Part shown: one piece after another, positions 1-64,000 of the stretch
Position numbering within the stretch: the stretch's first letter is position 1
How the letters are laid out: every line of letters starts with the position of its first letter
NCBI GenBank assembly: GCA_964543385.1
Contig: CAZIYE010000002.1
Location: forward strand, 34 to 64,033
Origin: an uncultured Candidatus Saccharibacteria bacterium
Lineage (GTDB): Bacteria; Patescibacteriota; UBA1384; XYA2-FULL-43-10; 1-14-0-10-43-13
Reading direction: 5' to 3'
Length of the DNA stretch: 64,000 nt
Made by a program: the position numbers and the translations under genes
The notes under the pieces: generated by a model
Told to the model about the DNA's origin: nothing
What the model saw: only the letters and a program-made list of their open reading frames with translations
Database searches by the model: none

Positions 1-109
1 ATAGAGATGAGCAAGAAATCTACTAATAAATAACTAATTATAATAGTCACTTGCAAATTGACTTCTTCGGTATTTTTGTGTACAATAATCACATTATTGC
101 GATTTGTTT

Positions 110-185
110 CGGGGATTGGCTCAGTTGGTAGAGCGCCCGCTTTGGGAGCGGGAGGTCGTGAGTTCGAGTCTCGCATCCCCGACCA
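110..185 (+). tRNA. tRNA-Pro (anticodon TGG)
   Basis: Cloverleaf read by eye: acceptor CGGGGAT/ATCCCCG (C1:G72), D-stem GCTC/GAGC, anticodon loop TTTGGGA, T-loop TTCGAGT, encoded CCA. Confidence 0.9.
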
Positions 186-226
186 ATATCAATGAATATG
201 AAATACAAAATCATCCTCCCTGTATT

Positions 227-301
227 GCGGGTATCGTATAGCGGCTATTATGCGACCCTTCCAAGGTTGAGATGCGGGTTCGACTCCCGCTACCCGCTCC
301 A
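227..301 (+). tRNA. tRNA-Gly (anticodon TCC)
   Basis: Acceptor GCGGGTA/TACCCGC, anticodon stem CGACC/GGTTG with loop CTTCCAA, T-arm GCGGG-TTCGACT-CCCGC, encoded CCA. Confidence 0.85.
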
Positions 302-364
302 ATAAATAAGAGGAGGTGGTGTGGTTCGTTTTTTTTGTATCTGGTAAGATGGCAATTATCGACA

Positions 365-700
365 TTGATCCTTGCACCTTCTGTAGCTTTCTTCAAACAT
401 TCACCAAGTATTTGGGGCACAAAAGAAGATTGGATTTCAGCAATTGTAGCTAATCTGATAGGCGGCTGTATCTTTTTCTGGGTTGATATATTTATCTTTA
501 AGAGCAAAAGTATCGAGAAATGGGAAATACTCAAAAGCGGCAAGTGTCATGATTGCGGCAAGAGTGATTTAGTAAAAAGGTTAGTTATAGCGCCTGGCGG
601 GTATGACAAATCAGACGACGAAGAGCCAGAATATAGATGTGTTATGTGCTCAGAAAAGAAGTTAGTTCAGTTAAAGAAACTTAGGAAAATAGCATCGTAA
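365..700 (+). CDS. small membrane-associated zinc-ribbon protein (hypothetical); start uncertain (TTG at 365 assumed, since the ORF track start at 272 lies inside tRNA-Gly)
   Basis: Open frame between tRNA-Gly and tRNA-His; one hydrophobic segment (ISAIVANLIGGCIFFWVDIFIF) and a CxxC...CxxC pair (CHDCGK...CVMCSEKK). Confidence 0.4.
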   Translation: MILAPSVAFFKHSPSIWGTKEDWISAIVANLIGGCIFFWVDIFIFKSKSIEKWEILKSGKCHDCGKSDLVKRLVIAPGGYDKSDDEEPEYRCVMCSEKKLVQLKKLRKIAS

Positions 701-705
701 AATAT

Positions 706-781
706 GGCGGCCATAGTGAAGTGGTTATCACGGCAGTTTGTGGCACTGCAATGATGGGTTCAATTCCCGTTGGCCGCCCCA
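706..781 (+). tRNA. tRNA-His (anticodon GTG) with encoded G-1
   Basis: Acceptor GCGGCCA/TGGCCGC with an extra 5' G opposite discriminator C, anticodon stem GCAGT/ACTGC with loop TTGTGGC, encoded CCA. Confidence 0.85.
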
Positions 782-787
782 AAATTT

Positions 788-864
788 GCGTCCATAGCTC
801 AGCTGGATAGAGCGCCTGTCTTCGGAACAGGAGGTCGGGGGTTCGAATCCCTCTGGGCGTACCA
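788..864 (+). tRNA. tRNA-Arg (anticodon TCG)
   Basis: Acceptor GCGTCCA/TGGGCGT (G1.U72 wobble), anticodon stem CCTGT/ACAGG with loop CTTCGGA, T-arm GGGGG-TTCGAAT-CCCTC, encoded CCA. Its last 20 nt are duplicated at 974-993. Confidence 0.9.
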
Positions 865-869
865 GTAAG

Positions 870-2507
870 TTATACGATAAGAATTAAAGTTATTTGAGGC
901 AAATCTAGTCGATTTGTAGAGGGATGAGAACCACCGACAGATTTGAGAAGTGGGTTGGGGGACCCGCAGGTGAGAATCCCTCTGGGCGTACCAAGAAGGA
1001 CAGGCTTCCTTTGAAAAGCCAATAATGCAGTCCAGAAGGGACTAATCTCGGTGTTTAAGTAGTCATTTCCGTCCCATGGCAACCCATTAGGGTATATTGA
1101 ACACATGAGCGTGCGCTTCTGTTTTAGGTCAGATTTTAGGTAAGTTTCGGTGATATTTACAAGCTTTGTTTTGACAAAAATAGTGATGGCTTCCAAATTA
1201 TACTTTTGGATTAGGTCATCATTTTTTGTTACATTAAGAGCCTGAATCTTTTCTTCGACCTTTCTATTTTGCTCCTTAAAAATATCGTCAGAGTAAACTC
1301 CTTGGATATTTTTCTCAATCAGAATCTGGCGAAAGTCATAGAGCTTCTTTAACTCCGTATCAGCAATCTCGCGTCTTTTTTGCAGCGTTGTTAGCCGTTC
1401 GCGATATTTTTGTCGGAGCCAAGCATTAAAATAGTCTGCCGTCTCTGCTTTTGGTTTTATGCCACCCAACAGCTCCTCAGTTTTATCATCTATCTTCACT
1501 CGATTTGTATTCGTCCCTTTGCAGCGATGCGGGCAGAAATAGTAGGGATAGCGTTGGTTTTTGCCCTTGCACCAGCCGGCAGTTAAAGATGCACCGCAAA
1601 TACTACACTTAACAATTCGGCGGAGCGGGAAGTCTGGATTATCAACGTTTCTTCGGGCTAGTGGCTTAGAAATATTCACATTTCTTCCATCTAAGACCGC
1701 TTGCACCTTGTAAAATTGCTCCTCGGTTACCATCGCCGGATGCTGACCTTGAACTTCAAGGTTGTATTTTTTTGAAAAGACTTTTCCCATATAAAACTTG
1801 TTTTTAAATATTTTACTCAAAGTTTGCGCCCTGATCATGCCCTCCTTGCCGTCTCTTTTGCCGCCTTTAATTCCGGCATCTCTTAAGATTTGCGCAACCT
1901 CTTTCAATGTCTTGTGCTCGGTTGCTATCAAGTCCCATGCTTTTCTGACCAGATCGAAAGTTTCCGGATCTTTGACAGCGTAACCGCTTTGATTAAGATA
2001 GCCAAGCGGAACAAAGCCGTTGCTAAGTCCTGACATAAATCGAGCTTTCATACCATTTTTTGATCTCTCGCTTCTAACATCATTATCCATCTGCGCAAAA
2101 CCAGCGAGCATTGTTTCGATAAACTTTTCCGTTGGGCTGCTGCCAGTAGGCTCTGTCGCAGAAACCAGCTTAATATCACATTCAGCCAACTTCTTTCGGA
2201 TAGCCAAATAGTCGGCTGTTTGGCGTGAGATTCGATCTAGTCGATAGACAATAACTGCTTCCACCTCTTTCTTGTGCTGCCGGCAATATTCGAGCATTTC
2301 AAGCAGAGCAGGTCTGCCAGCAATTGTCTTTGCAGATTTGCCTTCATCTCGAAAGATTTCGCCAACTTCTAGCTTTCGTTTCTCGGCTTCTTTTTTACAA
2401 ATATTTTCCTGAGTTTCGAGAGAATAATTATCAACCTGTTCTTCGGTTGAAACCCGCAGATAGATTACCGCTTTCGAAGCTTGCGCCGGAAAAATGTTAT
2501 TCATCAC
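870..2507 (-). CDS. large serine recombinase (resolvase/invertase N-terminal catalytic domain + recombinase domain + zinc ribbon)
   Basis: N-terminal VIYLRVSTEEQ...YRLDRISR serine-recombinase catalytic motif; central recombinase domain; CSICG...CPHRC zinc ribbon followed by a coiled-coil-like region; SD GGAGGGG upstream. The C-terminal ~60 aa are low-complexity and read across the tRNA-3'-end repeat. Confidence 0.85.
   Translation of the reverse strand: MMNNIFPAQASKAVIYLRVSTEEQVDNYSLETQENICKKEAEKRKLEVGEIFRDEGKSAKTIAGRPALLEMLEYCRQHKKEVEAVIVYRLDRISRQTADYLAIRKKLAECDIKLVSATEPTGSSPTEKFIETMLAGFAQMDNDVRSERSKNGMKARFMSGLSNGFVPLGYLNQSGYAVKDPETFDLVRKAWDLIATEHKTLKEVAQILRDAGIKGGKRDGKEGMIRAQTLSKIFKNKFYMGKVFSKKYNLEVQGQHPAMVTEEQFYKVQAVLDGRNVNISKPLARRNVDNPDFPLRRIVKCSICGASLTAGWCKGKNQRYPYYFCPHRCKGTNTNRVKIDDKTEELLGGIKPKAETADYFNAWLRQKYRERLTTLQKRREIADTELKKLYDFRQILIEKNIQGVYSDDIFKEQNRKVEEKIQALNVTKNDDLIQKYNLEAITIFVKTKLVNITETYLKSDLKQKRTLMCSIYPNGLPWDGNDYLNTEISPFWTALLAFQRKPVLLGTPRGILTCGSPNPLLKSVGGSHPSTNRLDLPQITLILIV
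974..993 (+). repeat. 20-bp direct repeat of the tRNA-Arg(TCG) 3' end (GAATCCCTCTGGGCGTACCA); att-like duplication
   Basis: Exact match to 845-864, 129 bp downstream. Preceded by GGGGG like the tRNA T-stem but with a divergent T-loop. Lies inside the 3' end of the recombinase ORF (minus strand). Confidence 0.8.
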
Positions 2508-2833
2508 CCCTCCCTTAATACCTCTCTTAATGTTTTGTTATTGAAAATTTGTCTCTCAAATTCATCCATCCAACAGTCGAGCAGAAACTCAAATTCCGTT
2601 AAATGCGCTTGGAGTTCTGAGTCGGAAAGGCTGGTTGCAACATCACCGAGTATCTTTCTCGCCCTGGCTAATTTATTTTCTGCTTTATCAAAATCAAAGA
2701 TATTTTCGAGGGCTGATTCAATCGAGTTGTCTTTGTGTTCTGAAAAATTGACTGCTGGCTCTTTGACTACTGGATAATTAGTCACAAATTGAGTTCTTGC
2801 AATTGGATTTAGAAGTTGTAGTTGACCGGACAT
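2504..2833 (-). CDS. hypothetical protein (109 aa) adjacent to the recombinase; possible accessory/regulatory factor
   Basis: ORF with SD AGGAGG (complement of 2841-2846) and a 40-bp palindrome immediately upstream; no family recognised. Confidence 0.55.
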   Translation of the reverse strand: MSGQLQLLNPIARTQFVTNYPVVKEPAVNFSEHKDNSIESALENIFDFDKAENKLARARKILGDVATSLSDSELQAHLTEFEFLLDCWMDEFERQIFNNKTLREVLREG

Positions 2834-2848
2834 TGAACACCCTCCTAT

Positions 2849-2888
2849 CTATGACTATATCCATAGTTTACTATGGATATAGTCATAG
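2849..2888. promoter_or_regulatory. near-perfect 40-bp palindrome (CTATGACTATATCCATAG-tta-CTATGGATATAGTCATAG) directly upstream of the 109-aa gene
   Basis: 18-bp arms are exact reverse complements. Sits between the SD of the 2504-2833 gene and the end of the 2974-3771 gene. Candidate operator or recombination site. Confidence 0.6.
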
Positions 2889-2973
2889 TGTCAAGAGAAA
2901 TGGTCGATAGTTTATCAATAAAATAGCCAGTCCTAGAGTACAAATATAGGTGTTCAAATATACGCCAATTTAA

Positions 2974-3771
2974 CTACGCTTTTTCCCAAACATCACCGCC
3001 AGATTCATTCGATTTGAGGCTCTCTAGTAAGGCGAACTGAATCGTAAAATCAGCATCTGGGTACTCATCGGCTCTGAGTCTTCGAGTATACCTTTTGGCA
3101 TAAATTAGTAGGTACATCGAATGACAAACAAAAAGTAGAGTCGGGAATTCATCCTCTATGTTATCCTCCCAGCCATTGGAATAGTACAGATCAAAATATC
3201 TTTTAATTTTATTACGGACTAAGGCGAAAGAAGAATATCTCTCAATTACTTCTAATAGGTAATACATTGTCACACTTTTGTTACTTGCTCGCTTTGCAAA
3301 AAGAAGTTCGGGCTTAATCTTGGCCTCCGTCAGGAAACAATAATCCGAATATGGCTCAGCCAATTCTGTTTTGGTTATAACTGAAGAATTCTCCGCTTCC
3401 ATATTTTTATTTAAAAAAGCCAGGCTAAGATCAGCAAGCAAAAGGGCATCGGTAATATGACCAGATGATCCAGACCCTGCTTCTGTTGTTATCTTAGGGA
3501 AGTACTTAGGGGTGATGAGATATTTTTTCGACAAATACGGAAGACTGTTAGGAGCTAGGTAATAGATAGATGGCCTTGTTCTTTCGACATAGCCGTTTGA
3601 CCAGATTCTTTTTAGATATTCATTTTCTGTTAGGTCTTTAAGCCAGCTGTTTATTCTTCTATGATCTTTATGTTTTAGGAATGATTGTATCTGTATTCTG
3701 TTTAGGAATTTGAATTTATATATTAGAGTTAGGATTTCTTGTTGTTTAGTTGTTATTGTTTGATTTGTCAT
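2974..3771 (-). CDS. replication-relaxation family-like winged-HTH protein (plasmid/ICE-type)
   Basis: N-terminus TTKQQEILTLIYKFKFLNRIQIQSFL matches the Replic_Relax pattern (LTxxQxxIL..IY.FRFL...QI..L); size 265 aa. Confidence 0.5.
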   Translation of the reverse strand: MTNQTITTKQQEILTLIYKFKFLNRIQIQSFLKHKDHRRINSWLKDLTENEYLKRIWSNGYVERTRPSIYYLAPNSLPYLSKKYLITPKYFPKITTEAGSGSSGHITDALLLADLSLAFLNKNMEAENSSVITKTELAEPYSDYCFLTEAKIKPELLFAKRASNKSVTMYYLLEVIERYSSFALVRNKIKRYFDLYYSNGWEDNIEDEFPTLLFVCHSMYLLIYAKRYTRRLRADEYPDADFTIQFALLESLKSNESGGDVWEKA

Positions 3772-3821
3772 GTTTTTTTGATTGATTATTTTTAGGACGA
3801 GTATTATTTATTTTTTCCCTA

Positions 3822-3854
3822 ACCTACCTAACCATATATGTGTATAGGGTAGGT
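3822..3854. repeat. hairpin (ACCTACC ... GGTAGGT) with 19-nt AT-rich loop, flanked by CCTAACC repeats
   Basis: 7-bp perfect stem seen in sequence; sits in the non-coding stretch upstream of the Replic_Relax-like gene. Confidence 0.4.
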
Positions 3855-3903
3855 GCTAAATATTTTCAAATTTAGCTTCAAAAACCCATATTTTTTGCCA
3901 CAG

Positions 3904-3929
3904 ATGACTGGGACAATTGACTGGGACAA
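3904..3929. repeat. two tandem 13-bp direct repeats (aTGACTGGGACAA / tTGACTGGGACAA); iteron- or operator-like
   Basis: Adjacent copies identical in 12 of 13 nt, ~135 bp upstream of the Replic_Relax-like gene start. Confidence 0.5.
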
Positions 3930-4232
3930 AACACTGGCCATCTAATACATTGTATAACACAAAATATGAAGGCCTCCAAGCCCAGAATGAGTTATTATGA
4001 TATCTCTCTGAAACAGACTGAAAAATGCAGTTTTATTAAGCTGAAAAATTTCTCAGCTAATTCTTAGTTCTTACTATAGTATTGGTGTAGTTTTTAAAAG
4101 AGACTTTGTTATTTTGAAGAACTAGGGCAAAAATTAACTACATATCCAATTTTTGATATTATCTGTAAATACTGCTTAAGGGATTGTCTAGATAGTGTGG
4201 AATTTATGGATTTATTAGAGACCGATATTGTT

Positions 4233-5180
4233 TTAGGTACGGACATTTTGCACTTTTAGCCTGAGGACTTGATTCGGTGTTTTGCCGTTCAGTCCGCAGT
4301 GTTTTAAATCATTGTAATACATATTCCAAAGCTTTGCTTGGTATTTTAATTCCTCCTCTGTTTTGTATCTAATCTTCTCATAAAAACTCTCCTGATCAGA
4401 TCGATGACTTCTCTCAACGCAACCGTTTTGAGCTGGTTTGCCTGGGTCAATCAAGTAATGAGCGATATCTAATCTCTCGCACTCAATATCTAGCGGATGA
4501 AGGTTTGGGTTAAATGGATCTTTGCTCTTAAGATAGCCGGTGTATCTGTTTGTGAAGATGCTGCCATTGTCAGTCTTAATTGCTTTAATCCGGTACGGAA
4601 ACCTTTGAATTACCTCGTTTAGGAAGTTCAGAGCATCAACATTGGCTTGCTGGTCATAGATCTTTAGGTAGCGCCATCTGGAGGCGCAGTCTATGGCAGT
4701 GAACTGGTAATACCTCTTCTCGTTGATCTTATCTGGCACGTATTTGACATCGATCTCAATTAGTTCACCGGGCAGGAGTAGTGTCTTTGGCTTCTGTGGA
4801 TACTGCTTCCTTGTGCGGTATTTCCGAGTCAGGCCGTCTGTCTTTAGGATCTTGCCAATAGTTCTCTCGTGGAGAAAGATGCCTTCGTCCGCCAGATCCC
4901 ACTTGATCTTTAGAGCACACTCGTCGTTCATCTCGTGGCGCAGCTCCAGCACCCGTTCTTTGATTCTGATTGGCGTTTCGTTGGGCTGAGACCTTGGTCT
5001 GGTTGAGTGGTTTTCAAGGCCGGCCAATCCATCCTCTCGGTATTGTTTTAACCAATACTTAATGGCTCTTTCTGAGAAAGGACAGACCAAGGCAAGGTCT
5101 TTAATCTTCATCCTTTTTTCCAAGACAGGAGTAATCCATCTTAGTTTTTCTTCTTGTGTCGAATTGGGCATTATCTTCAT
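4233..5180 (-). CDS. IS481-family DDE transposase (HTH + integrase-core/rve domain)
   Basis: N-terminal HTH and HSTRPRSQP motif typical of IS481; DDE core with IKTDNGSIF ... NGCVERSHRS. Confidence 0.85.
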   Translation of the reverse strand: MKIMPNSTQEEKLRWITPVLEKRMKIKDLALVCPFSERAIKYWLKQYREDGLAGLENHSTRPRSQPNETPIRIKERVLELRHEMNDECALKIKWDLADEGIFLHERTIGKILKTDGLTRKYRTRKQYPQKPKTLLLPGELIEIDVKYVPDKINEKRYYQFTAIDCASRWRYLKIYDQQANVDALNFLNEVIQRFPYRIKAIKTDNGSIFTNRYTGYLKSKDPFNPNLHPLDIECERLDIAHYLIDPGKPAQNGCVERSHRSDQESFYEKIRYKTEEELKYQAKLWNMYYNDLKHCGLNGKTPNQVLRLKVQNVRT

Positions 5181-5220
5181 GCTCCAAGTTAACCAAAAAG
5201 TGCAAAAAGTGTGTACACAT
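4235..5220 (-). mobile_element. IS481-family insertion sequence (~980 bp) with imperfect ~21-bp terminal inverted repeats
   Basis: IRL GTACGGACATTTTGCACTTTT (4238-4257) against the reverse complement of IRR AAAAGTGCAAAAAGTGTGTAC (5196-5216). A single transposase ORF fills the element. No clear target-site duplication. Confidence 0.8.
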
Positions 5221-5232
5221 TACCATATTTAC

Positions 5233-5262
5233 TTGAAGAAATAGCGGCCACTATTGTATAAT
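5233..5262 (+). promoter_or_regulatory. putative sigma-70 promoter (TTGAAG - 18 nt - TGtTATAAT, extended -10) for the large surface-protein gene
   Basis: Hexamers read directly; located 16 nt outside the IS right end and 34 nt upstream of the ATG. Confidence 0.4.
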
Positions 5263-5295
5263 ATAAACAGTTGAAAAATTATCTTTGTGAGGGCC

Positions 5296-8200
5296 ATGAT
5301 TAAAAAAAGCAGTTACCTTAAAATTTGCTTCGTCATATTTCTAATTTTGGGAATTTCTTTTCCACCTGTTTCAAGAATTGCTAAAGCGAGTAATCCAACT
5401 TACTATGTTAGTGTTATCAATGGACAACTGAAATACCGTCTTGATAATTGGCCTGACGGAAGTAACGGCACTATTCCAAATCCGAGTGATTTAAACCAGT
5501 TATTCTTTGACCTGAACAATGACAAGAGTATAGTTCTTGATGCTGGCACATATTCTGGAACGTTGCTAGATGCCACAGACGGTATTGATATTGGGCGATC
5601 CGGACAACACATTCGCTCTGCTGTCAGTACTGATCCTGATTATGCAAATCGATTAGGCGAGGTAATCATCGATGGGGCAGGCATGAATGATGATGTTTTT
5701 GTTCTAAATGCCTCCAATAATATCTCCGGCATCACTATTCGGGGAGCTGATGGGGGAAAGAGAAACTTGGTTATCTCTAGTGGGACAGCAATTATCAATG
5801 ACATGATTTTGTCGGGCGGTGATTCCGGTTTTCTTTTTTCCGGTTCTAGTAATGTGACATTAAATCGTGTAAAAGTGAGTAACGTTAGCAGTTATATCGG
5901 CGATGTCAACGGAGCTTCGGCAAACACTACTTTTAATTATGGCCAATTTACCGACAATGCCAGTCCGATCAGAGTTTTTAATGGCAATTTGACAGTTAAT
6001 AATTCAACCCTTGCCGGCACAAAGAACGAAGCGATTTATATAGCTAATAACAATGGCCAGCAAGTCATGGTAAATAACAGCATTATTACAGCATCCAGTA
6101 CTGATAACGCCAATAAAAATGCAATTTTAAATAGCTCCTCAAATGCGAGTTGCACGGTAAACAATACTCTCATCCACTCAAATCCGATGAATGGGAATTA
6201 CTTAACTAGCGGCTGCACCTTAAACAATGCGACGACTGATGAAGCTGCTGGTTTCATTTCGCCAAAGAGGCAGGGAATGGTTTCGATTGTGATTGACGAC
6301 GCTGCTAGCAAAGACTGGTTCGGCACGATGGCCGACCTAGCTGAAGAGAGAAATTTCCGGCTTACTTGGGCCGTCGACACAAGATACATGTCAATTCATG
6401 AATACTGGGGTAGTGCTATCGATTTTGCAAACCGCGGCCATGAAATTGCTTCCCACTCCAGCTCTCATTCTTATCTGACAGAGTTAAGAGGTATTAATAT
6501 TCAGTACATTGGGACCGGTGCTGCGGCGACCTTGTCGATCGATGCTGCAACAAAAACCCTAACAACCTCTGTGGCTGACAAGCCATCCGATAACCTTTCT
6601 ATCAACTTAAACAATTACACACTTCATGGTCTAGCCAATTTTATTGCTAGTTCTAAGGGTGGTTCGGCCTACGTGGGCACAATTGCGTCAAGTAACAACA
6701 ATGAAGTTCCTGCCAGCATTTTAAGCACAGTTTCAAATCAAAGCATCAAAGAATCCATTTATATTGCCAATTTAAATGCTGATGCATACTACAGTTATGA
6801 AATACAAGGGTCAAAAACAGCAATCGAAACACAGATCGGCAATGGGTATGTGGTAAAATCTTTACACTATCCTTTCTGGCAAAGCAACTCTAACGTCAGA
6901 GACGCAGTCTCATCTGCCGGATATATTGGCGCAAGAGGCTTTGATGGTACTCGCTTGATTTCCGATATTGCCGCCTTTGAAACATACGGAATTCAAGTCG
7001 GAAACCTTTTTGGAGCTTTAAACACTAATCCAAACGAGACCCAAATAAAAGGAAGAGTTCATGCCTTGGCGCAATATCTTAATCATGTCGGTGGATTTAT
7101 CACGCTTGTTGCGCACAATAGCTTAATGGAGGGCGACTATACTCAACAGGAGTGGATCTGGGTGATGGACGCGCTAAAGGAAAGCGGTATTCAAGTTTTA
7201 CCATACGGCGAAGCAATAGAAGGGATAATTCAAGATGCAGAGTCTACCAGTGGAAGTGACGGGAGTCTTCATTATCTTAGAAGTCAATTGCACCTAGGAG
7301 ATCAATCGGATTATAGTCTGAGTCCTTTGTCGGTTGGAATAGATGCTGGTTCTAATCTTAGCCTAACAGCAGACTTTCTCGGGAATCCAGTTTATGGCTC
7401 CCCGGACCTTGGCGCTTTTGAATTTCAACCTAATTATCTCATTGGCGATGATCAAATTGACATAACTGCCGGCGCTAAAATCTATGCTGATGGCAAGTTT
7501 CGCAATCTTGGAACTAGCTCTGGAAATATCGCTGACTTAGTTGTCAAACCAGAGGGTGGCAATTTCAGTACTTATGGACAAAATGAAACTAGACCCGTCT
7601 GGCTTGAAATTGAGAATATTGTTTGGTCAAATACCGGCACCCGACATAAGCAATGGGTGGAAAACTCTGATTTCCCTGGTCTTACAAATACTTTGCATGT
7701 TGTTGGTGATTTGTTACCGAGTAAATTATATAATGTTAAAGTAGATAGCGTGCTCGGGCAGAATATTACGGGTGATGCATGTACTTCTGGTGTTTGCCGA
7801 TCTGACTCAAATGGGCAAATAACCTTCACCTATACAGGCACTTATTCTGCACACACCTTTGATATCGAAGAGGGTGATAATTTTGGACCTCAAATTGTGA
7901 GTGTCACCGCTGAAAACCAGGATGGTTATTATTATGCTGGCGACACTCTCAATATTCTAGTCGAGTTCTCTGAGAACGTAGCTGTTGCTGGGATTCCTCG
8001 ACTGCAGATGCGTACTAATAATGGAGATAAATATGCAAATTATTATTCTGGTAGCAACTCTTCTGTATTAGTATTCAATTATTTAGTCGAGATTGGCGAC
8101 CGGACTGATGATCTAGACTATTCTAATGTTGATTCTTTGGATCTTAATTCTGGAACAATCCGAGATTCTGTTGGTAATGATGCGGTTTTGTTATTGCCGC

Positions 8201-8925
8201 TTCCTGGTCAGCAATACTCGTTGGGCTTTAACAAGACTATTATTATTGATCAGGAGCAGCCTGTCGTTACAGATGTGACTTCTATCTCATCAAATGGCAC
8301 ATATAAGGTGGGTCAAGCCATTATTATTCGACTTATTGCTTCTGAGACGGTTATAGTGTCCGGAAAACCGAAATTGCAGCTTGATACTAATAACGGTGAC
8401 CGCTTTGCTATCTATAGCCAAGGTTCGGGTTCTCCAAATATTGACTTTTCTTTTGAAGTCGACGTTAACGATTCAACAGAAAGATTAAACTATGTTGATA
8501 TAAATTCCCTGGGTATGAATGGCGGCTCGATTGTTGATTTAGCAGGAAATCCTCTAGTTGCAATTTTGCCATCGCCATCCGGCCCCAATTCCCTTGCTCA
8601 TTATGCAAAAATTTTTATAGCGAAAACCACTAATGATTTTAACTCTCAAGGTACTCAAGATGATGGCCAGAGCATTTCCTCAATTAATTCTGAAAAAATA
8701 GTCACTCCCAAAACAATCGATGACAATTTAGAGGTAGCGGAAAATGAAAATACTGAACTAGCTCAAAAAGATACAGATAGAAGTAATGGTCAAAAAGAGT
8801 CAGCAATAAACGAGGTTAATGCTAAAAAAACACCTTTTAATACCATCGCACTTATTATCATATTGGGTATTGCTATTTCAGCTATTAGCTTTAGCGCTTT
8901 ATCTAAGTTAAAACCCAGAAAATAA
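5296..8925 (+). CDS. large secreted/cell-surface protein (~1,210 aa): signal peptide, right-handed beta-helix repeats, NodB/CE4 polysaccharide-deacetylase domain, two tandem ~110-aa Ig-like repeats, C-terminal TM anchor with basic tail
   Basis: N-terminal MIKKSSYLKICFVIFLILGISF signal. N/S/T-rich beta-helix-like repeats (NNSTLAGT, NNSIITAS). CE4 motifs VIDDA ... HEIASHSSSH. Two paralogous repeats (PQIVSVTAENQDGYYYAGDTLNI... / PVVTDVTSISSNGTYKVGQAIII...). C-terminal IALIIILGIAISAISFSALSKLKPRK. The ORF track start (GTG 5287) was moved to the ATG at 5296. Confidence 0.8.
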   Translation: MIKKSSYLKICFVIFLILGISFPPVSRIAKASNPTYYVSVINGQLKYRLDNWPDGSNGTIPNPSDLNQLFFDLNNDKSIVLDAGTYSGTLLDATDGIDIGRSGQHIRSAVSTDPDYANRLGEVIIDGAGMNDDVFVLNASNNISGITIRGADGGKRNLVISSGTAIINDMILSGGDSGFLFSGSSNVTLNRVKVSNVSSYIGDVNGASANTTFNYGQFTDNASPIRVFNGNLTVNNSTLAGTKNEAIYIANNNGQQVMVNNSIITASSTDNANKNAILNSSSNASCTVNNTLIHSNPMNGNYLTSGCTLNNATTDEAAGFISPKRQGMVSIVIDDAASKDWFGTMADLAEERNFRLTWAVDTRYMSIHEYWGSAIDFANRGHEIASHSSSHSYLTELRGINIQYIGTGAAATLSIDAATKTLTTSVADKPSDNLSINLNNYTLHGLANFIASSKGGSAYVGTIASSNNNEVPASILSTVSNQSIKESIYIANLNADAYYSYEIQGSKTAIETQIGNGYVVKSLHYPFWQSNSNVRDAVSSAGYIGARGFDGTRLISDIAAFETYGIQVGNLFGALNTNPNETQIKGRVHALAQYLNHVGGFITLVAHNSLMEGDYTQQEWIWVMDALKESGIQVLPYGEAIEGIIQDAESTSGSDGSLHYLRSQLHLGDQSDYSLSPLSVGIDAGSNLSLTADFLGNPVYGSPDLGAFEFQPNYLIGDDQIDITAGAKIYADGKFRNLGTSSGNIADLVVKPEGGNFSTYGQNETRPVWLEIENIVWSNTGTRHKQWVENSDFPGLTNTLHVVGDLLPSKLYNVKVDSVLGQNITGDACTSGVCRSDSNGQITFTYTGTYSAHTFDIEEGDNFGPQIVSVTAENQDGYYYAGDTLNILVEFSENVAVAGIPRLQMRTNNGDKYANYYSGSNSSVLVFNYLVEIGDRTDDLDYSNVDSLDLNSGTIRDSVGNDAVLLLPLPGQQYSLGFNKTIIIDQEQPVVTDVTSISSNGTYKVGQAIIIRLIASETVIVSGKPKLQLDTNNGDRFAIYSQGSGSPNIDFSFEVDVNDSTERLNYVDINSLGMNGGSIVDLAGNPLVAILPSPSGPNSLAHYAKIFIAKTTNDFNSQGTQDDGQSISSINSEKIVTPKTIDDNLEVAENENTELAQKDTDRSNGQKESAINEVNAKKTPFNTIALIIILGIAISAISFSALSKLKPRK

Positions 8926-9034
8926 ATAGCTAATCTATGCAAGAGTTTTTGAGATGATGTCCAGCAAGTGGTATTTCCTTGCGAGTGAAATCTGAACCTT
9001 GTTTTTTGGGCCTAATTTTGTTATGATATGGAGC

Positions 9035-9247
9035 ATGATGAGTAAAAATGAAAGCTCGATAAGCTTAGGTGATCAGATAAGAACTGCTAGAGAAAAGGCA
9101 GGACTGACACAAGCGGATGTTGCGAAGGCGGCTAGTATTGACGTCAGTTATTATGCTGAGATTGAGCGAAATGCTGTAAACCCTTCATATCGTAAGATTC
9201 AAGCGATTGCAAAAGTCCTCAAGATCAAGTCGATCAGTGTTTCATAA
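9035..9247 (+). CDS. XRE-family helix-turn-helix transcriptional regulator (ORF track start 8999; ATG at 9035/9038 more likely)
   Basis: LGDQIRTAREKAGLTQADVAKAASIDVSYYAEIERNAVNPSYRKIQAIAKVLKI matches the Cro/C1 HTH_3 pattern; a disrupted paralog lies at 19599-19817. Confidence 0.75.
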   Translation: MMSKNESSISLGDQIRTAREKAGLTQADVAKAASIDVSYYAEIERNAVNPSYRKIQAIAKVLKIKSISVS

Positions 9248-9285
9248 TCTACTCATTGTTTACATCGTTAAAAGCACTCATCAAC

Positions 9286-9336
9286 TGGTTTAGCCAGCTT
9301 AAAAGGTGTTCAAAACAAAGTCCCTCAAGGGTACCA
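9286..9336 (+). repeat. conserved 'arm' (TGGTTTAGCCA-n7-AGGTGTTCAAAACAAA) followed by a degenerate tRNA-Arg-like 3' end (CCCTCAAGGGTACCA); putative distal att site of the integrated element
   Basis: The same arm with the same spacing recurs at 19857-19890 after the XRE pseudogene. 9322-9336 matches the tRNA-Arg(TCG) 3' end CCCTCTGGGCGTACCA at 12 of 16 positions, in direct orientation. Confidence 0.5.
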
Positions 9337-9457
9337 TGAAGAAGATTTATACATTTTATTATTTGGTTATTAAATTATTTATTGTTTAAATTTAATAAAA
9401 ATTATTCGTTAAATAGTCAAATGAAAAAATAACTAAATGAACAAATATGTGATTTTT

Positions 9458-9533
<76 letters not shown>

Positions 9534-9645
9534 TGAAATAAGACAGACCCATCAACGGGTCTTTTTTAAATCAGAGTGAGGGAACACCTTAAAACCGCAA
9601 TAAATAACAATCCCTCAACATGGAGATTGTTATTTATATGAACTA

Positions 9646-9978
9646 TTAATTATTTCTATCCTGGTCATCTTTTCTGCGGCGTATTTCCTCATGATAACTA
9701 GTACTTGGTCTTTCTTCTCTTGATACACCTATAATAGCCCTTACAATGGCTATAAAGACAACGGCACCGATCACTCCCCAAAGAATACCTAAAACTGAAA
9801 AGGCGCCAGAACTCAGCGCAGTTCCTATTCCTAATACGCTGCCGAAGAACCATCTTCCAATAAGTGATCCGATAATTCCCACGATCATATCAGTTACGAT
9901 TCCTTGTCTAGTTTTCATTATTGCACTTGCAATCCAACCTATTAGAATACCAGTGATGATTGCTAGAATCCAACTCAT
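9646..9978 (-). CDS. GlsB/YeaQ/YmgE-family (transglycosylase-associated) small membrane protein
   Basis: MSWILAIITGILIGWIASAIM...GIIGSLIG...G pattern of Gly-rich TM helices, ~110 aa, charged C-terminal tail. Confidence 0.75.
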   Translation of the reverse strand: MSWILAIITGILIGWIASAIMKTRQGIVTDMIVGIIGSLIGRWFFGSVLGIGTALSSGAFSVLGILWGVIGAVVFIAIVRAIIGVSREERPSTSYHEEIRRRKDDQDRNN

Positions 9979-10040
9979 CGCAATCCTTTCATTAAATTTA
10001 TTTTTAAATCCTCAAACATTATCTGATGATTAACCTCGAC

Positions 10041-10406
10041 CTAATTTATGTCATCAGAATCTTGGTCTTTGTTTTTATCATTTTTCTCCCGAAATTCCTG
10101 ATGATAAGCAGCTCCCATTTCATTACGTTGTGAACGGGCTTTGCTTACAGAAATACCTTCGACAATCCATGAGAGAATTAGAGAACCCAAAAGTGCCCAG
10201 GTCAATCCTCTGGTGCTGAAACTGTCAAGATTAGCGCTGAGCCCACCTCCTTGACCGAACAAATTGCCAAAAAGCAGAACACCCAGAAAAGCACCAATTC
10301 CGCCGGCAATTGTGTCAGACACAATGTTACGTTCACTACGACGAAATGCATAACTTGAAAACCAGCCAACAAGTCCGCCAATTAATATTGCTAAAATCCA
10401 ACTCAT
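10041..10406 (-). CDS. GlsB/YeaQ/YmgE-family small membrane protein (tandem paralog)
   Basis: Same MSWILAI... N-terminus and Gly-rich TM pattern as the neighbouring gene. Confidence 0.75.
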   Translation of the reverse strand: MSWILAILIGGLVGWFSSYAFRRSERNIVSDTIAGGIGAFLGVLLFGNLFGQGGGLSANLDSFSTRGLTWALLGSLILSWIVEGISVSKARSQRNEMGAAYHQEFREKNDKNKDQDSDDIN

Positions 10407-10598
10407 CTAAACTCCTTTCCTAAATAATTATTTCCATACAAAATTCATAATAGATATAATTCAGTTCGGTTACGATGTTCTTTTTCACAAATTATAATTA
10501 CCGAACTTGATTCGCCTTGAAAAATTTCTAGTAATTTGGTATTATATTTTAAGTTTTAGTAGGCTATTAATTTCTTGCCTCGACATCAAACTATAAAA

Positions 10599-10673
10599 GG
10601 ATTGGTAGCTCAATGGTAGAGCAGTGGCCTCTTAAGCCATTGGTTGTGGGTCCGATTCCCACCCAATCCACCA
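10599..10673 (+). tRNA. tRNA-Lys (anticodon CTT)
   Basis: Acceptor GGATTGG/CCAATCC, anticodon stem GTGGC/GCCAT with loop CTCTTAA, T-arm GTGGG-TCCGATT-CCCAC, CCA encoded. Confidence 0.9.
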
Positions 10674-10676
10674 AAA

Positions 10677-10751
10677 GGCCTCATCGTCTATCGGTTAGGA
10701 CACCACGCTTTCAATGTGGTAAGAGGGGTTCGACTCCCCTTGAGGCTACCA
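10677..10751 (+). tRNA. tRNA-Glu (anticodon TTC)
   Basis: Acceptor GGCCTCA/TGAGGCT (G1.U72), anticodon stem CCACG/TGTGG with loop CTTTCAA, T-arm AGGGG-TTCGACT-CCCCT, CCA encoded; begins 3 nt after tRNA-Lys. Confidence 0.85.
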
Positions 10752-10951
10752 AATGAATCGAACAACTTTATATTAATGATTTATCTCTCTGGAATTCATA
10801 TTCTGGTGTTCGATAAACATTGCGAGTTATATGAAAAAGCATTGCTGCGAGGCGATGCTTTTTCATTTACAAAACTAAGTACTTGACAACATAGTATTTG
10901 GGTATATATTCATAAAGTAGACATAAAAAATTTTGAAAGGAGGTGAGAAAA

Positions 10952-11191
10952 ATGCCAAATTTAGATCAAACAGGTCCGCAAGGACAGGGTCCCATGACCG
11001 GACGAGGAATGGGTCCATGTGGAGGCGGAGCGCGTCGAGGGATGGGTTGTGGTAGAGGTTACGGACGTTTCGCAGGCCGTTCATATCTATCAAAATCCGA
11101 GGAATTGGATGAGCTGGAAGATGAAGCCAAGGCAATGGAAGCTGACCTAAAAGCTCTCAAGGAAAGAATCTCTGAGATCAGGGGAGAATAG
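10952..11191 (+). CDS. DUF5320-like glycine-rich small protein (GPMTGRG...C motif, C-terminal coiled coil)
   Basis: MPNLDQTGPQGQGPMTGRGMGPCGGG... matches the DUF5320 N-terminal motif as remembered; strong SD AAAGGAGGTGAG 7 nt upstream of the ATG at 10952 (ORF track shows an earlier GTG). Confidence 0.6.
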   Translation: MPNLDQTGPQGQGPMTGRGMGPCGGGARRGMGCGRGYGRFAGRSYLSKSEELDELEDEAKAMEADLKALKERISEIRGE

Positions 11192-11196
11192 AAAAA

Positions 11197-11239
11197 GCCG
11201 TCCCGATGCTCCGGAAATTTATCCGGAGATCGGGGCGAC
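11197..11239 (+). terminator. compound GC-rich hairpin after the DUF5320 gene (no clear U-tract)
   Basis: Inner stem CTCCGG/CCGGAG and outer stem GTCCCGAT/ATCGGGGC read from sequence. Confidence 0.35.
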
Positions 11240-11299
11240 CCGCAATTAGATTATTATCAAAAAATCATCTTTAATCAATATTAAAGCGAGGGAAAAGTA

Positions 11300-12031
11300 A
11301 TGAGATTAGAAAATAAGGTTGCTATTGTAACAGGCGCTTCATCTGGCATAGGAAGAGCAATCGCCGAAAAATTTACAAAAGAAGGTGCCAGGGTTATTTA
11401 TTCCGACATAAACGCACCGGAAGGTTTCGAAAAAACGGACAGTGTCCTGTTTGTTAAATGCGATGTTTCTAAATCAGAAGAAGTAGAAACTTTAATCGAC
11501 AAAGCAATTGATCATTTTGGCAGGATTGACATTATGGTAAACAACGCCGGAATCGGCGGATTAGGCGGTGTGCTTGATGTAACTGATGAAAATTGGGATA
11601 AAACAATCGGAATAAATCTTTCTGGCGTAATGTATGGTATGCGGGCAGCGGCTAATAAAATGAAGGAAGCTGGCATTAAAGGCGTAATTATAAATATGAG
11701 TTCAATTTTGGGTAGTGTCGGTTTTAATGGAGCTATCGCATACTGCGCGGCAAAAGGGGGTATTGTTCAACTCACTCACGCAGGATCTCTCGACCTCGCT
11801 CAGTACCAAATTAGGGTAAACGCTATTGCCCCAGGTTTCATTGAAACAAATATGACAAAAGATATACTTAAAAATGAACAATTTAATCAATTAGTAACTG
11901 GTTCAACTCCATTGGGCTATGTTGGCGAGCCGGATGATATTGCCAATGCCGCTGTTTACTTGGCATCAGATGAGGCCAAATATGTCACCGGTAATATTCT
12001 TTATGTTGATGGCGGCTGGACGGCTAAATAG
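11300..12031 (+). CDS. short-chain dehydrogenase/reductase (FabG-like, NAD(P)-dependent)
   Basis: TGASSGIG Rossmann motif, NNAG, catalytic YCAAK; 243 aa. Confidence 0.85.
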   Translation: MRLENKVAIVTGASSGIGRAIAEKFTKEGARVIYSDINAPEGFEKTDSVLFVKCDVSKSEEVETLIDKAIDHFGRIDIMVNNAGIGGLGGVLDVTDENWDKTIGINLSGVMYGMRAAANKMKEAGIKGVIINMSSILGSVGFNGAIAYCAAKGGIVQLTHAGSLDLAQYQIRVNAIAPGFIETNMTKDILKNEQFNQLVTGSTPLGYVGEPDDIANAAVYLASDEAKYVTGNILYVDGGWTAK

Positions 12032-12041
12032 AAAGGAAGCA

Positions 12042-12524
12042 ATGAGACCAAGAAAATTTAGGCATGTTTGTATGAATCCTGAAATAAGATTCTTTAAACC
12101 TCAGGGTGTTCCGATGAGCCAGTTGGAAGTTATTGATCTAACTGACGAAGAGCTTGAAGCATTAAGGCTAAAGAATATAGAGGATCTAGATCAAATAGTT
12201 GCCGCAGAAAAAATGGGCACATCGCAAAGTACTTTCCAAAGGATTCTAACTTCGGCTTACAAAAAAATTTCCGACGCGTTGGTAAACGGCAAAGCGATTA
12301 AAATCAAAGAGATTGAAAGACCGATGAGAAAGTTTGAATGTTGGAAGTGCAAACACACATGGGAGGAGCCTTTTGGCAATGGCAGGCGCGGAATTGATAT
12401 GAGCTGCCCGGAGTGCAAAGGCGAAGAGATTCATCGTTGTGATAACAACGGTCATGGTTTTGGCAATCAATTTTGGGGGCACAAAGGTGGAACGGATAAA
12501 ATAGATAAAAGCTCTGGCAATTAA
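12042..12524 (+). CDS. DUF134 (UPF0251) predicted DNA-binding protein with C-terminal C4 zinc ribbon
   Basis: FKPQGVP...LTDEELEALRLKNIEDLDQIVAAEKMGTSQSTFQRILTSAYKKISDALVNGKAIKI is the DUF134 signature; C-terminal CWKC...CPEC. Start reassigned to ATG 12042 (SD AGGAAG) after the SDR stop. Confidence 0.65.
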   Translation: MRPRKFRHVCMNPEIRFFKPQGVPMSQLEVIDLTDEELEALRLKNIEDLDQIVAAEKMGTSQSTFQRILTSAYKKISDALVNGKAIKIKEIERPMRKFECWKCKHTWEEPFGNGRRGIDMSCPECKGEEIHRCDNNGHGFGNQFWGHKGGTDKIDKSSGN

Positions 12525-12598
12525 ATATTTTCGATATTAAAGATCAATAAATCAATGACCTATACGAAGAAGAGTGAATAATTAACTAAATAATTTTC

Positions 12599-12817
12599 AT
12601 GCAAAAATCAAAAATATCAGGGATTCTAATGATTTCCTCAGCTATAATTCTCGCAGCCTTAGTAATCGGCTATACTGTTCTATTTTCAATTTTTGGGATC
12701 AAATCCGGTGGTTCGTTTTTAATGGTTATTCCCTTACTTGTAATCGCAGTTGGCGTAATAATGGCTCTATTTTTTCTTTTGCGCGCTGGAATTAAGCAGA
12801 TAAAAAATAATAAATAA
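12599..12817 (+). CDS. small two-TM membrane protein (hypothetical)
   Basis: 72-aa ORF, two hydrophobic helices. Confidence 0.5.
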   Translation: MQKSKISGILMISSAIILAALVIGYTVLFSIFGIKSGGSFLMVIPLLVIAVGVIMALFFLLRAGIKQIKNNK

Positions 12818-12852
12818 TTTAGCGTTGTTTTATAATGCTGACGGAGGAGTAA

Positions 12853-13122
12853 ATGAAAGTACTAAAATTTGGTGCCATATGGTGTCCTGGTTGTTTGATT
12901 ATGAAGCCGATGTGGCAAGAAATTGAGAAAGAAAACAGTTGGCTTAAGAATGAATACTATGACTATGATGAAAACAGAGAGATGGCTGATAAATGGCAAG
13001 TCAATGATACTCTGCCTACTTTTATCTTTGTCGATAAAGACGAGAACGAGATTCTACGCCTACAGGGCGAGCGCTCAAAGACAGAACTGTTAAAACTTAT
13101 TGAAGAGTATAAGGACAAGTAA
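12853..13122 (+). CDS. thioredoxin-like protein (WCPGC active site)
   Basis: KFGAIWCPGCLIMKP motif, 89 aa, SD GGAGGAG upstream. Confidence 0.75.
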   Translation: MKVLKFGAIWCPGCLIMKPMWQEIEKENSWLKNEYYDYDENREMADKWQVNDTLPTFIFVDKDENEILRLQGERSKTELLKLIEEYKDK

Positions 13123-14291
13123 TGAAGAAGATTGCAGCTATACTTTTTGCGGCATTTTTTGCTGCAACACTATTTTTACCTTTAAGGTCTTTTGCGGCCG
13201 AAGAAAAGATAATTTTCTTTTGGGCAGAGGGCTGTCCTCACTGCGCAGCTGAAAGCGTATTTTTGGAAAAGCTGGTATCGGAGAATTCTGGGCTTTCAGT
13301 AGAAAAGCATGAGGTATCCAAAAGCAAAGAAAATCAACAGCTTCTAGTCGATTGGAGTAAAAAGTTAAATTTTGATGCCAACGGTGTCCCTGTGACGATT
13401 ATCGGAGAAAAATATGTATTGGGATACATGGATGGTATTACCGATTCGAAGATTGAAAGTTTCCTTGTTTCCCCTGCAGACCTTAAGGGTAGTGGCGAAG
13501 TTTGCGCAATTGATCGACCATGTGATGACAAAGAGGTAAACAATCACAAGATAAAACTGCCTTTTTTTGGCGAGATTGAAACCAAAAACTTCTCACTGCC
13601 GATTCTCTCAATTGTTATCGGCATACTTGATGGCTTCAATCCTTGCGCTATGTGGACTCTGCTATTTTTGATCAGCTTGCTTCTCGGTATGAAGGATAGA
13701 AAAAGAATGTGGATACTGGGGTCTGCTTTTATTGTTGCCTCTGCCGCAGTTTACTTTGTCTTTATGTCGGCGTGGCTGAATCTGTTGCTTTTTATCGGAT
13801 TAATTGCGACAGTCCGCATAATCATCGGCTTGGTCTCGCTTGGCGGTGGAATGTACAGTCTCAAGGATTTTGCGACCAATAAAGAGGGCGGCTGCAAAGT
13901 TACGGATAATGAAAAAAGGAAGGCAACTTTTGAGAAAATAAAGCATATTGTTCACGAAAGAAGCTTCATCTTGGCTCTTTTTGGAATCATTATATTGGCC
14001 TTTGCTGTTAATCTTGTGGAGCTTATTTGCTCAGCTGGCCTTCCGGCTGTATATACTCAAATCCTGACGATGAGCAACTTGCATGTTTGGCAGTATTACC
14101 TCTATATCTTGCTTTATGTTTTCTTTTTTATGCTCGACGATCTTATTATCTTTTTCATCGCGATGTTTACATTGCAACTCACGGGTATAACTACTCGCTA
14201 CTCTCGAATTTCTAGACTAGTTGGTGGTATACTGATGTTAGTAATCGGTTTAATTTTAATATTTAAGCCTTCATGGCTAATGTTTGGATAA
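13122..14291 (+). CDS. thioredoxin-fold domain fused to a CcdA/DsbD-like transmembrane thiol-disulfide transfer domain
   Basis: Signal peptide, WAEGCPHCAAE CxxC motif, then multi-TM region with conserved Cys in GFNPCAMW and ELICSAGLP as in DsbD/CcdA. Confidence 0.55.
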   Translation: MKKIAAILFAAFFAATLFLPLRSFAAEEKIIFFWAEGCPHCAAESVFLEKLVSENSGLSVEKHEVSKSKENQQLLVDWSKKLNFDANGVPVTIIGEKYVLGYMDGITDSKIESFLVSPADLKGSGEVCAIDRPCDDKEVNNHKIKLPFFGEIETKNFSLPILSIVIGILDGFNPCAMWTLLFLISLLLGMKDRKRMWILGSAFIVASAAVYFVFMSAWLNLLLFIGLIATVRIIIGLVSLGGGMYSLKDFATNKEGGCKVTDNEKRKATFEKIKHIVHERSFILALFGIIILAFAVNLVELICSAGLPAVYTQILTMSNLHVWQYYLYILLYVFFFMLDDLIIFFIAMFTLQLTGITTRYSRISRLVGGILMLVIGLILIFKPSWLMFG

Positions 14292-15511
14292 GTATGCTTA
14301 ACGAAATTATTAAAAATTACACTAAAAAAATTGTTTTCTCTGCACTTTTTTTATTTTTGGCTCTCATACCGTTTGCAGCTAAAGCCGCAGAACAAGTTTC
14401 GGTTGATGAGGACTCAATCAATTTTCAAGAAGTGGGAAAAGTAAGTCTTGAAGAAAATTCTGAAAATATAGGCAACACTTCTGAATCGGAGCAAAAAATT
14501 GAGGCCTTGGTTCTGGAAGTTCTAAACCAAAAAGAAGTTGAAGATGAACTTGGTAAAAAAATCGTCTTACAAAATATTAAATTGAGAGGTTTGAATAACG
14601 GATACAAAGGTAAGGAGATAGAATTCTTGGGGATCGAAAATAATATTTCGACGAAACAAACTTATGAAAAAGGCGATAGGTTATTCGTTTGGATAAAAGA
14701 TGATACTAATGGCAGAACGGTAATAATCGAAGATGCCGTTCGAACCAATTCAATTATTTGGCTCTTGCTGATATTTGTCGCAGTAGTACTCATTATTGCT
14801 AGAGGTCATGGCTTAAGATCGCTCATTTCCTTATTTTTAACTTTTGTCATCATAATTAAGTGGGTTGTCCCAGCGATATCTAGTGGATCAAATCCATTAT
14901 TCATAACTCTCCTCGCTGCTTTTGCGATTCTTTTATCCTCAATTTTGTTAGTCTATGGGTGGAATAAAAAATCAGGCATTGCTATTGCTGGTACTTTTGC
15001 AGGTGTTTTAATAACTCTTGTTTTATCAGTAATCTTTAGCAACTTAACTGAGCTGACTGGTTTTGCAGCCGAAGAAAGCATGTATCTGATCGATATCTTT
15101 AAAAACGAAATTAGCCTAAAAGGATTGTTATTATCAGGTTTTGTTCTTGGCTCTCTCGGGATACTGGACGATATTGCTGTGACACAGGTCTCCGCTGTCG
15201 AAGAAATTAGAAGAGCCAACCCAAATATTTCACAATCGAATCTTTACAAAAGCGCCATGAGGGTCGGAATTGATCATATTTCTTCGATGATCAACACTCT
15301 GTTTTTAGCTTACGCTGGTGCCTCCTTTTTCTTGTTATTTTTATTTAATATTAAACAGCCGCCTTTTGAAAACTTTTCTGCTGTGATTAACAACGAAATA
15401 ATTTCCACTGAAATAGTAAGGACTTTGGTTGGCAGTATCGGTTTGATTTTATGCGTTCCAATTACTACATATATCGCAAGTACATTTTTCCATAAAAATG
15501 CTAGTAAATAG
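14273..15511 (+). CDS. polytopic membrane protein with N-terminal extracytoplasmic domain (possibly YibE/F-like)
   Basis: Signal/TM at N-terminus, soluble ~130-aa region, then 6-7 TM helices; family assignment tentative. Confidence 0.5.
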   Translation: MANVWISMLNEIIKNYTKKIVFSALFLFLALIPFAAKAAEQVSVDEDSINFQEVGKVSLEENSENIGNTSESEQKIEALVLEVLNQKEVEDELGKKIVLQNIKLRGLNNGYKGKEIEFLGIENNISTKQTYEKGDRLFVWIKDDTNGRTVIIEDAVRTNSIIWLLLIFVAVVLIIARGHGLRSLISLFLTFVIIIKWVVPAISSGSNPLFITLLAAFAILLSSILLVYGWNKKSGIAIAGTFAGVLITLVLSVIFSNLTELTGFAAEESMYLIDIFKNEISLKGLLLSGFVLGSLGILDDIAVTQVSAVEEIRRANPNISQSNLYKSAMRVGIDHISSMINTLFLAYAGASFFLLFLFNIKQPPFENFSAVINNEIISTEIVRTLVGSIGLILCVPITTYIASTFFHKNASK

Positions 15512-15545
15512 TCAGCATCACAATTAGGTTAAAAGAAGGGGCAAG

Positions 15546-15914
15546 ATGATAAAATCAGATGACGGATCAAAAACAATAAGATGGATAGCAAGAATTTTGG
15601 CTACCGCTTTTTTATTGTTTGGTCTGCCTTTTTATTTTGGTTATGGTAACCCGCTGCCTTTTGTTAGTCCTGGTTACACTTTGTGGGACAATGTTTGGCT
15701 AACAATTTTCCCGGTTGTTTTTGTAGGATTAGCAGTTGGCTGGTTAAATGAGAAGGTTGGCGGACTTTTGATAGTGATCCCGATAATAATTGGATTCATG
15801 ATGGTGTTTGTCGCAGACAAAGACATTTCCCCTCACATGCTGATACCATTTATTGTAGGTGTTTTGTATATTCTATCTAATAAAGAAATACGTAAAAAAA
15901 CTGGAGAAAAATGA
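15546..15914 (+). CDS. small multi-TM membrane protein (hypothetical)
   Basis: 122-aa ORF with 3-4 hydrophobic helices; overlaps the next gene by 4 nt. Confidence 0.5.
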   Translation: MIKSDDGSKTIRWIARILATAFLLFGLPFYFGYGNPLPFVSPGYTLWDNVWLTIFPVVFVGLAVGWLNEKVGGLLIVIPIIIGFMMVFVADKDISPHMLIPFIVGVLYILSNKEIRKKTGEK

Positions 15915-16657
15915 CATTTCTGTACATTCTTATTGCTTCGTTGCTAATCAGTTCGTGTGCTCTTATCGGTGTTTTTACCATGAGCATGAAAGAGAAATTT
16001 CTAAATAAGATTCTACTAAAACTGGTGGCTCTTTCGTCCGGCGCTCTTTTGGGCGGTGCTTTTATTCACTTGATGCCCGAAGGAATTGAAAAGTTTGGCA
16101 ACAACGAGAAGTTTTTCTTTGTAATACTTATTTCTCTTTTGGTTTATTTGCTTATCGAGAAAATCCTCCACTGGCGGCATTGCCATGCTGGCGGCGATTG
16201 CCCGATCCATTCATTCGGCTACATGAACCTTCTGGGCGACGGAGTTCATAATTTCATTGACGGTCTGATTATTGCCTCATCTTTTATGGTAAGTATTCCT
16301 CTTGGTATTACCACCACAATTGCGATAGCTCTTCATGAAATTCCCCAGGAGGTTGGAGACTTTGGCGTGTTGCTTTACGCAGGCATAGAGAAGAAGAAGG
16401 CTTTATTGTTAAATTTTTTAGTCGCACTAACTGTTGTTGCTGGAGCAATCACGGGATGGTTTTTGCTATCTCATATTGAGAACATCACCAGTTTCCTTTT
16501 GCCTGTTGCGGCAGGCGGATTTATCTACATTGCACTTAGCGATATGATCCCAGAGCTTCGCAAAGAACATGACATGAAACAGTTTTTTACCATTTTTGCC
16601 TTCATTTTATTGGGAATCTTGCTTATGCTCGCAACAAAAATGTTGGGAGGAGAATAG
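15911..16657 (+). CDS. ZIP-family divalent metal (zinc) transporter
   Basis: HNFIDGL and HEIPQEVGDFGVL motifs characteristic of ZIP/ZupT transporters. Confidence 0.8.
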   Translation: MTFLYILIASLLISSCALIGVFTMSMKEKFLNKILLKLVALSSGALLGGAFIHLMPEGIEKFGNNEKFFFVILISLLVYLLIEKILHWRHCHAGGDCPIHSFGYMNLLGDGVHNFIDGLIIASSFMVSIPLGITTTIAIALHEIPQEVGDFGVLLYAGIEKKKALLLNFLVALTVVAGAITGWFLLSHIENITSFLLPVAAGGFIYIALSDMIPELRKEHDMKQFFTIFAFILLGILLMLATKMLGGE

Positions 16658-16663
16658 GAAATT

Positions 16664-17164
16664 ATGACTAATACTAAGATTTTTATAATCGTTGCTGCTC
16701 CCATAGTTGTCTTTTCTGGAATAATAATATTTGCTTCGGCAAAAAATACTGATTCAGCGAAAGACAATTCAACATTGGTTAGCTCAATTAACGAAAATCC
16801 GAATGGGAATGTGCTTGGTGCCAATACCAATGACGAATCAATTTCAGCAAGCAACATTTACAAAAAGATAAGTATTGCTGAAGCCCAAAGCTTAATAGTG
16901 GAAAAAAAGGATAATCAGAATTTCAAAATACTCGATATCCGTACCAAAGAAGAGTTTATTTCGGGAAATATTGACGACTCAAATAATATTGACTTCTATG
17001 GTGAATTTGAGCAGGAAATATCAAAACTTGATAAGAATATTTCATACTTAATCTATTGCCGGAGCGGCAACAGAAGCGGTCAAGCGATGGAAATATTTAA
17101 GAGGCTAGAATTCAAGGAAGTATATGATTTGGAGGGTGGATATAGCGCATGGCTGAGTTCGTAG
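16664..17164 (+). CDS. rhodanese-domain sulfurtransferase with N-terminal membrane anchor
   Basis: ILDIRTKEEF...YCRSGNRSG active-site Cys loop...GGYSAW. Confidence 0.75.
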   Translation: MTNTKIFIIVAAPIVVFSGIIIFASAKNTDSAKDNSTLVSSINENPNGNVLGANTNDESISASNIYKKISIAEAQSLIVEKKDNQNFKILDIRTKEEFISGNIDDSNNIDFYGEFEQEISKLDKNISYLIYCRSGNRSGQAMEIFKRLEFKEVYDLEGGYSAWLSS

Positions 17165-17895
17165 CAAAAAATTTACCGGTATTGCTTTTAGCCTTTTTGT
17201 CAGGACTAGCTACTTTGCTGGGTGTATTTCTTGGGAGTCGTGGAAAGAAAACGGTTATCCATATTTCATTTGGCACCGCTTTTGCTGCTGGGATTATGGT
17301 CTTGATATCGCTTTTCGAACTAATTCCAGGAGCGTATAATAATATCCAACTCAAATCATTATTATGGGTAGCAATAGGAGCCGGATTGGTCTGGGGTATA
17401 AACAAAATTCTTCCCCATCTTCATTCTGTTAATGCAATTGAAGACTGTGATGCCAAATGTATGGTGCGAATGTCATACCTTTTAGCGATAGGACTAATAC
17501 TTCATGACTTCCCTGAGGGTTTTGCAATCCCGAGCTCATTTGAGTCATCGAAAGATCTCGGTTTTTTACTCGTAGCCGCGACTTTCATTCATAATATTCC
17601 CGAAGGATACGTCTTAACGGTTGCATCAGCCAAATACAAAAGCAGCAAATTTTTCTATAAATCAGCATTATTCTCTGGTATATCGACTCTTTCAGGGGCA
17701 ATTCTTGGAGTAATCTTGATACACTACTTTTCCTTTTTAAATCCGATATTTCTCTCAATAGCAGCAGGGGCTATGCTCTTTATCTCATTTCATGAATTAA
17801 TTCCAACTTCGCTAAGAAATGGCAGGAAAAGAGTGCTCGCAACCGGATTATTCACTTCTGTCTTGTTGTATTTTCTATTAGAAATAGCCTTTTAG
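17149..17895 (+). CDS. ZIP-family metal transporter (second copy, ZupT-like)
   Basis: HDFPEGFAI and HNIPEGYVL motifs; 8 predicted TM helices. Confidence 0.8.
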   Translation: MAEFVAKNLPVLLLAFLSGLATLLGVFLGSRGKKTVIHISFGTAFAAGIMVLISLFELIPGAYNNIQLKSLLWVAIGAGLVWGINKILPHLHSVNAIEDCDAKCMVRMSYLLAIGLILHDFPEGFAIPSSFESSKDLGFLLVAATFIHNIPEGYVLTVASAKYKSSKFFYKSALFSGISTLSGAILGVILIHYFSFLNPIFLSIAAGAMLFISFHELIPTSLRNGRKRVLATGLFTSVLLYFLLEIAF

Positions 17896-18024
17896 ATAAA
17901 TTATTCGGTCGTCAAAATATTCATTTTTGGCAGCTAAAGTCTTTATCTATTACTTTTTTAAATTTTGTTTGTCTTAGTTGGTTGTGGTAAAATCAACATA
18001 GAAACATTATTAACGGAGGGAAAA

Positions 18025-18657
18025 ATGGACTCAAGTAAAAAGGTATTTTTCTGGATACTGGGGATTATCTTGTTTTTAGCTTTGGCAGCAATTTCTGTTT
18101 ATGCATATAATCAAAGTAAAGATCTGAAAAACAAAGAGAACGAAATCAGTACTCTGGAGAGCCAAGCGCAAACACAGAGTCAAGCCGAGCCAACAACAGC
18201 TGAAAATTGTACCGGAGATAGCTGTCTGTCTGTTGAGGGCCTAGAATATCCTGCCGGACAATTGCCAACCGAAGTATCAAATGCAGTTAAGTCGGCACTT
18301 GATGATGAATATAAAGCATATTCTGTCTATGATGCTGTGATTGCAAAAATTGGGTCAGTTAGACCATTTTCGATGATTATCCGAGCAGAAGAAAGCCATA
18401 TTGCCTCATTAAAATCAATACTGGACAAGTATGGTGAAACTATTCCCGCCAATCCATATGCTGGGAAAGTTACGGTTAAAGATACGCTAAAAGAAAATTG
18501 CCAAATCGGGGTCGATGCAGAAATTGCCAATGTTGCGCTGTATAAAGACCAGCTCCTGCCAAAAGTTGCAACATACTCTGACATCACTTCAGTCTTTAAC
18601 AATTTGATGAATGCTTCTAATGATAAACATTTGCCATCTTTCGGAAAATGCAATTAA
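18025..18657 (+). CDS. secreted ferritin-like domain protein (DUF2202-like)
   Basis: Signal/TM then DDEYKAYSVYDAVIAKIGSVRPFSMIIRAEESHIASLKSILDKYG pattern of DUF2202 ferritin-like proteins; ATG 18025 preceded by GGAGGG. Confidence 0.5.
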   Translation: MDSSKKVFFWILGIILFLALAAISVYAYNQSKDLKNKENEISTLESQAQTQSQAEPTTAENCTGDSCLSVEGLEYPAGQLPTEVSNAVKSALDDEYKAYSVYDAVIAKIGSVRPFSMIIRAEESHIASLKSILDKYGETIPANPYAGKVTVKDTLKENCQIGVDAEIANVALYKDQLLPKVATYSDITSVFNNLMNASNDKHLPSFGKCN

Positions 18658-18713
18658 TGCGCAGGCAAAAAGCAAAGAGATAGAAAGATTAACAACTTAG
18701 AAACTGGAGGAGG

Positions 18714-19487
18714 ATGAACAAAATCATAGCTTTTTTAGCAATAGCGTTGCTACTGCCGACCATTGCAATTGCTGCTAATACATCTGCGGGACAAAACGGA
18801 AATAGCGGTTCTAGCGATTCTGGCAGCATAAGTTCCAACCAAGATGATTCCGGTTCCGTGACAAATAGTACCACAACTAGTCAAACTAACAGTAATGGAA
18901 ACGCAAGCTCAACAAGTTCCAACCAAACTCAAAATCAGAACCAGGTTCAGACACAAACAAATAACCCTGGCGTGGGAACAATGACTCAGGAGCAGATAGA
19001 AGCGAGAATCACTGAGCAAATTCAGGAAAGCAAGCCAACCTATACGCCAAGAAACGAGCAGGCAACGGCCAGGATGAGTACTGTTGCAACTGCGGCAGAA
19101 GAATTGATTCGAGTATCTAATAGAGTTGAAAATCAAGGTATCGGTGACCAGATTAGAACAATCGCCCAGACTCAAGCCAAGAACCAAGACAAAATCAACC
19201 AATCAATCGATAAGGCGGAAAAAAGAACCGGTTTTGCGAAGTTTTTTATCGGTGATAACTATAAGGAACTAAAAGTTGCCAAGCAATCAATGCAAGAAAA
19301 CCAAGAAAAAATAAGAGAATTAAAAACTCTAATGGATCAAGTTGGAACCGATGCGGACAAGTTTGTAATCGCGAATCAGATAATGACATTGCAGGAGCAG
19401 AATCTTGCAACCAGAGATCAAATCGAAGAGACAGATGGTGGATTTAGCCTATTTGGCTGGATAAATAGATGGTTTAATAAATATTAA
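18714..19487 (+). CDS. secreted Ser/Thr/Asn/Gln-rich low-complexity protein with C-terminal coiled coil (hypothetical)
   Basis: Signal peptide MNKIIAFLAIALLLPTIAIAA, long S/T/N/Q tract, SD GGAGGAGG upstream. Confidence 0.6.
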   Translation: MNKIIAFLAIALLLPTIAIAANTSAGQNGNSGSSDSGSISSNQDDSGSVTNSTTTSQTNSNGNASSTSSNQTQNQNQVQTQTNNPGVGTMTQEQIEARITEQIQESKPTYTPRNEQATARMSTVATAAEELIRVSNRVENQGIGDQIRTIAQTQAKNQDKINQSIDKAEKRTGFAKFFIGDNYKELKVAKQSMQENQEKIRELKTLMDQVGTDADKFVIANQIMTLQEQNLATRDQIEETDGGFSLFGWINRWFNKY

Positions 19488-19598
19488 ATAAAAATTAGTG
19501 AAATAGATCATTTTCGGACTAAACACTATTTCATCAACTGGTGATGAAATAGTGAAAAAGGATAGTCAGCATTGTATTCAATAATAAATTTGATATAT

Positions 19599-19817
19599 AT
19601 GAATAGCGAAAATGCCGATAAAATTTTAAAAGATCTGGGTAGTAGAATAAAAAAAGCCCGATAAGAGATCGGTCTAACCAAAGCGGAAGTCGCAAAAGCG
19701 GTTGGCATGCATGTCAATTATTATACACAGATCGAGCGAGGCGAGGTAAACCCTTCTTGCGAGAAACTTCAAGCCATCGTAAAAGTGATCAAGCTGAAAA
19801 CGCTTGATATGTCTTAG
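19599..19817 (+). pseudogene. XRE-family HTH regulator paralog interrupted by an in-frame TAA (19672-19674)
   Basis: Translates MNSENADKILKDLGSRIKKAR*EIGLTKAEVAKAVGMHVNYYTQIERGEVNPSCEKLQAIVKVIKLKTLDMS. Collinear with the intact copy at 9035-9247; stop falls where the intact copy has EKAGLTQ. Confidence 0.6.
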
Positions 19818-19856
19818 TTATTTTCATCCGCTCCGTCCTCAAAAGATCTCATAAAA

Positions 19857-19907
19857 TGGTTCAGCCAATCCATGAGGTGTTCGAAACAAATTGCATCGAG
19901 GCTACCA
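19857..19907 (+). repeat. second copy of the conserved arm (TGGTTCAGCCA-n7-AGGTGTTCGAAACAAA) followed by a tRNA-Glu-like 3' end (TCGAGGCTACCA)
   Basis: Same spacing as 9286-9336. 19896-19907 matches the 3' end of tRNA-Glu (TTGAGGCTACCA, 10740-10751) at 11 of 12 positions; lies in the ogt downstream region. Confidence 0.45.
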
Positions 19908-19953
19908 AAATAAAAACTTCATCTTCGGATGGAGTTTTTATTTTGCTTATAGT

Positions 19954-20424
19954 TTATTTTTCTATTTTAAGTAATTTTTGTTTACATTCTTTTCCTGCAG
20001 TGAAGCCTCCTAGTGAACCATCCCTTTTGATTACGCGATGGCATGGTATCAATATACATATCGGATTGTGTGCCACTGCATTTCCAACTGCTCTCACTGC
20101 TTTTGGCTTGCCAATCTTTTTCGCTATTTCGGCATATGTGCTCGTTGAGCAGATAGGTATTTTTGTCAATGCATTCCAAACTTTCTTCTGGAAAAGTGTC
20201 CCCTGAACAGAGATAGCTAAATTGAATTCTGTTCTCTTGCCTAAAAAATATTCCTGAAGTTCAACATTTGCTTGCTTCAATATTGGCTCATCCGAATCTT
20301 GTATCCAGTCGCTTGGCGCAGTATTGAAATAGCGATCTCTCTCTATGTGTAGACCTGTGATATGAATTCCGTCTGTACTGATAATCAATTTTCCGACAGG
20401 TGAGTCAAAAATATTATATTTCAT
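19954..20424 (-). CDS. ogt: methylated-DNA--protein-cysteine methyltransferase (O6-alkylguanine-DNA alkyltransferase)
   Basis: Active-site PCHRV motif and a conserved winged-helix DNA-binding region; 156 aa. Confidence 0.85.
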   Translation of the reverse strand: MKYNIFDSPVGKLIISTDGIHITGLHIERDRYFNTAPSDWIQDSDEPILKQANVELQEYFLGKRTEFNLAISVQGTLFQKKVWNALTKIPICSTSTYAEIAKKIGKPKAVRAVGNAVAHNPICILIPCHRVIKRDGSLGGFTAGKECKQKLLKIEK

Positions 20425-20719
20425 TTATTTTTTTATTCGAATTAGTAGTATAGCGGCATTAATTTTTTGTAATTCATCTTATGAAAAGCATAGCACTCAT
20501 AGGCATTACATTAAAGCATTAATAATATTCACTAAAACTGTTGTACATATTTGCATTTTACTCTAAAAAAATATATAATCGGGGTGTCGATATTCTCACA
20601 AATTTATAAATACTTAATGAACAAAACTTTCTCATATATCAAAATCAAATTCAAAGCTGGGGCGCAAGATCATTTTTGGGCTTAATTTTGTTTTGATCTA
20701 GGGAATTTGGAAGGAGTTG

Positions 20720-22243
20720 ATGATTAACCTAATTTTGACTGCAGTTATATGTCTCGCTGCAGGAGGCGCTGCTGGTTATTTTTTGTATCGAAAAACAGCA
20801 AAAGGCAAAATTGCGAATGCTGAAGAAAAAGTAGAAAAGATAGTAGAGGATGCTAAGACTAAAGCAAAAGAGCTATTGCTTGAGGCAAAAGACGAGGCTA
20901 TCAAAGAGAAAGAGTCTGCCAAGAAGGAATATGATGAGAAATCAAAATCCTTAGAGAAAATAGAAAGTGATCTACGAAGAAGAGAACTAACCATTGATAC
21001 GAGATTTGAAGAAGTCGAGAAAAGCAGAAAAGATTTGACTAAGAAACATGATGAAATCGAAGAGATAAAGCAAACACTCAGAGATTTGAGAAAAAAACAG
21101 GAAGAGAGTCTCGAGAGAATTGCCAAGATGACCAAGGATGATGCTAAAAAAGTCTTGTTAGACTTGGTTGAAAAAGAGGGTAAAGAAGAGCTTGTTAAGA
21201 AAATCAAAGAAGTCGATGAGTATGTACGCGATTCGGCTGACGAGAAGGCAAAGGGAATTATTATTACTGCAATGCAGAGAGTCGCAGCTGAAACTTCAGC
21301 CGAAACTACAGTTTCTACTATTCAAATACCTAGTGATGAGATGAAGGGACGAATCATTGGTCGTGAGGGCAGAAACATTCAATCCTTTGAAAAAGTAACA
21401 GGTGTAGATCTGATCATTGATGACACTCCAGATGCAGTTGTTATCTCTTCTTTTGATCCAGTAAGACGTGAAGTAGCTAGAGTAACTCTTATGGATCTTG
21501 TTACTGACGGACGCATTCACCCTACTAGAATCGAAGAGGCTTTTGAAAAGGCTAAAAAGGTTGTTGCTGCAGATATCAAAAAATCTGGTGAAGAGGCAGC
21601 TTATGAGGTTGGAGTAACCGGATTGCCTACAGAAGTTATTAAAGTTTTGGGTCGTTTAAAATTTCGGACTTCTTTTGGTCAAAATCAATTACAACATGCA
21701 ATAGAGGTATCACGATTAGCCGGTCTTGTTTCTGAAGAAATTGGCGCAAATACTGTCTTGGCTAAAAAGGCTGGACTTTTACATGACTTAGGAAAAGCAG
21801 TCGATCATGAAGTTCCTGGTTCTCACGCAGTGATCTCGGCAGATATTTTGCGAAAATTCAATTTACCTGCAGACCTTATACATGCAGTAGAGGCTCACCA
21901 TGAGGACGTTCCTCTGGAAACAGCCGAGGCTGCTATTATTCAAATTGCAGATGCAATCTCTTCTGCTAGACCTGGTGCTAGGCGAGAATCTTTACAGCTT
22001 CACATCAAGAGACTTCAGGATCTTGAAAGAGTCGCAAATTCATTCCCAGGGGTTGAAAAGGCCTATGCTATTCAAGCTGGTAGAGAGGTTAGAATTTTAG
22101 TAAAACCAGAAGATGTAGATGACTTAACATCTGCAAAGCTTGCTAAAGAAATCGCCAAAAAAGTTGAAGAAGAAGTCCAATATCCTGGTCAAGTTAAGAT
22201 TCAGGTCATACGCGAGGTTCGAGCTGTAGAATATGCCAAGTAG
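20720..22243 (+). CDS. rny: ribonuclease Y (N-terminal TM anchor, coiled coil, KH domain, HD domain)
   Basis: KH motif [28 protein letters not shown] motif LLHDLGK; ~507 aa; SD GGAAGGAG. Confidence 0.9.
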
Positions 22244-22332
22244 ATATTAAACAACAGATGACGAATATCACTAACTATACTAATCATTGTTATCATTCGT
22301 AATATCTGTCTTATTAGTAATCTGTGATTATA

Positions 22333-23130
22333 ATGAAAAATAAAACAATCAAAATTTTATTTATAGGTGATATTGTTGGAAAGCCTGGTCGCAATGTTGT
22401 TAAACATTTTTTGGCAGAGCTGAAGAATAATGAGAATATTGATTTTGTCATTGCAAATGGTGAAAATCTGTCTGCTGGCAAAGGCATCACCTTCGATAAA
22501 TATGAAGAGATGATTGCGGCAGGTATCGACTATTTTACCTCCGGCAATCATATATGGAATAATCGCGATATCATACCTTATATGAAAGATAATTCTGTTA
22601 AGATACTGAGACCAGCAAATTATCCAAACGATCCTCCTGGATCAGGCTTTGCTAATATAAAAGTTGGGGATACTAAAATAACCATCGCTAATTTAATGGG
22701 ACGAGTTTTTATTCCTGGTCTATTTGATGATCCATTCGCCAAAGGCAAGGAAATCGCTGATGCTAATAAAGATTCAATAATTATAATAGATTTTCATGCT
22801 GAGGCAACCTCGGAAAAAATTGCTCTTGGCTATTATCTTGATGGTCAAGTTGCTGTGGTAATTGGGACTCATACACATGTTCAAACTGCTGATGAAAAAA
22901 TCCTTCCTGGCGGAACCGGGTTTATCTCTGACGTTGGTATGTGCGGCCCGATTAACTCTGTATTGGGCGTCGATAAGGACATTATTGTAAAGGGGTTCTT
23001 GACAGGCCTACCTCAATCGCATAAAGTAGCGGTAGGCAATAGCATGCTGAACGCTTGCGTGATTGAGATTGATATTTCGACCAAGAAAACCTTGTCCATA
23101 AAACGAATATCAGAAATACTGAAAATTTAA
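22333..23130 (+). CDS. ymdB: YmdB-family metallophosphoesterase (2',3'-cyclic-nucleotide phosphodiesterase-like)
   Basis: ILFIGDIVGKPGR...ANGENLSAGKGIT signature; conserved position immediately after rny. Confidence 0.8.
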   Translation: MKNKTIKILFIGDIVGKPGRNVVKHFLAELKNNENIDFVIANGENLSAGKGITFDKYEEMIAAGIDYFTSGNHIWNNRDIIPYMKDNSVKILRPANYPNDPPGSGFANIKVGDTKITIANLMGRVFIPGLFDDPFAKGKEIADANKDSIIIIDFHAEATSEKIALGYYLDGQVAVVIGTHTHVQTADEKILPGGTGFISDVGMCGPINSVLGVDKDIIVKGFLTGLPQSHKVAVGNSMLNACVIEIDISTKKTLSIKRISEILKI

Positions 23131-23164
23131 ATAACATAATCTTCCTCGGAAGGAGGTGAGAAAG

Positions 23165-23437
23165 TTGAATAAAAACGAGCTAATAAATGAAGTTGCTAGG
23201 CGTACAGGTCTTTCTCGCCGTGAAGCTGAGGTTGGTGTCCAAACTATGCTTGATCTCGTCGCAAAAGAGCTTACATCAGGTGGTAAGGTCACATTGACAG
23301 GGTTCGGAACATTTGATGTCGGCAAGAGACGTGAAAGAGCCGGAGTAAATCCTCGAACGGGCAAGCCAATCAAGATCCCTGCTACTAAGATGCCTCGCTT
23401 CAAACCAAGCAAGAATATGAGAGTTAAGGTTAAGTAA
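23165..23437 (+). CDS. hup: HU-family DNA-binding protein (TTG start assumed; ORF track shows GTG 23156)
   Basis: (M)NKNELINEVA...GFGTF...RERAGVNPRTGKPIKIPA HU/IHF fingerprint; SD GGAGGTGAG upstream. Confidence 0.85.
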   Translation: MNKNELINEVARRTGLSRREAEVGVQTMLDLVAKELTSGGKVTLTGFGTFDVGKRRERAGVNPRTGKPIKIPATKMPRFKPSKNMRVKVK

Positions 23438-23450
23438 GATCTAAAACAAA

Positions 23451-23484
23451 CTGCAAAAACCATCATTAATGATGGTTTTTGCAG
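23451..23484 (+). terminator. perfect 34-nt palindromic hairpin (CTGCAAAAACCATCATT/AATGATGGTTTTTGCAG) after hup; bidirectional intrinsic-terminator-like
   Basis: 17-bp perfect stem with a U-run in the 3' arm. Confidence 0.6.
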
Positions 23485-23542
23485 TTAACAGGCTACTAAA
23501 ATTAGACGCAATATGCTAAATTAAGTTAGAGGAAAAATTTTT

Positions 23543-23618
23543 GCCCGCGTAGCTCAGTGGATAGAGCGCCGCCGTCCTAAGGCGGGCGTCGTAGGTCCGA
23601 TTCCTACCGCGGGTACCA
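23543..23618 (+). tRNA. tRNA-Arg (anticodon CCT)
   Basis: Acceptor GCCCGCG/CGCGGGT (G1.U72), anticodon stem CCGCC/GGCGG with loop GTCCTAA, T-arm GTAGG-TCCGATT-CCTAC, CCA encoded. Acceptor and D-arm identical to tRNA-Arg(TCT) at 9458. Confidence 0.9.
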
Positions 23619-23649
23619 TACAACGATTTTTAAATAAATATTTTGAAAG

Positions 23650-24366
23650 ATGGATAAGAAAAAGACTACAAAAGTTATTGCATTAAGGTCTTTAATAGCA
23701 GTCTTGTGTGTTGGCTTTGGTATTCTTGTTTCGGCGCAGCTACGTTCCTTGCCGGATAGGATCTCTAATCCAATAGCGCCCTATATGAGCTTGAAAGAAA
23801 CAAAAGTAGAGCTTTATAGTGAACAAGATCAGCTAAAGGGTGAAATAAAAAAGCTTCAGCAAGAGCTAGGGCAAACTCAGCGAGAGAATGAGGATATCAT
23901 ACTCACAAAGGATGAGATAAGGTCGTTAAATACTCAAAAAACTCTAGCTGGACTAACTAAACTTAACGGTCCTGGCATCATCGTTAAGCTTGATGACAGC
24001 AAAACGGCAAGCCCAACTGAAGAATCAATTATTCACGCTGCTGATTTGCGAGATATAATCAATTTGCTTTGGGGATCTGGTGCTGAAGGTATTGCTATCA
24101 ATAGTCAGCGAATTGTCCTAAGCAGTGCTATCGATTGTATAGTAAATACTATTTTGATAAATAATGTCAGAATAACAACACCTTTTCAGGTAGAGGCAAT
24201 AGGTGATCAGGAGCTAATGATTCTAAATATCAAAAATAAAGATATGCTTCCAAATTTATATGACAGAGTCTCTTCTCAAAATATTATTTTAGAAGTTCAA
24301 AAAAATAACGATATTACAGTTCCTGCGTTCGATGGTTCATTCAGCATTAATTCAGGCGCCAACTAA
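23650..24366 (+). CDS. DUF881-family membrane protein (YlxW/YlxX-like, cell-division associated)
   Basis: N-terminal TM, coiled coil, then GPGIIVKLDDS ... DLRDIINLLWGSGAEGIAINSQRIV ... PFQVEAIGD pattern of DUF881. Confidence 0.7.
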   Translation: MDKKKTTKVIALRSLIAVLCVGFGILVSAQLRSLPDRISNPIAPYMSLKETKVELYSEQDQLKGEIKKLQQELGQTQRENEDIILTKDEIRSLNTQKTLAGLTKLNGPGIIVKLDDSKTASPTEESIIHAADLRDIINLLWGSGAEGIAINSQRIVLSSAIDCIVNTILINNVRITTPFQVEAIGDQELMILNIKNKDMLPNLYDRVSSQNIILEVQKNNDITVPAFDGSFSINSGAN

Positions 24367-24367
24367 T

Positions 24368-25012
24368 ATGTTTAAGAAATCAGATTATCTTATAATCTCG
24401 ATACTCCTATTTTTTCTGGGTATCTTTATAGTTACACAATATAAATCTGGTAAGGAATATATCAAAGCAATCAAGCCAGAGACTAACGAGGTTCTAGCAG
24501 TAGAAGTGTCAAAGCTCACAAAAACCAACTCAGATTTACGCACTCAGGTAAGATCACTAACCCTAGAATTAGATAAATACAAAAACTCCTCTGAATCAAA
24601 AAAGATACTTTATGAAAAGTATACTAAGGATTTAGAAAATTTGAATGTTATCAATGGCTTTTCGCCAAAGACTGGCCAGGGCGTCTTGCTTAAAGTTGAT
24701 GGTAAGATGGCGACCCCACAAATCGTTGATCTTGTTAATGCTATAAGAAATATTGGTTCGGACCTTATCCTGATAAATGAAACAAGAATATTAATTAATA
24801 CAGATCTATCAAAGTTTAAGGATCTTAGCGGTTATAATATTTCTATCTATGGTAATAGTAAAATGCTAAAATCAGCTCTGGAGAGAAGAGGTGGGATAGT
24901 CGAGCAAATTTCGACAAAAGACATGAAAATATCAGTTGAAGAGAAGGATAATGTGACTATCTCTAAAGGAAATAGTATTATTATAAAATATTCTAGATCA
25001 ATAATTAATTAG
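24368..25012 (+). CDS. DUF881-family membrane protein (tandem paralog)
   Basis: Same architecture (TM, coiled coil, GQGVLLKVDG ... VNAIRNIGSDLILINETRI); start moved to the ATG right after the upstream stop. Confidence 0.65.
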   Translation: MFKKSDYLIISILLFFLGIFIVTQYKSGKEYIKAIKPETNEVLAVEVSKLTKTNSDLRTQVRSLTLELDKYKNSSESKKILYEKYTKDLENLNVINGFSPKTGQGVLLKVDGKMATPQIVDLVNAIRNIGSDLILINETRILINTDLSKFKDLSGYNISIYGNSKMLKSALERRGGIVEQISTKDMKISVEEKDNVTISKGNSIIIKYSRSIIN

Positions 25013-25019
25013 GAGGCAA

Positions 25020-26021
25020 ATGACACAGAAAATAAAAGTTGATATATCTGTAGTGTCCGTTTTAAAAATACTAGCAGTATTAGGTACTATTTATCTTCTC
25101 TTTGTCATTAGGGAGGTGATAGTTTTACTATTCATCGTGGCTATTCTAGTTATTACTTTCAGACCTATCGTAAAAAGTTGGTCAAAAGCAATAGGAAAAC
25201 CACTATCAATTTTATCATTGGTACTTATTCTCATACTTTTTATTGCTGGATTCGTTTATGTTATTATTCCACCTCTTGTGGAACAAACTAAACAGCTAGC
25301 CAATGTAATACCAGATTTACTTACACAATCGTCATTTATTCGTGCTCATGTGCCTGAAATAGGAAAGGGTATCTCCACGATTGCTGAAAGTCTTGGCGGG
25401 GTTACCAGTAGCTTTATTTCATTTACGGCCAGTGTGTTCGGCGGAATAGTCTCATTTTTCACAATAATTATATTAACGATCTACTTTTTGGCAGATGAAA
25501 AAATATTCCAAAATTTCAGAGCATTGATTCCAAAACACAAAGAAGGCGATGCCTATGTTTTGATGGGCAAAATCAGTATAAAGATTGGAGATTGGCTGAG
25601 AGGACAATTGTTGCTTGGTTTGATAATAGGTGTGTGTGTTTATATAGGTTTGAGCCTAATTGGTGTTAAATATGCCTTGGTGTTAGCCATTATTTCCGCC
25701 GTTCTGGAAATTATCCCAATTGTTGGTCCCGTTATCTCTGGCGCACTTGCGGCACTAATAAGTTTATCAATATCTCCGCTGACGGCTCTTATCGTGGTTA
25801 TCTTTTATATATTATTATCACAGCTAGAGAATACTCTTATAGTACCTAAAGTTATGCAAAAAGCGGTTGGCTTGCCTCCAGCAATTATAATTATTGCTGT
25901 TTTGATTGGTGGTAAAATCCTTGGTATTATTGGCGCGCTATTGGCTGTACCAATAGCCGCTATACTTTTTGTTGTAGTACAAGAGTGGGGTATCATTAGA
26001 AAGATCACTTCCAAGGAATGA
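25020..26021 (+). CDS. AI-2E (UPF0118) family transporter-like membrane protein
   Basis: ~333 aa, 7-8 TM helices with conserved central motifs of the family; assignment by overall pattern. Confidence 0.6.
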   Translation: MTQKIKVDISVVSVLKILAVLGTIYLLFVIREVIVLLFIVAILVITFRPIVKSWSKAIGKPLSILSLVLILILFIAGFVYVIIPPLVEQTKQLANVIPDLLTQSSFIRAHVPEIGKGISTIAESLGGVTSSFISFTASVFGGIVSFFTIIILTIYFLADEKIFQNFRALIPKHKEGDAYVLMGKISIKIGDWLRGQLLLGLIIGVCVYIGLSLIGVKYALVLAIISAVLEIIPIVGPVISGALAALISLSISPLTALIVVIFYILLSQLENTLIVPKVMQKAVGLPPAIIIIAVLIGGKILGIIGALLAVPIAAILFVVVQEWGIIRKITSKE

Positions 26022-26437
26022 AAACAGAATTTTACAACAAAAAAGCCCGTTTTGATTATGAAATCATCGAATCCATGGAGGCCGGAATTGTCCTAACTGG
26101 TGAAGAAATCAAAGCCATTAGAACAGGGAGAGTCAGTCTCGTCGCTTCATATGCAAAGATAATTAGTGGTGAAGTTTTTTGGCTGGGTGGAAATTTTCTT
26201 GGTATCACAGTACCGGATAGAACCAAAAAACTTCTTTTGAATAAAAGTCAGATAAAAAGCCTGATTGGAAAAATACAGGAAGGAGGAATGACCTTAATTC
26301 CTCTAAAACTTTATCTCAAAAAAGGTAAGGCTAAATTAGAGTTAGGCCTTGGCCGTGGTAAGAAAAAGTATGATAAGAGAGAATCTATAAAACGTCACGA
26401 TCAAGAGCGAGAGGCTGCTCGCAGGATAAAAGTTTAG
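26018..26437 (+). CDS. smpB: SsrA-binding protein
   Basis: KKARFDYEI...GIVLTGEEIKA...KLYLKKGKAKLELGLGRGKKKYDKRE typical SmpB; its partner tmRNA is found at 32348-32735. Confidence 0.9.
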   Translation: MKTEFYNKKARFDYEIIESMEAGIVLTGEEIKAIRTGRVSLVASYAKIISGEVFWLGGNFLGITVPDRTKKLLLNKSQIKSLIGKIQEGGMTLIPLKLYLKKGKAKLELGLGRGKKKYDKRESIKRHDQEREAARRIKV

Positions 26438-26985
26438 TTTACTAAAGGTTTTTTACTATATTGGCATCCGCAATATTGTTGTCTATATAATCCGAAATTA
26501 TTTGATAGTTCGATTGATTTTTTATATCCATCTTCTTTCTTAAAATCAAAAAAAATAAAATTGTCAGAAATATTTTCCCCAATTTCCTTTATCATCGCTG
26601 AGTTTTTGTGTGGCGATATCGGTAATGTGGTAGAAAAATTTGATTCTAACTGTTTGCTAAAATCAGCTGTTTTTCTCAATCTGAACTCAATGCATTTTCT
26701 GCATCTTTCGCCACCTTCTGGCTCATTGTCGAGGCCTTTTATATATTGATGCCATTGTGAATTTTCAGAGATATAATCATAATTGTTATCGATTATGATT
26801 CCTCTGCAATCTTTTTTTTCTAAAAAATTCTTTAACGTCTCGTGCCTTTTTTCATGTTCGGAAAAGGGCTCAATATTGGGGTTATACCAAAAAATTAAGC
26901 TTATGATATTAAGAGTTTCTAATTTTTCTAGTGATGCTGTAAGACATGGAGCGCAGCAGGTGTGAAGTAAAATTTTATTTTCCAT
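26434..26985 (-). CDS. queH: epoxyqueuosine reductase QueH (DUF208)
   Basis: LLHTCCAPC N-terminal Cys cluster and conserved C-terminal Cys (CGCQYS) of QueH. Confidence 0.8.
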   Translation of the reverse strand: MENKILLHTCCAPCLTASLEKLETLNIISLIFWYNPNIEPFSEHEKRHETLKNFLEKKDCRGIIIDNNYDYISENSQWHQYIKGLDNEPEGGERCRKCIEFRLRKTADFSKQLESNFSTTLPISPHKNSAMIKEIGENISDNFIFFDFKKEDGYKKSIELSNNFGLYRQQYCGCQYSKKPLVN

Positions 26986-27951
26986 TTAAATTTTTTCTAT
27001 TATCCTGAGTTTAGCGCTTCTCGATCTTATATTTATTTCCATTTCTTTGTCTGTCGGGAGAATCGGTTTTCTTGTTATTATTTTGACCGTAGGTTTTTTG
27101 CCGCATATGCAGGGCATTGCCTTTGGACATTCGCATGGATCGGTTAGCTTTAGAAAAGCATGTTTAACTATCCGATCTTCCAGGGAATGGAACGTTATAA
27201 TTGCAAGTCGGCCGCCTTTTTTCAGAGTGTCTGCAAAATTATAAATAGCTTCATCTAATTTAGTAAGTTCTGAATTTACTTCAATCCTTAAAGCCTGAAA
27301 AGTTCTAGTAGCAAAATGTGTCCGGCCATGTTTGAATTTATCAGGCATTGATTTTGCTATTATATCTAATAGATCGCCAATTTTTTCTATCTTCTTTGTT
27401 TTTCTTATATCGCAAATATTCCTGGCAATCCTTTTTGCGAAAGGCTCTTCGCCATATTCTTTGAGAATGTGTTCCATCCTGGCCTCGGGGTAATTGCCGA
27501 GAATATATTTTGCGTCAAATTTTTTTGTTTGATCCATCCTCATGTCGAGAGGTTGATTAGGATCTTTGAAAGAAAAACCACGCTCTGATCTATCCAACTG
27601 CATAGATGAGACGCCAAGATCTATCAGCGCTCCGCTAATAGATGGTGCGTTTAAATCGCCTAAGATGGTTTTGATATTTTTGAAATTGTCATGAACCAGG
27701 GTAAAATTTTCTTCTAATCCAGCCTTCTTAGTATTAGATTCAGCAATTATTAGTGCTTCTTGGTCTTGGTCTATTCCTATAATTCGAAGTTCATTTGTCG
27801 AAATTTGGAAATTATCAGCTAGAGCTAGACTGTGTCCAGCGGCTCCGAGAGTGCCATCAACAAAAATTGGATTCTTTAAATCCTTCAAATAATCAAAACA
27901 TTCTACTATTTCTTTTTTTAATACCGGTATATGCATTAGCCGAAGAATCAT
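26986..27951 (-). CDS. rsmH: 16S rRNA (cytosine1402-N4)-methyltransferase RsmH/MraW
   Basis: MHIPVL..., DGTLGAAGHS SAM-binding motif, 321 aa. Confidence 0.85.
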   Translation of the reverse strand: MILRLMHIPVLKKEIVECFDYLKDLKNPIFVDGTLGAAGHSLALADNFQISTNELRIIGIDQDQEALIIAESNTKKAGLEENFTLVHDNFKNIKTILGDLNAPSISGALIDLGVSSMQLDRSERGFSFKDPNQPLDMRMDQTKKFDAKYILGNYPEARMEHILKEYGEEPFAKRIARNICDIRKTKKIEKIGDLLDIIAKSMPDKFKHGRTHFATRTFQALRIEVNSELTKLDEAIYNFADTLKKGGRLAIITFHSLEDRIVKHAFLKLTDPCECPKAMPCICGKKPTVKIITRKPILPTDKEMEINIRSRSAKLRIIEKI

Positions 27952-28025
27952 TGATATTTACTCTATTTCTGTAAGATTCTATCATAAAATTGAAAATTTA
28001 TCCACGTTGATATATCATAGTACCC

Positions 28026-29612
28026 ATGGATACAAAAAAAATACCCTTCGTGACACCAGAAGGATTAGATTTCATTTCCAATTTTTCTTCGAGCTTTGCC
28101 GAAGCTAATAATTTAAAATCTGATAATGACAAAACAATCAGCTCGGCTTTTATCTATGAAAAGCTCAGGGTTGCCGTCGAATATCAGGAAGAACATCTGA
28201 TTTTAAAGAATGCGATGAGCAGGATACTCAGGAGAAAATGTACACTTTCTCCTAATATTAATGCTGACCAATTATTTTCCGATCTTATTAGCGAACTGGC
28301 TTGGGCAAACTATATAAATCCTGAAGTGCTGAAAGAAAAAGATTCTGAGAGTATAATCTCTATTATTGATAAATATCTAACCATACTCAAATATGCCAAA
28401 ACCGGTCGCTTTGCGCGTCACGAGTTGAATCATGCTGTCATGGACTGGCTTGCATGCGAAATTGATGAGTTTCTAAGACCAGACAAAAGCGAGCAAATTA
28501 TTGTTGACTATGCCTACAACACTCTTATTAAGAGTCTGGATTTGTCAGAGGTTAGAATTGACGAGAAAGAAAATGAAATTCAGATGAAGGGTGCAATCTA
28601 TGGATTCATCCTGAAGCCGGATTATGCACAGGTGCAATATTGGTTTCTGAAAAATATCTACCCCGATTGGAATAGCTGGGGGATAGAAGAGATGAAGAAG
28701 ATGGCTAGAAGCTTCGATCCATACTATAACAAGCTTGACCATGCACTAAATCATCCGTACCGTAAAAATTATATCCAATTTGTAAAACGCCTCATCCCTC
28801 CATTTATACTCTTATACTCTGTCATGATAAAGAAAAAACTCAGTGCTTCGGAGGTAGGGGAGAAGCCGGCGTTATTGCATAGCCTTATTATGGAAGAATA
28901 TAACCTTAAAGTTGCCGAAGCAAGAAATAAAGTATGGAGAGGTACCTTTAGGGCTTTAATATTTATATTAATAACAAAAATTTCTCTGGCCTTTATTATT
29001 GAAATACCTTTTGACAAATATGTCTCTGGTTCGATTGATATGGTTTCTTTGATAATAAATATCTCCTTGCCTCCGTTGCTGATGTTATTTGCTGGTACAT
29101 TTGTCAAATCTCCTTCTCGTCGAAATTACAAAACAATCTCGGATAGTGTCATCAGTCTTTTGACTCAAAATCAGTTGGATAATAAAAAATACACTCTTGT
29201 TAAAAGCCGATCCACTACATTCATGTTCTTTAATTTAGCTTATTCCTTCATTTCTTTGGGTATATTGTCTGCAGTAATTTGGCTATTGCTCTATCTCAAA
29301 TTTAATATTGTTAGCATTACACTTTTCTTTTTCTTTGTCTCTGTTGTCTCTTTCTTCTCATTTAGAATTAGAAATATCGCCCTGGAGCTAGCGATGAAGA
29401 GGGGGCGGGATGATGCTCTTACTTCGATACTAGAACTTGTCTTCATGCCTTTTATTCGTATTGGAAAATTCTTCTCTGATCGGTTTGCTTCTTTTAACCC
29501 AATGATTTTGGCTTTGGATTTTCTTATTGAGGCTCCGCTTAAAACAGTCATAAAAATTATGAACTCTTGGCTGCGCTTTATAAACGCAAAAAAAGAGGAA
29601 TTAGAATTATAA
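28026..29612 (+). CDS. large hypothetical membrane protein (528 aa; soluble N-terminal half, 4-6 C-terminal TM helices)
   Basis: Long ORF with good coding character; no family recognised. Confidence 0.6.
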   Translation: MDTKKIPFVTPEGLDFISNFSSSFAEANNLKSDNDKTISSAFIYEKLRVAVEYQEEHLILKNAMSRILRRKCTLSPNINADQLFSDLISELAWANYINPEVLKEKDSESIISIIDKYLTILKYAKTGRFARHELNHAVMDWLACEIDEFLRPDKSEQIIVDYAYNTLIKSLDLSEVRIDEKENEIQMKGAIYGFILKPDYAQVQYWFLKNIYPDWNSWGIEEMKKMARSFDPYYNKLDHALNHPYRKNYIQFVKRLIPPFILLYSVMIKKKLSASEVGEKPALLHSLIMEEYNLKVAEARNKVWRGTFRALIFILITKISLAFIIEIPFDKYVSGSIDMVSLIINISLPPLLMLFAGTFVKSPSRRNYKTISDSVISLLTQNQLDNKKYTLVKSRSTTFMFFNLAYSFISLGILSAVIWLLLYLKFNIVSITLFFFFVSVVSFFSFRIRNIALELAMKRGRDDALTSILELVFMPFIRIGKFFSDRFASFNPMILALDFLIEAPLKTVIKIMNSWLRFINAKKEELEL

Positions 29613-29625
29613 AATAAGGAGAAAT

Positions 29626-30024
29626 ATGTTAGAAGAAAAAGTTATCTTAGTTGTAGATGATGATCTAACTCTTTTGGAGATGTATGTTGAGAGAATCAAG
29701 GCCGAAGGAGCCATTGTTATAGAGGCCAGGGATGGAGAAGAAGCACTCGAGAAGATTCGCGAAACAAAACCGAATATTATAATGCTTGATGTTATGATGC
29801 CCAAAATCAATGGATTTGACGTTCTAAAACAAATAAAAAGCGATGTTGAGACAGCTGGTATTCCAGTAATCATACTAACTGCGCTATCAGACGACCAAAA
29901 AAGAAGACAGGGTTTACAACTCGGCGCTGCTGATTTTATTGTCAAAGCAGAAACTTTACCTATCGATGTTATTGAGAAAATTAGGAATCTTCTTGCAACT
30001 GAAAGTATGGGGCAGCCACTATAA
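29626..30024 (+). CDS. stand-alone response-regulator receiver (CheY-like REC) domain protein
   Basis: ILVVDDD ... phospho-acceptor D in IIMLDVMMP ... conserved T/K positions; 132 aa, no output domain. Confidence 0.8.
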   Translation: MLEEKVILVVDDDLTLLEMYVERIKAEGAIVIEARDGEEALEKIRETKPNIIMLDVMMPKINGFDVLKQIKSDVETAGIPVIILTALSDDQKRRQGLQLGAADFIVKAETLPIDVIEKIRNLLATESMGQPL

Positions 30025-30527
30025 ATTATTTGAGAGAGTTTACGACAAAATTGATGACCATCGGTCGTCATCTAGTCGAATCATTTCTCATACGGATGTA
30101 TTAGGTCCAGTCAAATTATTTTTAGCACCAACTTGTACTGAAAAAATATATTGAGTCTCGCACGATTATATATTTATTTTATTGGAGAAGAAACCTTGCA
30201 ATCTCTGCAAAATAAAACTTTTTCTGTTTTCTTTACTACAGAGACGCCATCAGCGTCTTTTGTAATTACTGATTTCTCTTTTTCTTCCATCTTGCTTCCA
30301 CAACGGGGACAGTTCATACTGGGCCTTTCTCTTACTTATCTTAAACACTAGACTCAATCAGGCATTAATGCAAGGATTTACTGGATATTTGCCATTTTTC
30401 TATATAACAAATTTCCCCATAAATATATCTGTGTGTTATATCTTTGGGCTTAATATGTAATGGCAAGGTGCCTTGGCTTGATCGTAAAATTATGATATAG
30501 ATAATAAGTTAAGTCATTGCAATAACT

Positions 30528-31214
30528 ATGGTCAATGGAGAAATGAAGCAAAATTTCAAATATATAGATGTAATCACCGTAATATTTGTCGCAGTATTAT
30601 TGATATCTAATATCGCCTCGACAAAAATCACCCAGATCGGTGGTTTTTCTCTTGATGGCGGTACAATACTTTTTCCTCTAGCCTATATTTTTAACGATAT
30701 CTTGACCGAGGTTTATGGATATAGGCAATCAAGGAAGGTTATTTGGTTAGGTTTTGCTAGCGCTATTTTGATGTCCATAACCCTTGGTTTGGTCGGATTT
30801 TTGCCCTCCGCGAATGGCTGGGAGAACCAAGATGCTTATCAAAAAATTCTTGGTCAGGCGCCAAGAATAGTTATCGCAAGCCTTTGTGCTTATCTAGTGG
30901 GAGAGTTCTCAAATTCTTTTATCCTTGCAAAAATGAAAATTGCCTCCAAGGGAAAATGGCTCTGGATGAGAACTGTAGGATCAACATTAGTAGGTGAGCT
31001 ATTAGACAGTCTGATCTTTATCGTCATTGCTTTTTCTGGCGTTTTGCCAAAAGAACTAATAATCGCTCTGATCGTCTCAAACTATGTATTTAAAACGGCT
31101 ATCGAGATAATTTTCACTCCGATAACTTATGTTATAGTTAACTTCTTGAAGAAGGCAGAGGGCCAAGATTACTATGACAAAAAGACAAATTTTAATCCAT
31201 TTGCTTTAAAATAG
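30528..31214 (+). CDS. yhhQ: queuosine-precursor transporter (YhhQ/DUF165, VUT family)
   Basis: NIASTKITQIGGFSLDGGTILFPLAYIFNDILTEVYGY matches the YhhQ signature; 6 TM helices. Confidence 0.75.
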   Translation: MVNGEMKQNFKYIDVITVIFVAVLLISNIASTKITQIGGFSLDGGTILFPLAYIFNDILTEVYGYRQSRKVIWLGFASAILMSITLGLVGFLPSANGWENQDAYQKILGQAPRIVIASLCAYLVGEFSNSFILAKMKIASKGKWLWMRTVGSTLVGELLDSLIFIVIAFSGVLPKELIIALIVSNYVFKTAIEIIFTPITYVIVNFLKKAEGQDYYDKKTNFNPFALK

Positions 31215-31310
31215 CTTAGCCCAATTATTACTCCGATCTCTTGCATGTGTAGGATGGCGCAACTATAATTATCAGTAGATTCCAATTTTATATATTAAAA
31301 AAAGGAACAA

Positions 31311-31541
31311 ATGAGCAAAGATATAATCAGGAGATTAATCGGCGACTCCATCGTTGTAGAGGAGAGATCAATACCTATCTACACTCGTCATCTAAAAGAT
31401 TCCTTATTTTGGTCGCCATTTTCTCCGAAAGAGGAAGAATCCATCAAAAGCAAACTCCAGATTCTCGAATCACAGTCAGAGGAACATGTTATTTTGCTGC
31501 GAAAACTTGGTGAATTATTAAGGGAGGAACAATGTTCATAA
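31311..31541 (+). CDS. hypothetical small protein
   Basis: 76-aa ORF, overlaps the next ORF by 10 nt; no family recognised. Confidence 0.4.
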   Translation: MSKDIIRRLIGDSIVVEERSIPIYTRHLKDSLFWSPFSPKEEESIKSKLQILESQSEEHVILLRKLGELLREEQCS

Positions 31542-31732
31542 AAAGAGAATATCTAAAATATTTCAACGAGATTGAGCAAGTCGAGGCAGAGATGATTCGA
31601 CGAGCCAAAGAATTACAAAAAGTCTTCGAAGGTAGTAGAGAAGCTACAGCGCTAGTCAACACGTGGCTTGCAGATGAAGAATCCCATCGCGAAATTGCAC
31701 AAGAACTTATCAAAATAGTCAAAAAGAGATAG
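31532..31732 (+). CDS. hypothetical small helical protein
   Basis: 66-aa ORF; no family recognised. Confidence 0.4.
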   Translation: MFIKREYLKYFNEIEQVEAEMIRRAKELQKVFEGSREATALVNTWLADEESHREIAQELIKIVKKR

Positions 31733-31787
31733 ATATCGGCCTTAATAAAGGGTTGATAAAGTAGTCAATTACTGCTACATTTTTGTA

Positions 31788-32234
31788 ATGTATAAAAGAA
31801 TATCAAACTTCAAATATAAGCGTTTGCGTCATGCCGTATCTGTCCCATTTATTTTTGGTATGGCGATACCAATCGTCATACTGGATTTTTTTATAGAGAT
31901 TTATCACCATGTTGCCTTTCCTCTCTATGGACTGCCAATTATCGAACGCAAGAAATACATTAGAATAGATCGCCAAAAATTATCCTATGTCGAAAACTTC
32001 GATAAGATCTGGTGTATGTACTGCGGCTATGCAAATGGTGCGCTGAATTATGCTGTCAAAATCGCTGGTGATACAGAGAAATATTGGTGTGGTATTAAGC
32101 ACAAGGAGGGTGATGGATTTATTCCTCCGGCCCACCATAAGGATTTCCTCCCGTACGGTGATGAGAAAGCATACCGCGATCTCGTAGATCAAAAAGAATG
32201 CAAACTTGCTAAAGATAGCAATAAATATAACTAA
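31788..32234 (+). CDS. hypothetical protein with N-terminal TM and Cys/His cluster (CMYCGY...YWCGIKH)
   Basis: 148-aa ORF; no family recognised. Confidence 0.5.
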   Translation: MYKRISNFKYKRLRHAVSVPFIFGMAIPIVILDFFIEIYHHVAFPLYGLPIIERKKYIRIDRQKLSYVENFDKIWCMYCGYANGALNYAVKIAGDTEKYWCGIKHKEGDGFIPPAHHKDFLPYGDEKAYRDLVDQKECKLAKDSNKYN

Positions 32235-32347
32235 TATAAAAACTACAAATCATCTCTTGGGCTATCGGTGTAATGATTTTGTTGCGGCTAATTTTTTGAT
32301 CTCAACTTCCAACAAAAAAGAACCTGAAACTAGTCCAGATTCCCTTA

Positions 32348-32735
32348 TGGTGGAGGCGGTCGGAGTTGCACCGGCGTCCAAAAGGTCAAAAACATACATT
32401 CTACAAGTTTAGACACGATTAAATTTTTCAGACTAAGCTTAAATCGTGACCAAAAAACTTTTGTCCTGCCTCAAGAAATCTTAATCGAGCACGCTTGAGA
32501 ACCGTACACGCAGCATCCCGATGTATAACACCCGTGATCCATCGTCGAGACGCAATGGGCGGATGCAGTCGCTATTAAGCAGCAACTGGAGCGAAAGCAA
32601 AGCCAGCAAAAGCTGTCTTTACGCGCTCAACAAGTGATTTTGCACTTGAGTTTTTTGTATGCACTTTGAAGCGGCAATACTTACTTACTTGCAATATGTT
32701 TTTAAAGTACCTTCTGTCGAAGCTAATACGCCCCC
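32348..32735 (-). ncRNA. ssrA: tmRNA (SsrA), ~388 nt; predicted tag peptide (A)KSLVERVKTAFAGFAFAPVAA
   Basis: On the minus strand: 5' GGGGGCGUAUUAGCUUCGACAGAAGG (compare E. coli GGGGCUGAUUCUGGAUUCGACGGG); 3' GGACGCCGGUGCAACUCCGACCGCCUCCACCA (compare E. coli GGACGCGGGUUCAACUCCCGCCAGCUCCACCA). Acceptor stem has the G3.U70 alanine-identity pair. Internal frame from resume codon GCA to GCU GCU UAA; region is GC-richer than its surroundings. Confidence 0.85.
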
Positions 32736-32796
32736 ATGTGAAAAAAATATGTTCAATTTTTGAACTTCATAATTTTATAACTTTATGAGTCTATTG

Positions 32797-33066
32797 TCAA
32801 CGTTTAGTGCTATCAACTATATTAACAATTTTCTCGATCAATCCACCCAAAAAGCTGTTACCATCAAGTCCTAGGTGGGTTAGGAAATATACTACGCCTG
32901 CAGCGATAATCGCTGAGCCAATAAAGAAACCAAATCCATAGAGAATGCCTCTGAGAAAATTCCAACGTAGGCTCGACTGTTTTTTCCAGTAATGTTTTAA
33001 TTCTGATAAAACCTCGTGAAGGTCTCTCAAATCATCACTCAATAATTTCTCTGAATTTTGGTCCAT
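32797..33066 (-). CDS. small single-TM membrane protein (hypothetical)
   Basis: 89-aa ORF with one hydrophobic helix. Confidence 0.5.
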   Translation of the reverse strand: MDQNSEKLLSDDLRDLHEVLSELKHYWKKQSSLRWNFLRGILYGFGFFIGSAIIAAGVVYFLTHLGLDGNSFLGGLIEKIVNIVDSTKR

Positions 33067-33137
33067 TATTGCTCCATTTTATTTTGTTAAATTATAGCAT
33101 CTTTTGCCATAACGTAAAATAATGTTATGATTTCTTT

Positions 33138-33689
33138 ATGATTTTAACATTTTCTATTTTTATTTTGATAGTTTTGCTGCTGGTGGTTTTTTGGCAGGGG
33201 TCATTGCTCATAGCTACAATGATTGGCTCACCTGTAGTTTATTCATATCGCGGAGCAGTTATAGACTCGATGGAATTAGCCGGAGCAAAGAAGGGGGATC
33301 TTGTTATAGATCTCGGTTGTGGTAGCGCTAGGACATTGATTACCGCTGTCCAGAAATTTGGAGTAAAAGGTGTCGGAGTAGACAGGTCCCTATATTGTTA
33401 CCTTAGATCTCTGATGAATGTTTGGCTAAGTGGCAATCGAAAAAATATCAAGATTATCTTGGGCGACTTCAAGAAGGCGGAGGAGGATTTAAAGAAGGCC
33501 GATATTGTTTACCTATATTTGCTAAATACAACTCTAAAACAAATTGAAGATTGGATCTTCCAATCTATCGGCGATAAAACAAAAATTATTTCCTTGGCTT
33601 TTTATTTTGAAAAGCATAAGCCTATTGCTGAAGCCATGACTTTTACTCTTGGTAAGGAGACAAAAGCGAGACTATATAATAAAAAGTAA
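33138..33689 (+). CDS. class I SAM-dependent methyltransferase-like protein with N-terminal TM
   Basis: LVIDLGCGSARTL (motif I) ... GVGVD; 183 aa. Confidence 0.6.
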   Translation: MILTFSIFILIVLLLVVFWQGSLLIATMIGSPVVYSYRGAVIDSMELAGAKKGDLVIDLGCGSARTLITAVQKFGVKGVGVDRSLYCYLRSLMNVWLSGNRKNIKIILGDFKKAEEDLKKADIVYLYLLNTTLKQIEDWIFQSIGDKTKIISLAFYFEKHKPIAEAMTFTLGKETKARLYNKK

Positions 33690-33742
33690 TAACTATCATT
33701 TTGACTCTTGACAAGATGTAAAGCCTGCTTTACATTTTAGAT

Positions 33743-34492
33743 ATGGAAGAAAAAGATTTACCAATCGAAAACAGGCTTAAGGACTTGCGAAAAGAAAAGC
33801 ACCTTAGTCAAGAGGAATTAGCCGATGCAATCGGTATTTCTCGTCAGTCAATAATCTCACTTGAACAAGGCAGATCAATGCCTTCTGTTCCGTTGGCGAT
33901 TTCCCTATGTCGGTATTTTGATGCCGCATTTGAAGAACTTTTCGACTTCGAGCGCGAAGTTGATAGAGAAATCAACAATGCAATTCACAATGGTAGTATT
34001 AATATAAAAGTAATTAATGATCCAGAAGTCGGATCGAGAAAGGACAATGCTATGGTAGAATTAGAGCCATGGAGACCTTTTAGAGAAACAGTATCCTTGA
34101 GAGACGCAATGGATCGGCTTTTAGAGGATAGTTTTATTACTCCTGCCAAAATGGGGGGTATGCCTCGAATTGATGTCAAAGATAAGAAAGACTCAATTGT
34201 AGTTAAAGCCGAGTTGCCAGGAATCAAGGAAGAGGACATCAATGTCGAAATCCTCGATAATGTCATGACAATCTCAGGTGAGAAAAAAGAGGAAAAAGAA
34301 GAGAAAGAAGAGGACAAAGGCTATTATTACAAAGAAAGCCATACTGGAAAATTCTCTCGAAGTTTCACCCTGCCATCTGAAGTAATGACCGAAAGGGCCG
34401 TTGCTGATATGAAAAATGGTATTCTCACAATCACTGTTCCAAAAATAGAGCCAAAGAAAGCTCAAAAGATAAGCATCGCCCCAAAGAGATAA
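33743..34492 (+). CDS. XRE-family HTH domain fused to a complete Hsp20/alpha-crystallin small heat-shock protein
   Basis: Residues ~8-65 LRKEKHLSQEELADAIGISRQSIISLEQGRSMPSVPLAISLCRYFD (HTH_3). Then WRPFRE ... PRIDVKDKKDSIVVKAELPGIKEEDINVEILDNVMTISGEKKEE ... GKFSRSFTLP ... GILTITVPK (alpha-crystallin domain) in one uninterrupted frame. Confidence 0.75.
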   Translation: MEEKDLPIENRLKDLRKEKHLSQEELADAIGISRQSIISLEQGRSMPSVPLAISLCRYFDAAFEELFDFEREVDREINNAIHNGSINIKVINDPEVGSRKDNAMVELEPWRPFRETVSLRDAMDRLLEDSFITPAKMGGMPRIDVKDKKDSIVVKAELPGIKEEDINVEILDNVMTISGEKKEEKEEKEEDKGYYYKESHTGKFSRSFTLPSEVMTERAVADMKNGILTITVPKIEPKKAQKISIAPKR

Positions 34493-34563
34493 AGGCCATC
34501 TAAATAATAAATAACCCCGAAATTTAATCGGGGTTATTTATTATTAAGGACGGACCTATTATT

Positions 34564-35190
34564 TTATGAAAGAAAATCTTTGCCACTCCAATCATCCATA
34601 AATTCTCTTAGATATTTTGCGATAATCTCATGTCTCCTATCTGCAATTATTCTAGCAGTTTTAGTATTCATCATATCTCTTAAGAGCAAAAGTTTTTCAT
34701 GAAAGTGGTTTATACTTGATCCATTTTCTTCCTGAGATTCTTCAGGGTCGAAAATTGGTCTATTTATCTGTGCGCCGTAAGCAAATGTTCTGGCAATACC
34801 AATAGCACCTAGTGCATCGAGTCGATCTGCATCTTGGACGATTTGTGCCTCTAGTGTCTCTGGTTTTATAGCATGCCTTTTATCCTTGAAGCTCACTGTT
34901 AAAATTACATCAATAATTCTATCAATCTTTTCTTGGCCAATCCCTAGAGTGTCCAACCATTTCCGCGTCTTGGATCTCTCTTTCTCATCTTCTACACTTG
35001 AGAACTTGTGATCATCAATATCATGAAGCAGAGCAGCCATCTCTACAATAAAAGCATCGGCTTTTTCCTTTTCGCAAATATATTGTGCAGCTTTCCAAAC
35101 CCTCTGAGTATGCCACCAATCATGACCAGAAATGTCATCCTTGAAAAAATCTTTTACAAAATCAATTGTTTTCTCTATTTCTTTATTCAT
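34564..35190 (-). CDS. HD-domain metal-dependent phosphohydrolase
   Basis: HTQRV ... LLHDIDD HD motif; 208 aa. Confidence 0.8.
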   Translation of the reverse strand: MNKEIEKTIDFVKDFFKDDISGHDWWHTQRVWKAAQYICEKEKADAFIVEMAALLHDIDDHKFSSVEDEKERSKTRKWLDTLGIGQEKIDRIIDVILTVSFKDKRHAIKPETLEAQIVQDADRLDALGAIGIARTFAYGAQINRPIFDPEESQEENGSSINHFHEKLLLLRDMMNTKTARIIADRRHEIIAKYLREFMDDWSGKDFLS

Positions 35191-35257
35191 ATATCTATTA
35201 TATCAGAGATTATTTTTCTAAATAAAAAAAAGGTCATCACTATCGATGATCTTTTTT

Positions 35258-35334
35258 TGGTGGGGCTGGGCGGACTCGAACCGCAGACCTCTTCAATGTC
35301 AATGAAGCGCTCTAACCAACTGAGCTACAGCCCC
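35258..35334 (-). tRNA. tRNA-Val (anticodon GAC)
   Basis: Minus-strand read: acceptor GGGGCTG/CAGCCCC, D-arm GCTC-AGTTGGTTA-GAGC, anticodon stem CTTCA/TGAAG with loop TTGACAT, CCA encoded. Confidence 0.85.
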
Positions 35335-35538
35335 AAGTATTTATTTCCCAGATTGGAACAACAAGAATATTAGCAAATTATTTGCAATTATTCAACTTCG
35401 ACAGCGATAAATCAGCTCACTGTGGAAAACTAGAGTTACTTAAAATTCATTAACTATCTATAATAAACATACAAACAAAAATAAAAACAAAATTGGCGCT
35501 TATTTATAGTGAAAGCGCTTTTTTAATCCCCAAAATAT

Positions 35539-35979
35539 ATGAAGATCAAAGCAAAAAAATTAAATAAAGATGCCATTGTTCCTGTCCATTTATTACATGG
35601 TGACGCAGGGTTGGACTTACATTCCGTAATAGATGTAACTTTAAACTCAGGAGAGAGGCTTGCAGTGCCTACAGGGCTAGCATTTGAGCTGCCGGAGGGC
35701 TATGTATCATTGATCTGGGATAAGAGCGGATTAGCTCTGCGAAATGGTATAAAAACGATGGGCGGGGTGATAGAATATACTTATCGGGGTGAATATAAAA
35801 TAATATTGCTAAACACGACCAATACGCCGTTTCATATTAAAAAGGGTGATAAAATCGCCCAGATGCTGGTGCAGCCAATAATGTCAGTTGATGTTGAAGA
35901 AGTCGAAGAATTAAGCGAGACAGAGCGCGGACTACATGGATTTGGCTCTGCTGATGAGAAGCTAAAGAATGGAAAATAA
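35539..35979 (+). CDS. dut: dUTP diphosphatase (canonical trimeric dUTPase)
   Basis: GLDL, PTGLAFELPEGY, motif III GGVIEYTYRGEYKIILLNT, C-terminal GFGS motif V. Confidence 0.85.
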   Translation: MKIKAKKLNKDAIVPVHLLHGDAGLDLHSVIDVTLNSGERLAVPTGLAFELPEGYVSLIWDKSGLALRNGIKTMGGVIEYTYRGEYKIILLNTTNTPFHIKKGDKIAQMLVQPIMSVDVEEVEELSETERGLHGFGSADEKLKNGK

Positions 35980-36652
35980 AACCGGAAAATTCATTGTCAT
36001 AGATGGTTCTGACGGGTCAGGTAAAAAGACCCAGTCTGATTTATTGATTGAAAGCTTGAAAAAAGCAGGGCATGAGACCGCTTATTATGATTTTCCTGAT
36101 TATGATTCATTCTTTGGTAAGATGGTAGGCCGATACCTCAATGGAGAATTCGGCGAAGCAGATCAGGTCAGCCCCTATCTTGGCTCACTTTTATATGCAG
36201 GGGATCGCTGGCAAGCAAGTAAACAAATAGAAAAAGATCTTTCAGAAGGCAAAATTGTCATTTCAAACCGATACACGCAGTCAAATATGGGCCATCAGGC
36301 TGCAAAAATAGACAATATTGATGAAAAAGAAAAGTATTTGAAATGGCTTGAAGAGCTAGAGTTTAATATTTATAAAATACCAAAACCAGACTTAGTTTTA
36401 TTTTTACATGTCCCAGTAGAGATAAGTCAGAATCTGTTTGTCGGAAAGGGAAAGCGCAAATATACAAAGGCAGTCAAAGATATCCACGAAGGGAATGTCG
36501 ATTTTATGAAGAGGTCGGTCAATGAATATCTCCGTTTAACAGAAAAATATCCAGAGTGGCGAAGAATTGATTGTACAGAGGCAGAAACCCTACTGTCAAA
36601 GGAAGAGATTGCTGATAGAATTTATTCGATGATAACGAAAGAAGTTTTATGA
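35969..36652 (+). CDS. tmk: thymidylate (dTMP) kinase
   Basis: FIVIDGSDGSGKKTQ P-loop, DRW/lid region; 227 aa. Confidence 0.85.
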   Translation: MENKTGKFIVIDGSDGSGKKTQSDLLIESLKKAGHETAYYDFPDYDSFFGKMVGRYLNGEFGEADQVSPYLGSLLYAGDRWQASKQIEKDLSEGKIVISNRYTQSNMGHQAAKIDNIDEKEKYLKWLEELEFNIYKIPKPDLVLFLHVPVEISQNLFVGKGKRKYTKAVKDIHEGNVDFMKRSVNEYLRLTEKYPEWRRIDCTEAETLLSKEEIADRIYSMITKEVL

Positions 36653-36797
36653 TCAGAGATAGGTAAATTTAGATGTTATTCCGGCCTTAATCATTCCTTT
36701 CTCATCAAAGCGGATGTTGAGCGAGGTGGAATCGGAATGTACAAAATAGCAATTAGATCCCAAATAAAATTTGGGATGAAAAAATAAAGGAGCCATT

Positions 36798-38039
36798 ATG
36801 AATTTGAAAGATCAAGACAAAGAAATATTTGAAGTAATCAATTGTGAAAAAGAGCGCCAAGTCGAAGGTTTAGAGATGATTGCTTCTGAAAATTATGTCT
36901 CAGAAGCTGTCCTCGAAGCAACTGGTTCAATCCTCACTAACAAGTATGCTGAGGGCTATCCATACTCTAGATATTATGGTGGCTGTGAGTGCGTTGACAA
37001 AGGAGAGTCATTAGCAATTGAGCGATTAAAGAAATTATTTGGCTGCAAATTTGCCAATGTTCAGCCACACTGTGGATCAAGTGCAAATATGGCAGCTTAT
37101 GCTGCTATCCTTGCGCCAGGTGATAAATTGCTCGGACAAAGTTTAGATGCTGGAGGACATTTGACTCATGGAGCCAAAGTTTCTTTTTCTGGGAAATGGT
37201 TTGAGTCATACAGCTATGGACTTGATTCAGAAACTGGACAGTTAAATTATGAAGAGATCAGAAAAATTGCACTTGAAGTAAGGCCAAAAGTTATTATGTG
37301 TGGGTACTCAGCATATCCAAGAAAAATAGATTTCAAGAAATTTAGAGAGATTGCTGACGAAGTAGACGCATATTTGATTGCAGATATAGCCCACATAGCC
37401 GGATTAGTTGCTACTGGCTATCATGATTCTCCTATTGGTATCGCTGATATAGTTACATCAACAACTCATAAAACTCTAAGAGGTCCACGTTCCGGCATCA
37501 TTATGACAAATAATGAAGAATTGGCAAAGAAGATTGACAAAGCGGTTTTCCCGATGCTTCAGGGTGGTCCACTCGAGCATGTTATTGCCGCTAAGGCAGT
37601 TGCATTTGGCGAAGCGCTAAAACCTGAATTTAAGATATATATAAGCAATGTTTTAGATAATATGCAGACTTTTGCCAAGACTTTAATGTCTTTTGATTTT
37701 GACTTGGTCACTGGCGGGACAGAGAATCATCTAATATTAGTCGATCTTAGAAGCAAGAGCATAACCGGTAAGGAATTCGAGTATGCTCTACACGAAGCAG
37801 GGATTACAGTAAATAAAAATGCTATTCCCAATGACCCAAATCCGCCAAAAGTTACTTCCGGCATCAGAGTTGGGACAGCCGCATTAACAACCCGCGGAAT
37901 GGGTGTTAAAGAAATGCAGCGGATTGCTGAAATGTTTAATATCGTTGCTGAAAATATCAGCGATGAGCAAAAACTTGCCGAAATCAAACAAGAGATTAAA
38001 GAAATGACCGAAAATTTCCCAGTACCGGGCATTAAATAA
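36798..38039 (+). CDS. glyA: serine hydroxymethyltransferase
   Basis: EMIASENYVS, PLP-lysine region TSTTHKTLRGPRSG; 413 aa. Confidence 0.9.
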   Translation: MNLKDQDKEIFEVINCEKERQVEGLEMIASENYVSEAVLEATGSILTNKYAEGYPYSRYYGGCECVDKGESLAIERLKKLFGCKFANVQPHCGSSANMAAYAAILAPGDKLLGQSLDAGGHLTHGAKVSFSGKWFESYSYGLDSETGQLNYEEIRKIALEVRPKVIMCGYSAYPRKIDFKKFREIADEVDAYLIADIAHIAGLVATGYHDSPIGIADIVTSTTHKTLRGPRSGIIMTNNEELAKKIDKAVFPMLQGGPLEHVIAAKAVAFGEALKPEFKIYISNVLDNMQTFAKTLMSFDFDLVTGGTENHLILVDLRSKSITGKEFEYALHEAGITVNKNAIPNDPNPPKVTSGIRVGTAALTTRGMGVKEMQRIAEMFNIVAENISDEQKLAEIKQEIKEMTENFPVPGIK

Positions 38040-38048
38040 GGATTAGCG

Positions 38049-38357
38049 ATGGATTTTTCAGAATTACAAGAAAAAATTATTGCCAATGCAGAGCGATATT
38101 CAAAAAAACATGATATTTTAATTAATGATGATTATGCAATTCATAAATTATATGAAGAAGTTGGCGAGTTTTCTCAAGCCTGGCTTATTCACAATCGCCA
38201 ATGCAGAGAATCGAAATATGTTGAAAAAGAGATGTCCAAGAAGATGATCTCGCACGAATTGGCTGATATAATCGGAATTGCGGTAGTGATAGCAAATTTG
38301 CAGAAAATAAACTTAGAAAAAGCAATTGACCAAAAATGGATTAATAGAGAAAAATAA
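38049..38357 (+). CDS. MazG-like single-domain nucleoside-triphosphate pyrophosphohydrolase
   Basis: LYEEVGEFSQAW ... ELADIIGIAVVIANL EExxE/ELAD motifs of the all-alpha NTP-PPase fold; 102 aa. Confidence 0.6.
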   Translation: MDFSELQEKIIANAERYSKKHDILINDDYAIHKLYEEVGEFSQAWLIHNRQCRESKYVEKEMSKKMISHELADIIGIAVVIANLQKINLEKAIDQKWINREK

Positions 38358-38358
38358 T

Positions 38359-38913
38359 ATGATATTAGGAGTAACTGGAACAATTGGCGCTGGCAAAGAT
38401 TTGATTGCAAGATATCTGGAAAGTAAAGATTTTCAGCATATTTCTACTGCCGATATCCTTAGAGAAGAAGTCTCTCAAAAAGGCTTATCCTTAGAACGTG
38501 AATCATTACGCACTTTTTCAAACGATTTAAAGAAAGAAAAAGGTGGCGATTATCTAGCAAGGGAGGCTGTTGCTAGAATGAAAAGTGATAATATTATAAT
38601 ATCCGCAATAAGAGCAGTAGAAGAAGTCGATTACCTAAAAAAACTAGATAATTTTTATCTTATTTTTATTGATGCTCCTGTTGAATTACGATATGAAAGA
38701 ATCAGAAAAAGATCACGGATAGGCGAGAAGGAAATAGCCTTTGAAGAGTTTAAAAGAAAAGAAGACTTAGAAATGTTTGGCCAAAGCTCACAAAGACTAG
38801 ATTATTGCAGGGAGAAGGCCGATTTCATAATTAGTAATACTAGCTCCATAGATCAATTAAATATAGAAATTGACAATCTGCTAATCAAGATTAGGGAAAG
38901 TGGAAATAAATGA
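38359..38913 (+). CDS. P-loop (deoxy)nucleoside-monophosphate kinase-like protein with GxxxxGKD Walker A (T4 gp1 dNMP-kinase-like / CoaE-like fold)
   Basis: MILGVTGTIGAGKDLIARYL. The GKD (not GKS/T) P-loop is shared with T4 gene-1 dNMP kinase (GVKRSGKDTTADFI). 184 aa. Start moved to ATG 38359 after the mazG-like stop. Confidence 0.5.
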   Translation: MILGVTGTIGAGKDLIARYLESKDFQHISTADILREEVSQKGLSLERESLRTFSNDLKKEKGGDYLAREAVARMKSDNIIISAIRAVEEVDYLKKLDNFYLIFIDAPVELRYERIRKRSRIGEKEIAFEEFKRKEDLEMFGQSSQRLDYCREKADFIISNTSSIDQLNIEIDNLLIKIRESGNK

Positions 38914-39740
38914 CACAGTTTGATCATGTATACCAAGATGCAATAGCCAGAGTTCTGAATGAAGGAGTGGAAGATTTTAATGTTCGTACTGGCATGAAAG
39001 TAAAGGCAGTGCCGGGACTTACTTTTCAGTGTGATTTTGGTTTTCCGATATTAACATTACGCAAAATCCCCATAAAACTATTTATAGCTGAGATGGTTTG
39101 GTTTCTTTCTGGTAGCAAGGATCCAGATGATTTCTTAAGTAAATATACGAAAATATGGGATGATTTCCGAGAAGAAGATGGTACTATTGCTGCGGCTTAT
39201 GGTCATCGCTGGAGACACCATTTCGGGCGTGATCAGATAAAAGACTTAATTTCCCTTCTCCAGAATGAGCCATCTTCGCGCCACGGTGTGGTCGTAACAT
39301 GGGATCCGGCAGACGACGGTCTTGGCAGCGGCACGAAAAAGAAAAACGTACCTTGTCCATACACATTTACCGTAAATATTATCGGTGATAGACTTCATTT
39401 GCATTCAATAGTTCGCTCAAATGATATGATGCTTGGCTGCCCTCACGATACAGCCGGCTTCTCATTGCTCCAATATTTATTAGCAGCAAAACTTGGCGTA
39501 AGACCAGGCGTTTATACACATTCAGTAAGCAATGCTCATATATATGAAAATCATTATGACCAGGCATGGGAGATCGTGAATAGAGAAAATTCTCACCCCC
39601 CAATCGTTTTTGAGCCCAGGCCAGATTATCTAGATAGAGCAATGGCAGGGGACGAAAGCGTAATAAATGAAATTTACGAAACATTAACAGAACAATACAA
39701 ACCTAGATCAGCAGTTAAAAAAATGAAGATAGCATTATGA
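38910..39740 (+). CDS. ThyA-family pyrimidine-nucleotide C5 (hydroxy)methyltransferase; cytosine-type active site (Asp at the uracil-specifying Asn position); predicted dCMP methylase or hydroxymethylase rather than canonical thymidylate synthase
   Basis: Aligns by eye to E. coli ThyA: R21 (VRTGMKV), E58 (IAEMVWFL), Y94 (AAAYGHRWR), C146 (NVPCPYTF; His147 replaced by Pro), R166-S167-(N)-D169 (VRSND), H207/Y209 (NAHIY). The GLPFNIASY block reads GCPHDTAGF, so E. coli N177 is Asp, as in T4 gp42 (RSND...FGFRND). Confidence 0.7.
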   Translation: MTQFDHVYQDAIARVLNEGVEDFNVRTGMKVKAVPGLTFQCDFGFPILTLRKIPIKLFIAEMVWFLSGSKDPDDFLSKYTKIWDDFREEDGTIAAAYGHRWRHHFGRDQIKDLISLLQNEPSSRHGVVVTWDPADDGLGSGTKKKNVPCPYTFTVNIIGDRLHLHSIVRSNDMMLGCPHDTAGFSLLQYLLAAKLGVRPGVYTHSVSNAHIYENHYDQAWEIVNRENSHPPIVFEPRPDYLDRAMAGDESVINEIYETLTEQYKPRSAVKKMKIAL

Positions 39741-40264
39741 AAACAATAATAATCATGGCTCAGTCACTTGATGGTGTGATAGCTTATGACGCTGACCACG
39801 CCGCGAACTGGACATCGAAAGAAGATAAGCAGTTTTTTATATCTGAAACCAAGAAAGCCGGAGTAATAATTTTTGGCAGAAATACCTATAAAACTTTTGG
39901 CGACAAACCTTTGCAAGGCAGACTAAACCTTGTGATGACCCTGGATGAAAGTGAAAAGCAATTTGAAAAGCCAGGTCTTGTTGAATATGCGGTTAAAAAA
40001 GAGCCATCGGAAATATTAAAAATGTTAAAAAAGAGAGGCTTTAAAAAAGTTTTTGTCGGCGGAGGAAGTATGATTAATTCACTTTTCCTTGATAAGGGGT
40101 TAATCGATGAACTTTGGATAACCATTGAGCCAAAAATTTTTGGAAAAGGATTAAAAATACTCACTGATCAAAAAAGAGATATTAATCTTGTTTTGAAAAC
40201 AGTTAAAAAAGCAAACCAATCAGTTTTATTAAAGTACGGAGTGAATTATGGGAATTCTAACTAG
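39737..40264 (+). CDS. folA: dihydrofolate reductase
   Basis: IIIMAQSLDGVIA ... IFGRNTYKTFGDKPLQGRLNLVMT ... VFVGGGSMINSLFL parallel E. coli FolA blocks ([37 protein letters not shown]). Confidence 0.75.
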   Translation: MKTIIIMAQSLDGVIAYDADHAANWTSKEDKQFFISETKKAGVIIFGRNTYKTFGDKPLQGRLNLVMTLDESEKQFEKPGLVEYAVKKEPSEILKMLKKRGFKKVFVGGGSMINSLFLDKGLIDELWITIEPKIFGKGLKILTDQKRDINLVLKTVKKANQSVLLKYGVNYGNSN

Positions 40265-40964
40265 AAAAGAAATTTTGACTGCTATTGCTGATGGGGAGCT
40301 TAGTTTTGAGCCAGGCTTAGACCAATTTCAGCTACAACCAGCTGCAATCGACGTTCGGGTTGGTATGAACTTTTTCATACCAAAAATTTGGTCATTTGGA
40401 GAAGAGGGAAGAACGGGCTTGAATACTGATCATCTTGATAACGAAAAAAAGAATGAGTTTTTAGATAGTCTACATTTAAAACATGGGCAGACCTTTGAAT
40501 TGCTCCCAGGGGAATTTATCTTAATTTCGACTCTAGAAAAGATTTCTATGAAGTCAGGCAGACTTGTCTCTATCCTTTATCCTAGGAGTTCCACGACCAG
40601 AAGAGGTATATCTATTGAATCTGGCGTTATAGATCCTCATTACGAAGGCTCTCTTATGATCCCTGTTTTTAATATGACTAGAACGCAAAAAATCAAGATA
40701 TATCCCGGTGAAAGAATTGCCCAGCTTGTTTTTTCTACTACCGAGAGTGTTCTTTCTAAGGAAGAGTCCTTGAATCATGGACTTGCAAAACCTAAATATC
40801 AGGGAGTCCAAGGCTATCAGTTGGATTATAAGTTCGATCCGCATGATGAAATCAATTTAGTCAAAAATGGCCAATTGGATAAATTAAAAAAGAATCACCT
40901 AATTTCATTAGACGAAAGGGTTGAAAGTGGCGACGAAAAAAATCAACTACCCTTATCTGCCTAA
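40248..40964 (+). CDS. dCTP-deaminase/dUTPase-superfamily protein (Dcd-like jelly-roll); catalytic Glu of true dCTP deaminases apparently absent, so possibly a dCTP/dUTP pyrophosphatase
   Basis: AIDVRVG ... LPGEFILISTLE ... YPRSSTTRRG ... IDPHYEGSLMIPVFNMT ... IYPGERIAQLVF. Dcd S111/R115 conserved, but the VLEF Glu (E. coli E138) aligns to Pro/Val. Confidence 0.6.
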   Translation: MGILTRKEILTAIADGELSFEPGLDQFQLQPAAIDVRVGMNFFIPKIWSFGEEGRTGLNTDHLDNEKKNEFLDSLHLKHGQTFELLPGEFILISTLEKISMKSGRLVSILYPRSSTTRRGISIESGVIDPHYEGSLMIPVFNMTRTQKIKIYPGERIAQLVFSTTESVLSKEESLNHGLAKPKYQGVQGYQLDYKFDPHDEINLVKNGQLDKLKKNHLISLDERVESGDEKNQLPLSA

Positions 40965-41808
40965 AGGTAGAGAAATCAAGTTTGTCGGTTCTGAAAATGA
41001 ATATATATTAGCGGCTAAAGAGGCTGCTATGAAGGCTGGCTGCAGAAAACAGCCAACAGGAGCAGTCTTGGTCAAAGACGGCAAAATAATAATGACGGCT
41101 ACCAATGCAAGTACTACGGTCAGCGTCTGCCCCAGAGTATTAAAAGGAAGCAAGACTGGAACCGACTATCATTTTTGCAAGGAAGTTTGTAATCAAGACG
41201 GGCACTCTGAATATAGCGCAGTACAAAAATGTCTAGAGAAGGGGATAGACATAAAAGACGCTGATATTTATCTCTGGGGACATTGGTGGTGCTGCAAACC
41301 ATGTTGGGACAAGATGATCGAAGGAGAAATCAAAAATGTTTATCTGGAGAAAAATGCAGATGAAAAATTCATGTTTTCCGCAACTATCGGCAAAATCTAT
41401 ATTTCAGGTGCTCTCACCATACAGCCAAAGGGTAAAAATTTAAGAAAATCATATGAAAATTTAGCAGCAGTTTGCTCAAACTTTTGTAGCAATGTTTATG
41501 TGCCACATCTTAATAGCACGGATCCGATCAAGGATCCCAATGAAGTGCCGTCTATTGTTTGGAAAACTGATCACAGGGAAGTAGCTTCTTCTGATATCGT
41601 AGTCGCATATGTTGGCGCACCATCTCTAGGGACTGGCGCAGAGCTTGAGATCGCCAGAATGGCGGCTTCAGATATAGTAGTTTGGTGGTATAAAGGTGAA
41701 ATGGTTAGTAGAATGTGTCTTGGAAATCCAAATGTTAAATATAAGTTGGAAGTTATCAATGACCAAGATTTAGCCCATCAGCTTAAGTTAGTCCTAAGGA
41801 ATTATTAG
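40921..41808 (+). CDS. fusion: dCMP/cytidine-deaminase zinc-binding domain + nucleoside 2-deoxyribosyltransferase-like (NDT/Rcl/MilB-family) domain
   Basis: N-terminal HSEYSAVQKC ... WWCCKPCWDKM (H-x-E ... PC-x-x-C deaminase zinc site). C-terminal IYISGAL ... IVVAYVGAPSLGTGAELEIARMAASDIVVWW resembles the NDT-family D-x-G-T-x-x-E motif. TTG start at 40921 overlaps the dcd-like gene; true start uncertain. Confidence 0.65.
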   Translation: MKVATKKINYPYLPKGREIKFVGSENEYILAAKEAAMKAGCRKQPTGAVLVKDGKIIMTATNASTTVSVCPRVLKGSKTGTDYHFCKEVCNQDGHSEYSAVQKCLEKGIDIKDADIYLWGHWWCCKPCWDKMIEGEIKNVYLEKNADEKFMFSATIGKIYISGALTIQPKGKNLRKSYENLAAVCSNFCSNVYVPHLNSTDPIKDPNEVPSIVWKTDHREVASSDIVVAYVGAPSLGTGAELEIARMAASDIVVWWYKGEMVSRMCLGNPNVKYKLEVINDQDLAHQLKLVLRNY

Positions 41809-41849
41809 GTTTTGATATTTACTTTTTTTGTTAAAGTGGTAAAATAATA

Positions 41850-42046
41850 GAATTATCCAAGTTGATGATGGGAGTACCGCCCCGGAGACTTGGCGCAAAC
41901 TCAAGCGAATGAGTAAATTAAGATCCAAATCGAGATGGAACCGCCCCCAAATAAAGGGAGCTCTCGAGTTCTTTGGGTCTTTTTTGTTACAATAAATTTA
42001 TTAAATATTTCAAACCCCATTTTTGGGTAATCAAAGAAGGACAAAG
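41850..42046 (+). promoter_or_regulatory. structured leader upstream of thrS with a terminator-like hairpin (CCCAAATAAAGGGAGCTCTCGAGTTCTTTGGG) followed by TCTTTTTTG; possible attenuator/T-box-like element
   Basis: GC-richer ~200-nt untranslated region. Duplicated motif GATGGGAGTACCGCCCC / GATGGAACCGCCCCC. GGGAGTACCGCC weakly resembles the T-box core GGGTGGTACCGCG. Hairpin plus U-run ends ~60 nt before the thrS ATG. Confidence 0.3.
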
Positions 42047-43774
42047 ATGCAAGAGAAAATCGACATCGAAAAAGTTAGACACTCGCTTAGCCATGTTTTG
42101 GCTGCAGCTGTTTTGGATATGTTTCCAGAGGCAAAGCTCGGTATCGGACCGGCTATTGAGAATGGTTTTTATTATGATTTTGATTTGCCAAGAACTTTAA
42201 TCCCAGAAGACCTGCCAATCCTTGAGGAGAAAATGAAAAAAATGATTGCTGGTGATTTTGCCCTAGAATGCAGGAAGGAGCCGAAAGACAAGGCTGAAAA
42301 TTTTTTCAAAAAAATAGGTCAACAGTATAAATCTGAATTAGCAAGTGAAATTGATGATGAGAGTGTCTCAATATATGACATAAAAGACGAGAAAAGCGGT
42401 CAATATGTATTTGCTGATCTTTGCGCTGGGCCACACATCGAGTCTGCGAAAAATTTAAGAAACATTGGCTGGAAATTAGATAAAATCGCTGGTGCTTATT
42501 GGCGTGGTAATGAAAAGAATAAGATGTTGCAGCGTATTTATGGGTTGGCTTTCGAAACTAGAGACGAACTAAAAGAATATGAGCTGATGATGATCGAAGC
42601 AGCTAAGCACGATCATAAAAAATTAGGCAAAGAGCTGGATTTGTTCTCTTTTCATCCCGAAGCTCCGGGTATGCCCTTCTGGCACGAAAAAGGGATGGCT
42701 ATTTGGACTCAGCTTGAAAAATTTGGCAAATCAATTCGTAAGAAATATGATTATATTGAGATCAAGACTCCACTTCTAGCCAAAAATAGCTTATGGATAA
42801 CATCTGGCCACTGGGACCATTATCGAGATGGCATGTTCACTTTTAATATCGGCGAAGATATTTATGGACTGAAACCCATGGATTGTCCATTTAATGTAAA
42901 GATTTATCAGACGAAACCAAGATCATATAAGGATCTGCCAATTCGTTACACAGAAATAGGTCATGTTCACCGCAAGGAGCAATCGGGTGAATTAAATGGT
43001 CTTTTGAGAGTACAAGAAATTACCCAAGATGATTCTCATATATTTATGAGAGAAGACCAAATCGGCGAAGAAATTGGTAAATTATTAAAAATGGTCAAAG
43101 AATTTTATAAAAAACTCACATTAGAACCAGAGTTTTTCCTTTCGACTAGACCGGAAAAATATATAGGTGAGATTAAGACTTGGGACAAGGCTGAAGATGA
43201 CTTAAGAAAGGTACTTGAGTCTGAAAAAATCAGCTATGAGCTGAAGGAAAAGGATGGCGCATTTTATGGCCCAAAAATCGATGTTAATATCAAAGATGTG
43301 TTTGGTAGATCTTGGCAGTTAGCCACTATCCAGTTAGATTTTCAATTACCCGGACGCTTTGATTGTGAATATATAGACGAAAATGGTGAAAAAAAGACTC
43401 CAGTCTTAATACATGCTGCAGTATTTGGTGCGTTTGAACGCATGATTGGCATCTTAATTGAGCATTTTGGTGGTGCTTTTCCAACATGGTTGGCGCCAAT
43501 TCAAGCTCAAATACTGCCGATTGCTGATAGACATCTCGAATATGCAAAGAAAATCAGAGAAGCATTGCAAGACCAAGGAATCAGAGTCTCTATTGATGAT
43601 AGAACAGAATCCATCGGCAAGAAAATCCGTGAAGCTGAAATGCAAAAAATCCCTTACATGCTAATAGTCGGTGACAAAGAAATCGAAGCCAAGAAAATAG
43701 CAGTTCGAAAATATGGAGAAGGGGATAGGGGGCAGATAGATGCTGAGGAATTAATCAAAGAGATAAATGGCTAA
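42047..43774 (+). CDS. thrS: threonine--tRNA ligase (short form lacking the N-terminal TGS domain)
   Basis: Editing-domain HxxxH (HSLSHVLAAA), class II motifs (FRHE-like region, GELNGLLRVQEIT, anticodon-binding domain); ATG 42047 preferred over the ORF-track start 42023. Confidence 0.9.
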   Translation: MQEKIDIEKVRHSLSHVLAAAVLDMFPEAKLGIGPAIENGFYYDFDLPRTLIPEDLPILEEKMKKMIAGDFALECRKEPKDKAENFFKKIGQQYKSELASEIDDESVSIYDIKDEKSGQYVFADLCAGPHIESAKNLRNIGWKLDKIAGAYWRGNEKNKMLQRIYGLAFETRDELKEYELMMIEAAKHDHKKLGKELDLFSFHPEAPGMPFWHEKGMAIWTQLEKFGKSIRKKYDYIEIKTPLLAKNSLWITSGHWDHYRDGMFTFNIGEDIYGLKPMDCPFNVKIYQTKPRSYKDLPIRYTEIGHVHRKEQSGELNGLLRVQEITQDDSHIFMREDQIGEEIGKLLKMVKEFYKKLTLEPEFFLSTRPEKYIGEIKTWDKAEDDLRKVLESEKISYELKEKDGAFYGPKIDVNIKDVFGRSWQLATIQLDFQLPGRFDCEYIDENGEKKTPVLIHAAVFGAFERMIGILIEHFGGAFPTWLAPIQAQILPIADRHLEYAKKIREALQDQGIRVSIDDRTESIGKKIREAEMQKIPYMLIVGDKEIEAKKIAVRKYGEGDRGQIDAEELIKEING

Positions 43775-44192
43775 TCCAAAACCTGGAAAAGATTATATCG
43801 GTGTTGGTGGAGGGGTATTAATTATCAACGATAAAAAAGAAACTCTTTTGTTGAAACGAGGCAAGAAGGCAAAAAACGATATTGGAATCTGGTGCAAGCC
43901 TGGCGGCGCAGTGGAGTATGGGGAGACCGTTGAGGCAATGATGAAAAGAGAGGTCAAAGAAGAATTAAATATAGATATAGAAATCATTAAATGGCTCAAA
44001 CATACAGATCATTTTGTTGATGGCGATCACTGGGTCGCATTTAATTGCGTTGCCAAAATTATAAATGGTAATCCGGAAAATATGGAACCTCTTAAACATT
44101 CCGAAATAAAGTGGTTTAGTCTTGATAAAATGCCGAAAAATCTAGCTGCACCTACTAAAGATGCAGCAGAAGAATATCTAAAAAGTCTATGA
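43767..44192 (+). CDS. NUDIX hydrolase
   Basis: Nudix box GGAVEYGETVEAMMKREVKEELNI; 141 aa. Confidence 0.8.
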   Translation: MANPKPGKDYIGVGGGVLIINDKKETLLLKRGKKAKNDIGIWCKPGGAVEYGETVEAMMKREVKEELNIDIEIIKWLKHTDHFVDGDHWVAFNCVAKIINGNPENMEPLKHSEIKWFSLDKMPKNLAAPTKDAAEEYLKSL

Positions 44193-45343
44193 AATTTCCA
44201 AAAGGTTTTTTATTTGGTTCTGCTACTGCTGCCCATCAAATTGAGGGCGGCAATTATGATAATGATTGGTATCAATGGGAGAAAATCCCAGGGAATATTA
44301 TCGATGGCTCGACTTCGGAAGTCGCTAATGATAGCTGGAACAATTGGCGTGAGGACATACGACTCCTAAAACAGACCAAGCAGAATGCTTATCGGTTCTC
44401 TATAGAGTGGGCTAGAATTGAGCCAAAAGAGGGGGTCTTTGATTATGAAGTAATAAAGCAGTACAAAGAGATATTACTTGAGCTTAAGAAAAATGGCATT
44501 AAATCAATGGTCACGCTTTTTCATTTTACTTTTCCTTTCTGGCTGGCAAAAAATGGAGGTATTGTGAACAAGAAGATAGGTTTCTATTTTGAACGTTATG
44601 CTATGGTTGTAGCCAAAGAGCTCGGCGAACTCATCGACCTATGGGCAATCCTGAATGAACCAAATGTTTATCTGCTCAAGGGCTATATCCATGGTGATTG
44701 GTGTCCGGGCCAAAAAAATTATTTCAAGATGATCAAAGGATGGTTTAATTTCATAGATTGCCAGAAAAGAGCATACAAAAAAATTAAAAAAATCGTCAAA
44801 AATGCAAGAATTGGTATTGCGATGAATATCGCTGTTTATAGGCCAGCGACCGAAAATTTTTTAGATAAAATTTTCACTTGGGCTACTCCAAAAATTACTC
44901 ATGAAATATTTTTATTTTTTATAAAAAATTATTGTGATTTTTTTGGTATTAATCACTATATGAAATTTATTGTTGGTTTTGGCAAGAGTGCAAAACAAGC
45001 AGGAGAGAATCAGTCCGATTTTGGTTGGGGAATAAATCCAGAAAGCCTTTACGAGGTTATTAAGGAAAATATCCATTGGGGTAAGCCAATTTATATAACA
45101 GAAAATGGTATTGCAGACGCAGATGATAAGTTGCGGCCGGAATTCATAAAAGATGCTTTAGGACAGATCAAAAAAGCCTTAGATGACAATATGCCAGTCA
45201 AAGGGTATTTCCATTGGAGTCTAATGGATAATTTTGAATGGGCTCATGGTTACAGTATGAAGTTTGGATTGTTCACAATAGATCGCAAACCAAAAAAAAG
45301 TGCAAATATTTATAAGTGTCTTATAGAGAAATACTCTAACTAA
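44189..45343 (+). CDS. glycoside hydrolase family 1-like beta-glucosidase (compact, 384 aa)
   Basis: FLFGSATAAHQIEG N-terminal signature, acid/base ILNEP, nucleophile IYITENG. Confidence 0.75.
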   Translation: MKFPKGFLFGSATAAHQIEGGNYDNDWYQWEKIPGNIIDGSTSEVANDSWNNWREDIRLLKQTKQNAYRFSIEWARIEPKEGVFDYEVIKQYKEILLELKKNGIKSMVTLFHFTFPFWLAKNGGIVNKKIGFYFERYAMVVAKELGELIDLWAILNEPNVYLLKGYIHGDWCPGQKNYFKMIKGWFNFIDCQKRAYKKIKKIVKNARIGIAMNIAVYRPATENFLDKIFTWATPKITHEIFLFFIKNYCDFFGINHYMKFIVGFGKSAKQAGENQSDFGWGINPESLYEVIKENIHWGKPIYITENGIADADDKLRPEFIKDALGQIKKALDDNMPVKGYFHWSLMDNFEWAHGYSMKFGLFTIDRKPKKSANIYKCLIEKYSN

Positions 45344-46359
45344 CTATTAGAAATATCATTTAATATTCGCCAACGACGTTCTTTCTCAATCCATGGGATA
45401 GGATCTCCTAGCTTAAAAGCAGCAGTACCTTCTCGTGGGGAATATTTATTATTGAAGGCTTGCGAAAATTTCACACTTGTTAATACATCAACAGTTTCTT
45501 GAAAATCATCCAGAGTTTCGTCTGGAAAGCCAACTATAGTATCAGTCGATAATTTTACATCAGGAATTTTATTTTGTATTTTTCTTATTAATTCCAAATA
45601 TATCTCTTTTGTGTACGGTCTATTCATCGCCTTTAATATCTTATTGCTACCAGATTGTATCGGCAGGTGAATAGATTTTGCAATTTTTGGTAGTGATGCA
45701 ATAGCATCAATTATATCGTCGCTCATATCCTTGGGATGATTCGAAGTAAAATAAACAACAAAGTCCCCTGGAATATTGTTGATTTCTTTTAGCAGTTTGG
45801 AAAAACCAAATTCATAAGAATTTACATTTTGGCCCAGAAGCCATATTTCTTTATGGCCGGCGTCAGCCACCTTTTTCACGTCTTCAATTATTTCTATGGC
45901 AGGACGTGATATTTCTCTACCGCGGGTATATGGCACTGCACAATAAGAGCAAAAATTATTGCAACCTTTCATAATAGGTATATAATTCGATCTCTTTTGT
46001 CCTTCTTTTAACAAGCTAGACAGAACTAGAGCTTGATCACCATCAAGGCTCAGGAAATCTTTCAAACTATCGATATCGCCATTGTCCCAGATCTTAGCTC
46101 CCTTGTTGGCAAATATTTTTTTATCTTTTTCGAGAATACAGCCAGATACAAAGACCTTTTTCCCTTCTTTGATAAAATTCTTAGTAATACTCATAGCTCG
46201 ATCAACCCCGGTTTTTCGGACAGAACAATTCAAGAGAAACACTATGTCGGCCTCTTCTTTATTTGTTTCTCGTAAACCCAAGTTTCTTAGGACAAAAGCC
46301 AGGCGGGCAGCATCCCACTCGTTATATTGGCAGCCAAATGATTTGATGAAAAAATTCAT
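45340..46359 (-). CDS. MiaB/RimO-family radical-SAM methylthiotransferase-like protein (no obvious TRAM domain)
   Basis: N-terminal MTTase domain FGCQYNEWD, radical-SAM CNNFCSYC; start taken at MNFFIKSFGCQ (ORF track shows an earlier Met at 46398). Confidence 0.7.
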   Translation of the reverse strand: MNFFIKSFGCQYNEWDAARLAFVLRNLGLRETNKEEADIVFLLNCSVRKTGVDRAMSITKNFIKEGKKVFVSGCILEKDKKIFANKGAKIWDNGDIDSLKDFLSLDGDQALVLSSLLKEGQKRSNYIPIMKGCNNFCSYCAVPYTRGREISRPAIEIIEDVKKVADAGHKEIWLLGQNVNSYEFGFSKLLKEINNIPGDFVVYFTSNHPKDMSDDIIDAIASLPKIAKSIHLPIQSGSNKILKAMNRPYTKEIYLELIRKIQNKIPDVKLSTDTIVGFPDETLDDFQETVDVLTSVKFSQAFNNKYSPREGTAAFKLGDPIPWIEKERRWRILNDISNS

Positions 46360-46467
46360 TGTGTGTATTTTAAAATAAATTGAATCAAGTGAAAACATAC
46401 CAGAAAAATGTGTGTTTTTCTATCGGTCTTTTGTAAACCTCTGATTATGGTCAGCATGTGCTAAAAC

Positions 46468-46492
46468 AAAAATGCCCTTACGGGCATTTTTG
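46468..46492. terminator. bidirectional intrinsic terminator hairpin AAAAATGCCCTTACGGGCATTTTT downstream of the L25 gene
   Basis: GC stem GCCC/GGGC flanked by A-run and T-run on both sides. Confidence 0.65.
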
Positions 46493-46519
46493 CAATATGT
46501 AACAGAATTGACGGTAAAA

Positions 46520-47197
46520 TTACTCGGTTTTTTTCTCTTCAGCCTTTTTCTCTTCAGCGCCTTCTTCAGCTGGAGCTTCACCCTTGTTTTCAACTTCGAT
46601 AGCCTCAACATCTTCCACGATCTCTTCGTTTAGAGCCTCCATTTCAGCTTCGCTTCGTGGCTCCTGAACAAATGCAATAATTTCTTCTAGATCACTCAAA
46701 ATTTCAATAGTTTCAGGGAGTTTAAGATCGGAAACTTTAATATTTTTTTCGAAATCATCCAATACAGATATATCGACTGTAATTTCGGACATAAGATCAC
46801 CCGGCAAACACTCAACCTCGATAGAATCAACAGGAGTGATTAGGGAACCTTCTAGATTTATAACAGCGTTTGAATCGCCAACAAATTCTAATGGGATTTC
46901 AGCATGAATCTTTTCTTTCATATTTACCTTTAAGAGGTCGATATGAATGATGTCTCCGGAGATTGGATCAATTTGAGTGTCGTGAACCAATACTTTGAAC
47001 TTTTTTTCACCAGCAGTAACATCTATAAGATTGGAAGTTCCAGCATCTTTAAAAATTTTTTCGAAATCTATTCTATCTACGGCGATTGCTATTGGCTCAA
47101 AATGTTTACCATAAACAACAGCAGGAATCTTGCCTTCTTGTCTAAGCTTATTGGCTTTTGCATTTTTTTCAGTGGTCTTGAGTTTAAACTCTGTCAT
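46520..47197 (-). CDS. rplY: 50S ribosomal protein L25/general stress protein Ctc with acidic C-terminal tail
   Basis: MTEFKLKTTEKNAKANKLRQEGKIPAVVYG ... typical L25/Ctc N-domain; E/K/A-rich tail. Confidence 0.85.
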   Translation of the reverse strand: MTEFKLKTTEKNAKANKLRQEGKIPAVVYGKHFEPIAIAVDRIDFEKIFKDAGTSNLIDVTAGEKKFKVLVHDTQIDPISGDIIHIDLLKVNMKEKIHAEIPLEFVGDSNAVINLEGSLITPVDSIEVECLPGDLMSEITVDISVLDDFEKNIKVSDLKLPETIEILSDLEEIIAFVQEPRSEAEMEALNEEIVEDVEAIEVENKGEAPAEEGAEEKKAEEKKTE

Positions 47198-47209
47198 TTT
47201 TACCTTAAA

Positions 47210-47530
47210 TTATTTATTGGTATTGTTATTTTTTGAATTTTCAAATAGATTTTCGAAACTTCCATTAAAATCTTTAAAAAACTTGTATGTTTCGATTACA
47301 TCGTTAGAGGTAATTTCAGTTCTCCTAGCCATAGAAGCAGGCGATTGCTTTGCTAGACTTACAGTAGCCAGTAGGGGCATGTGGCTCGAACAGTTGAGTT
47401 CTAGGAAAACCAATGAATCAACAACACCACGGATCTGAATCAAAGGAAAATCGTACGATTTGCCGCACTGAGGGCAACGTACATTTTTCTGAACAGTTAC
47501 AAGTAATTTGTATAGATCTTGATGATTCAT
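47210..47530 (-). CDS. hypothetical zinc-ribbon protein (CPQCGK)
   Basis: 106-aa ORF immediately downstream of uvrB on the same strand. Confidence 0.5.
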   Translation of the reverse strand: MNHQDLYKLLVTVQKNVRCPQCGKSYDFPLIQIRGVVDSLVFLELNCSSHMPLLATVSLAKQSPASMARRTEITSNDVIETYKFFKDFNGSFENLFENSKNNNTNK

Positions 47531-47590
47531 AATACCACGAAATTATAGCTCTTTAAGGGTCAAAAGTCAAGCTCAGAGCCGTTTAGCCTA

Positions 47591-49597
47591 TTAGATATTC
47601 TGCTCCATAATCGCAATTTGGTCTCTTAGTTCTGCTGCTCTCTCAAATTCCAACTTTAGGGCAGCCATTTCCATCATCTTTTTCATCTCCTTGATGATAT
47701 GATATTTTTCTTTCTTGGGTAATTTGTTAAACTCACCATCAATTTTTGACAGTCTCTGTTCTTCTTCAATTATTTCAGGCGAAACATCCTTTTGTATACT
47801 CAAGGGAGTGATATTATGTTTTTGATTAAATTCTTCTTGCATTTTTCGTCGCTTTGACGTCTCATCTATAGTTAGCTTCATGGATTTAGTAATATTATCG
47901 GCATACATTATCACCCTTCCTTCAACATGTCTCGCTGCTCTTCCGGCTGTTTGGGTTAGGGAAGTTGCACTTCTTAAGAACCCTTCTTTATCCGCGTCCA
48001 AAATAGCAATCAGTGATACTTCTGGAAGATCTAATCCCTCTCTAAGTAAATTTATTCCCACTAAAACGTCAAATTTACCCAATCGAAGTTTATGGAGTAT
48101 TTCTAACCGCTCGAGTGTTACGATATCTGAGTGGAGATAGGCAACTTTAATATCCTTTTCTAGTAGAAAATCTGTTAATTCTTCAGCCATTCGTTTAGTA
48201 AGGGTGGTAACAAGCACCCGCTGATTTTTCTTTGTAGTTAATGTGATTTCAGAAATAAGATCATTTATTTGGTTCTTAGTTTTTCTTACTTCTATCACTG
48301 GGTCAAGCAATCCGGTAGGACGAATAAACTGTTTAATAATCGCGTCATACTTTTTATGATTTTCCCCTACAATATTTTCTTCCGAACTTTTCAATAGTTC
48401 ATATTGTCCTGGGGTTGCAGAGACAAAAACTACCTGATTTATTTTCTTATAAAACTCTGGGTATCTAAGCGGTCTATTATCATAAGCCGAAGGAAGTCTG
48501 AAGCCATAATCAACCAATTTATTTTTTCTAGATCTGTCTCCCTCAAACATCGCTCCTATTTGTGAGACGGTAATATGTGATTCATCAATGAACATCAAGA
48601 AGTCCTTCGGAAAATAATCAATCAATGTAGTCGATGGTTCTCCCGGTTTTCTATCATCAAAATATCTTGAATAGTTCTCGATTCCAGAGCATGTCCCGGT
48701 TTGCTCAATCATTTCTATGTCAAAATTAGTTCTCTGCTCAATTCTTTCTGCTTCAAGCAATTTTCCTGATTTCTTAAACTCTGCTATTTGAATGTGTAAA
48801 TCGTTTCTAATCTCTACGACGGCACGTTTAAGTTTTTCTGGTGGTGTCATGAAGTGTGTTACTGGAAATACTTCAAATTCATTGAAATTTTTAAGACCGT
48901 TTCCTGTTATCCAATCCATTTCCTGAATTCTCTCAACGACATCTCCAAAAAAATCAATTTTATAAGAATTATTTGAGTAGGCTGGCATCAGTTCTAGAGT
49001 ATCACCTTTGAGTCTGTATGATCCTCTCTTGAGATCAATATCGTTGCGTTCGTATTGTAGGACGTTAAGTCTTCGTAGAAATTCATTCCTATCAATCTTT
49101 TCTCCTACTTTGAAGAAGAAATTTTCCCCGAGATAAAATTCAGGTGAACCTATACCATATATACAGGAAACAGAAGCGACGATGATCACATCTTTTCTAG
49201 TCAGCAATGCATGAGTAGCAGCATGGCGTAATCTTTCGATCTCATCATTTATCGATGAGTCTTTCTCTATGTACGTATCTGAATTGGGGATATAAGCTTC
49301 TGGCTGGTAGTAGTCATAGTACGAAACAAAGTAGTGTACTTCATTCTCTGGAAAGAATTCCCTGAATTCGTCGGCAAGCTGAGCGGCTAATGTTTTATTG
49401 TGGGCTATAACAAGTGTTGGTTTCTGCACATTCTGGATAATATTGGCCATTGTAAATGTTTTACCACTACCAGTTATACCCCAAAGTGTCTGATGTTTAA
49501 CACCTTTTTCAATATTCTTCGTTAAACTAGAAATAGCTTCCGGTTGATCACCGGCAGGCTGATATTTCGATTGAATTTTAAAATTATTTTGAATCAT
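47591..49597 (-). CDS. uvrB: excinuclease ABC subunit B
   Basis: GITGSGKTFTMANII Walker A, DESH box, beta-hairpin region, C-terminal UVR domain (RAAELRDQI). Confidence 0.9.
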   Translation of the reverse strand: MIQNNFKIQSKYQPAGDQPEAISSLTKNIEKGVKHQTLWGITGSGKTFTMANIIQNVQKPTLVIAHNKTLAAQLADEFREFFPENEVHYFVSYYDYYQPEAYIPNSDTYIEKDSSINDEIERLRHAATHALLTRKDVIIVASVSCIYGIGSPEFYLGENFFFKVGEKIDRNEFLRRLNVLQYERNDIDLKRGSYRLKGDTLELMPAYSNNSYKIDFFGDVVERIQEMDWITGNGLKNFNEFEVFPVTHFMTPPEKLKRAVVEIRNDLHIQIAEFKKSGKLLEAERIEQRTNFDIEMIEQTGTCSGIENYSRYFDDRKPGEPSTTLIDYFPKDFLMFIDESHITVSQIGAMFEGDRSRKNKLVDYGFRLPSAYDNRPLRYPEFYKKINQVVFVSATPGQYELLKSSEENIVGENHKKYDAIIKQFIRPTGLLDPVIEVRKTKNQINDLISEITLTTKKNQRVLVTTLTKRMAEELTDFLLEKDIKVAYLHSDIVTLERLEILHKLRLGKFDVLVGINLLREGLDLPEVSLIAILDADKEGFLRSATSLTQTAGRAARHVEGRVIMYADNITKSMKLTIDETSKRRKMQEEFNQKHNITPLSIQKDVSPEIIEEEQRLSKIDGEFNKLPKKEKYHIIKEMKKMMEMAALKLEFERAAELRDQIAIMEQNI

Positions 49598-49793
49598 TTA
49601 GTGTAGTTGATTGCAGCTACCGGTCTATTGACTTAATTCCTAAAAGTGGTACTATAGCTGCTATATCCAATAATAAACCATACCATTTTTAGAGACCAGA
49701 GTCTAGGGTAAATGTATTCTAACCCTGCTCTCTAAATCCCCATATTTTTATGATAGAGAGCAGTGTCTCAGAACCCCTAGGAGGTATCGAGTT

Positions 49794-50039
49794 ATGGCAA
49801 AGCGATCTAATCCCAGCACCAAAGGTGCCAAAAAGCCGGCAACGGAAGCGAAATTGCCTGGCTGGCTGCGCAATATTGCGCGTCGTGCCAAAGCCATGAT
49901 TGAGCGTGGCCAACAGGTCATTCTGCTCATCAAAGGCAAAATCCGCGTCGGTCTTGCTTGCAAGGCCAAGGAGGTAGCTGATACCATCCTTGAAATTAGC
50001 AAGCGGCATCAGACCAAAGCAATCCAGATCGCTGCATAA
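49794..50039 (+). CDS. 81-aa basic hypothetical protein encoded in a compositionally anomalous GC-rich islet
   Basis: Strong SD CTAGGAGGT 6 nt upstream; followed by a perfect 13-bp GC hairpin (50059-50087). Local GC clearly above 50% against the surrounding low-GC background. Confidence 0.5.
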   Translation: MAKRSNPSTKGAKKPATEAKLPGWLRNIARRAKAMIERGQQVILLIKGKIRVGLACKAKEVADTILEISKRHQTKAIQIAA

Positions 50040-50115
50040 GCAGCAACATCGCAACACACTCCGGCTCGTACTGGGTACGAGCCGGAGTACCCCCCCCAAG
50101 AAGAAGTCAATTGAA

Positions 50116-50781
50116 TTACTTTATTATATCTCTTTTATCATCTCGCCATTCGGCGATTTTTTTGTGATCTCCAGATAGCAGTACCTCTGGCACTTTCCAT
50201 CCGTTATAATCTATAGGTCTAGTATATTGAGGATATTCTTTTAGATAATTACCATTTTCGTCTTTTTTCATGAAAGTTTCCTCGACTTCTGAGCCCTCTG
50301 ATAGTACGCCAGGTATCATTCTTGAAACGGCATCTATTATACACATGGCTGGAATCTCTCCACCGGTTAAAACAAAATCGCCGATAGAAATCTCTTCATC
50401 AATAAGGTGCTCCCTGATTCTTTCATCAAATCCCTCATAATGGCCACAAACTAATATTATTCTTTTATATTTTGCTAGCTCAATCGCTTTTTCTTGATTA
50501 AATCTATTACCTTTTGGAGTAAGCAAAATAGTTCTTATTTTATCTGGCTCTTGGTCTTTTATATCCGTAATAGCTTTGTCCATCACGTCGATCTTCAAAA
50601 CCATACCTTTGCCACCACCACATGGCGTGTCATCAACAGTTTTGTGTTTGTCAGTCGCATAGTCTCGAAGATTGTGACAAGCGATATTAACTAGCTTCTT
50701 TTCGCTAGCACGTTTAATGATGCTCTCTGAGAGAGGTCCATTGAACATTTCTGGAAATAATGTGATGATGTCGAATTTCAT
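50116..50781 (-). CDS. trmD: tRNA (guanine37-N1)-methyltransferase
   Basis: MKFDIITLFPEMF ..., SPOUT knot region VCGHYEGFDER; 221 aa. Confidence 0.9.
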   Translation of the reverse strand: MKFDIITLFPEMFNGPLSESIIKRASEKKLVNIACHNLRDYATDKHKTVDDTPCGGGKGMVLKIDVMDKAITDIKDQEPDKIRTILLTPKGNRFNQEKAIELAKYKRIILVCGHYEGFDERIREHLIDEEISIGDFVLTGGEIPAMCIIDAVSRMIPGVLSEGSEVEETFMKKDENGNYLKEYPQYTRPIDYNGWKVPEVLLSGDHKKIAEWRDDKRDIIK

Positions 50782-50934
50782 TTGATTGTTAACTAATTTA
50801 AATAGGTTTATTGATTATAAATCTATCATATATTCTTGTAACTCTTAAAAAAAGAGCCGCCAAGCTTTAGTCAGTCTCGGCTAGGCCGATCCTAGACGGA
50901 AGCTTGTGGCGGTCTCTTTTATATAGTATCTATA

Positions 50935-51285
50935 TTATGCTAATACATCGTTTGGAACATCATCCATAACATTGCTTGTAGTATCTTCTTCTTTATCTTC
51001 TCTGACAACTCTTTCAGATCCTTCTGGCTCAACTATTTTCAAATTCAATCTGGCATTATTCTTTGCGCCGAAGACTCTAAGTAAAGTTCTAATCGCTTTG
51101 GCAGTCTTACCATCTTTACCAATAATTTTGCCCATGTCTTCTGGATTCACATAGAGTTTGATTAAAACGCCACGTTCATCGATTGTTCGCTCTGTTTTTA
51201 CATCAGCGGGATTGTCGACAATTGCTTTTACTACGTCTTCAACAAACTTTTCATCTGCTTCTGTCATAATTTCCTTTCTTAGCAT
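50935..51285 (-). CDS. khpA: KH-domain RNA-binding protein (KhpA/YlqC-like) with acidic C-terminal extension
   Basis: GKIIGKDGKTAKAIRTLL GxxG KH motif; conserved position between rpsP and trmD. Confidence 0.8.
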   Translation of the reverse strand: MLRKEIMTEADEKFVEDVVKAIVDNPADVKTERTIDERGVLIKLYVNPEDMGKIIGKDGKTAKAIRTLLRVFGAKNNARLNLKIVEPEGSERVVREDKEEDTTSNVMDDVPNDVLA

Positions 51286-51341
51286 CGATTGCAGTTTCGA
51301 TGCGGGTTTACTAATATATCAGGCTAATGATAGCTAATTTG

Positions 51342-51752
51342 TTATTTCTCTTCAACAGCTGGTTCTACAACCTCTTCGGCTTCAACAGGTGCTTTTGTTT
51401 GTGATTCTTCACTGATTGCTTCCTCTGTTATAGCAGGCTCTGCGGTATCTGCCTCTGCCTTTTCTTCTTTAACTGGGGCTTTTGCATATACTTTTTTGGC
51501 TTTCGCATCTTTTGCTAAAATACCAAGATCGCACATAAGATTGCGGACCGTGTCAGAGGGTTGTGCACCCATGCTAATCCAATACAAAGATCTTTCTTTG
51601 TTTATAACAAGACCTTTTGGATTAGAAGCAGGATTATAGTGCCCAAGAATTTCAATAGATTTTCTCTTTACTGCTCTTTTGTGATCAGCTACTACTACAC
51701 GATATGCAGGGCTGTTTTTCTTACCGACTCTGGTTAATCTGATTCTTAACAT
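51342..51752 (-). CDS. rpsP: 30S ribosomal protein S16 with C-terminal extension
   Basis: MLRIRLTRVGKKNSPAYRVVVADHKRAVKRKSIEILGHYNP typical S16. Confidence 0.9.
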   Translation of the reverse strand: MLRIRLTRVGKKNSPAYRVVVADHKRAVKRKSIEILGHYNPASNPKGLVINKERSLYWISMGAQPSDTVRNLMCDLGILAKDAKAKKVYAKAPVKEEKAEADTAEPAITEEAISEESQTKAPVEAEEVVEPAVEEK

Positions 51753-51796
51753 TATTCTCCTAAATTACAAAAATTCACTATTAAAATAACAAATTA

Positions 51797-53119
51797 TTAG
51801 CTAAATGTCAATTCTGTACGATAGCCCCTTTTAAAATCTTCGTAGGTCATTTCATTCTTGCCTTCAGGCTTGACTCGATCTAGCGCATAGGTCAAATCCT
51901 TCTCAAAATGACCGGCAATCAATTGCACTTTTTTGTCTTTTACAACTGCGAATGCCTTTGGCCAGTCGCTAAATGCTCTAATTTTTCTGTCTACTATCTC
52001 TTTGGGTGTATCTGCGTCGACAAATCCATCTTCTTTTTTGAAAAGTCGATTGTATGTTGCCTTGCTATCATCTTGGGGTGTTGGTTCTAGATCCTTGGTC
52101 AGATAATAAGGGATAGAATTAACCAGAAGCGAAGCACCAATTTCTGCTAAGTAAGGTTTTAAAATAGTTGTTGTCTCTGTGCCACGAAGCTGGACACTAG
52201 CCTGTGAAATGATGTCACCAGCATCCATTTTTTCGCCAGTCAATATTAGAGATACTCCGGTAACCTTATCACCGTCTAAAATTGTTTGTTGAATCGGTGA
52301 TGGTCCTCTGTGCTGAGGCAAAAGAGACGGATGGATATTTATTATGCCAAATTCTGGAATATCAATTATATCTTTACTAATGATCTGTCCAAAATCGGCC
52401 ATTATCCCAAGCTTCGGTTTCAGTGCTTTAATTTTTTCAACAATGTCAGGAGATTTAATATTGTCGGTTTTGATTATTGGTAGATTATATCTGTTTGCAA
52501 TCTCCTCAATTGGATTTTTCTTTTTATTATGTTTTCTGGAAACAGCCTGGGAATTGCCGGTTATGACTGCCCTGATCTTATATTGGGGATCAATAGCTAA
52601 AATTTCTAGAGCATCGATGCCGAGAGTTCCAGTACCTATAAATATAACGTCTATCTCTCGGATATGGTCAATTAGTAGAGTTGAATTTAAATGGTCAATT
52701 TCATGTTGAAGTACTCTCGAGAATAGGCCAGTTGCCTCGATAGTCAGATTATTTCCTAATCGATCTTTGCCAGTCACAGTAACGTCGCTAGGTCTCTTAA
52801 CAATTATCTCTAAGCCAGGAAAAGACAGACACCCCTCCACCATATTTCTAGATGATTTCGATCTTTTAGTTATTTTTGGGTTGCAAATAACTGTCAGGGG
52901 AAAGGATTTAAATCTTGAGTCCTCTTCGGCCTTGTATTCGCAAACTATTACTTTTTTTGAACTTTTGACTTGAGGAGCGGCAAGGCCAACGCCATTAGCA
53001 GCTCTCATGGTATCAATCATATCATCTATGAAGGCTTGAAATTCCATACCAAAATCGCTGACCTCTTCGGTCTTGGCTCTAAGAATTGGATTGCTAGTTT
53101 TTATTATTTCTAATTTCAT
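51797..53119 (-). CDS. fused peptide deformylase (N-terminal) and methionyl-tRNA formyltransferase (C-terminal), single 440-aa ORF
   Basis: Def motifs GVGLAAPQ, EGCLSFP, QHEIDHL in residues ~40-140; then Fmt N-domain with HPSLLPQHRGPSPIQ and the Fmt C-terminal beta-barrel region, no stop between. Confidence 0.85.
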   Translation of the reverse strand: MKLEIIKTSNPILRAKTEEVSDFGMEFQAFIDDMIDTMRAANGVGLAAPQVKSSKKVIVCEYKAEEDSRFKSFPLTVICNPKITKRSKSSRNMVEGCLSFPGLEIIVKRPSDVTVTGKDRLGNNLTIEATGLFSRVLQHEIDHLNSTLLIDHIREIDVIFIGTGTLGIDALEILAIDPQYKIRAVITGNSQAVSRKHNKKKNPIEEIANRYNLPIIKTDNIKSPDIVEKIKALKPKLGIMADFGQIISKDIIDIPEFGIINIHPSLLPQHRGPSPIQQTILDGDKVTGVSLILTGEKMDAGDIISQASVQLRGTETTTILKPYLAEIGASLLVNSIPYYLTKDLEPTPQDDSKATYNRLFKKEDGFVDADTPKEIVDRKIRAFSDWPKAFAVVKDKKVQLIAGHFEKDLTYALDRVKPEGKNEMTYEDFKRGYRTELTFS

Positions 53120-53153
53120 TTGGTAATAACATTAATGGTTATATAAAAAATAT

Positions 53154-54323
53154 CTATGATTTGCCATACCCATTTGGATGGGTTTCATGCCATTTCCATG
53201 CAGTGCTTGCCATATCATCAACAGAATATTGGGCTTCCCATTTTAAGATTTCGTTTGCCTTTTTTGAGCTAGCATACGAAGCAACCGGATCTCCCGACCT
53301 TCTTGTCGAAATAATATAATTTACTTTTCTATCGCTTGCTTTTTCTACAGCCCTAATAATTTCCATCACGGTAGATCCTTTACCTGTTCCAAGATTGAAA
53401 ATGTCTGATCGTTCTGATTTTAGTAGATATTGCAATGCTTTAACGTGGCCATTTGCTAAATCTACAACATGAATATAATCTCTGACACCGGTCCCATCCT
53501 TTGTAGGGTAATCATTGCCGAATATTTCAAGTTTGTCTCTTTTGCCCATAATCTGACACATGGTAACTGTCATTAGAGTGGTTGGGCTTGGTTTGTCTTC
53601 TCCTATAGTGCCATCAATTAACGCGCCACAAACATTAAAATATCTTAATACAATTCCTTTGAGTCCAAAGAGCTTGTCATATTTCTTCATAATTATTTCA
53701 TCGAGGAGCTTTGATAACCCATAAATTGACGCAGGTATTCTAAGCATAGACAGATCATCTTCTGTCAGCTTCAGTTCTGGTCTGTTGGAAATCAAATTAT
53801 TGTAAAGATCGATAAACTTTAAGAAAAAATCTTCCCCGGATGTTTCAACTCCATCGAATTTCCCCGGTAATAGGCATGATGCAGCTGGTTTAAATCTTGA
53901 AGTATATTTCTCTTTCAGGGGGAAATCTTCATCTTTGAGTGGATTGCCATAAGTAGAAGCTGTTGACGATTTGATAATAAATTTACAACCATTTTCAACC
54001 ATTACGTCTAGGAGGTTTATAAAGTTTTCAACGTTATTCTTGAAATATTTCTCAGGCTTTTCCATTGATTCACCAACAGCAAGATAGGCTGCAAAGTCAA
54101 TTATTGCGGTTGGTCTATGTTTTTTTAATATTGCATCCATTGCTTTTTTATCACCAACATTTGCAATTTCTAATTCTGCTAAGTCAGCAATAGCTTCTTT
54201 GTGCCCATTCTCAAGACTATCAACTACTACTACATCATAACCACAGGAAACTAGTTCCTTAACCGTGATACTTCCTATGTAGCCAGCACCGCCAGTGACT
54301 AAAATTGTCTGTTTGTTTTCCAT
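53154..54323 (-). CDS. galE: UDP-glucose 4-epimerase-like NAD-dependent epimerase/dehydratase (with an internal insertion)
   Basis: ILVTGGAGYIGS Rossmann motif, catalytic YxxxK region; start taken at MENKQTILVTGG. Confidence 0.75.
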   Translation of the reverse strand: MENKQTILVTGGAGYIGSITVKELVSCGYDVVVVDSLENGHKEAIADLAELEIANVGDKKAMDAILKKHRPTAIIDFAAYLAVGESMEKPEKYFKNNVENFINLLDVMVENGCKFIIKSSTASTYGNPLKDEDFPLKEKYTSRFKPAASCLLPGKFDGVETSGEDFFLKFIDLYNNLISNRPELKLTEDDLSMLRIPASIYGLSKLLDEIIMKKYDKLFGLKGIVLRYFNVCGALIDGTIGEDKPSPTTLMTVTMCQIMGKRDKLEIFGNDYPTKDGTGVRDYIHVVDLANGHVKALQYLLKSERSDIFNLGTGKGSTVMEIIRAVEKASDRKVNYIISTRRSGDPVASYASSKKANEILKWEAQYSVDDMASTAWKWHETHPNGYGKS

Positions 54324-54336
54324 AAAATCCCTAAAT

Positions 54337-56322
54337 TTATAGTAGATTAGTTGGCTCAACATCCCATATTAAATTGGGAAATTTTTTCCATAAATCTACA
54401 ATCTCCTTATCAATCTTATCACATTTTATCATTAAATGATACCTGAATTTGTTATGAAGCTTTTGGTAAAAGCAAGCGCCTGGACCAATAATTATGAAGT
54501 TATCTTGTCTCAAAATTGCTTCTAATTTTACAATTTCAGCAAGAGCTTTATTTTTATCAGCATGTTCCGAAACTATTCTAACAATTTTGCAAAAAGGTGG
54601 GTAGTTAAAATTTTCTCTTTGGACAATCTCATTCTCGTAGAATTGATTGAGATCATGGTTTAGAGCTGATTGAATCGGTAGAGCATCCGGCCAATAGGTC
54701 TGTAGAATGGTTGATCCGCGGTTTTCTTTTCGGCCGCTACGTCCTGAAACCTGAGTCAGAATTTGAAAAGTTTTTTCATTTGCTTTGTAATGTGGCATAT
54801 TTAATCCAGTATCTGCTGATATAATTCCAACTAGATCTACATTCGGAATATCAAGACCCTTTGCAATCATCTGTGTACCTATTACTATATCTACTTCATT
54901 GTTTTTAAACTTATTATAGAAATTTTCGTAATCATTTTTGGAATTAATAGTTGTAGAGTCAACCTTGAAGATTCTGGCTTTAGGGAATAGCTTTTCAATT
55001 TCCGATACAATCTTATCAATACCAGCACCAAAAAATTTAATTCTATAACTTTGACATTCTGGGCACGATAATGGGACTGTTTCTTCGTGACCGCAATGAT
55101 GGCATGCTAAGTGCTGGTGTCTCAAATTAAAATAATAGACAAGAGGTATCGAACAATTTGGACAGAGACTGATAAATCCACAATCACGGCATGAAACAAA
55201 AGTGGCTGTGCCCCTTCTGTTTAGAAACAATAAGATTTGTTTCTTTTCCGCGAGAGTTTTGCTAATACCTTCTTGTAAGGCTTCAGAAATAGGGGAGAAA
55301 TTACCGAGTTTTACTTCATTTCGTAGGTCTACCATTTTTGAAGAGGGCAGAGAATTTGTATTATGACGATTTTTTATCTTCAGCAACTTATAAGTGCCTG
55401 TTTTCGCTTTATATAAGCTTTCAATTCTTGGCGTGGCGCTACCCAAAACGAGCAAAGCCCCGGTTTTTATGGCAATTTGTTCAGCCAATGCAACTGCATG
55501 ATATCGTGGGTTTTGTTCCTGTTTAAAAGAGTCTTCTTGTTCCTCGTCAACTATTATTAAACCAATCTTTTCGCTTGGTACAAGTAGTGCTGAGCGAGGA
55601 CCAATGATAATTGGTTTTTTCCCATTGTAAAAATCATAATAACAATTATACTTTTCGGATTTAGACAGACCGGAATGCATCAGAGCCACTTTATCTCCAA
55701 AAACCTGTTCAAAACGCTGGACGGTCTGGGGAGTAAGCATAATCTCCGGGACAAGGATAATTACCTGTTTGCCAAAATCGATTATTTCTCTTGATGCTTT
55801 TATATAAAGTTCCGTCTTGCCGCTACTTGTGACCCCATGAAGCAAAATAGGCTTGATTTCTTTGTCTTTAACAAATTCAGAGTTCAGGGATTTTTTTATC
55901 TCATTGAAAACAATTTTTTGTTCATCATTTAAAACGATATCATTTTCTGGTTTTTTATCTGCCATTCTCTGCTTGTTGTCCGTTCTCGGACGTTTCATCT
56001 GTGGTGGCAGAAAGATGGATATTGCTTCCCCTAAGTTGCAGAGATAATAATTGGAAACCCATTCGGCAATTTCCATATAAATTGTCGGTAGCAGAAAATT
56101 TATATCAACAGATTTTATTGTCTTAATCTCGTACTTTACCGTGCCATCAGCTGCTTGTTTGCTACAGATCGATTTAACAACTCCTCTGGTTATCTTTTTG
56201 CCAAATGGTATTTGCACTACCGAGCCAATTCTAATCAAATCCGCCAAATGTTCGGGGACTAAATAAGAAAAAGTTTGATTCTCAAAAAATGTTTTTATTT
56301 CTGGCACTACTTCTATAATCAT
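54337..56322 (-). CDS. priA: primosomal protein N' (replication restart helicase PriA)
   Basis: Walker A GVTSSGKTE, DEEQ box, zinc-binding Cys cluster CRDCGF ... CPNC ... CHHCGH ... CPEC. Confidence 0.9.
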   Translation of the reverse strand: MIIEVVPEIKTFFENQTFSYLVPEHLADLIRIGSVVQIPFGKKITRGVVKSICSKQAADGTVKYEIKTIKSVDINFLLPTIYMEIAEWVSNYYLCNLGEAISIFLPPQMKRPRTDNKQRMADKKPENDIVLNDEQKIVFNEIKKSLNSEFVKDKEIKPILLHGVTSSGKTELYIKASREIIDFGKQVIILVPEIMLTPQTVQRFEQVFGDKVALMHSGLSKSEKYNCYYDFYNGKKPIIIGPRSALLVPSEKIGLIIVDEEQEDSFKQEQNPRYHAVALAEQIAIKTGALLVLGSATPRIESLYKAKTGTYKLLKIKNRHNTNSLPSSKMVDLRNEVKLGNFSPISEALQEGISKTLAEKKQILLFLNRRGTATFVSCRDCGFISLCPNCSIPLVYYFNLRHQHLACHHCGHEETVPLSCPECQSYRIKFFGAGIDKIVSEIEKLFPKARIFKVDSTTINSKNDYENFYNKFKNNEVDIVIGTQMIAKGLDIPNVDLVGIISADTGLNMPHYKANEKTFQILTQVSGRSGRKENRGSTILQTYWPDALPIQSALNHDLNQFYENEIVQRENFNYPPFCKIVRIVSEHADKNKALAEIVKLEAILRQDNFIIIGPGACFYQKLHNKFRYHLMIKCDKIDKEIVDLWKKFPNLIWDVEPTNLL

Positions 56323-56436
56323 AAGGGTAATATATCACAAGCGTTCCTATTATCAGAAATCTTCATTATATTAAAAACATTTACTCATGCTACTTCCATT
56401 GATAGAAATGATATTTTATGTTATTGTAAGCAAACT

Positions 56437-57765
56437 ATGAGCGAAACAAAACTAAAAACTGTAGCAATGATCGGGCGTCCAAATGTTGGAAAGTCCACTC
56501 TTTTTAATCGTCTGGTCGGAAGAAGAATTGCAATTGAAACATCGGTTCCTGGAACAACAAGAGATCGTCTTTTTGGCGAAGTATCTTGGGGTAAATCAAA
56601 ATTTAATTTGATTGATGTCGCCGGTATGGAATTTGGTACTAAAAAAGAGATAGATTCAAATATCCAAGAAGGTATCCAATATGCGATTAATAATACAGAC
56701 CTTCTGTTATTTTTAGTTGATTGGAATGAAAAAGATAACGAAGCAGACAAAAGAATCGCCAGGCTTTTGAGAAATTTGGATAAAGAAGTGATTTTAGTAG
56801 TAAACAAAGTTGATAATCTTCAAAGACAGGGCAGCATAGATGAGTTCAAGCGTCTAGGGAATTTCAAAATTTTTCCAGTATCTGCAATCTCAGGAAAAAG
56901 TTCTGGTGACTTGCTTGATGAAATAATCAAAAGGTTACGCAAGGTTAAAGTAGTAAAACAAGAGAGTAAAGCCAAGGGTCCTAAGGTAAGCCTAGCTATT
57001 ATAGGGCGCCCAAATGTTGGTAAATCTACACTTTTAAATACAATAATTGGCGAGAAAAGAGCCATCGTTTCTTCTGAGGCTGGTACAACTAGAGACATAG
57101 TTAATATTGATTTTATGCATTCTGGCAAGGATATAAGGATTGCTGACACAGCTGGACTTAGAAGACCGGGCAAAATTTCCAAGGACACCATCGAATCTTT
57201 CAGCGTGATCAGAACTATGAGTGCCCTTAAGGAGAGCGACATAGCAATTCTTGTAATCGATGCTAGTGAAGGTCTGGTGGCCTTAGATATAAATATATTG
57301 GGCAAAGCCAAGGAGTGGGGAAAGGGTATAATCCTGGCTGTTAACAAAATTGATCTGGTTGATAAAGATCAGAAAGAGTATATGGCTAGGATGATTTGGG
57401 AATTCCAGACAAAACTTAATTTTGCTCCATGGCTGCCAATCGTCTTTATCTCAGCGCAAAACGATGAGAATATCAAGCCTTTACTAAATCAGGCCATGAA
57501 AGTATATGAGAGCAGAAGTACTACTATATCGCAGGAAGATTTGACTGAAATACTTGAGGATGCTAAAAAAAGCAACCCTCAGCTGCTTGATATCGTTGCT
57601 TTTGTGCAGAAAAAAGCTAACCCGCCTATCTTTGAGGCTATATACAAAGGCAGGACCATTCCTCACTATACACAGATTCGATATTTGGAAAACAAGCTCA
57701 GAGATGTTTGTCCTCTCAGCGGTTCCCCTATATTTATAGATCTAATGTCTAAATCCAAGAAGTAA
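56437..57765 (+). CDS. der: ribosome-associated GTPase Der/EngA (tandem GTPase domains + KH-like domain)
   Basis: Two G1 motifs GRPNVGKST (res ~8 and ~185), DTAG G3 motifs, NKxD; start reassigned to ATG 56437. Confidence 0.9.
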   Translation: MSETKLKTVAMIGRPNVGKSTLFNRLVGRRIAIETSVPGTTRDRLFGEVSWGKSKFNLIDVAGMEFGTKKEIDSNIQEGIQYAINNTDLLLFLVDWNEKDNEADKRIARLLRNLDKEVILVVNKVDNLQRQGSIDEFKRLGNFKIFPVSAISGKSSGDLLDEIIKRLRKVKVVKQESKAKGPKVSLAIIGRPNVGKSTLLNTIIGEKRAIVSSEAGTTRDIVNIDFMHSGKDIRIADTAGLRRPGKISKDTIESFSVIRTMSALKESDIAILVIDASEGLVALDINILGKAKEWGKGIILAVNKIDLVDKDQKEYMARMIWEFQTKLNFAPWLPIVFISAQNDENIKPLLNQAMKVYESRSTTISQEDLTEILEDAKKSNPQLLDIVAFVQKKANPPIFEAIYKGRTIPHYTQIRYLENKLRDVCPLSGSPIFIDLMSKSKK

Positions 57766-58476
57766 TTCATCTAACTGGTTTTGGGAATATTGTACCCCGC
57801 TATGTATTTTGAAGTACACTCCAGGTTTTTTATTTTGGTTTCCTAGCTGTGCGATTGAGACCCATGATCTGCCGGCGATATTAGCTCTTGGCAAAGCGCC
57901 CCACTCACGTGAGTCTGATGAGCCCTCTCTGTTGTCACCCATTACAAAATACTCATTTTCATTAAGTTTTTTAGTCAAAGTCTGTCCAGAGCCGATCTCT
58001 GTTTTGGTTGTCTTTGGCAAATAATCCTCTTTCAAAGTTAATCCATTTGGATTATCTATATTTATAATCGTGACAGTATTATTTTTTATAGATACTGTTT
58101 CCCCAGGCAAGCCGATTATTCTCTTAATATAATTCAGACTAGGATTCTTTGGGTATCGAAATACAACAACATCACCACGTTTTGGTTGTCCAAACATGTA
58201 CGAAGTTTTTTCTGCTAGAAGATATTCATTATTTTCATAATTTGGCATCATTGATTGGCCATCTACAATATATGGTTGAATAACAAAATATCTAAGTATG
58301 AATGCAATAATAAATACAACAAGGCCGGTTTTCAGCAGATCTAAAACGAAATCAAAAAAGTCTTGTGCTGAACCACTTTTAACCTGTAAATTGTTTAGTT
58401 GTTCAGAGTTATTTTCTAATAATTCTTTTAGTTCCTGATTACCCTGAGTCAAATTATCATGGTTATTTTCTTGCAT
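57742..58476 (-). CDS. lepB: signal peptidase I
   Basis: N-terminal TM, catalytic S in SMMP box (GQSMMPNYE), K box (YIKRIIGLPGETV), GDNREGSSDSR. Confidence 0.85.
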   Translation of the reverse strand: MQENNHDNLTQGNQELKELLENNSEQLNNLQVKSGSAQDFFDFVLDLLKTGLVVFIIAFILRYFVIQPYIVDGQSMMPNYENNEYLLAEKTSYMFGQPKRGDVVVFRYPKNPSLNYIKRIIGLPGETVSIKNNTVTIINIDNPNGLTLKEDYLPKTTKTEIGSGQTLTKKLNENEYFVMGDNREGSSDSREWGALPRANIAGRSWVSIAQLGNQNKKPGVYFKIHSGVQYSQNQLDELLLGFRH

Positions 58477-58581
58477 GTTTACCTTGTTACATTTTATAAA
58501 GATAGTTTATTCTACCAATACTTGACAGGCAGGGTCAAATGCAAGGTATAATTTAACTACAATTTAAAGATTAGGATTATT

Positions 58582-59319
58582 ATGTATCCAGAATTATTTA
58601 AGATCGGTAGTTTGACGTTCTATACTCATGGTGTCTTAGCGGTATTTGGGATATTTCTTGGTAGTTTAGCGATTTACTTGCTTGCAAGAAAAGAGAAAAT
58701 CAAGAATGGCTTCTTATTCGATAATGTAGTCTACTCGGTGTTGGTAGGAATAATCTTCGCCAGAATAACTTATTTTTTTGTTTATTCTGATCAGTTTTCT
58801 AGTATTAAGGAGATATTTTATATTTGGCAGGGTGGGATGGTCTCATATGGAGGTTTTATCCCGGGGTTTATAACATTTATTCTTTTATTGAAGGCACAAA
58901 AGGCACAATTATCTAGATGGCTAGCAATTTCAGCTATTGCCTTCCCTATAGGACTTTTTTGGGGAAGGATCGGAAATATTTTTGCTGGTGAATATTCTGG
59001 AGTTTTAACAACAAGCAAATTCAATCTCGGCGGAGTGATTCCTGTGCCATTATATGAAGCGACTCTTCTTGTGCTGATAATAGCATGTTTGTTATTGATG
59101 TATAAAAAATGGCATAAACTTTTTGAACAGTATTCATTCTTCATCTTCATTTTATCCTATACATTAGGCAGATTCATAATAGATTTTTGGAGGGATGAGA
59201 GTAAAATCTTATTTAATATCTCATTGGGTCAAATGGTGAGCTTGCTGATATTTATTATCACAGCCATATTCTTGGTCTATGGATATGTTAAAGAAAGGCG
59301 CAAAAATGCAACTATCTAA
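58582..59319 (+). CDS. lgt: prolipoprotein diacylglyceryl transferase
   Basis: Lgt signature around YIWQGGMVSYGGFIPG, 7 TM helices. Confidence 0.85.
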   Translation: MYPELFKIGSLTFYTHGVLAVFGIFLGSLAIYLLARKEKIKNGFLFDNVVYSVLVGIIFARITYFFVYSDQFSSIKEIFYIWQGGMVSYGGFIPGFITFILLLKAQKAQLSRWLAISAIAFPIGLFWGRIGNIFAGEYSGVLTTSKFNLGGVIPVPLYEATLLVLIIACLLLMYKKWHKLFEQYSFFIFILSYTLGRFIIDFWRDESKILFNISLGQMVSLLIFIITAIFLVYGYVKERRKNATI

Positions 59320-59635
59320 AGATTTTATAGATAAACAGAGGACAGCTTTGCTACAAGAGAAAAGTCGTCTTGAGGGTGAAATTAAAAAACTAGATAAATA
59401 TCCTGATTACGGTGATAAGGATGATGATAATGATATGGAATTGCGCGATTATGAGAATAATCGATCAATAGAAGATCAGCTTACCATTCTTCTCGAGAAG
59501 GTTAAGTCGGCTTTAGAATCAATAGACAATGGTAATTATGGCAAGTGTAAAAAATGCGGAGAAATGATAAAGGACGATAGGTTGGATATAATGCCATACG
59601 CAGAAGTCTGTGTCGCTTGCTTGCCTAAAAAATGA
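59279..59635 (+). CDS. DksA/TraR-family C4 zinc-finger protein
   Basis: Coiled-coil N-terminus and C-terminal CKKCGE ... CVAC four-Cys finger; overlaps the lgt 3' end. Confidence 0.65.
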   Translation: MDMLKKGAKMQLSKDFIDKQRTALLQEKSRLEGEIKKLDKYPDYGDKDDDNDMELRDYENNRSIEDQLTILLEKVKSALESIDNGNYGKCKKCGEMIKDDRLDIMPYAEVCVACLPKK

Positions 59636-60045
59636 TTAATAATAAAAATAATCCTAAATTACTCCTCTCTGCTCTATTTTTGGTTTTTTTATTACAGACC
59701 GTTTCATTTTTTGCCATTAAGTTTTCCCTAGCAACGATTAATAGTAAATTTATCCTCGGCGAGGTAGCAGATAATACTATTTCAATAGTTGTCTCAATAG
59801 TACTATTATTGATATTAAGTTTTTTTCTATTGTCAGTTAAAAATTTTTTTACCATATGGTCAGTCTTGGTTATTGCGGGCTCATTATCCAACATCATCGA
59901 CCGCTTTCTTTATGGGGGAGTAGTAGATTATTTTAGTATCCCTAAAATCTTTGTATTTAATTTATCGGATTTATTGATAGTAACAGCCATATCTGGCATT
60001 ACTATCTATTCTACGATTAAAAAAAAATACCCTCCTGACCTTTAA
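59632..60045 (+). CDS. lspA: lipoprotein signal peptidase (signal peptidase II)
   Basis: GSLSNIIDRFLYGGVVDYF and FVFNLSDLLI motifs (Asp dyad regions) of LspA; 4 TM helices. Confidence 0.8.
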   Translation: MINNKNNPKLLLSALFLVFLLQTVSFFAIKFSLATINSKFILGEVADNTISIVVSIVLLLILSFFLLSVKNFFTIWSVLVIAGSLSNIIDRFLYGGVVDYFSIPKIFVFNLSDLLIVTAISGITIYSTIKKKYPPDL

Positions 60046-60380
60046 TAGGCTAGGAAGGCATTTTATTTTTCGTTGGGTTCGCTAGTTCCTTGACCTCTTA
60101 TTTTGTTAAGAGCTGGACTACCTTGGATTGAGTTTTACCCCAATACATAGAGACGATCCAAAAAAAATTTTAAAAATCAGGCCGGGAATTAGCGTGGTCT
60201 TTATTAAAACAATTCCGAAATAAAATTGTTTTAGCTATTGATGCATTTATCGACGGTAGTTTTAATATTATTTTGTTTATTATTACAAATCATTATAAAT
60301 TAATGATTTTTTTCATATTTGCTGAAGACTTATTAAAAAAATTCATTTAAGGTTAATCCAGAAATATTAGGGATTAGAAA

Positions 60381-60827
60381 ATGAGCAATGACATAAAAGA
60401 TAATAAACCAGATGAAAAAGAAGGTCTAGTTTCAGAAATAAGTAGCGAAATTTTGGGACAACCACTCAAAAATTTGGAGACTAATGAAATAGAAATATCT
60501 TCTGATGAAGACATTGTGAGTGACCTAAGCCAAGATAAAAGAGCAAGCAAAGAAGCAATCTCTGGCATTAGGTCAGCAATTAATGTTGGGAAAAAGAATA
60601 CTGATGCTGACCTGGGCGTTGTCTCTAATGACGTTGATGCTGACTGGCAGAATGAGTCAACTTCGGAAGAAGTATCTATGGGGGAGAATCCCACTCCGGA
60701 TCAGGATCAAGTTGATTCTATATCGAGTTCATGGGGTATGAATTATCATAACCAAGAGGAACTCGATATAGAGAAGAAGGTAAAAGGTCTTGAACAGAAA
60801 AGAAGAAATGACGATAACACAGAATAA
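60381..60827 (+). CDS. acidic Ser/Asp/Glu-rich hypothetical protein
   Basis: 148-aa ORF, strongly acidic, SD AGGGAT/GAAAATG; no family recognised. Confidence 0.5.
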   Translation: MSNDIKDNKPDEKEGLVSEISSEILGQPLKNLETNEIEISSDEDIVSDLSQDKRASKEAISGIRSAINVGKKNTDADLGVVSNDVDADWQNESTSEEVSMGENPTPDQDQVDSISSSWGMNYHNQEELDIEKKVKGLEQKRRNDDNTE

Positions 60828-60839
60828 GAAAGGAGTAAT

Positions 60840-63149
60840 TTGTTATTTGGAATAAAAAAATATAACCCACTTGTTTTTATTAAAGACGCAGTAATATTTC
60901 CAGATATTCTCGTAGAACTATTTTTTAGCAATAGTTATTGTATAAATGCAGTAAAGAATGCCAAGGATGGCATGTTGATTTTGGTAACTCAAAGATCGAG
61001 TACGAGTAGTTCTCTTCCTTCGCAACAAGACCTGTTCGAGGTTGGCACAATTGGCGAAATAAAAAATATAATCTATGAAGGGGACAAATTAAGAGTCCTT
61101 TTTGAGTCGAAAAGAAGAACGTTCATAGAAAAGATCATAGATAAGAGGACATACTTTGATGCATCTCATTCTCTTATTGATGATGATAAAAGTAATGACG
61201 ATCAAACAGTTGCGCTTACAAAAAACTTAATTTCAAATATTAAAGATTTCGTAAACAAGAATCGTTTTTTACCCTTAGATATTGCAATAAAAATTTTGTC
61301 CCTTGAAGATCCGAACAAAATCATAAATAATTTAATCCCTATTCTTTCAGAGACAATTGAAACTAAGCAAGATATATTAGAAACTATCGATATAAATGAT
61401 CGTTTAGCTAAAGCAAACAAGGCAGTATCTCATGCGCTTCAAATTCATGATCTAGAGGAAAAAGTTGCCCAGCAAACTCAAGAAGAATTATCTAAAACAC
61501 AAAAAGAAGTTTTCCTCAGGGAAGAGCTTAAAACAATCCAAAAAGAACTTGGAGGAGGGGCAAGCGAGTATACCGATCTTGAAAGAAAAATCGAAATATC
61601 AGGTATGCCATTAGATATAAAAAAAGTCGCCCACAGAGAGTTAAACCACTTGGAAAAAACCCCGTCATTTTCACCGGAAGTTTCCTATATCAGGAATTAT
61701 CTTGATTGGTTGGTCTCTATGCCTTGGATTAAGTATTCTGCAAGTATTATTGATATCGAAGAAGCTAAGATAATCCTTGATAACGATCATTATGCCCTTG
61801 ATCAGGTTAAACAACGGATTCTGGAATTTCTTGCCGTGCAATCCAGGGTAGGCAAGATAAAAGGTCCGATCCTCTGTTTTGTGGGCCCTCCTGGCACTGG
61901 TAAGACATCGATAGGTAAGTCAATCGCAAAAGCCCTTGGACGTAAATTTACCAGAGTGTCTCTTGGAGGTATTAGGGACGAGGCCGAAATTAGGGGGCAT
62001 AGGAGAACGTACGTTGGGTCAATGCCTGGACGTATAATACAAAGTATTCACGAGGTTGGTGAAAAAAATCCAGTATTCATGTTGGATGAAATTGATAAAC
62101 TGGGGGTCGATTTTAGAGGCGACCCTAGCTCTGCATTGCTTGAGGCATTGGATCCTGAACAAAATTTTAATTTTTCAGATCACTATCTGGAAGTGCCGTT
62201 TGATTTATCTGATGTTTTGTTCATTACAACAGCCAACGTTTTGGAGAATATTCCTGCGCCATTAAGAGATAGGATGGAGATTATTGAATTTACTGGCTAT
62301 ACACCAGAGGAAAAATTATCGATTGCTAATAAATTCATCTGGCGCAAGATTTCTAAATCTCATGGATTGGATACCAGTATTCAAATTGATGATGCGGGGA
62401 TAACAGAAATTATTAATCTTTATACTCAGGAAGCGGGAGTACGCGGACTCGAAAGAGAGCTTTCAAAAATTGCTCGTAAGATTGCTCTTTCGATTACTGA
62501 AAAAAAAGAAAAAGTAGAAATAATAAAAAAAGATGAAGTGGAAAAATATCTTGGCCAGCCTAAAAAAATGGATTGGAAAAAAGAAGTAGAGGGACAAGTT
62601 GGAATAGTGGCTGCTTTAGCAGTGACAGAGGCTGGTGGAGAGGTGCTATCAGTAGAAGTTAGCTTTATTGATGGAGGTAAAGGTAACCTAATGCTGACAG
62701 GACATTTAGGAGAAATAATGAAGGAATCAGCCCAGGCTGCACTCTCTTACGCTAGGACAAAAGTGCATTTATTTGGTGTTAACGGCAATTTCTTTTCTGA
62801 TCACGATGTCCATATTCATGTTCCAATGGGTGCAATCCCAAAAGACGGTCCATCTGCTGGTGTTGCTATTGCTTCTGCTTTGCTCTCATCGCTATCAAAT
62901 AGAAAAGTTGACCCGGAGATAGGTATGACCGGCGAGATTACATTAAGGGGCCGAGTGTTGGGAATCGGTGGACTTAAAGCTAAAGTTTTGGCAGCTCGCA
63001 GGAACGGCTTAAAAAAAATTATTTTGCCGGAGGCAAATGAAGGCGATTTAAGTGAAATAGAAGATAGATATAAACAAAATATGCATTTCTTTATAATTAA
63101 AACAATGGACGAAGCTTTGCCCATTGTATTTGAAGGAGCTGAACAATGA
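60840..63149 (+). CDS. lon: ATP-dependent Lon protease (LonA type)
   Basis: N-domain, AAA+ Walker A GPPGTGKTS, Walker B FMLDEIDK, protease dyad DGPSAGVAIASALLS ... K; TTG start with SD AGGAG. Confidence 0.9.
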   Translation: MLFGIKKYNPLVFIKDAVIFPDILVELFFSNSYCINAVKNAKDGMLILVTQRSSTSSSLPSQQDLFEVGTIGEIKNIIYEGDKLRVLFESKRRTFIEKIIDKRTYFDASHSLIDDDKSNDDQTVALTKNLISNIKDFVNKNRFLPLDIAIKILSLEDPNKIINNLIPILSETIETKQDILETIDINDRLAKANKAVSHALQIHDLEEKVAQQTQEELSKTQKEVFLREELKTIQKELGGGASEYTDLERKIEISGMPLDIKKVAHRELNHLEKTPSFSPEVSYIRNYLDWLVSMPWIKYSASIIDIEEAKIILDNDHYALDQVKQRILEFLAVQSRVGKIKGPILCFVGPPGTGKTSIGKSIAKALGRKFTRVSLGGIRDEAEIRGHRRTYVGSMPGRIIQSIHEVGEKNPVFMLDEIDKLGVDFRGDPSSALLEALDPEQNFNFSDHYLEVPFDLSDVLFITTANVLENIPAPLRDRMEIIEFTGYTPEEKLSIANKFIWRKISKSHGLDTSIQIDDAGITEIINLYTQEAGVRGLERELSKIARKIALSITEKKEKVEIIKKDEVEKYLGQPKKMDWKKEVEGQVGIVAALAVTEAGGEVLSVEVSFIDGGKGNLMLTGHLGEIMKESAQAALSYARTKVHLFGVNGNFFSDHDVHIHVPMGAIPKDGPSAGVAIASALLSSLSNRKVDPEIGMTGEITLRGRVLGIGGLKAKVLAARRNGLKKIILPEANEGDLSEIEDRYKQNMHFFIIKTMDEALPIVFEGAEQ

Positions 63150-64000
63150 GTAGTTTTAAAATAATATGTGTATCGCCTTATCCTCCCCGTCAGTGTGGTA
63201 TTGCTAACTATACAAAAGATTTAGTTAGCTCGATAAGAATAACAAATCCAGAAGCAAGAGTAGGGGTGTATGCAATCCATGATCAGGATGGAACAGTAAG
63301 TTATCCAAAGGATGTTCGTGATCGTATTCCTTTTGAAAATATTACATCTTATATAAAAGCAGCAGAAGATATAAACAGCAGTGATTATAACACTGTAATA
63401 ATCGAGCATGAGTTTGGCTTGTATGGGGGAATAGACGGTTCTCATATATTAAACTTTGTAGATAAACTTGAAAAACCATATATCATAACTTTTCATACAA
63501 TTCTATCAGATCCAGATAAGCGTAAAATTGAGATAGTGAATCAATTAGCAAAAAAAGCATTTGCAGTAGTGGTAATGGCAGATGAAGCAATTAAAAGATT
63601 AAGTGAGATCTATGGCGTAAATAAGGAAAAGATCTACAAGATACCTCACGGTGTTCCTGATATCGCCTTGGGCAGTGAAGACAAGATTAAGATGAAACTT
63701 GGTTTGAGTGGACGAAAAGTTATATCTACATTTGGTCTGATCAGCCAAAATAAGGGCATAGAGTATGTGATAGGAGCAATGCCAAAAATTATAGAAAAGA
63801 ATCCAGAGGCCCTTTTTCTTATTATTGGCAAAACCCATCCCATTATTAGGCGTTATCAGGGTGAAAACTATAGAGATCAGCTAAAGGCACTGACTAAGAA
63901 ATATGGAATAGAAAAAAATGTAAAATTTATCAATCGGTATTTGGAGTTTAATGAGTTGATCGAATATCTTGTGGCTACTGACATCTATATAACACCGTAT
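63146..64000 (+). CDS. GT4-family glycosyltransferase (5' partial; runs off the window end)
   Basis: MSSFKIICVSPYPPRQCGIANYTKDL GT4 N-domain; ATG overlaps the lon stop by 4 nt; no stop before position 64000. Confidence 0.7.
   Translation, partial: MSSFKIICVSPYPPRQCGIANYTKDLVSSIRITNPEARVGVYAIHDQDGTVSYPKDVRDRIPFENITSYIKAAEDINSSDYNTVIIEHEFGLYGGIDGSHILNFVDKLEKPYIITFHTILSDPDKRKIEIVNQLAKKAFAVVVMADEAIKRLSEIYGVNKEKIYKIPHGVPDIALGSEDKIKMKLGLSGRKVISTFGLISQNKGIEYVIGAMPKIIEKNPEALFLIIGKTHPIIRRYQGENYRDQLKALTKKYGIEKNVKFINRYLEFNELIEYLVATDIYITPY

What the first reader, a model, noticed from the sequence alone, without database searches (positions are those of the whole stretch)
35539..41808. T-even-phage-like deoxycytidylate modification module in a cellular chromosome (dut, tmk, glyA, mazG-like, gp1-like dNMP kinase, Asp-type ThyA homolog, folA, Glu-less Dcd-like, dCMP deaminase::NDT)
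Nine co-directional, nearly abutting genes form one deoxynucleotide unit. The parts map onto the phage T4 hydroxymethyl-dC pathway: a dCTP-clearing dUTPase-superfamily enzyme (gp56 analogue: the Dcd-like protein and/or MazG), a ThyA-family enzyme with cytosine specificity (gp42 analogue), a GKD-P-loop dNMP kinase (gp1 analogue), dCMP deaminase (cd), DHFR (frd), and SHMT supplying methylene-THF. Phages use such modules to replace C with hm5C or m5C before replication. Here the flanks are ordinary cellular genes (tRNA-Val, thrS, uvrB), not phage genes. Two readings, both non-canonical: (a) the host builds hm5dC/m5dC at nucleotide level for its own DNA (self-protection or marking); (b) it makes dTMP by an unusual route dCMP -> 5-methyl-dCMP -> dTMP using the fused dCMP deaminase. 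Neither has been described for a cellular organism as far as I know.
Basis: partly seen in the sequence, partly recalled or inferred. Interest (0 to 1): 0.88.

Follow-up and report, generated by a model that had tools for sequence, protein, structure and literature searches.

The report
Cytosine-type thymidylate operon in a Patescibacterium
A tiny-celled (CPR/Patescibacteria) bacterium, like many of its relatives, carries a thymidylate operon whose "thymidylate synthase" has the active site of the phage enzymes that methylate dCMP, which suggests these cells make thymine nucleotides by methylating cytosine nucleotides first and deaminating them afterwards.

Summary
Nine co-directional genes at 35539-41808 encode Dut, Tmk, SHMT, a small MazG-like protein, a dNMP-kinase-like protein, a ThyA homolog, DHFR, a Dcd-like protein and a dCMP-deaminase fusion. 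They sit in an ordinary bacterial chromosome.

The oddities are family traits. All 120 best homologs and all 80 genome loci of the ThyA homolog have Asp at E. coli Asn177 and Pro at His147. All 120 Dcd-like homologs have Pro at the catalytic Glu.

The closest characterised relatives are the ThyA homologs of Xp12/PaMx74-type phages, which make 5-methyl-dCMP (37-40% identity). T4 dCMP hydroxymethylase is far more distant (24%). Across 80 Patescibacteria genomes the gene sits next to DHFR in 77 and near the deaminase in 72.

The deaminase's C-terminal domain is DNPH1-like: it is a dNMP N-glycosidase fold with the catalytic residues kept.

Best reading, inferred and not assayed: dCTP -> dCMP -> 5-methyl-dCMP -> dTMP, a "deaminate-last" thymidylate route. 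Rivals are an ordinary dUMP enzyme, and 5mC going into the genome. I found no description of this in a cellular organism.

The parts
35539..35979 (+). dut: trimeric dUTPase-family protein (146 aa). Atypical motif III, 'VIEYTY', with Glu where relatives have Asp.
   Evidence: TIGR00576 139 bits, PF00692 102 bits. Motif comparison with 20 Patescibacteria Dut proteins and E. coli Dut.
35969..36652 (+). tmk: dTMP kinase (227 aa)
   Evidence: TIGR00041 88.5 bits (cut-off 83.25), PF02223. A tmk homolog lies within 10 kb of the ThyA homolog in 25 (tblastn) to 43-44 (HMM) of 80 loci.
36798..38039 (+). glyA: serine hydroxymethyltransferase (413 aa), the source of 5,10-methylene-THF
   Evidence: NF000586 615 bits, PF00464 526 bits. 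Near the ThyA homolog in 17/80 loci.
38049..38357 (+). Small MazG-like all-alpha NTP pyrophosphohydrolase candidate (102 aa) with an EExxE...ExxD motif
   Evidence: Weak matches only: PF12643/PF03819/PF01503 E 1e-4 to 1e-3, below Pfam cut-offs; phrog_715/4856 about 1e-4; PDB 1vmg, 2q73 and 2gta, MazG-like. Found in only 2/80 related loci.
38359..38913 (+). P-loop (GxxGxGKD) nucleoside-monophosphate-kinase-like protein (184 aa from the ATG; 195 aa from TTG 38326). Substrate unknown.
   Evidence: phrog_139 'deoxynucleoside monophosphate kinase' 1.3e-14. NF006226 5.8e-24 and archaeal (d)CMP kinase TIGR02173 1.3e-9, both below cut-off. Best PDB match is SSO1041 UPF0200/AdkA-like, 3.5e-10. The stop overlaps the ThyA start by 4 bp.
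38910..39740 (+). ThyA homolog of the cytosine (Asp177) type (276 aa): predicted dCMP C5-methyltransferase (5-methyl-dCMP synthase)
   Evidence: PF00303 182 bits. Residues at E. coli positions 146/147/165/166/169/176/177 are C-P-V-R-D-H-D, against C-H-Q-R-D-F-N. Invariant D177 and P147 in 120/120 homologs and 80/80 genome loci. Best phage matches are PaMx74/Xp12-like phages. Falls in an all-Asp NJ clade.
39737..40264 (+). folA: DHFR / RibD_C-type dihydrofolate reductase (175 aa)
   Evidence: PF00186 52.9 bits (cut-off 25), PF01872 74 bits. A homolog is present in 77/80 loci and directly adjacent in 69. Overlaps the thyA stop by 4 bp.
40248..40964 (+). Dcd-like protein lacking the deaminase Glu (238 aa). 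Candidate dCTP pyrophosphatase or regulator.
   Evidence: PF22769 98 bits, TIGR02274 101.5 bits. Pro replaces the catalytic Glu in the alignment with 2qxx. The same holds in 120/120 database homologs and 35/36 locus homologs, with the motif Asp, Ser and Arg kept. Lies next to an Asp-type ThyA also when found starting from the Dcd side.
40927..41376 (+). Deaminase domain (aa 1-150) of the fusion protein: divergent dCMP-deaminase family with HSE...CCKPC intact
   Evidence: PF00383 42 bits. PDB 2hvv S. mutans dCMP deaminase, 25 bits. Foldseek hits to S. mutans and T4 dCMP deaminases. Invariant C68, C84, H93, E95, C122, C123 and C126. A deaminase-domain homolog lies near the ThyA homolog in 72/80 loci.
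41389..41808 (+). DNPH1/Rcl/MilB-like nucleotide N-glycosidase domain (aa ~155-293) of the same protein
   Evidence: AF2 model pLDDT 91. Foldseek best hits are human DNPH1 (TM 0.80-0.82 normalised to target, rmsd 2.6-2.9 A), rat Rcl and MilB. hhalign to human DNPH1 gives 96.4% probability, E 1e-9, with the Y24, D80, E104 and S128 equivalents conserved. Fused in about 14 of 72 loci and a separate gene in 3.

Best explanation
This is the housekeeping thymidylate operon of a Patescibacteria (CPR) bacterium, but with the order of the chemical steps changed. The proposed pathway has these steps:

1. dCMP supply (inferred). dCMP comes from salvage, or from dCTP through the Dcd-like protein. That protein has lost the deaminating Glu but keeps the nucleotide-binding and hydrolysis-type residues, so it would act as a dCTP pyrophosphatase.
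2. Methylation (inferred from sequence, clade and linkage). The Asp177/Pro147 ThyA homolog methylates dCMP, not dUMP, at C5 using 5,10-methylene-THF. The products are 5-methyl-dCMP and dihydrofolate.
3. Folate recycling (family assignments shown). The adjacent DHFR and SHMT recycle the folate.
4. Deamination (inferred). The linked dCMP-deaminase-family enzyme deaminates the 5-methylcytosine nucleotide to thymidylate. This could happen at the monophosphate level, or after phosphorylation by the adjacent dNMP-kinase-like protein, as with the phage enzyme mSCD-B5.
5. Phosphorylation. Tmk converts dTMP to dTDP.
6. Pool cleaning (speculative). Dut, the MazG-like protein and the fused DNPH1-like N-glycosidase clean the pool of dUTP, dUMP or mis-made 5-substituted nucleotides that this pathway cannot use.

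The genomic DNA would remain canonical.
For: (1) Active site. Asp replaces Asn177, Pro replaces His147 and Val/Ile replaces Gln165. These are the three residues that read uracil O4/N3. The change is invariant in 120/120 homologs and 80/80 genome loci. Asn177->Asp is the established dUMP->dCMP specificity switch, and positions 177 and 147 are the top discriminators of cytosine-modifying ThyA homologs (PMC8670742).

(2) Relatedness. The best phage matches are PaMx74-, Xp12-like Xanthomonas, Stenotrophomonas, Achromobacter and Janthinobacterium phages (166-178 bits, 37-40% identity). E. coli ThyA scores 114 bits and T4 gp42 45 bits. The roughly 75 nearest cluster representatives are all Asp-type. 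In the NJ tree the query lies in a 109-tip all-Asp clade together with the phage enzymes. Shared motifs are NVPCP, WDPA.DGLG and WR.HFGRDQI. The Xp12 enzyme and five related Asp177 homologs were shown to make 5-methyl-dC nucleotides, and the adjacent deaminases were proposed to make dT nucleotides from them (bioRxiv 10.1101/2024.12.05.627091).

(3) Same module in the phages. The phage gene order is pyrophosphohydrolase - thyA(D) - dCMP deaminase - DHFR.

(4) Methyl and not hydroxymethyl. A DHFR homolog is present in 77/80 loci and directly adjacent in 69. A TS-like C-terminal tail (...VKKMKIAL against ...IKAPVAI) is kept, whereas T4 gp42 lacks it.

(5) Deaminase linkage. It is found in 72/80 loci. 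DCTD-type deaminases accept 5-methyl-dCMP (PMC12088426).

(6) Co-ordinated loss of the deaminase Glu in the Dcd-like partner. It is absent in 120/120 homologs. The linkage is reciprocal.

(7) dTMP is the product. tmk is in the operon, and no second ThyA-like ORF or ThyX was found in the window or in 1.3 Mb of related loci.
Against: - No enzyme was assayed, so every substrate assignment is inferred from sequence.
- A protonated Asp can still bind uracil, and Asn->Asp TS mutants keep some dUMP activity (my own knowledge), so a dUMP or dual-specificity enzyme is not excluded.
- The deaminase is very divergent: 25 bits to a solved dCMP deaminase and no BLAST similarity to the PaMx74 deaminase. Its substrate is unknown.
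- A Dut gene in the operon implies that dUMP is still made, which is wasteful if nothing can methylate it.
- The dNMP-kinase-like gene overlapping thyA would fit phosphorylation of 5-methyl-dCMP on its way into DNA.
- Whole genomes could not be scanned, so a ThyX or an Asn-type ThyA elsewhere is not ruled out.
- The NJ tree has no support values, and its taxon sample was chosen by similarity to the query.
Confidence: 0.5

Rival explanations
1. Ordinary dTMP operon. Despite Asp177, the ThyA homolog is a dUMP-specific (or dual-specificity) thymidylate synthase. It is fed by the dCMP deaminase (dCMP -> dUMP) and by Dut. The Dcd-like protein is a degenerate or regulatory paralog.
For: Gene content is exactly that of a classical thymidylate unit: Dut, Tmk, SHMT, ThyA, DHFR, Dcd and dCMP deaminase. 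The protein passes NCBIfam's TS equivalog cut-off (TIGR03284, 121.6 against 108.35). It keeps C146, R166, S167, D169, H207, Y209, E58, W80, Y94 and a TS-like tail. Deaminase-ThyA-DHFR linkage is equally expected for this route.
Against: Asn177, His147 and Gln165 are all replaced, invariantly, in the same sense as in enzymes proven to act on dCMP (PMC8670742; bioRxiv 10.1101/2024.12.05.627091). The protein clusters with phage dCMP methyltransferases and not with Asn-type enzymes. The partner Dcd-like protein has lost the Glu that the classical dCTP -> dUTP step needs, in 120/120 homologs.
Confidence: 0.2
2. Genome modification. 5-methyl-dCMP (or hm5dCMP) is phosphorylated by the gp1-like kinase and incorporated, so the bacterium's own DNA carries 5mC in place of some or all C, as in phage Xp12. 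The deaminase diverts part of the pool to dT. The Dcd-like and MazG-like proteins deplete dCTP.
For: The module matches that of phages reported to replace C fully by 5mC. A phrog_139 dNMP-kinase-like gene overlaps the thyA start. Two candidate dCTP-clearing enzymes are present.
Against: The kinase accompanies the ThyA homolog in only 17-31 of 80 loci and the MazG-like gene in 2 of 80, so they are not core parts. No glycosyl- or other transferase and no modification-linked restriction gene was seen among the window proteins I scanned. tmk sits in the operon and DHFR and deaminase are tightly linked, which an ordinary need for dTMP explains. No report of bulk 5mC in Patescibacteria DNA was found, although absence from that library is weak evidence.
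Confidence: 0.15
3. Hydroxymethylase or salvage-sanitation system. The ThyA homolog makes 5-hydroxymethyl-dCMP (T4-like). Alternatively, the deaminase plus the DNPH1-like domain mainly detoxify salvaged 5-substituted cytosine nucleotides (5mdCMP, 5hmdCMP), as human DCTD and DNPH1 do.
For: Asp177 is shared with T4 gp42. The fused C-terminal domain is DNPH1/MilB-like with catalytic residues kept. Both of those enzymes act on 5-hydroxymethyl pyrimidine nucleotides.
Against: T4 gp42 is a distant relative (45 bits). A hydroxymethylase releases THF and has no need for the near-universal adjacent DHFR. The TS-like C-terminal tail is present. The DNPH1-like domain occurs in only about 17 of 72 loci, so it is an accessory.
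Confidence: 0.1

Closest known systems
Xp12/PaMx74-type phage 5-methyl-dC module (ThyA-homolog dCMP methyltransferase + deaminase + DHFR + MazG-type pyrophosphohydrolase)
   Same: The ThyA homolog has Asp177 and Pro147 and the shared motifs NVPCP, WDPA.DGLG and WR.HFGRDQI. These are the best phage matches (37-40% identity). A dCMP-deaminase-family gene and DHFR lie next to it, and the window also has a MazG-like gene upstream. Thymine nucleotides are proposed to derive from 5-methyl-dC nucleotides.
   Different: Here the module is encoded in a cellular chromosome, among housekeeping genes, and is conserved across many Patescibacteria lineages. It is embedded with tmk, dut and glyA. The partner is a Pro-type Dcd-like protein and not a large MazG-type enzyme. 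The deaminase shows no detectable BLAST similarity to the phage one and is sometimes fused to a DNPH1-like domain. There is no evidence that the host DNA is 5mC-substituted.
Canonical thymidylate synthase cycle (ThyA EC 2.1.1.45 + DHFR + SHMT)
   Same: Same fold. Catalytic Cys146, Arg166, Asp169, His207, Tyr209, Glu58, Trp80 and a C-terminal tail are present. The gene is coupled to DHFR and SHMT, and the probable end product is dTMP.
   Different: Asn177->Asp, His147->Pro, Gln165->Val/Ile and Arg127->His, invariantly. It clusters apart from Asn-type enzymes. The predicted substrate is dCMP, so a deamination step must follow.
Phage T4 hydroxymethyl-dC pathway (gp42 dCMP hydroxymethylase, gp56 dCTPase, gp1 dNMP kinase, cd, frd)
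   Same: Asp at the specificity position. The logic is the same: clear dCTP to dCMP, modify at C5, then phosphorylate. A phrog_139 dNMP-kinase-like gene is present.
   Different: gp42 is only 24% identical (45 bits), lacks the C-terminal tail and lies outside the clade. The T4 reaction releases THF and needs no DHFR. No glucosyltransferase is present. The candidate dCTPase here is Dcd-like and not gp56-like.
Human DCTD + DNPH1 nucleotide-sanitation pair; MilA/MilB of mildiomycin biosynthesis
   Same: The last gene fuses a dCMP-deaminase domain to a DNPH1/MilB-like N-glycosidase domain that keeps the Tyr, Asp, Glu and Ser catalytic set. MilB works downstream of a ThyA homolog (MilA).
   Different: The fusion is present in only a minority of related loci. 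The substrates are unknown. MilA and MilB act on ribonucleotides and feed antibiotic synthesis.

Membership tests
Canonical thymidylate synthase ThyA (dUMP -> dTMP) | Thymidylat_synt fold with the catalytic Cys146 and the phosphate/ribose ligands (R21, R126', R166, S167, D169, H207, Y209) | tested here: met
   PF00303 182 bits. C146, R21, R126, R166, S167, D169, H207 and Y209 are conserved; R127 is His.
Canonical thymidylate synthase ThyA (dUMP -> dTMP) | Asn177 (with Gln165 and His147) reading uracil O4/N3-H | tested here: not met
   The residues are Asp, Val and Pro. D177 and P147 are found in 120/120 homologs and 80/80 loci.
Canonical thymidylate synthase ThyA (dUMP -> dTMP) | Groups with Asn-type enzymes in similarity ranking and tree | tested here: not met
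   The first Asn-type representative appears only at about rank 77. In the NJ tree the query is in an all-Asp clade and E. coli ThyA is in the separate Asn clade.
ThyA-homolog dCMP C5-methyltransferase (Xp12 type, 5-methyl-dCMP synthase) | Asp at position 177 and a non-His residue at 147 | tested here: met
   C-P-V-R-D-H-D here, against C-P-L-R-D-Y-D in PaMx74 and Donnerlittchen.
ThyA-homolog dCMP C5-methyltransferase (Xp12 type, 5-methyl-dCMP synthase) | Closest relatedness to the phage enzymes of 5mC-genome phages | tested here: met
   The top tblastn phage hits are PaMx74/Xp12-like phages, 166-178 bits against 114 for E. coli ThyA. Same NJ clade, without support values.
ThyA-homolog dCMP C5-methyltransferase (Xp12 type, 5-methyl-dCMP synthase) | Reductive methyl transfer producing DHF, shown by genomic coupling to DHFR and a retained C-terminal closing segment | tested here: met
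   DHFR homolog in 77/80 loci, adjacent in 69. The phage modules also carry DHFR. The tail ...YKPRSAVKKMKIAL is present. This evidence is indirect only.
ThyA-homolog dCMP C5-methyltransferase (Xp12 type, 5-methyl-dCMP synthase) | Measured conversion of dCMP to 5-methyl-dCMP | not testable with these tools
   Needs an enzyme assay or LC-MS.
T4-type dCMP hydroxymethylase (gp42) | Asp179 and Cys148 | tested here: met
   Both align (gp42 sequence verified against 1B49).
T4-type dCMP hydroxymethylase (gp42) | Truncated C-terminus / open active site, and close sequence relatedness to gp42 | tested here: not met
   A TS-like tail is present. Similarity to gp42 is only 24% identity, 45 bits. gp42 lies outside the Asp clade.
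dCTP deaminase (Dcd) / bifunctional DCD-DUT | Catalytic Glu (E138 in E. coli, E129 in M. tuberculosis) | tested here: not met
   Pro at this position in the window protein, in 120/120 homologs and in 35/36 locus homologs. The protein nevertheless passes the TIGR02274 cut-off.
dCTP deaminase (Dcd) / bifunctional DCD-DUT | Dcd fold with Ser111/Arg115-type motif and the conserved Asp of 'ID' | tested here: met
   The RSSxxRRG motif is conserved (R 120/120, second Ser 120/120, first Ser 115/120) and the Asp is kept in 116/120. PF22769 98 bits.
DNPH1/Rcl 2'-deoxynucleoside 5'-phosphate N-hydrolase (NDT superfamily) | Fold, plus the catalytic Tyr24, Asp80, Glu104 and trans Ser128 | tested here: met
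   Foldseek top hits are DNPH1, TM 0.80-0.82. hhalign 96.4% with all four residues aligned and conserved. The Pfam match is below cut-off (20.8 against 28.8). Activity was not tested.
T4 gp1-type dNMP kinase | P-loop NMP-kinase fold assigned to the phage dNMP kinase family | tested here: inconclusive
   phrog_139 1.3e-14 and a GxxGxGKD P-loop. However, the best solved relative is the archaeal UPF0200/AdkA-like protein, and the NCBIfam hits are below cut-off. The substrate is unknown.

The most novel reading that the evidence does not exclude
Whole lineages of Patescibacteria build 5-methyl-dC nucleotides as obligatory intermediates, and part of that pool is phosphorylated and incorporated. Their chromosomal DNA would then carry 5-methylcytosine made at the nucleotide level, partly or fully replacing C. 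That state is so far known only from phages such as Xp12.
Probability: 0.12. Interest if true: 0.95.

Novelty: new variant of a known kind. Interest (0 to 1): 0.78.

Why it matters
Textbooks give cellular life two ways to make thymidylate, ThyA or ThyX, and both act on dUMP. If these bacteria methylate dCMP and deaminate afterwards, that is a third route, used as a housekeeping pathway by a large part of the Candidate Phyla Radiation. It would bypass dUMP as the precursor.

Several things would follow:
- Thousands of 'thymidylate synthase' and 'dCTP deaminase' annotations would need changing. Both proteins pass NCBIfam equivalog cut-offs while lacking defining catalytic residues.
- It would suggest where the phage 5-methylcytosine pathway came from, or went to.
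- It would bear on metabolic reconstructions of these unculturable symbionts.
- It would provide new dCMP methyltransferases, 5mC-nucleotide deaminases and DNPH1-like enzymes for methylation-sequencing chemistry.

It also raises a question that can be tested directly: does Patescibacteria DNA contain nucleotide-level 5mC?

Tried and rejected
- **Regulatory RNA or internal terminators.** The Rfam gathering scan of the whole window found only tRNAs and tmRNA, with no THF or ZTP riboswitch in the 145-bp tmk-glyA gap. The promoter/terminator scan found promoter-like sites at the chance level and no + strand terminator.
- **Phage or mobile origin of the locus.** Rejected. GC is even, the flanks are housekeeping genes, and the viral-contig scan found no close relative. 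That scan used exact peptide patterns, so it reaches only close relatives.
- **T4 gp42-like hydroxymethylase.** Considered and ranked low.
- **Similarity of the window deaminase, MazG-like protein and kinase to the PaMx74/Donnerlittchen module proteins.** BLASTP found none. Only ThyA and, weakly, DHFR match.
- **His in 'IDPHY' of the Dcd-like protein as a new catalytic base.** Rejected, because the position is variable among homologs.
- **Second TS.** This covers only about 20 kb per genome, so it is weak.
- **Literature.** Searches for this pathway in Patescibacteria/CPR found nothing.
- **Iterated HMM for the DNPH1-like domain.** It was contaminated by fusion proteins, so its count is not used.
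- **Dictyostelium Dcd2 lead.** PMC10733785 places this protein inside a CPR Dcd clade. I read it, but it did not bear on the Pro-type family.

Full report
**1. What is there**

The interval 35539-41808 holds nine + strand ORFs. Their junctions are -11, +145, +9, +1, -4, -4, -17 and -38 bp. There is no terminator-like site on the + strand and no Rfam element between them.

Profile searches identify them in order:
- a trimeric dUTPase;
- dTMP kinase;
- serine hydroxymethyltransferase;
- a 102-aa protein with weak MazG/PRA-PH matches and an EExxE...ExxD motif;
- a P-loop kinase whose best named match is the phage dNMP-kinase family phrog_139 (1.3e-14);
- a Thymidylat_synt protein;
- a DHFR;
- a DCD-family protein;
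- a protein with a dCMP-deaminase domain and a weak nucleoside 2-deoxyribosyltransferase match.

The surrounding window is a bacterial chromosome. It carries nine tRNAs, a tmRNA, ThrS, UvrB, ribosomal protein L25, PriA, Der, Lon, RNase Y, RsmH and a Def-Fmt fusion. GC is even at about 0.35-0.40. Homologs carry the names Falkowbacteria, Uhrbacteria, Kuenenbacteria, Moranbacteria, Nomurabacteria, Paceibacteria and Gracilibacteria, so the source is a Patescibacteria (CPR) organism.

**2. The ThyA homolog is a cytosine-type enzyme, as a family trait**

I aligned the protein to E. coli ThyA and T4 gp42. Both reference sequences are identical to PDB chains 1AOB and 1B49.

The protein keeps Cys146, Arg21, Arg126, Arg166, Ser167, Asp169, His207, Tyr209, Glu58, Trp80 and Tyr94. 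It has Asp for Asn177, Pro for His147, Val for Gln165 and His for Arg127. All 120 best database homologs have Asp177 and Pro147, as do all 80 loci recovered from species-representative genomes.

Asn177->Asp is the classical switch from dUMP to dCMP. Positions 177 and 147 are the two best discriminators of ThyA homologs on cytosine-modified DNA (PMC8670742).

An exhaustive HMMER search of 1.84 billion cluster representatives shows that the roughly 75 nearest families are all Asp-type. The canonical C-H-Q-R-D-F-N signature first appears around rank 77. In a neighbour-joining tree the query lies in a 109-tip all-Asp clade, and the 19 Asn-type sequences group with E. coli ThyA. That tree has no support values, and its sample was chosen by similarity to the query.

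**3. Closest characterised relatives**

tblastn against 50,697 phage records puts the following first, at 36-40% identity and 155-178 bits: PaMx74, PaMx28, AAT-1, Xanthomonas phages Mallos, Elanor and DoCa10, Stenotrophomonas A1432, Achromobacter 83-24 and Janthinobacterium Donnerlittchen. The first conventional phage TS scores about 115 bits.

Pairwise BLASTP gives 178 bits (Donnerlittchen), 166 (PaMx74), 114 (E. coli ThyA) and 45 (T4 gp42). The phage proteins share NVPCP, WDPA.DGLG and WR.HFGRDQI with the window protein.

In those phages the gene order is pyrophosphohydrolase - thyA - dCMP deaminase - DHFR. A 2024 preprint (10.1101/2024.12.05.627091) makes the following points:
- Xp12 and PaMx74 replace C with 5mC.
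- The Xp12 enzyme and five of seven Asp177 homologs produce 5-methyl-dC nucleotides in vivo.
- The adjacent deaminases are proposed to make dT nucleotides from them. One of them, mSCD-B5, acts on 5mdCTP.

The right analogy is therefore the Xp12 5-methyl-C module and not the T4 hydroxymethyl-C pathway.

**4. Linkage across genomes**

Eighty genome loci were recovered from Falkow-, Kuenen-, Uhr-, Magasanik-, Moran-, Nomura-, Paceibacteria and related MAGs. Several record titles, such as 'Gammaproteobacteria', are plainly mis-assigned.

Linkage in those loci:
- The deaminase domain accompanies the ThyA homolog in 72. It lies either downstream or divergently about 0.5 kb upstream.
- A DHFR homolog is present in 77 and directly adjacent in 69.
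- The Dcd-like gene is present in 38.
- tmk is present in 25-44.
- dut is present in about 19.
- glyA is present in 17.
- The kinase is present in 17-31.
- The MazG-like gene is present in 2.

The core is therefore ThyA(Asp) + DHFR + deaminase, and the window shows an unusually complete version. The near-universal DHFR and the TS-like C-terminal segment argue for a reductive, DHF-producing methyl transfer and against hydroxymethylation. The tail reads ...VKKMKIAL, against ...IKAPVAI in E. coli, and is absent from T4 gp42.

**5. The Dcd-like protein**

Aligned to the M. tuberculosis DCD-DUT (2qxx), the catalytic Glu (LEL) is Pro (IPV). The Ser/Arg motif and the conserved Asp are kept. Pro occupies this position in 120/120 database homologs and 35/36 locus homologs. 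Asp is kept in 116/120, and a dUTPase-like Tyr is present in 115/120.

The His in 'IDPHY' is not conserved. Two Pro-type homologs chosen without regard to ThyA, one on a 1.2-Mb JGI contig and one in a Gracilibacteria MAG, also sit next to Asp-type ThyA and DHFR.

So the loss of deaminase chemistry in Dcd and the gain of cytosine specificity in ThyA travel together. This is what one would expect if deamination moved from the first step of the E. coli route (dCTP -> dUTP) to the last. That the Dcd-like protein hydrolyses dCTP to dCMP is my inference.

**6. The last gene**

The deaminase domain is divergent, with only 25 bits to S. mutans dCMP deaminase. It keeps HSE...CCKPC plus further invariant Cys residues.

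An AlphaFold model built with 47 homologs has pLDDT 91. Foldseek matches the C-terminal domain to human DNPH1 (TM 0.80-0.82 normalised to target, rmsd 2.6-2.9 A), rat Rcl and MilB. It matches the N-terminal domain to S. mutans and T4 dCMP deaminases.

A profile-sequence comparison with human DNPH1 (sequence verified) gives 96.4% probability. It aligns conserved residues with Tyr24, Asp80, Glu104 and Ser128. The domain is fused in about 14 of 72 loci and is a separate gene in three, so it is an accessory part.

A plausible but speculative role is hydrolysis of dUMP or 5-hm-dUMP, which this pathway cannot use. This would parallel the human DCTD/DNPH1 pair.

**7. Interpretation**

Best supported, confidence about 0.5, is a 'deaminate-last' thymidylate pathway: dCTP (or salvaged dCMP) -> dCMP -> 5-methyl-dCMP -> dTMP -> dTDP. 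Folate is recycled by DHFR and SHMT. DCTD-type deaminases do accept 5-methyl-dCMP (PMC12088426).

The rivals are:
- an ordinary dUMP or dual-specificity TS (0.2);
- incorporation of 5mC into the organism's own DNA (0.15);
- a hydroxymethylase or sanitation role (0.1).

Nothing here is biochemical. I could not scan whole genomes for ThyX. None was seen in the window plus 1.3 Mb of loci, and no locus has a second ThyA-like ORF.

**8. Novelty**

The enzyme type and the ThyA(Asp)-deaminase-DHFR module are known from phages. Finding the module as a conserved chromosomal housekeeping operon of a bacterial radiation is a new variant of that kind. So is its pairing with a Pro-type Dcd-like family and, in some lineages, a deaminase::DNPH1-like fusion. 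Full-text searches found no description of this for Patescibacteria/CPR. Both key proteins pass NCBIfam equivalog cut-offs and are annotated 'thymidylate synthase' and 'dCTP deaminase' in public records. The current annotation therefore probably hides the difference.

Noticed in passing
window 35539-35979 (+): The window's dUTPase has Glu in motif III ('GVIEYTYRGE') where E. coli Dut and all 20 Patescibacteria Dut proteins from related loci have Asp. Its motif V ends 'GFGSAD' where the relatives have 'GSTG'. It may be an altered-specificity or weakened enzyme.
   Followed up: partly
window 38910-39740 and 40248-40964: Both proteins pass NCBIfam equivalog cut-offs (TIGR03284 thymidylate synthase, 121.6 against 108.35; TIGR02274 dCTP deaminase, 101.5 against 92.8) although each lacks a defining catalytic or specificity residue. 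Public names for their homologs are 'thymidylate synthase' and 'dCTP deaminase', which is probably a systematic mis-annotation.
   Followed up: partly
window 110-864 (+), 870-2507 (-), 4233-5180 (-): A cluster of four tRNA genes (Pro, Gly, His, Arg) is followed at once by a large serine recombinase (Resolvase + Recombinase domains) and, 1.7 kb further on, by an rve-type integrase/transposase. This may be an integrated mobile element at the start of the window.
   Followed up: no
window 51797-53119 (-): A single 440-aa ORF combines peptide deformylase (Pep_deformylase) with methionyl-tRNA formyltransferase domains (Formyl_trans_N/C), a Def-Fmt fusion.
   Followed up: no
window 33743-34492 (+): A 249-aa protein combines an N-terminal XRE-type HTH domain with a C-terminal HSP20 (alpha-crystallin) domain, according to the Pfam hits precomputed for the identical gene on contig L001.
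   Followed up: no
window 34564-35190 (-) and 43767-44192 (+): An HD-domain phosphohydrolase lies just upstream of the cluster, beyond tRNA-Val. A NUDIX hydrolase overlaps the end of thrS just downstream. Either could be a further nucleotide-pool enzyme. An HD_3-type gene also lies near the cluster in L087.
   Followed up: no
loci L008, L009, L011, L012 and others: Many 'TPA_asm' MAG records that carry this Patescibacteria-type cluster are titled 'uncultured Gammaproteobacteria bacterium' or 'Candidatus Saccharibacteria'. One 3.6-kb contig sits in a Ktedonobacterales bin (L050). These labels look like taxonomic mis-assignments or mis-binning.
   Followed up: no
alignment A1 (deaminase family; window 40927-41376): This deaminase family has an invariant 'GHWWCCxxCW' motif and extra invariant Cys68/Cys84, which suggests a second metal site. 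The DCTD allosteric motif G(Y/W)N(A/G) is reduced to 'xxNA(G/S)', so dCTP/dTTP regulation may differ from classical dCMP deaminases.
   Followed up: no
window 5287-8925 (+): A 1212-aa ORF has only a short polysaccharide-deacetylase match. ORFs at 13122-14291 and 28026-29612 have no Pfam match at all.
   Followed up: no

What the first reader, a model, noticed from the sequence alone, without database searches (positions are those of the whole stretch)
38910..39740. ThyA-family enzyme with Asp in place of the uracil-specifying Asn (E. coli N177 / L. casei N229)
By-eye alignment to E. coli ThyA preserves the phosphate-binding Arg, E58, Y94, the catalytic Cys (VPCPY), the R-S-x-D loop and H207/Y209. 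The GLPFNIASY block reads GCPHDTAGF, putting Asp at the Asn177 position, and His147 is Pro. The single Asn-to-Asp change is known to convert thymidylate synthase into a dCMP methylase. T4 dCMP hydroxymethylase naturally has Asp there (D179) and the same RSND loop. The sequence therefore predicts a dCMP-directed C5-(hydroxy)methyltransferase. The adjacent DHFR gene favours a reductive methylase (which generates DHF) over a hydroxymethylase (which does not).
Basis: partly seen in the sequence, partly recalled or inferred. Interest (0 to 1): 0.85.

Follow-up and report, generated by a model that had tools for sequence, protein, structure and literature searches.

The report
Cellular dCMP-methylating thymidylate synthase homologue
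A gene annotated everywhere as thymidylate synthase in ultra-small Patescibacteria carries the active-site signature of the phage Xp12 enzyme that methylates dCMP instead of dUMP, which suggests that these bacteria make thymine by methylating cytosine nucleotides first and deaminating them afterwards.

Summary
ORF 38910-39740 (+), 276 aa, is a full-length ThyA-fold protein (Pfam 1.3e-53; AF2 pLDDT 93.7). It has Asp180 at the E. coli Asn177 position and Pro150 at His147. All other catalytic residues are kept.

This is not an error. Asp is present in 119/120 close homologues and 79/80 species-level genomes from many Patescibacteria (CPR) lineages.

The closest characterised relatives are the thymidylate synthase (TS) homologues of phage Xp12 and its kin (35-37% identity, against 28% to E. 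coli ThyA and 24% to T4 gp42). They share the KNVPCP motif and indels. The Xp12 enzyme makes 5-methyl-dC in vivo.

Published diagnostic residues argue against a hydroxymethylase, a 5-hydroxy-dCMP synthase and a CMP-specific enzyme.

The gene sits in a native core-genome operon: dUTPase, dTMP kinase (Tmk), serine hydroxymethyltransferase (SHMT), MazG-like protein, dNMP kinase, the TS homologue, dihydrofolate reductase (DHFR), a dCTP-deaminase-like (DCD-like) protein and a dCMP deaminase. A dCMP deaminase lies within 3 kb in 49/54 genomes. The DCD-like neighbour has lost its catalytic Glu.

Best reading: a dihydrofolate-producing dCMP methyltransferase that feeds a route dCMP -> 5-methyl-dCMP -> dTMP. 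This is inferred, not assayed. I could not test whether the genomes lack another thymidylate synthase, or whether 5mC enters DNA.

The parts
38910..39740 (+). ThyA-fold gene (276 aa) with the Asp177-type active site. Predicted dCMP C5-methyltransferase (5-methyl-dCMP synthase).
   Evidence: ORF. Pfam PF00303 1.3e-53. AF2 pLDDT 93.7, Foldseek TM 0.8-0.84 to solved TS. 35-37% identity to the Xp12/ZQG1 TS homologues against 28% to E. coli ThyA.
39447..39449 (+). Codon of Asp180, the position of E. coli Asn177 (pyrimidine specificity). It is preceded by His179 (E. coli F176).
   Evidence: Alignments. Conserved in 119/120 and 79/80 relatives.
39345..39359 (+). N146-V-P-C149-P150: Asn at E. coli L143, the catalytic Cys, and Pro at His147. 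The 'KNVPCP' motif is shared with Xp12-type enzymes.
   Evidence: Literature rules on positions 143 and 147.
39414..39425 (+). R169-S170-N171-D172 loop: phosphate Arg, deoxyribose-specifying Ser, folate-binding Asp169 retained.
   Evidence: Rules from PMC5175136 and PMC13326640.
39696..39737 (+). TS-type C-terminal tail (Y263-x-P265 ... K-I-A-L-COOH), homologous to E. coli Y-D-P...K-A-P-V-A-I. It is absent from T4 dCMP hydroxymethylase.
   Evidence: Y263 and P265 invariant, I274 nearly invariant. Role of the tail in closing over folate.
39737..40264 (+). Dihydrofolate reductase. Its start overlaps the TS stop codon.
   Evidence: Pfam DHFR_1/RibD_C. T. maritima DHFR 7e-22. Present near the TS homologue in 49/80 loci.
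40248..40964 (+). dCTP-deaminase-like protein that lacks the catalytic Glu (Pro instead) but keeps the motif-III Asp/Tyr. Proposed dNTP pyrophosphatase, not a deaminase.
   Evidence: alignment to M. tuberculosis DCD-DUT. Pro in about 57 of 66 CPR neighbours.
40921..41808 (+). dCMP deaminase (HSE ... CxxC zinc site) fused to a weak nucleoside 2-deoxyribosyltransferase/DNPH1-like C-terminal domain. Proposed 5-methyl-dC nucleotide deaminase that gives thymine nucleotides.
   Evidence: Within 3 kb of the TS gene in 49/54 genomes.
38326..38913 (+). P-loop nucleotide kinase, phage dNMP-kinase-like. The probable start is the ATG at 38359. Its stop overlaps the TS start.
   Evidence: Pfam AAA_18/AAA_17. 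phrog_139 dNMP kinase 3.7e-15. Synteny.
38049..38357 (+). Small MazG/PRA-PH-like NTP pyrophosphohydrolase.
   Evidence: weak hits. A PRA-PH-TS(D177) fusion protein exists (P0193).
36798..38039 (+). Serine hydroxymethyltransferase (regenerates methylene-THF).
   Evidence: Pfam 5.8e-158.
35969..36652 (+). dTMP kinase.
   Evidence: Pfam and TIGR00041.
35539..35979 (+). Canonical trimeric dUTPase, first gene of the + strand cluster.
   Evidence: Pfam dUTPase 2.2e-29.

Best explanation
The gene encodes a folate-dependent deoxycytidylate C5-methyltransferase (EC 2.1.1.54 type, a '5-methyl-dCMP synthase'). It is not a dUMP-specific thymidylate synthase.

Proposed mechanism, with the basis of each step:
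1. Cys149 attacks C6 of dCMP (inferred from the conserved thymidylate synthase (TS) chemistry).
2. Asp180 hydrogen-bonds or protonates N3/N4 of cytosine, where Asn would read uracil (established for N177D/N229D mutants, T4 gp42 and Xp12-type enzymes).
3. Methylene-THF donates the carbon. With the TS-type C-terminal tail closing the site, hydride transfer gives 5-methyl-dCMP plus dihydrofolate (inferred).
4. The translationally coupled dihydrofolate reductase (DHFR) and the serine hydroxymethyltransferase (SHMT) of the same operon recycle the folate (inferred).

Because the gene lies in a conserved housekeeping operon with a dCMP deaminase and dTMP kinase, I propose that these Patescibacteria make thymidylate in the order hydrolyse, methylate, deaminate. 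First, dCTP is hydrolysed to dCMP by the Glu-less dCTP-deaminase-like (DCD-like) protein and/or the MazG-like protein. Next, dCMP is methylated to 5-methyl-dCMP by this enzyme. Finally, 5-methyl-dCMP is deaminated to dTMP by the dCMP deaminase, possibly at the triphosphate level after the neighbouring kinase has acted. The classical order is deaminate, hydrolyse, methylate.

Shown: the residues, the relationships and the synteny. Inferred: substrate, product and pathway.
For: 1. Asp at position 177 and a non-His residue at 147 are the two positions that best separate TS homologues of cytosine-modified phage DNA from ordinary ones (PMC8670742). The window protein has Asp/Pro.
2. The nearest characterised relatives are Xp12 and ZQG1. 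They share the motifs AYGxRWRxHFGRDQ, WDPAxDGLG..KNVPCP and RPG..H...AH.YE.H. They also share indels: Trp-to-Cys spacing of 15-18 residues against 13 in canonical ThyA, and a fixed Tyr94-to-DQ spacing of 11. The Xp12 homologue and 5 of 7 metagenomic Asp177 homologues produced 5-methyl-dC in vivo (bioRxiv 10.1101/2024.12.05.627091).
3. Product rules: position 143 is Asn as in Xp12, not Asp/Glu as in T4 gp42 and MilA. Asp169 is kept. Ser167 and Arg126 are kept, which indicates a deoxyribonucleotide substrate.
4. The TS-type C-terminal tail is conserved, and the fold is closest to full-length TS.
5. Synteny in 80 species-level genomes: deaminase 67, DCD-like 63, DHFR 49, Tmk 40. A deaminase lies within 3 kb in 49/54 loci. 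This mirrors the phage signature of 70% against 6%.
6. The DCD-like neighbour has Pro at the deaminase catalytic Glu in about 57 of 66 genomes. The classical dCTP-to-dUTP supply of dUMP is therefore probably absent.
7. Fusion proteins dCMP deaminase-TS(D177) and PRA-PH-TS(D177) exist.
8. The operon is native: its GC matches the window, and it sits between tRNA-Val and ThrRS among core genes.
9. CPR folA genes from other Patescibacteria genomes complement E. coli delta-folA (PMC11974145).
Against: - No member of the CPR family has been assayed.
- The operon content (dUTPase, dCMP deaminase, TS, DHFR, Tmk) is also what a classical dUMP route would need.
- A genuine dUTPase that makes dUMP heads the operon.
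- The CPR accessory genes (deaminase, pyrophosphatase) are not close homologues of the phage ones.
- The CPR family has His at E. coli F176, next to the Asp. Xp12-type enzymes lack this feature, and its effect is unknown.
- Position 143 is Asn, which fits neither side of the published Leu versus Asp/Glu rule. Its reading rests on the Xp12 precedent alone.
- Deep branches of my NJ tree are poorly supported: 60% for the split between the Asp clade and canonical ThyA.
- I could not check whole genomes for a second thymidylate synthase (ThyX or Asn-type ThyA).
Confidence: 0.65

Rival explanations
1. It is the organism's ordinary thymidylate synthase and acts on dUMP, or on both dUMP and dCMP, despite the Asp. 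The dCMP deaminase and the dUTPase supply dUMP in the classical way.
For: The operon holds every gene of the classical route: dUTPase, dCMP deaminase, DHFR, SHMT and Tmk. All chemistry residues of TS and the C-terminal tail are kept. The solved structures closest in fold are dUMP-specific TS. Asn177Asp mutants of E. coli and L. casei TS retain some dUMP activity (my knowledge of Hardy and Nalivaika 1992 and Liu and Santi 1992, both cited). The CPR-specific His179 next to Asp180 might retune recognition.
Against: Every characterised natural enzyme with Asp at this position uses a cytosine nucleotide: T4 gp42, MilA, Xp12, RB69 gp48 and the metagenomic enzymes. Asn is otherwise invariant in dUMP enzymes. 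Asp is fixed across more than 500 species, along with the other residues characteristic of the Asp-type TS relatives. The neighbouring dCTP-deaminase homologue has lost its catalytic Glu.
Confidence: 0.17
2. It is a dCMP hydroxymethylase like T4 gp42 and makes 5-hydroxymethyl-dCMP for DNA modification or for a small-molecule pathway. The DHFR serves only to reduce salvaged folate.
For: Asp at 177 and the RSND loop are shared with T4 gp42. Position 143 is not the bulky hydrophobic residue said to exclude water. In this window the deaminase carries a domain of the MilB/DNPH1 superfamily, whose members hydrolyse hydroxymethylated pyrimidine nucleotides.
Against: Identity to T4 gp42 is only 24%. 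Position 143 is Asn as in the methyl-forming Xp12 enzyme, not Asp/Glu. The TS C-terminal tail, which gp42 lacks, is conserved. The coupling to DHFR is tight and conserved. No glycosyl- or carbamoyl-transferase lies nearby. The MilB-like domain is present in only a minority of orthologues.
Confidence: 0.07
3. The enzyme chemistry is the same (dCMP methylase), but the purpose is different. 5-methyl-dCMP is phosphorylated by the neighbouring dNMP kinase and incorporated, so that the bacterial chromosome carries 5-methylcytosine in bulk, as in phage Xp12. Thymidylate is a side product.
For: The gene set parallels the phage 5mC module: NTP pyrophosphatase, Asp-type TS, dNMP kinase, deaminase and DHFR. 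The kinase gene is translationally coupled to the TS gene. The characterised phage deaminase works on 5-methyl-dCTP, which implies that such a pool exists.
Against: No report of bulk 5mC in Patescibacteria was found in the papers searched. Tmk in the same operon suggests that dTMP is the intermediate. The kinase is detected in only 26/80 loci. A cellular genome would need to exclude dCTP completely.
Confidence: 0.1

Closest known systems
Deoxycytidylate C-methyltransferase of Xanthomonas phage Xp12 and related Bradleyvirinae (e.g. Pseudomonas phage ZQG1), EC 2.1.1.54
   Same: Asp at 177, Pro at 147, Asn at 143 within an identical KNVPCP motif, and Asp169 kept. The insertion before the catalytic Cys is shared. 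Identity is 35-37%, the best among characterised relatives. DHFR and dCMP deaminase are neighbours.
   Different: The window gene is cellular and housekeeping, not viral. The C-terminus is longer and more TS-like. It reads RSND..LGCPHD where the phage enzymes read RSSD..VGLPYD (His, not Tyr, at 176). The accessory genes are not orthologous. There are extra DCD-like, Tmk, SHMT and dUTPase genes.
Thymidylate synthase ThyA (E. coli, L. casei), EC 2.1.1.45
   Same: Fold (TM 0.8-0.84), dimer-type phosphate Arg residues, Cys, Glu58, Tyr94, Asp169, His207/Tyr209, C-terminal tail and folA adjacency.
   Different: Asn177->Asp, His147->Pro, Leu143->Asn, Trp83->Phe, Arg127->His, Phe176->His. Identity is 28%. 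It scores below the cut-offs of the PRK01827 equivalog models and passes only the looser TIGR03284.
T4 gp42 deoxycytidylate hydroxymethylase, EC 2.1.2.8
   Same: Asp at the specificity position, the RSND loop, and a dCMP substrate.
   Different: Identity is 24%. gp42 has Asp at 143 and lacks the C-terminal tail. It yields THF, so it needs no DHFR.
Engineered Asn177Asp (E. coli) and Asn229Asp (L. casei) thymidylate synthases
   Same: The single change that turns TS into a dCMP methylase is the one seen here (cited).
   Different: Those are laboratory mutants. Here the change is natural, ancient and accompanied by several co-varying substitutions.

Membership tests
Thymidylate synthase ThyA (dUMP -> dTMP) | ThyA fold with catalytic Cys, Glu58, Tyr94, Arg21/Arg166/Arg126', Asp169, His207/Tyr209 | tested here: met
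Thymidylate synthase ThyA (dUMP -> dTMP) | Asn at E. coli position 177, which reads uracil | tested here: not met
   Asp180. Asp in 119/120 and 79/80 relatives.
Thymidylate synthase ThyA (dUMP -> dTMP) | dTMP formation from dUMP; complementation of thyA | not testable with these tools
   Needs enzymology or genetics.
Xp12-type dCMP methyltransferase (5-methyl-dCMP synthase) | Asp177 together with a non-His residue at 147 | tested here: met
   Asp180/Pro150. Rule.
Xp12-type dCMP methyltransferase (5-methyl-dCMP synthase) | No acidic residue at position 143 (Asn in the KNVPCP motif, as in Xp12); Asp169 retained | tested here: met

The most novel reading that the evidence does not exclude
The chromosomes of these Patescibacteria carry 5-methylcytosine in place of most or all cytosine. 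The operon supplies not only dTMP but also a 5-methyl-dCTP pool through the phage-like dNMP kinase, as in phage Xp12. That would be the first cellular organisms with a wholesale non-canonical base.

A less extreme but still new reading, which I hold at about 0.5, is that they make thymidylate entirely without a dUMP-dependent synthase, through 5-methyl-dC nucleotides.
Probability: 0.1. Interest if true: 0.97.

Novelty: new variant of a known kind. Interest (0 to 1): 0.8.

Why it matters
Thymidylate synthesis by methylation of dUMP (ThyA or ThyX) is treated as universal in cells. A dCMP-methylating homologue was previously known only from phages that replace C by 5mC.

If that homologue is the housekeeping enzyme of a large bacterial radiation, several things follow:
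- There is a third cellular way to make thymine nucleotides, one that need not pass through dUMP.
- Hundreds to thousands of 'thymidylate synthase' and 'dCTP deaminase' annotations in Patescibacteria are functionally wrong.
- Metabolic models of these symbionts, including their folate and DHFR dependence, need revision.
- The origin of phage 5mC pathways, and the possibility of 5mC-rich cellular DNA, become directly testable with a cloned gene and a mass spectrometer.

Tried and rejected
- Sequencing or alignment artefact: rejected, because the Asp is conserved.
- Prophage or recent phage island: rejected. GC is native, the flanking genes are core genes, synteny holds in many lineages, and the accessory genes are not phage-like.
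- T4-type hydroxymethylase, 5-hydroxy-dCMP synthase and MilA-type CMP enzyme: each fails a defining residue (see the membership table).
- Reading the DCD-like neighbour as proof of a dCTP->dUTP->dUMP supply: rejected, because its catalytic Glu is Pro.
- NJ phylogeny with bootstraps: a first run was invalid because of NaN distances. The repeat gave only weak deep support, so I rely on pairwise scores, motifs and indels instead.
- Promoter and terminator scans were uninformative.
- Literature searches for a CPR Asp-type ThyA, or for 5mC in CPR DNA, found nothing.
- The AF2 coordinates could not be read, so I made no geometric check of the tail or the active site.
- Whole-genome absence of ThyX or Asn-type ThyA could not be tested, because only about 10 kb of flanking sequence is retrievable.
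Full report
**What is at the coordinates**

An ATG-initiated ORF occupies exactly 38910-39740 on the + strand and encodes 276 residues. It matches Pfam Thymidylat_synt at 1.3e-53. Among NCBIfam models it passes only the loose TIGR03284 cut-off and falls far below the PRK01827 equivalog cut-offs. An AlphaFold model built on 31 family members is confident (mean pLDDT 93.7). Its best Foldseek matches in the PDB are full-length canonical thymidylate synthases with TM 0.8-0.84.

**The residues**

- Kept (E. coli position in brackets): R26 (R21), E61 (E58), W83 (W80), Y97 (Y94), R124 (R126'), C149 (C146), R169-S170-x-D172 (R166-S167-x-D169) and H210/Y212 (H207/Y209).
- Changed: Asp180 replaces Asn177 and Pro150 replaces His147.

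**It is a family trait, not an accident**

Asp is present in 119 of the 120 closest homologues in a 5.8-billion-protein collection, at 61-86% identity. The names given are Falkow-, Uhr- and Kuenenbacteria, Parcubacteria and Patescibacteria.

A scan of one genome per GTDB species found 501 loci that encode a relative. The best 80 come from Falkow-, Harrison-, Kuenen-, Magasanik-, Jackson-, Doudna-, Moran-, Shapiro-, Portnoy-, Uhr-, Nomura-, Davies- and Wildermuthbacteria and from Paceibacteria. Of these, 79/80 have Asp and 77/80 have N[VI]PCP.

An alignment of 150 sequences (the nearest 50%-identity cluster representatives of at least 200 aa, from a library of 1.84 billion proteins, plus reference and close-family sequences) has 128 with Asp. 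Those sequences share the same co-varying set (W83F, R127Q/H, H147P, F176Y/H). Canonical 'REWWYRRCHQRSDLFNHY' enzymes appear only further down the list.

**The organism and the locus**

The window is a bacterial chromosome segment. It holds a tmRNA and nine tRNAs. It also encodes SmpB, RNase Y, MraW, QueH, UvrB, TrmD, PriA, Lon, ThrRS and ribosomal protein L25.

The gene is one of nine consecutive + strand genes with overlapping or short junctions and no internal + strand terminator:
- dUTPase, 35539-35979
- dTMP kinase, 35969-36652
- serine hydroxymethyltransferase (SHMT), 36798-38039
- MazG-like protein, 38049-38357
- P-loop kinase, 38326-38913 (best PHROG: dNMP kinase, 3.7e-15)
- the thymidylate synthase (TS) homologue, 38910-39740
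- dihydrofolate reductase (DHFR), 39737-40264 (T. maritima DHFR 7e-22)
- a dCTP-deaminase-like (DCD-like) protein, 40248-40964
- a dCMP deaminase with an extra C-terminal domain, 40921-41808

The GC content of every gene matches the window.

**Closest relatives with known function**

Against 50,697 phage records the best hit is Pseudomonas phage ZQG1 at 35% identity. ZQG1 is a Bradleyvirinae relative of Xanthomonas phage Xp12, the classic phage whose DNA has 5-methylcytosine in place of cytosine.

Both phages carry the TS homologue next to a dCMP deaminase and a DHFR, preceded by a nucleotide pyrophosphohydrolase or a HAD hydrolase.

| Compared with | Identity | Bit score |
|---|---|---|
| ZQG1 TS homologue | 35% | 166 |
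| Xp12 TS homologue | 37% | 157 |
| E. coli ThyA | 28% | 114 |
| T4 gp42 | 24% | 45 |

The window protein and the Xp12 type share AYGxRWRxHFGRDQ, WDPAxDGLG...KNVPCP and RPG..H...AH.YE.H. They also share two length characters. There is a 4-5-residue insertion between the conserved Trp and the catalytic Cys (spacing 15-18 against 13 in canonical ThyA). The Tyr94-to-DQ spacing is fixed at 11.

My neighbour-joining tree puts the CPR proteins with other Asn143/Pro147/Asp177 sequences and apart from canonical ThyA, but with only 60% bootstrap support. An earlier run was invalid.

**What the literature says these residues mean**

- Positions 177 and 147 are the two alignment columns that best discriminate TS homologues on cytosine-modified phage contigs from those on unmodified ones (PMC8670742).
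- The Xp12 homologue and five of seven metagenomic Asp177 homologues produced 5-methyl-dC when expressed in E. coli with T4 dNMP kinase (bioRxiv 10.1101/2024.12.05.627091).
- Asp/Glu at position 143 marks hydroxymethylases (T4 gp42, MilA). Asn at position 169 marks flavin-dependent 5-hydroxy-dCMP synthases (PMC13326640).
- Ala at 167 with Lys at 126' marks ribonucleotide-specific MilA/BcmA (PMC5175136).

The window protein has Asn143 (as Xp12 does), Asp169, Ser167 and Arg126. It therefore fits the dCMP methyltransferase class and fails the other three.

It also keeps a C-terminal tail homologous to that of E. coli TS: Y-x-P...K...hydrophobic-Ala-hydrophobic-COOH, with Y263 and P265 invariant. 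In TS this tail closes over the folate. T4 dCMP hydroxymethylase lacks it.

**Neighbourhood as evidence of function**

Counts for the 80 species-level loci, by blastp against the window proteins:

| Neighbour | Loci with it (of 80) | Within 3 kb, in 54 loci with at least 3 kb on both sides |
|---|---|---|
| dCMP deaminase | 67 | 49 |
| DCD-like protein | 63 | 43 |
| DHFR | 49 | 35 |
| Tmk | 40 | not stated here |
| Kinase | 26 | not stated here |
| SHMT | 25 | not stated here |

The order TS-DHFR-DCD-deaminase-kinase-Tmk recurs inside different core-gene contexts. The deaminase stays adjacent even where it is divergently transcribed.

In phage metagenomes, deaminase and TS lie together on 70% of cytosine-modified contigs and on 6% of unmodified ones. 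The linked deaminases are selective for 5-methylcytosine and are thought to give thymidine nucleotides from 5-methyl-dC nucleotides.

In IMG/VR the closest viral relatives (44-54% identity) also carry an adjacent deaminase. One of them, L091, is clearly phage-like. Xp12-like contigs show pyrophosphatase/HAD-TS-deaminase-DHFR.

Among the Asp-type TS relatives there are fusion proteins of dCMP deaminase with TS(D177) and of a PRA-PH pyrophosphatase with TS(D177).

CPR folA genes from other Patescibacteria genomes have been shown to complement E. coli delta-folA (PMC11974145).

**The DCD-like neighbour**

It passes the NCBIfam dCTP-deaminase cut-off. However, the alignment to the M. tuberculosis bifunctional enzyme puts Pro where the catalytic Glu lies. 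The same Pro is found in about 57 of 66 CPR neighbours.

The 'ID..Y' Asp/Tyr of dUTPase motif III is kept. I therefore read it as a dNTP pyrophosphatase rather than a deaminase. This is an inference. Possible roles are dCTP -> dCMP supply or removal of 5-methyl-dCTP. A separate canonical dUTPase is present.

**Synthesis**

The best-supported reading is a dihydrofolate-producing dCMP C5-methyltransferase. It is embedded in a housekeeping operon that would convert dC nucleotides to dTMP by hydrolysis, methylation and then deamination.

Shown: residues, conservation, relationships, synteny and fusions. Inferred: substrate, product, the order of steps, and that this is the sole route to thymidylate.

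Rivals:
- A dUMP or dual-specificity synthase despite the Asp (0.17).
- A hydroxymethylase (0.07).
- The same chemistry, but serving bulk 5mC in the chromosome (0.10).

I found no paper that notes the Asp in Patescibacteria 'ThyA' or proposes this pathway for cells. The library searched is incomplete.

**Limits**

- No enzymology exists for the CPR family.
- No whole-genome census for ThyX or Asn-type ThyA was possible.
- Deep phylogeny is weak.
- The meaning of Asn143 and His179 rests on analogy.

Noticed in passing
window 40248-40964 (+): The protein passes the NCBIfam dCTP-deaminase equivalog cut-off. However, it has Pro where the catalytic Glu should be (E. coli E138 / M. tuberculosis E129). 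The same Pro occurs in about 57 of 66 Patescibacteria neighbours of the TS gene. It is probably a pyrophosphatase that is annotated wrongly everywhere.
   Followed up: partly
window 40921-41808 (+), C-terminal part about 41380-41808: The dCMP deaminase is fused to a domain with weak similarity to nucleoside 2-deoxyribosyltransferase, DNPH1 (5-hydroxymethyl-dUMP N-hydrolase) and MilB, with the motif SLGTGAELE. Only a minority of orthologues (21 of 70) are long enough to carry an extra domain.
   Followed up: partly
window 35539-35979 (+): A canonical trimeric dUTPase heads the nucleotide operon. The cluster therefore holds two dUTPase-superfamily proteins.
   Followed up: partly
window 870-5180 (-), next to tRNA genes at 110-864: A probable integrated mobile element: large serine recombinase (870-2507), Replic_Relax protein (2974-3771) and rve-family integrase (4233-5180).
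   Followed up: no
window 51797-53119 (-): A single 440-aa ORF joins peptide deformylase and methionyl-tRNA formyltransferase domains (Def-Fmt fusion).
   Followed up: no
window 33743-34492 (+): An HTH_3 DNA-binding domain is fused to an Hsp20/alpha-crystallin domain.
   Followed up: no
window 5287-8925 (+): A 1212-aa ORF has only a short polysaccharide-deacetylase match. The rest has no Pfam family.
   Followed up: no
proteins P0144, P0193, P0143 (relatives from the representative library): Natural fusions among Asp177-type TS homologues: dCMP deaminase-TS, PRA-PH/MazG-like pyrophosphatase-TS and HNH endonuclease-TS.
   Followed up: partly
loci L143-L170 (IMG/VR): A group of viral TS homologues retrieved with the CPR profile reads 'KD[IL]PCN', with Asp at 143 and Asn at 177. 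That is the expected signature of dUMP hydroxymethylases.
   Followed up: no
loci L059 and L089; many loci titled 'uncultured Gammaproteobacteria' or 'Saccharibacteria': Short contigs binned as Ktedonobacterales, and many MAG titles, carry the Patescibacteria-type gene and operon. Mis-binning or generic mislabelling of these MAG records is likely.
   Followed up: no

What the first reader, a model, noticed from the sequence alone, without database searches (positions are those of the whole stretch)
40248..40964. Second dUTPase-superfamily gene (Dcd-like) apparently missing the deaminase catalytic Glu; candidate dCTP pyrophosphatase
A canonical dut is already present at 35539. This 238-aa Dcd-family protein keeps the Ser/Arg nucleotide-binding residues (PRSSTTRRG), but the VLEF glutamate of E. 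coli Dcd (E138) aligns to IPVF. Without that Glu the protein cannot deaminate. A hydrolytic dCTPase/dUTPase like T4 gp56 would instead supply dCMP to the neighbouring Asp-type ThyA enzyme and keep dCTP out of DNA. The 70-aa acidic C-terminal extension is also atypical.
Basis: inference. Interest (0 to 1): 0.6.

Follow-up and report, generated by a model that had tools for sequence, protein, structure and literature searches.

The report
Deaminase-dead Dcd homologue, likely pyrophosphatase
A gene that automatic annotation would call dCTP deaminase has a proline where the catalytic glutamate should be, here and in all its relatives across the Patescibacteria. It therefore most likely splits dCTP and/or dUTP to the monophosphate for the neighbouring thymidylate-synthesis genes rather than deaminating dCTP.

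Summary
The ORF is real (40248-40964, 238 aa) and is a genuine Dcd-family homologue: Pfam DCD 5.8e-28, and it passes the NCBIfam dCTP_deam cut-off. The catalytic glutamate (E. coli E138) is Pro139.

This is a family trait. All 120 close homologues have Pro, as do 56 of 57 informative genome loci. These form one clade, almost entirely in Patescibacteria. All 24 ordinary Dcd loci retrieved keep Glu.

The clade keeps the phosphate, Mg and water residues (Arg113, Ser114/115, Arg118, Asp129, Arg156, Gln159). Three further positions have switched to the residues found in monofunctional dUTPase. Glu-less Dcd-fold enzymes are already known in archaea as dUTPases (P45 has Met). So the protein is not a deaminase and is very probably a pyrimidine dNTP diphosphatase.

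The substrate is unresolved. The operon context favours dCTP to dCMP here: overlapping Asp-type ThyA, DHFR, Dcd(P) and dCMP deaminase genes, with a canonical dut 4 kb upstream. Relatives that sit next to ThyX or an Asn-type ThyA keep dUTP, or dual specificity, alive.

T4 gp56 has a different fold and is only a functional analogy. The "70-aa acidic tail" is really a ~44-aa extension with a conserved helical motif.

Verdict: new variant of a known kind, moderately interesting.

The parts
40248..40964 (+). Dcd(P): 238-aa Dcd-family homologue with Pro in place of the catalytic Glu
   Evidence: AlphaFold model has mean pLDDT 82.5; closest folds are the M. tuberculosis, E. coli and B. halodurans Dcd enzymes.
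40662..40664 (+). Codon CCT = Pro139, aligned to E. coli Dcd Glu138
   Evidence: Pro in 120/120 homologues and in 56/57 informative CPR loci.
40581..40607 (+). PRSSTTRRG: phosphate-binding motif (Arg113, Ser114, Ser115, Arg118). Its first residue is Pro, as in Dut, rather than Gly as in Dcd.
40623..40649 (+). GVIDPHYEG: motif III equivalent. Asp129 aligns to Dut Asp90, the catalytic-water ligand. Tyr132 matches Dut; ordinary Dcd has Phe or Trp.
   Evidence: The role of the Asp is from PMC5519681.
40701..40733 (+). YPGERIAQLVF: motif IV equivalent (Glu155, Arg156, Gln159). GERIAQ is also the motif IV sequence of E. coli Dut; P45 has the similar YGERFVQIAF.
40377..40412 (+). Clade-specific insertion IPKIWSFGEEGR (Pro45, Trp48, Gly54 and Arg55 are conserved)
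40845..40892 (+). Clade-specific conserved C-terminal helical motif (Glu201, Gly208, Leu213, Lys214). It replaces the Gly-rich motif V of Dut.
40893..40961 (+). Variable tail with low model confidence, found only in close relatives
38910..39740 (+). ThyA homologue with Asp180 at E. coli N177 and Pro150 at H147; predicted to be cytosine-specific (dCMP methylase). It overlaps the next gene by 4 nt.
   Evidence: The N177D rule is from PMC8670742.
39737..40264 (+). DHFR / RibD_C-like reductase. It overlaps Dcd(P) by 17 nt.
40921..41808 (+). dCMP-deaminase domain fused to a weak nucleoside 2-deoxyribosyltransferase-like domain. The ORF overlaps the end of Dcd(P); the true start codon is uncertain.
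35539..35979 (+). Canonical trimeric dUTPase (dut) with its C-terminal Gly-rich motif
35969..36652 (+). Thymidylate kinase
36798..38039 (+). Serine hydroxymethyltransferase (regenerates CH2-THF)
38049..38357 (+). Small MazG-like NTP pyrophosphohydrolase (weak hits). Not found in the related loci.
38326..38913 (+). dNMP-kinase-like P-loop protein

Best explanation
Dcd(P) is a member of the dCTP-deaminase branch of the dUTPase superfamily that has lost deamination and kept triphosphate hydrolysis. By homology it should be a trimer that binds a pyrimidine dNTP with Mg2+ through Arg113/Ser114/Ser115/Arg118 and the lid. It would use Asp129 to position the attacking water, with Arg156/Gln159 on the phosphates, and release dNMP plus PPi.

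In this genome its most likely job is dCTP to dCMP + PPi. That reaction would be the entry step of an operon with three further steps:
- methylation of dCMP by the Asp-type ThyA;
- recycling of the folate by the DHFR-like enzyme and GlyA;
- deamination of 5-methyl-dCMP (or dCMP) by the dCMP deaminase, giving dTMP for Tmk.

What is shown: the Glu-to-Pro change, conservation of the hydrolysis residues, the monophyly of the clade, and the gene linkage. What is inferred: hydrolytic activity, the trimeric state, and above all the base specificity. Some dUTP hydrolysis as well (dual specificity) is quite possible.

My sub-probabilities:
- not a deaminase, about 0.85;
- dNTP diphosphatase, about 0.75;
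- dCTP as a main physiological substrate, about 0.45.
For: Loss of the Glu:
- Glu to Pro in every alignment.
- Pro is found in 120/120 homologues and in 56/57 informative CPR loci, against Glu in 24/24 ordinary Dcd loci.
- In a neighbour-joining tree the 74 Pro sequences plus one Ser sequence form one clade, apart from 123 Glu-type sequences.
- Crystal structures of Glu-mutant enzymes with unconverted dCTP (E. coli E138A, 1xs4) agree with the Glu being essential.

Retention of hydrolysis features:
- Arg, Ser, Ser, Arg, Asp and Arg..Gln are conserved.
- Three of the four core positions that distinguish the clade from ordinary Dcd (G109P, F/W131Y, M153E in E. coli Dcd numbering) carry the residue of E. 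coli Dut.
- The closest solved relatives are the hydrolysing bifunctional enzymes of M. tuberculosis and B. halodurans.

Precedent: P. furiosus P45 and the T. pacificus dUTPase have the Dcd fold, Met at the Glu position, and 'YGERFVQ'. P45 is reported as an efficient dUTPase without deaminase activity (PMC5122711).

Context that favours dCTP:
- dNMP kinase-like, thyA(Asp), DHFR-like, dcd(P) and deaminase ORFs overlap by 4, 4, 17 and 44 nt.
- Among 59 CPR loci, a ThyA lies within 10 kb in 48. It is Asp-type in 46 of the 48.
- A dCMP deaminase is present in 43 loci and a DHFR in 40.
- Ordinary Dcd loci show none of this linkage.
- A canonical dut sits in the same cluster here and in 14 of those loci, which argues against simple redundancy in roughly 1-Mb genomes.
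- Asn177-to-Asp switches thymidylate synthase to dCMP (PMC8670742).
- A cultured Saccharibacterium has a class III, NTP-reducing ribonucleotide reductase, so dCTP would be the first deoxycytidine nucleotide made there.
Against: - No assay exists, and base specificity in this fold is set largely by backbone contacts, so it cannot be read from sequence.
- The only characterised Glu-less Dcd-fold enzymes are dUTPases.
- In L043 the gene directly precedes ThyX-Tmk-GlyA-FolD, with no deaminase within 10 kb. L016 and L018 have an Asn-type ThyA. In these cases the consumer needs dUMP.
- Five Saccharimonadales loci carry a Tmk-ThyX fusion beside ThyA(Asp), so ThyA(Asp) need not be the only route to dTMP.
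- Southlakia epibionticum has a tmk, 'dcd' (245 aa), DHFR, thyA cluster. No gene in its annotation table is named dUTPase or dCMP deaminase. If its protein is Pro-type (I could not check), it would have to supply dUMP.
- The Gly-rich motif V that boosts catalysis in Dut is absent.
Confidence: 0.45

Rival explanations
1. It is a second, Dcd-fold dUTPase (dUTP to dUMP + PPi). This would be the bacterial counterpart of the archaeal P45-type enzymes. It would supply dUMP from the dUTP made by an NTP-reducing ribonucleotide reductase, possibly under dTTP feedback, while the canonical Dut does the high-affinity clean-up.
For: - Archaeal precedent with Met at the Glu position and the same GER..Q motif.
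- Dut-like residues have been acquired at three positions.
- L043 has Dcd(P)-ThyX-Tmk with no nearby deaminase.
- L016 and L018 have an Asn-type ThyA.
- The Southlakia cluster has no gene named dUTPase.
- M. tuberculosis also keeps both Dut and a Dcd:dut, with different roles (PMC5519681).
Against: - It would be redundant with a canonical dut in the same gene cluster, here and in at least 14 related loci of very small genomes.
- In about 80% of loci the linked thymidylate synthase homologue has Asp at N177 and is predicted not to use dUMP.
- It falls outside the P45 clade and below the NF002598 cut-off.
Confidence: 0.25
2. It is a sanitising diphosphatase for 5-methyl-dCTP or another modified pyrimidine dNTP. 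It would play for the ThyA(Asp) pathway the role Dut plays for dUMP-based synthesis: it would return over-phosphorylated 5-methyl-dCMP to the monophosphate and keep it out of DNA.
For: - Tight linkage to ThyA(Asp).
- The Dcd scaffold binds both cytosine nucleotides and the 5-methylated dTTP in its active site. dTTP complexes 2qxx, 4a6a and 2j4q are listed.
Against: - The gene, with unchanged motifs, persists in loci whose thymidylate synthase is Asn-type ThyA or ThyX only, where no 5-methyl-dCMP would be made.
- There is no direct evidence.
Confidence: 0.08
3. It is still a dCTP (or 5-methyl-dCTP) deaminase and uses a different catalytic acid/base supplied from elsewhere in the trimer.
For: - It scores above the curated dCTP_deam cut-off.
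- The clade has its own invariant residues of unknown role: Arg55, His177 and Glu201.
- A position equivalent to E. coli His121 is often Asp or Glu.
Against: - No acidic residue that is both clade-invariant and placed on the base-pocket strand.
- The His121-equivalent acid is not invariant: it is Asn or Ser in some members.
- The C-terminal lid covers the phosphate and sugar side rather than C4 of the base. This rests on my knowledge of the family's structures and was not tested here.
Confidence: 0.05
4. It is a catalytically inert nucleotide-binding subunit. It would act as a sensor or scaffold for the thymidylate enzymes, in the way some phage Duts act as signalling proteins.
For: - A clade-specific conserved C-terminal helical motif and an insertion could be interaction surfaces.
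- Overlapping ORFs link it to its partner enzymes.
Against: Near-invariance of the residues that position the attacking water and the phosphates (Asp129, Arg156, Gln159) is what is expected of an active hydrolase.
Confidence: 0.07

Closest known systems
[quoted passage not shown]
   Same: - Best sequence and fold matches.
- Same N-terminal domain, RSS..R motif and Asp.
- Arg/Gln in motif IV, and a 'KYQG' lid in most members.
- These enzymes also hydrolyse the triphosphate.
   Different: - The catalytic Glu is replaced by an invariant Pro.
- Gly-to-Pro before RSS, Phe/Trp-to-Tyr, and Met-to-Glu in motif IV.
- An extra insertion and an extra C-terminal helical motif.
- Only about 28% identity.
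Archaeal Dcd-fold dUTPases (P. furiosus P45, PDB 9ln0; T. pacificus, 8y1w)
   Same: - Dcd fold without the catalytic Glu.
- 'GER(F/I)xQ' motif IV.
- Annotated as dCTP deaminase but hydrolytic.
   Different: - Met rather than Pro at the Glu position.
- About 155 aa, without the insertion or the C-terminal motif.
- Outside the Pro clade in the tree.
- The NF002598 score is far below its cut-off.
- Their substrate is dUTP.
Monofunctional dCTP deaminase (E. coli Dcd, 1xs1)
   Same: Same family by Pfam and NCBIfam, and the same fold.
   Different: E. coli Dcd has Glu138 and lacks Arg/Gln in motif IV (LIGA). The window protein is the reverse on both counts.
Trimeric dUTPase (Dut)
   Same: Shares PRS, the Asp and Tyr of IDxxY, and GERIAQ.
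   Different: - No Gly-rich motif V.
- Has the Dcd-type N-terminal domain.
- The NCBIfam dut models score far below their cut-offs.
T4 gp56 dCTPase-dUTPase
   Same: Only the proposed reaction and its pathway role, which is supplying dCMP to a ThyA-family cytosine-modifying enzyme.
   Different: A different fold (PF08761, all-alpha) and no detectable similarity.
Dictyostelium Dcd2 and its 'CPR clade' (Liang, Mower & Chia 2023, PMC10733785)
   Same: - That paper places Dcd2 inside a clade made up mostly of CPR bacteria.
- The gene lengths in that clade (672-723 nt) resemble those of this family.
   Different: - The part of Dcd2 readable in their supplement has 'VGRRxAQ' rather than 'YPGERxxQ', and a different tail, so Dcd2 is probably not a member.
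- Dcd2 rescues an E. coli dcd knockout.
- I could not obtain full sequences, so the relation is unresolved.

Membership tests
dCTP deaminase (Dcd, EC 3.5.4.13; PF22769 / TIGR02274) | Sequence and fold membership | tested here: met
   PF22769 5.8e-28. TIGR02274 scores 101.5, above the 92.8 cut-off. Foldseek top hits are Dcd enzymes with probability 1.0.
dCTP deaminase (Dcd, EC 3.5.4.13; PF22769 / TIGR02274) | Nucleotide-binding Arg110, Ser111, Ser112, Arg115 (E. coli numbering) | tested here: met
   All are present, and 96-100% conserved in 120 homologues.
dCTP deaminase (Dcd, EC 3.5.4.13; PF22769 / TIGR02274) | Catalytic Glu138 on the base-pocket strand | tested here: not met
   Pro139 here and throughout the clade.
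dCTP deaminase (Dcd, EC 3.5.4.13; PF22769 / TIGR02274) | Ammonia release from dCTP | not testable with these tools
   Needs an enzyme assay.
Bifunctional Dcd:dut (EC 3.5.4.30) | Catalytic Glu together with hydrolysis residues (Asp, and motif IV Arg/Gln) | tested here: not met
   The hydrolysis residues are present but the Glu is absent.
Trimeric dUTPase (Dut, PF00692 / TIGR00576) | Motifs II-IV (PRS, IDxxY, RxxQ) | tested here: met
   PF00692 scores 57.1 bits, above its cut-off of 22.
Trimeric dUTPase (Dut, PF00692 / TIGR00576) | Gly-rich P-loop-like motif V on the C-terminal arm, and a curated equivalog score | tested here: not met
   There is no RGxxGFGS motif; the C-terminus is a helical motif instead. 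TIGR00576 scores 44.6 against a cut-off of 102.55.
Archaeal Dcd-fold dUTPase (P45 type, NF002598) | Dcd fold lacking the catalytic Glu, with GERxxQ | tested here: met
   one search compared.
Archaeal Dcd-fold dUTPase (P45 type, NF002598) | Curated model score and clade membership | tested here: not met
   NF002598 scores 45.8 against a cut-off of 130. P45 falls outside the Pro clade.
Archaeal Dcd-fold dUTPase (P45 type, NF002598) | dUTP-specific hydrolysis | not testable with these tools
   Needs an enzyme assay.
T4 gp56-type dCTPase (PF08761, all-alpha) | Homology to gp56 / the dimeric dUTPase fold | tested here: not met
   gp56 hits PF08761 only. BLASTP against the window protein gives E = 2.2.
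Anti-phage dCTP deaminase / dNTP-depletion defence | Match to defence-system models | tested here: not met
   No PADLOC hit for this ORF.

The most novel reading that the evidence does not exclude
Dcd(P) is the committed dCTPase of a cellular thymidylate pathway that runs through cytosine nucleotides. This pathway would be widespread in Patescibacteria:
- dCTP to dCMP by Dcd(P);
- dCMP to 5-methyl-dCMP by the Asp-type ThyA, with DHFR and GlyA recycling the folate;
- 5-methyl-dCMP to dTMP by the dCMP deaminase.

This would be a de novo route to thymidylate that bypasses dUMP. A much less likely branch of the same reading is that part of the 5-methyl-dCMP is phosphorylated by the linked dNMP kinase and incorporated, giving nucleotide-level 5-methylcytosine in cellular DNA, as in phage XP12.
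Probability: 0.25. Interest if true: 0.85.

Novelty: new variant of a known kind. Interest (0 to 1): 0.55.

Why it matters
- Annotation. A curated equivalog model (TIGR02274) scores this protein above its cut-off, so it, and probably its relatives in Patescibacteria, will be named 'dCTP deaminase' although the catalytic residue is missing. Metabolic reconstructions of these reduced genomes therefore contain a wrong reaction.
- Enzymology. If the enzyme is a dCTPase, that is a new activity for the Dcd/dUTPase fold. It would be a bacterial parallel to the archaeal Glu-less dUTPases and would show a second, independent loss of deamination.
- Pathway. The gene marks a conserved operon (Asp-type ThyA, DHFR, Dcd(P), dCMP deaminase). 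The simplest reading of that operon is a thymidylate route via 5-methyl-dCMP in a major bacterial radiation. This can be tested directly with four recombinant proteins.

Tried and rejected
- **Dictyostelium Dcd2.** I tried to test whether this family is the published 'Dcd2 / CPR' clade. Only the 3' third of the dcd2 alignment is readable in the paper's supplement. A protein search with that fragment found nothing. A scan of viral contigs with it found nothing. The Pithovirus record is not held. No Dcd2-like sequence is in my sets. The relation is unresolved, but the motif IV difference argues against identity.
- **Viral relatives.** A scan of IMG/VR with the family alignment found none.
- **AlphaFold DB fold search.** The library was unavailable.
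- **Defence system reading.** No PADLOC hit, so rejected.
- **gp56 homology.** Rejected.
- **Literature.** Searches for a CPR dCMP-methylase / 5-methyl-dCMP thymidylate route, or for a Glu-less bacterial Dcd, found nothing relevant. The Hogrefe 2002 paper is not held.
- **Relocated catalytic acid.** The His121-equivalent Asp/Glu and Glu201 were considered and judged unlikely, because the first is not invariant and the second is badly placed.
- **Organism names.** Cluster look-ups gave none.
- **Southlakia.** I could not verify whether the 'dcd' of Southlakia epibionticum is Pro-type.
Full report
**Observation.** The ORF at 40248-40964 (+) is present as described: ATG start, GGAG 8 nt upstream, 238 aa. 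It is a clear member of the Dcd branch of the dUTPase superfamily.
- Pfam DCD PF22769 scores 5.8e-28 and dUTPase PF00692 scores 2e-15.
- NCBIfam TIGR02274 'dCTP deaminase' scores 101.5 bits, above its 92.8 cut-off. Automatic annotation will therefore call it dCTP deaminase.
- The closest solved protein by sequence is the bifunctional enzyme of M. tuberculosis (9.6e-13).
- An AlphaFold model (mean pLDDT 82.5) matches the M. tuberculosis, E. coli and B. halodurans enzymes with Foldseek probability 1.0.

**The missing glutamate.** In the phmmer alignments the strand 'GSLMIPVFN' pairs with 'GHITLELSN' (M. tuberculosis) and 'GQITLELFN' (B. halodurans). MAFFT and hmmalign against E. coli Dcd put Pro139 (CCT, 40662-40664) on Glu138. 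They are identical to PDB chains 1xs1_A (Dcd), 1aob_A (ThyA), 1dud_A (Dut) and 9ln0_A (P45). No Asp or Glu lies elsewhere on that strand.

**The canonical dut.** The dut at 35539-35979 passes both curated dut models and carries the C-terminal Gly-rich motif.

**The C-terminus.** The last 70 residues have net charge -2. Only about 44 residues extend beyond the Dcd core. Of these, 197-217 form a motif conserved across the family and predicted as two short helices. Residues 218-238 are variable and have low model confidence.

**The substitution defines a clade.**
- All 120 listed homologues (42-100% identity) have Pro at this column. Arg110, Ser112 and Arg115 are invariant, Ser111 is Ser or Thr, and Asp128 is 97% conserved.
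- A scan of one genome per species returned 330 relatives. The best 80 split sharply. L004-L059 are at 39-74% identity. Nearly all are labelled as Patescibacteria lineages (Saccharibacteria, Gracilibacteria, Peribacteria, Uhrbacteria, Parcubacteria groups and others). About a dozen carry 'Gammaproteobacteria' or 'Saprospiraceae' labels, which I take to be mislabels. L060-L083 are at 30-35% identity and are ordinary Dcd from Firmicutes, Chloroflexi, Myxococcota, Halobacteria and others.
- Pro is found in 56 of 57 informative loci of the first group; the exception is one Ser, in L007. Glu is found in all 24 loci of the second group.
- In an exhaustive profile search over cluster representatives, 22 of the best 150 hits had Pro. 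These include shorter and more divergent members.
- In a neighbour-joining tree of 205 sequences, the 74 Pro sequences and L007 form a single clade. It is separate from 123 Glu-type sequences and from the archaeal P45.
- No relative was found in IMG/VR.

**What else changed.** I looked for positions that are conserved within each group but differ between the Pro clade and Glu-type Dcd. In E. coli Dcd numbering, the four core differences are:
- Gly109 to Pro;
- Phe/Trp131 to Tyr;
- Glu138 to Pro;
- Met153 to Glu.

At the first, second and fourth of these, the new residue is the one found in E. coli Dut (PRS, IDxxY, GERIAQ). The Arg and Gln of motif IV are kept, and the Asp aligned with Dut Asp90 is kept. 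That Asp coordinates the catalytic water in Dut (PMC5519681).

The clade also has features of its own:
- an insertion with conserved Pro45, Trp48, Gly54 and Arg55;
- His177;
- a C-terminal motif with Glu201, Gly208, Leu213 and Lys214, which travels with the Pro even in divergent members.

The Gly-rich motif V of Dut is absent.

**Precedent.** P. furiosus P45 (PDB 9ln0) and the T. pacificus dUTPase (8y1w) are deposited under the molecule name 'dCTP deaminase' and have the Dcd fold. At the Glu position they read 'TLMLYN' and 'TLMLFN', that is Met. Their motif IV is 'YGERFVQIAF'. P45 is described as an efficient dUTPase lacking dCTP deaminase activity (PMC5122711, citing Hogrefe 2002). A Glu-less Dcd-fold protein acting as a pure hydrolase is therefore established. 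The Pro clade is a second, independent case in bacteria. It lies outside the P45 clade and scores below the NF002598 cut-off.

**Context in the window.** The gene lies in a co-directional block:
- dut and tmk (ORFs overlap by 11 nt), then glyA, then a MazG-like gene;
- then dNMP-kinase-like, thyA homologue, DHFR-like, dcd(P) and dCMP deaminase, whose ORFs overlap by 4, 4, 17 and 44 nt.

The ThyA homologue is closer to true thymidylate synthases than to T4 dCMP hydroxymethylase. It has Asp180 at E. coli Asn177 and Pro150 at His147. [quoted passage not shown] Positions 177 and 147 are the two that best separate cytosine-modifying from ordinary enzymes in viral metagenomes (PMC8670742). An adjacent DHFR suggests a reductive, dihydrofolate-producing methylation rather than a hydroxymethylation. 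That last point is my inference.

**Context across relatives.** Among 59 Pro-clade loci with up to 10 kb on each side:
- 48 have a ThyA, and 46 of those 48 are Asp-type. The Asp-type enzymes also have His147 replaced, mostly by Pro, and Arg127 replaced by His or Gln.
- 43 have a dCMP deaminase.
- 40 have a DHFR.
- 22 have tmk, 14 have dut, 9 have glyA and 7 have the dNMP-kinase-like gene.

The 24 ordinary Dcd loci show essentially none of this. The gene is thus a fixed component of a Patescibacteria thymidylate operon. A canonical dut often sits in the same operon.

**Cases that do not fit a pure dCTPase.**
- L016 and L018 carry a fully canonical Asn-type ThyA.
- In L043, Dcd(P) is followed after 3 nt by a 503-aa double-domain ThyX, then tmk, glyA and folD. 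No deaminase lies within 10 kb.
- Five Saccharimonadales loci (L032, L042, L046, L048, L049) encode a Tmk-ThyX fusion beside the deaminase, ThyA(Asp), DHFR and Dcd(P).
- The Dcd(P) motifs are the same in all these settings, so the function is probably the same and must be useful whichever synthase is present.

**Data from Southlakia epibionticum.** In the Tn-seq table of this cultured Saccharibacterium (supplement of PMC10633639) there is a cluster of tmk, 'deoxycytidine triphosphate deaminase' (738 nt), DHFR and thyA. All four genes are scored non-essential in co-culture. The organism has a class III ribonucleoside-triphosphate reductase. No gene in the table is named dUTPase or dCMP deaminase. 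I could not obtain that protein's sequence to see whether it is Pro-type.

**Most likely mechanism.**
- Shown: the catalytic Glu is missing throughout a monophyletic clade, the hydrolysis apparatus is conserved, and the gene is operonic with thymidylate enzymes.
- Inferred: the protein is a trimeric, Mg-dependent pyrimidine dNTP diphosphatase.
- For this genome I favour dCTP to dCMP + PPi, for three reasons. A canonical Dut is already present in the same block. The two downstream consumers in the operon (Asp-type ThyA and dCMP deaminase) take dCMP-type substrates. With an NTP-reducing reductase, dCTP would be the first deoxycytidine nucleotide formed.
- The operon would then read: dCTP to dCMP, dCMP to 5-methyl-dCMP, 5-methyl-dCMP to dTMP, dTMP to dTDP, with DHFR and GlyA recycling the folate.
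- The ThyX and Asn-type ThyA contexts and the archaeal precedent keep dUTP, or dual dCTP/dUTP activity, as a serious alternative.
- My estimates: about 0.85 that it is not a deaminase, about 0.75 that it is a dNTP diphosphatase, about 0.45 that dCTP is a main substrate, and about 0.25 that it is essentially a dUTPase.
- Minor rivals are a 5-methyl-dCTP sanitiser, a deaminase with a relocated catalytic residue, and an inert regulatory subunit.

**Comparison with known families.**
- It works most like the hydrolytic half of Dcd:dut and like the archaeal Dcd-fold dUTPases.
- It is a homologue of Dcd but fails Dcd's defining catalytic feature, so it should not be filed as a dCTP deaminase.
- It is not a canonical Dut: motif V is missing and the curated scores are too low.
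- It is not a member of the P45 group.
The analogy concerns only the reaction and the pathway role.
- The published 'Dcd2' of Dictyostelium is said to nest within a CPR clade whose genes are of similar length, and it rescues an E. coli dcd mutant (PMC10733785). The readable part of Dcd2 has 'VGRRxAQ' instead of 'YPGERxxQ'. I think it is a different lineage, but I could not settle this.

**Novelty and value.** Literature searches found no description of a Glu-less bacterial Dcd clade or of the operon. I rate it a new variant of a known kind.

Its immediate value is to correct what is probably a phylum-wide misannotation. Its larger value is as the entry point to a possibly dUMP-independent thymidylate pathway in Patescibacteria, which four recombinant enzymes could test.

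Noticed in passing
window 38910-39740 (+); also 46 of 48 ThyA homologues in the Pro-clade loci L001-L059: The ThyA homologue has Asp at E. coli Asn177, Pro at His147, and His or Gln at Arg127. This is conserved across Patescibacteria and almost always sits next to a DHFR-like gene. It is predicted to be a cellular dCMP methylase, an activity otherwise associated with phages.
   Followed up: partly
L042 710-3010 (-), L032 5985-8390 (-); also L046, L048, L049: These loci encode thymidylate kinase-ThyX fusion proteins (about 770-800 aa). They sit in the same cluster as ThyA(Asp), DHFR, dCMP deaminase and Dcd(P), so two thymidylate-synthase-type enzymes lie side by side in very small genomes.
   Followed up: partly
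L043 10646-12157 (+): A 503-aa protein with two Thy1 (ThyX) stretches starts 3 nt after Dcd(P) and is followed by tmk, glyA and folD. By eye, the usual RHR...S..RY motif appears split between the two halves.
   Followed up: no
window 38326-38913 (+): A dNMP-kinase-like P-loop protein. Its best defence-library match is the kinase-like N-terminal part of the anti-phage dCTP deaminase (PADLOC PDLC02373 5e-20; NCBIfam NF041025 2.5e-9). It recurs next to the deaminase in several related loci.
   Followed up: partly
window 40921-41808 (+): A dCMP-deaminase domain fused to a weak nucleoside 2-deoxyribosyltransferase-like C-terminal domain (PF05014, 20.8 bits, below its cut-off). In most related loci the deaminase is only about 150-180 aa. 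The start codon is uncertain; the TTG ORF overlaps Dcd(P) by 44 nt.
   Followed up: no
window 38049-38357 (+): A 102-aa MazG-like NTP pyrophosphohydrolase with weak Pfam and PHROG hits. It makes a third candidate dNTP pyrophosphatase in the same block, and it was not found in the related loci.
   Followed up: partly
window 51797-53119 (-): A single 440-aa ORF combines peptide deformylase with methionyl-tRNA formyltransferase domains (a Def-Fmt fusion).
   Followed up: no
window 33743-34492 (+): An XRE-type helix-turn-helix domain fused to an Hsp20/alpha-crystallin domain in one 249-aa ORF.
   Followed up: no
window 870-2507 (-): A large serine recombinase (Resolvase + Recombinase domains) near the start of the window. 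It may mark an integrated element.
   Followed up: no
L007 10001-10639: This is the only Pro-clade member with Ser instead of Pro at the catalytic-Glu position (Wildermuthbacteria). Its other motifs are intact.
   Followed up: no
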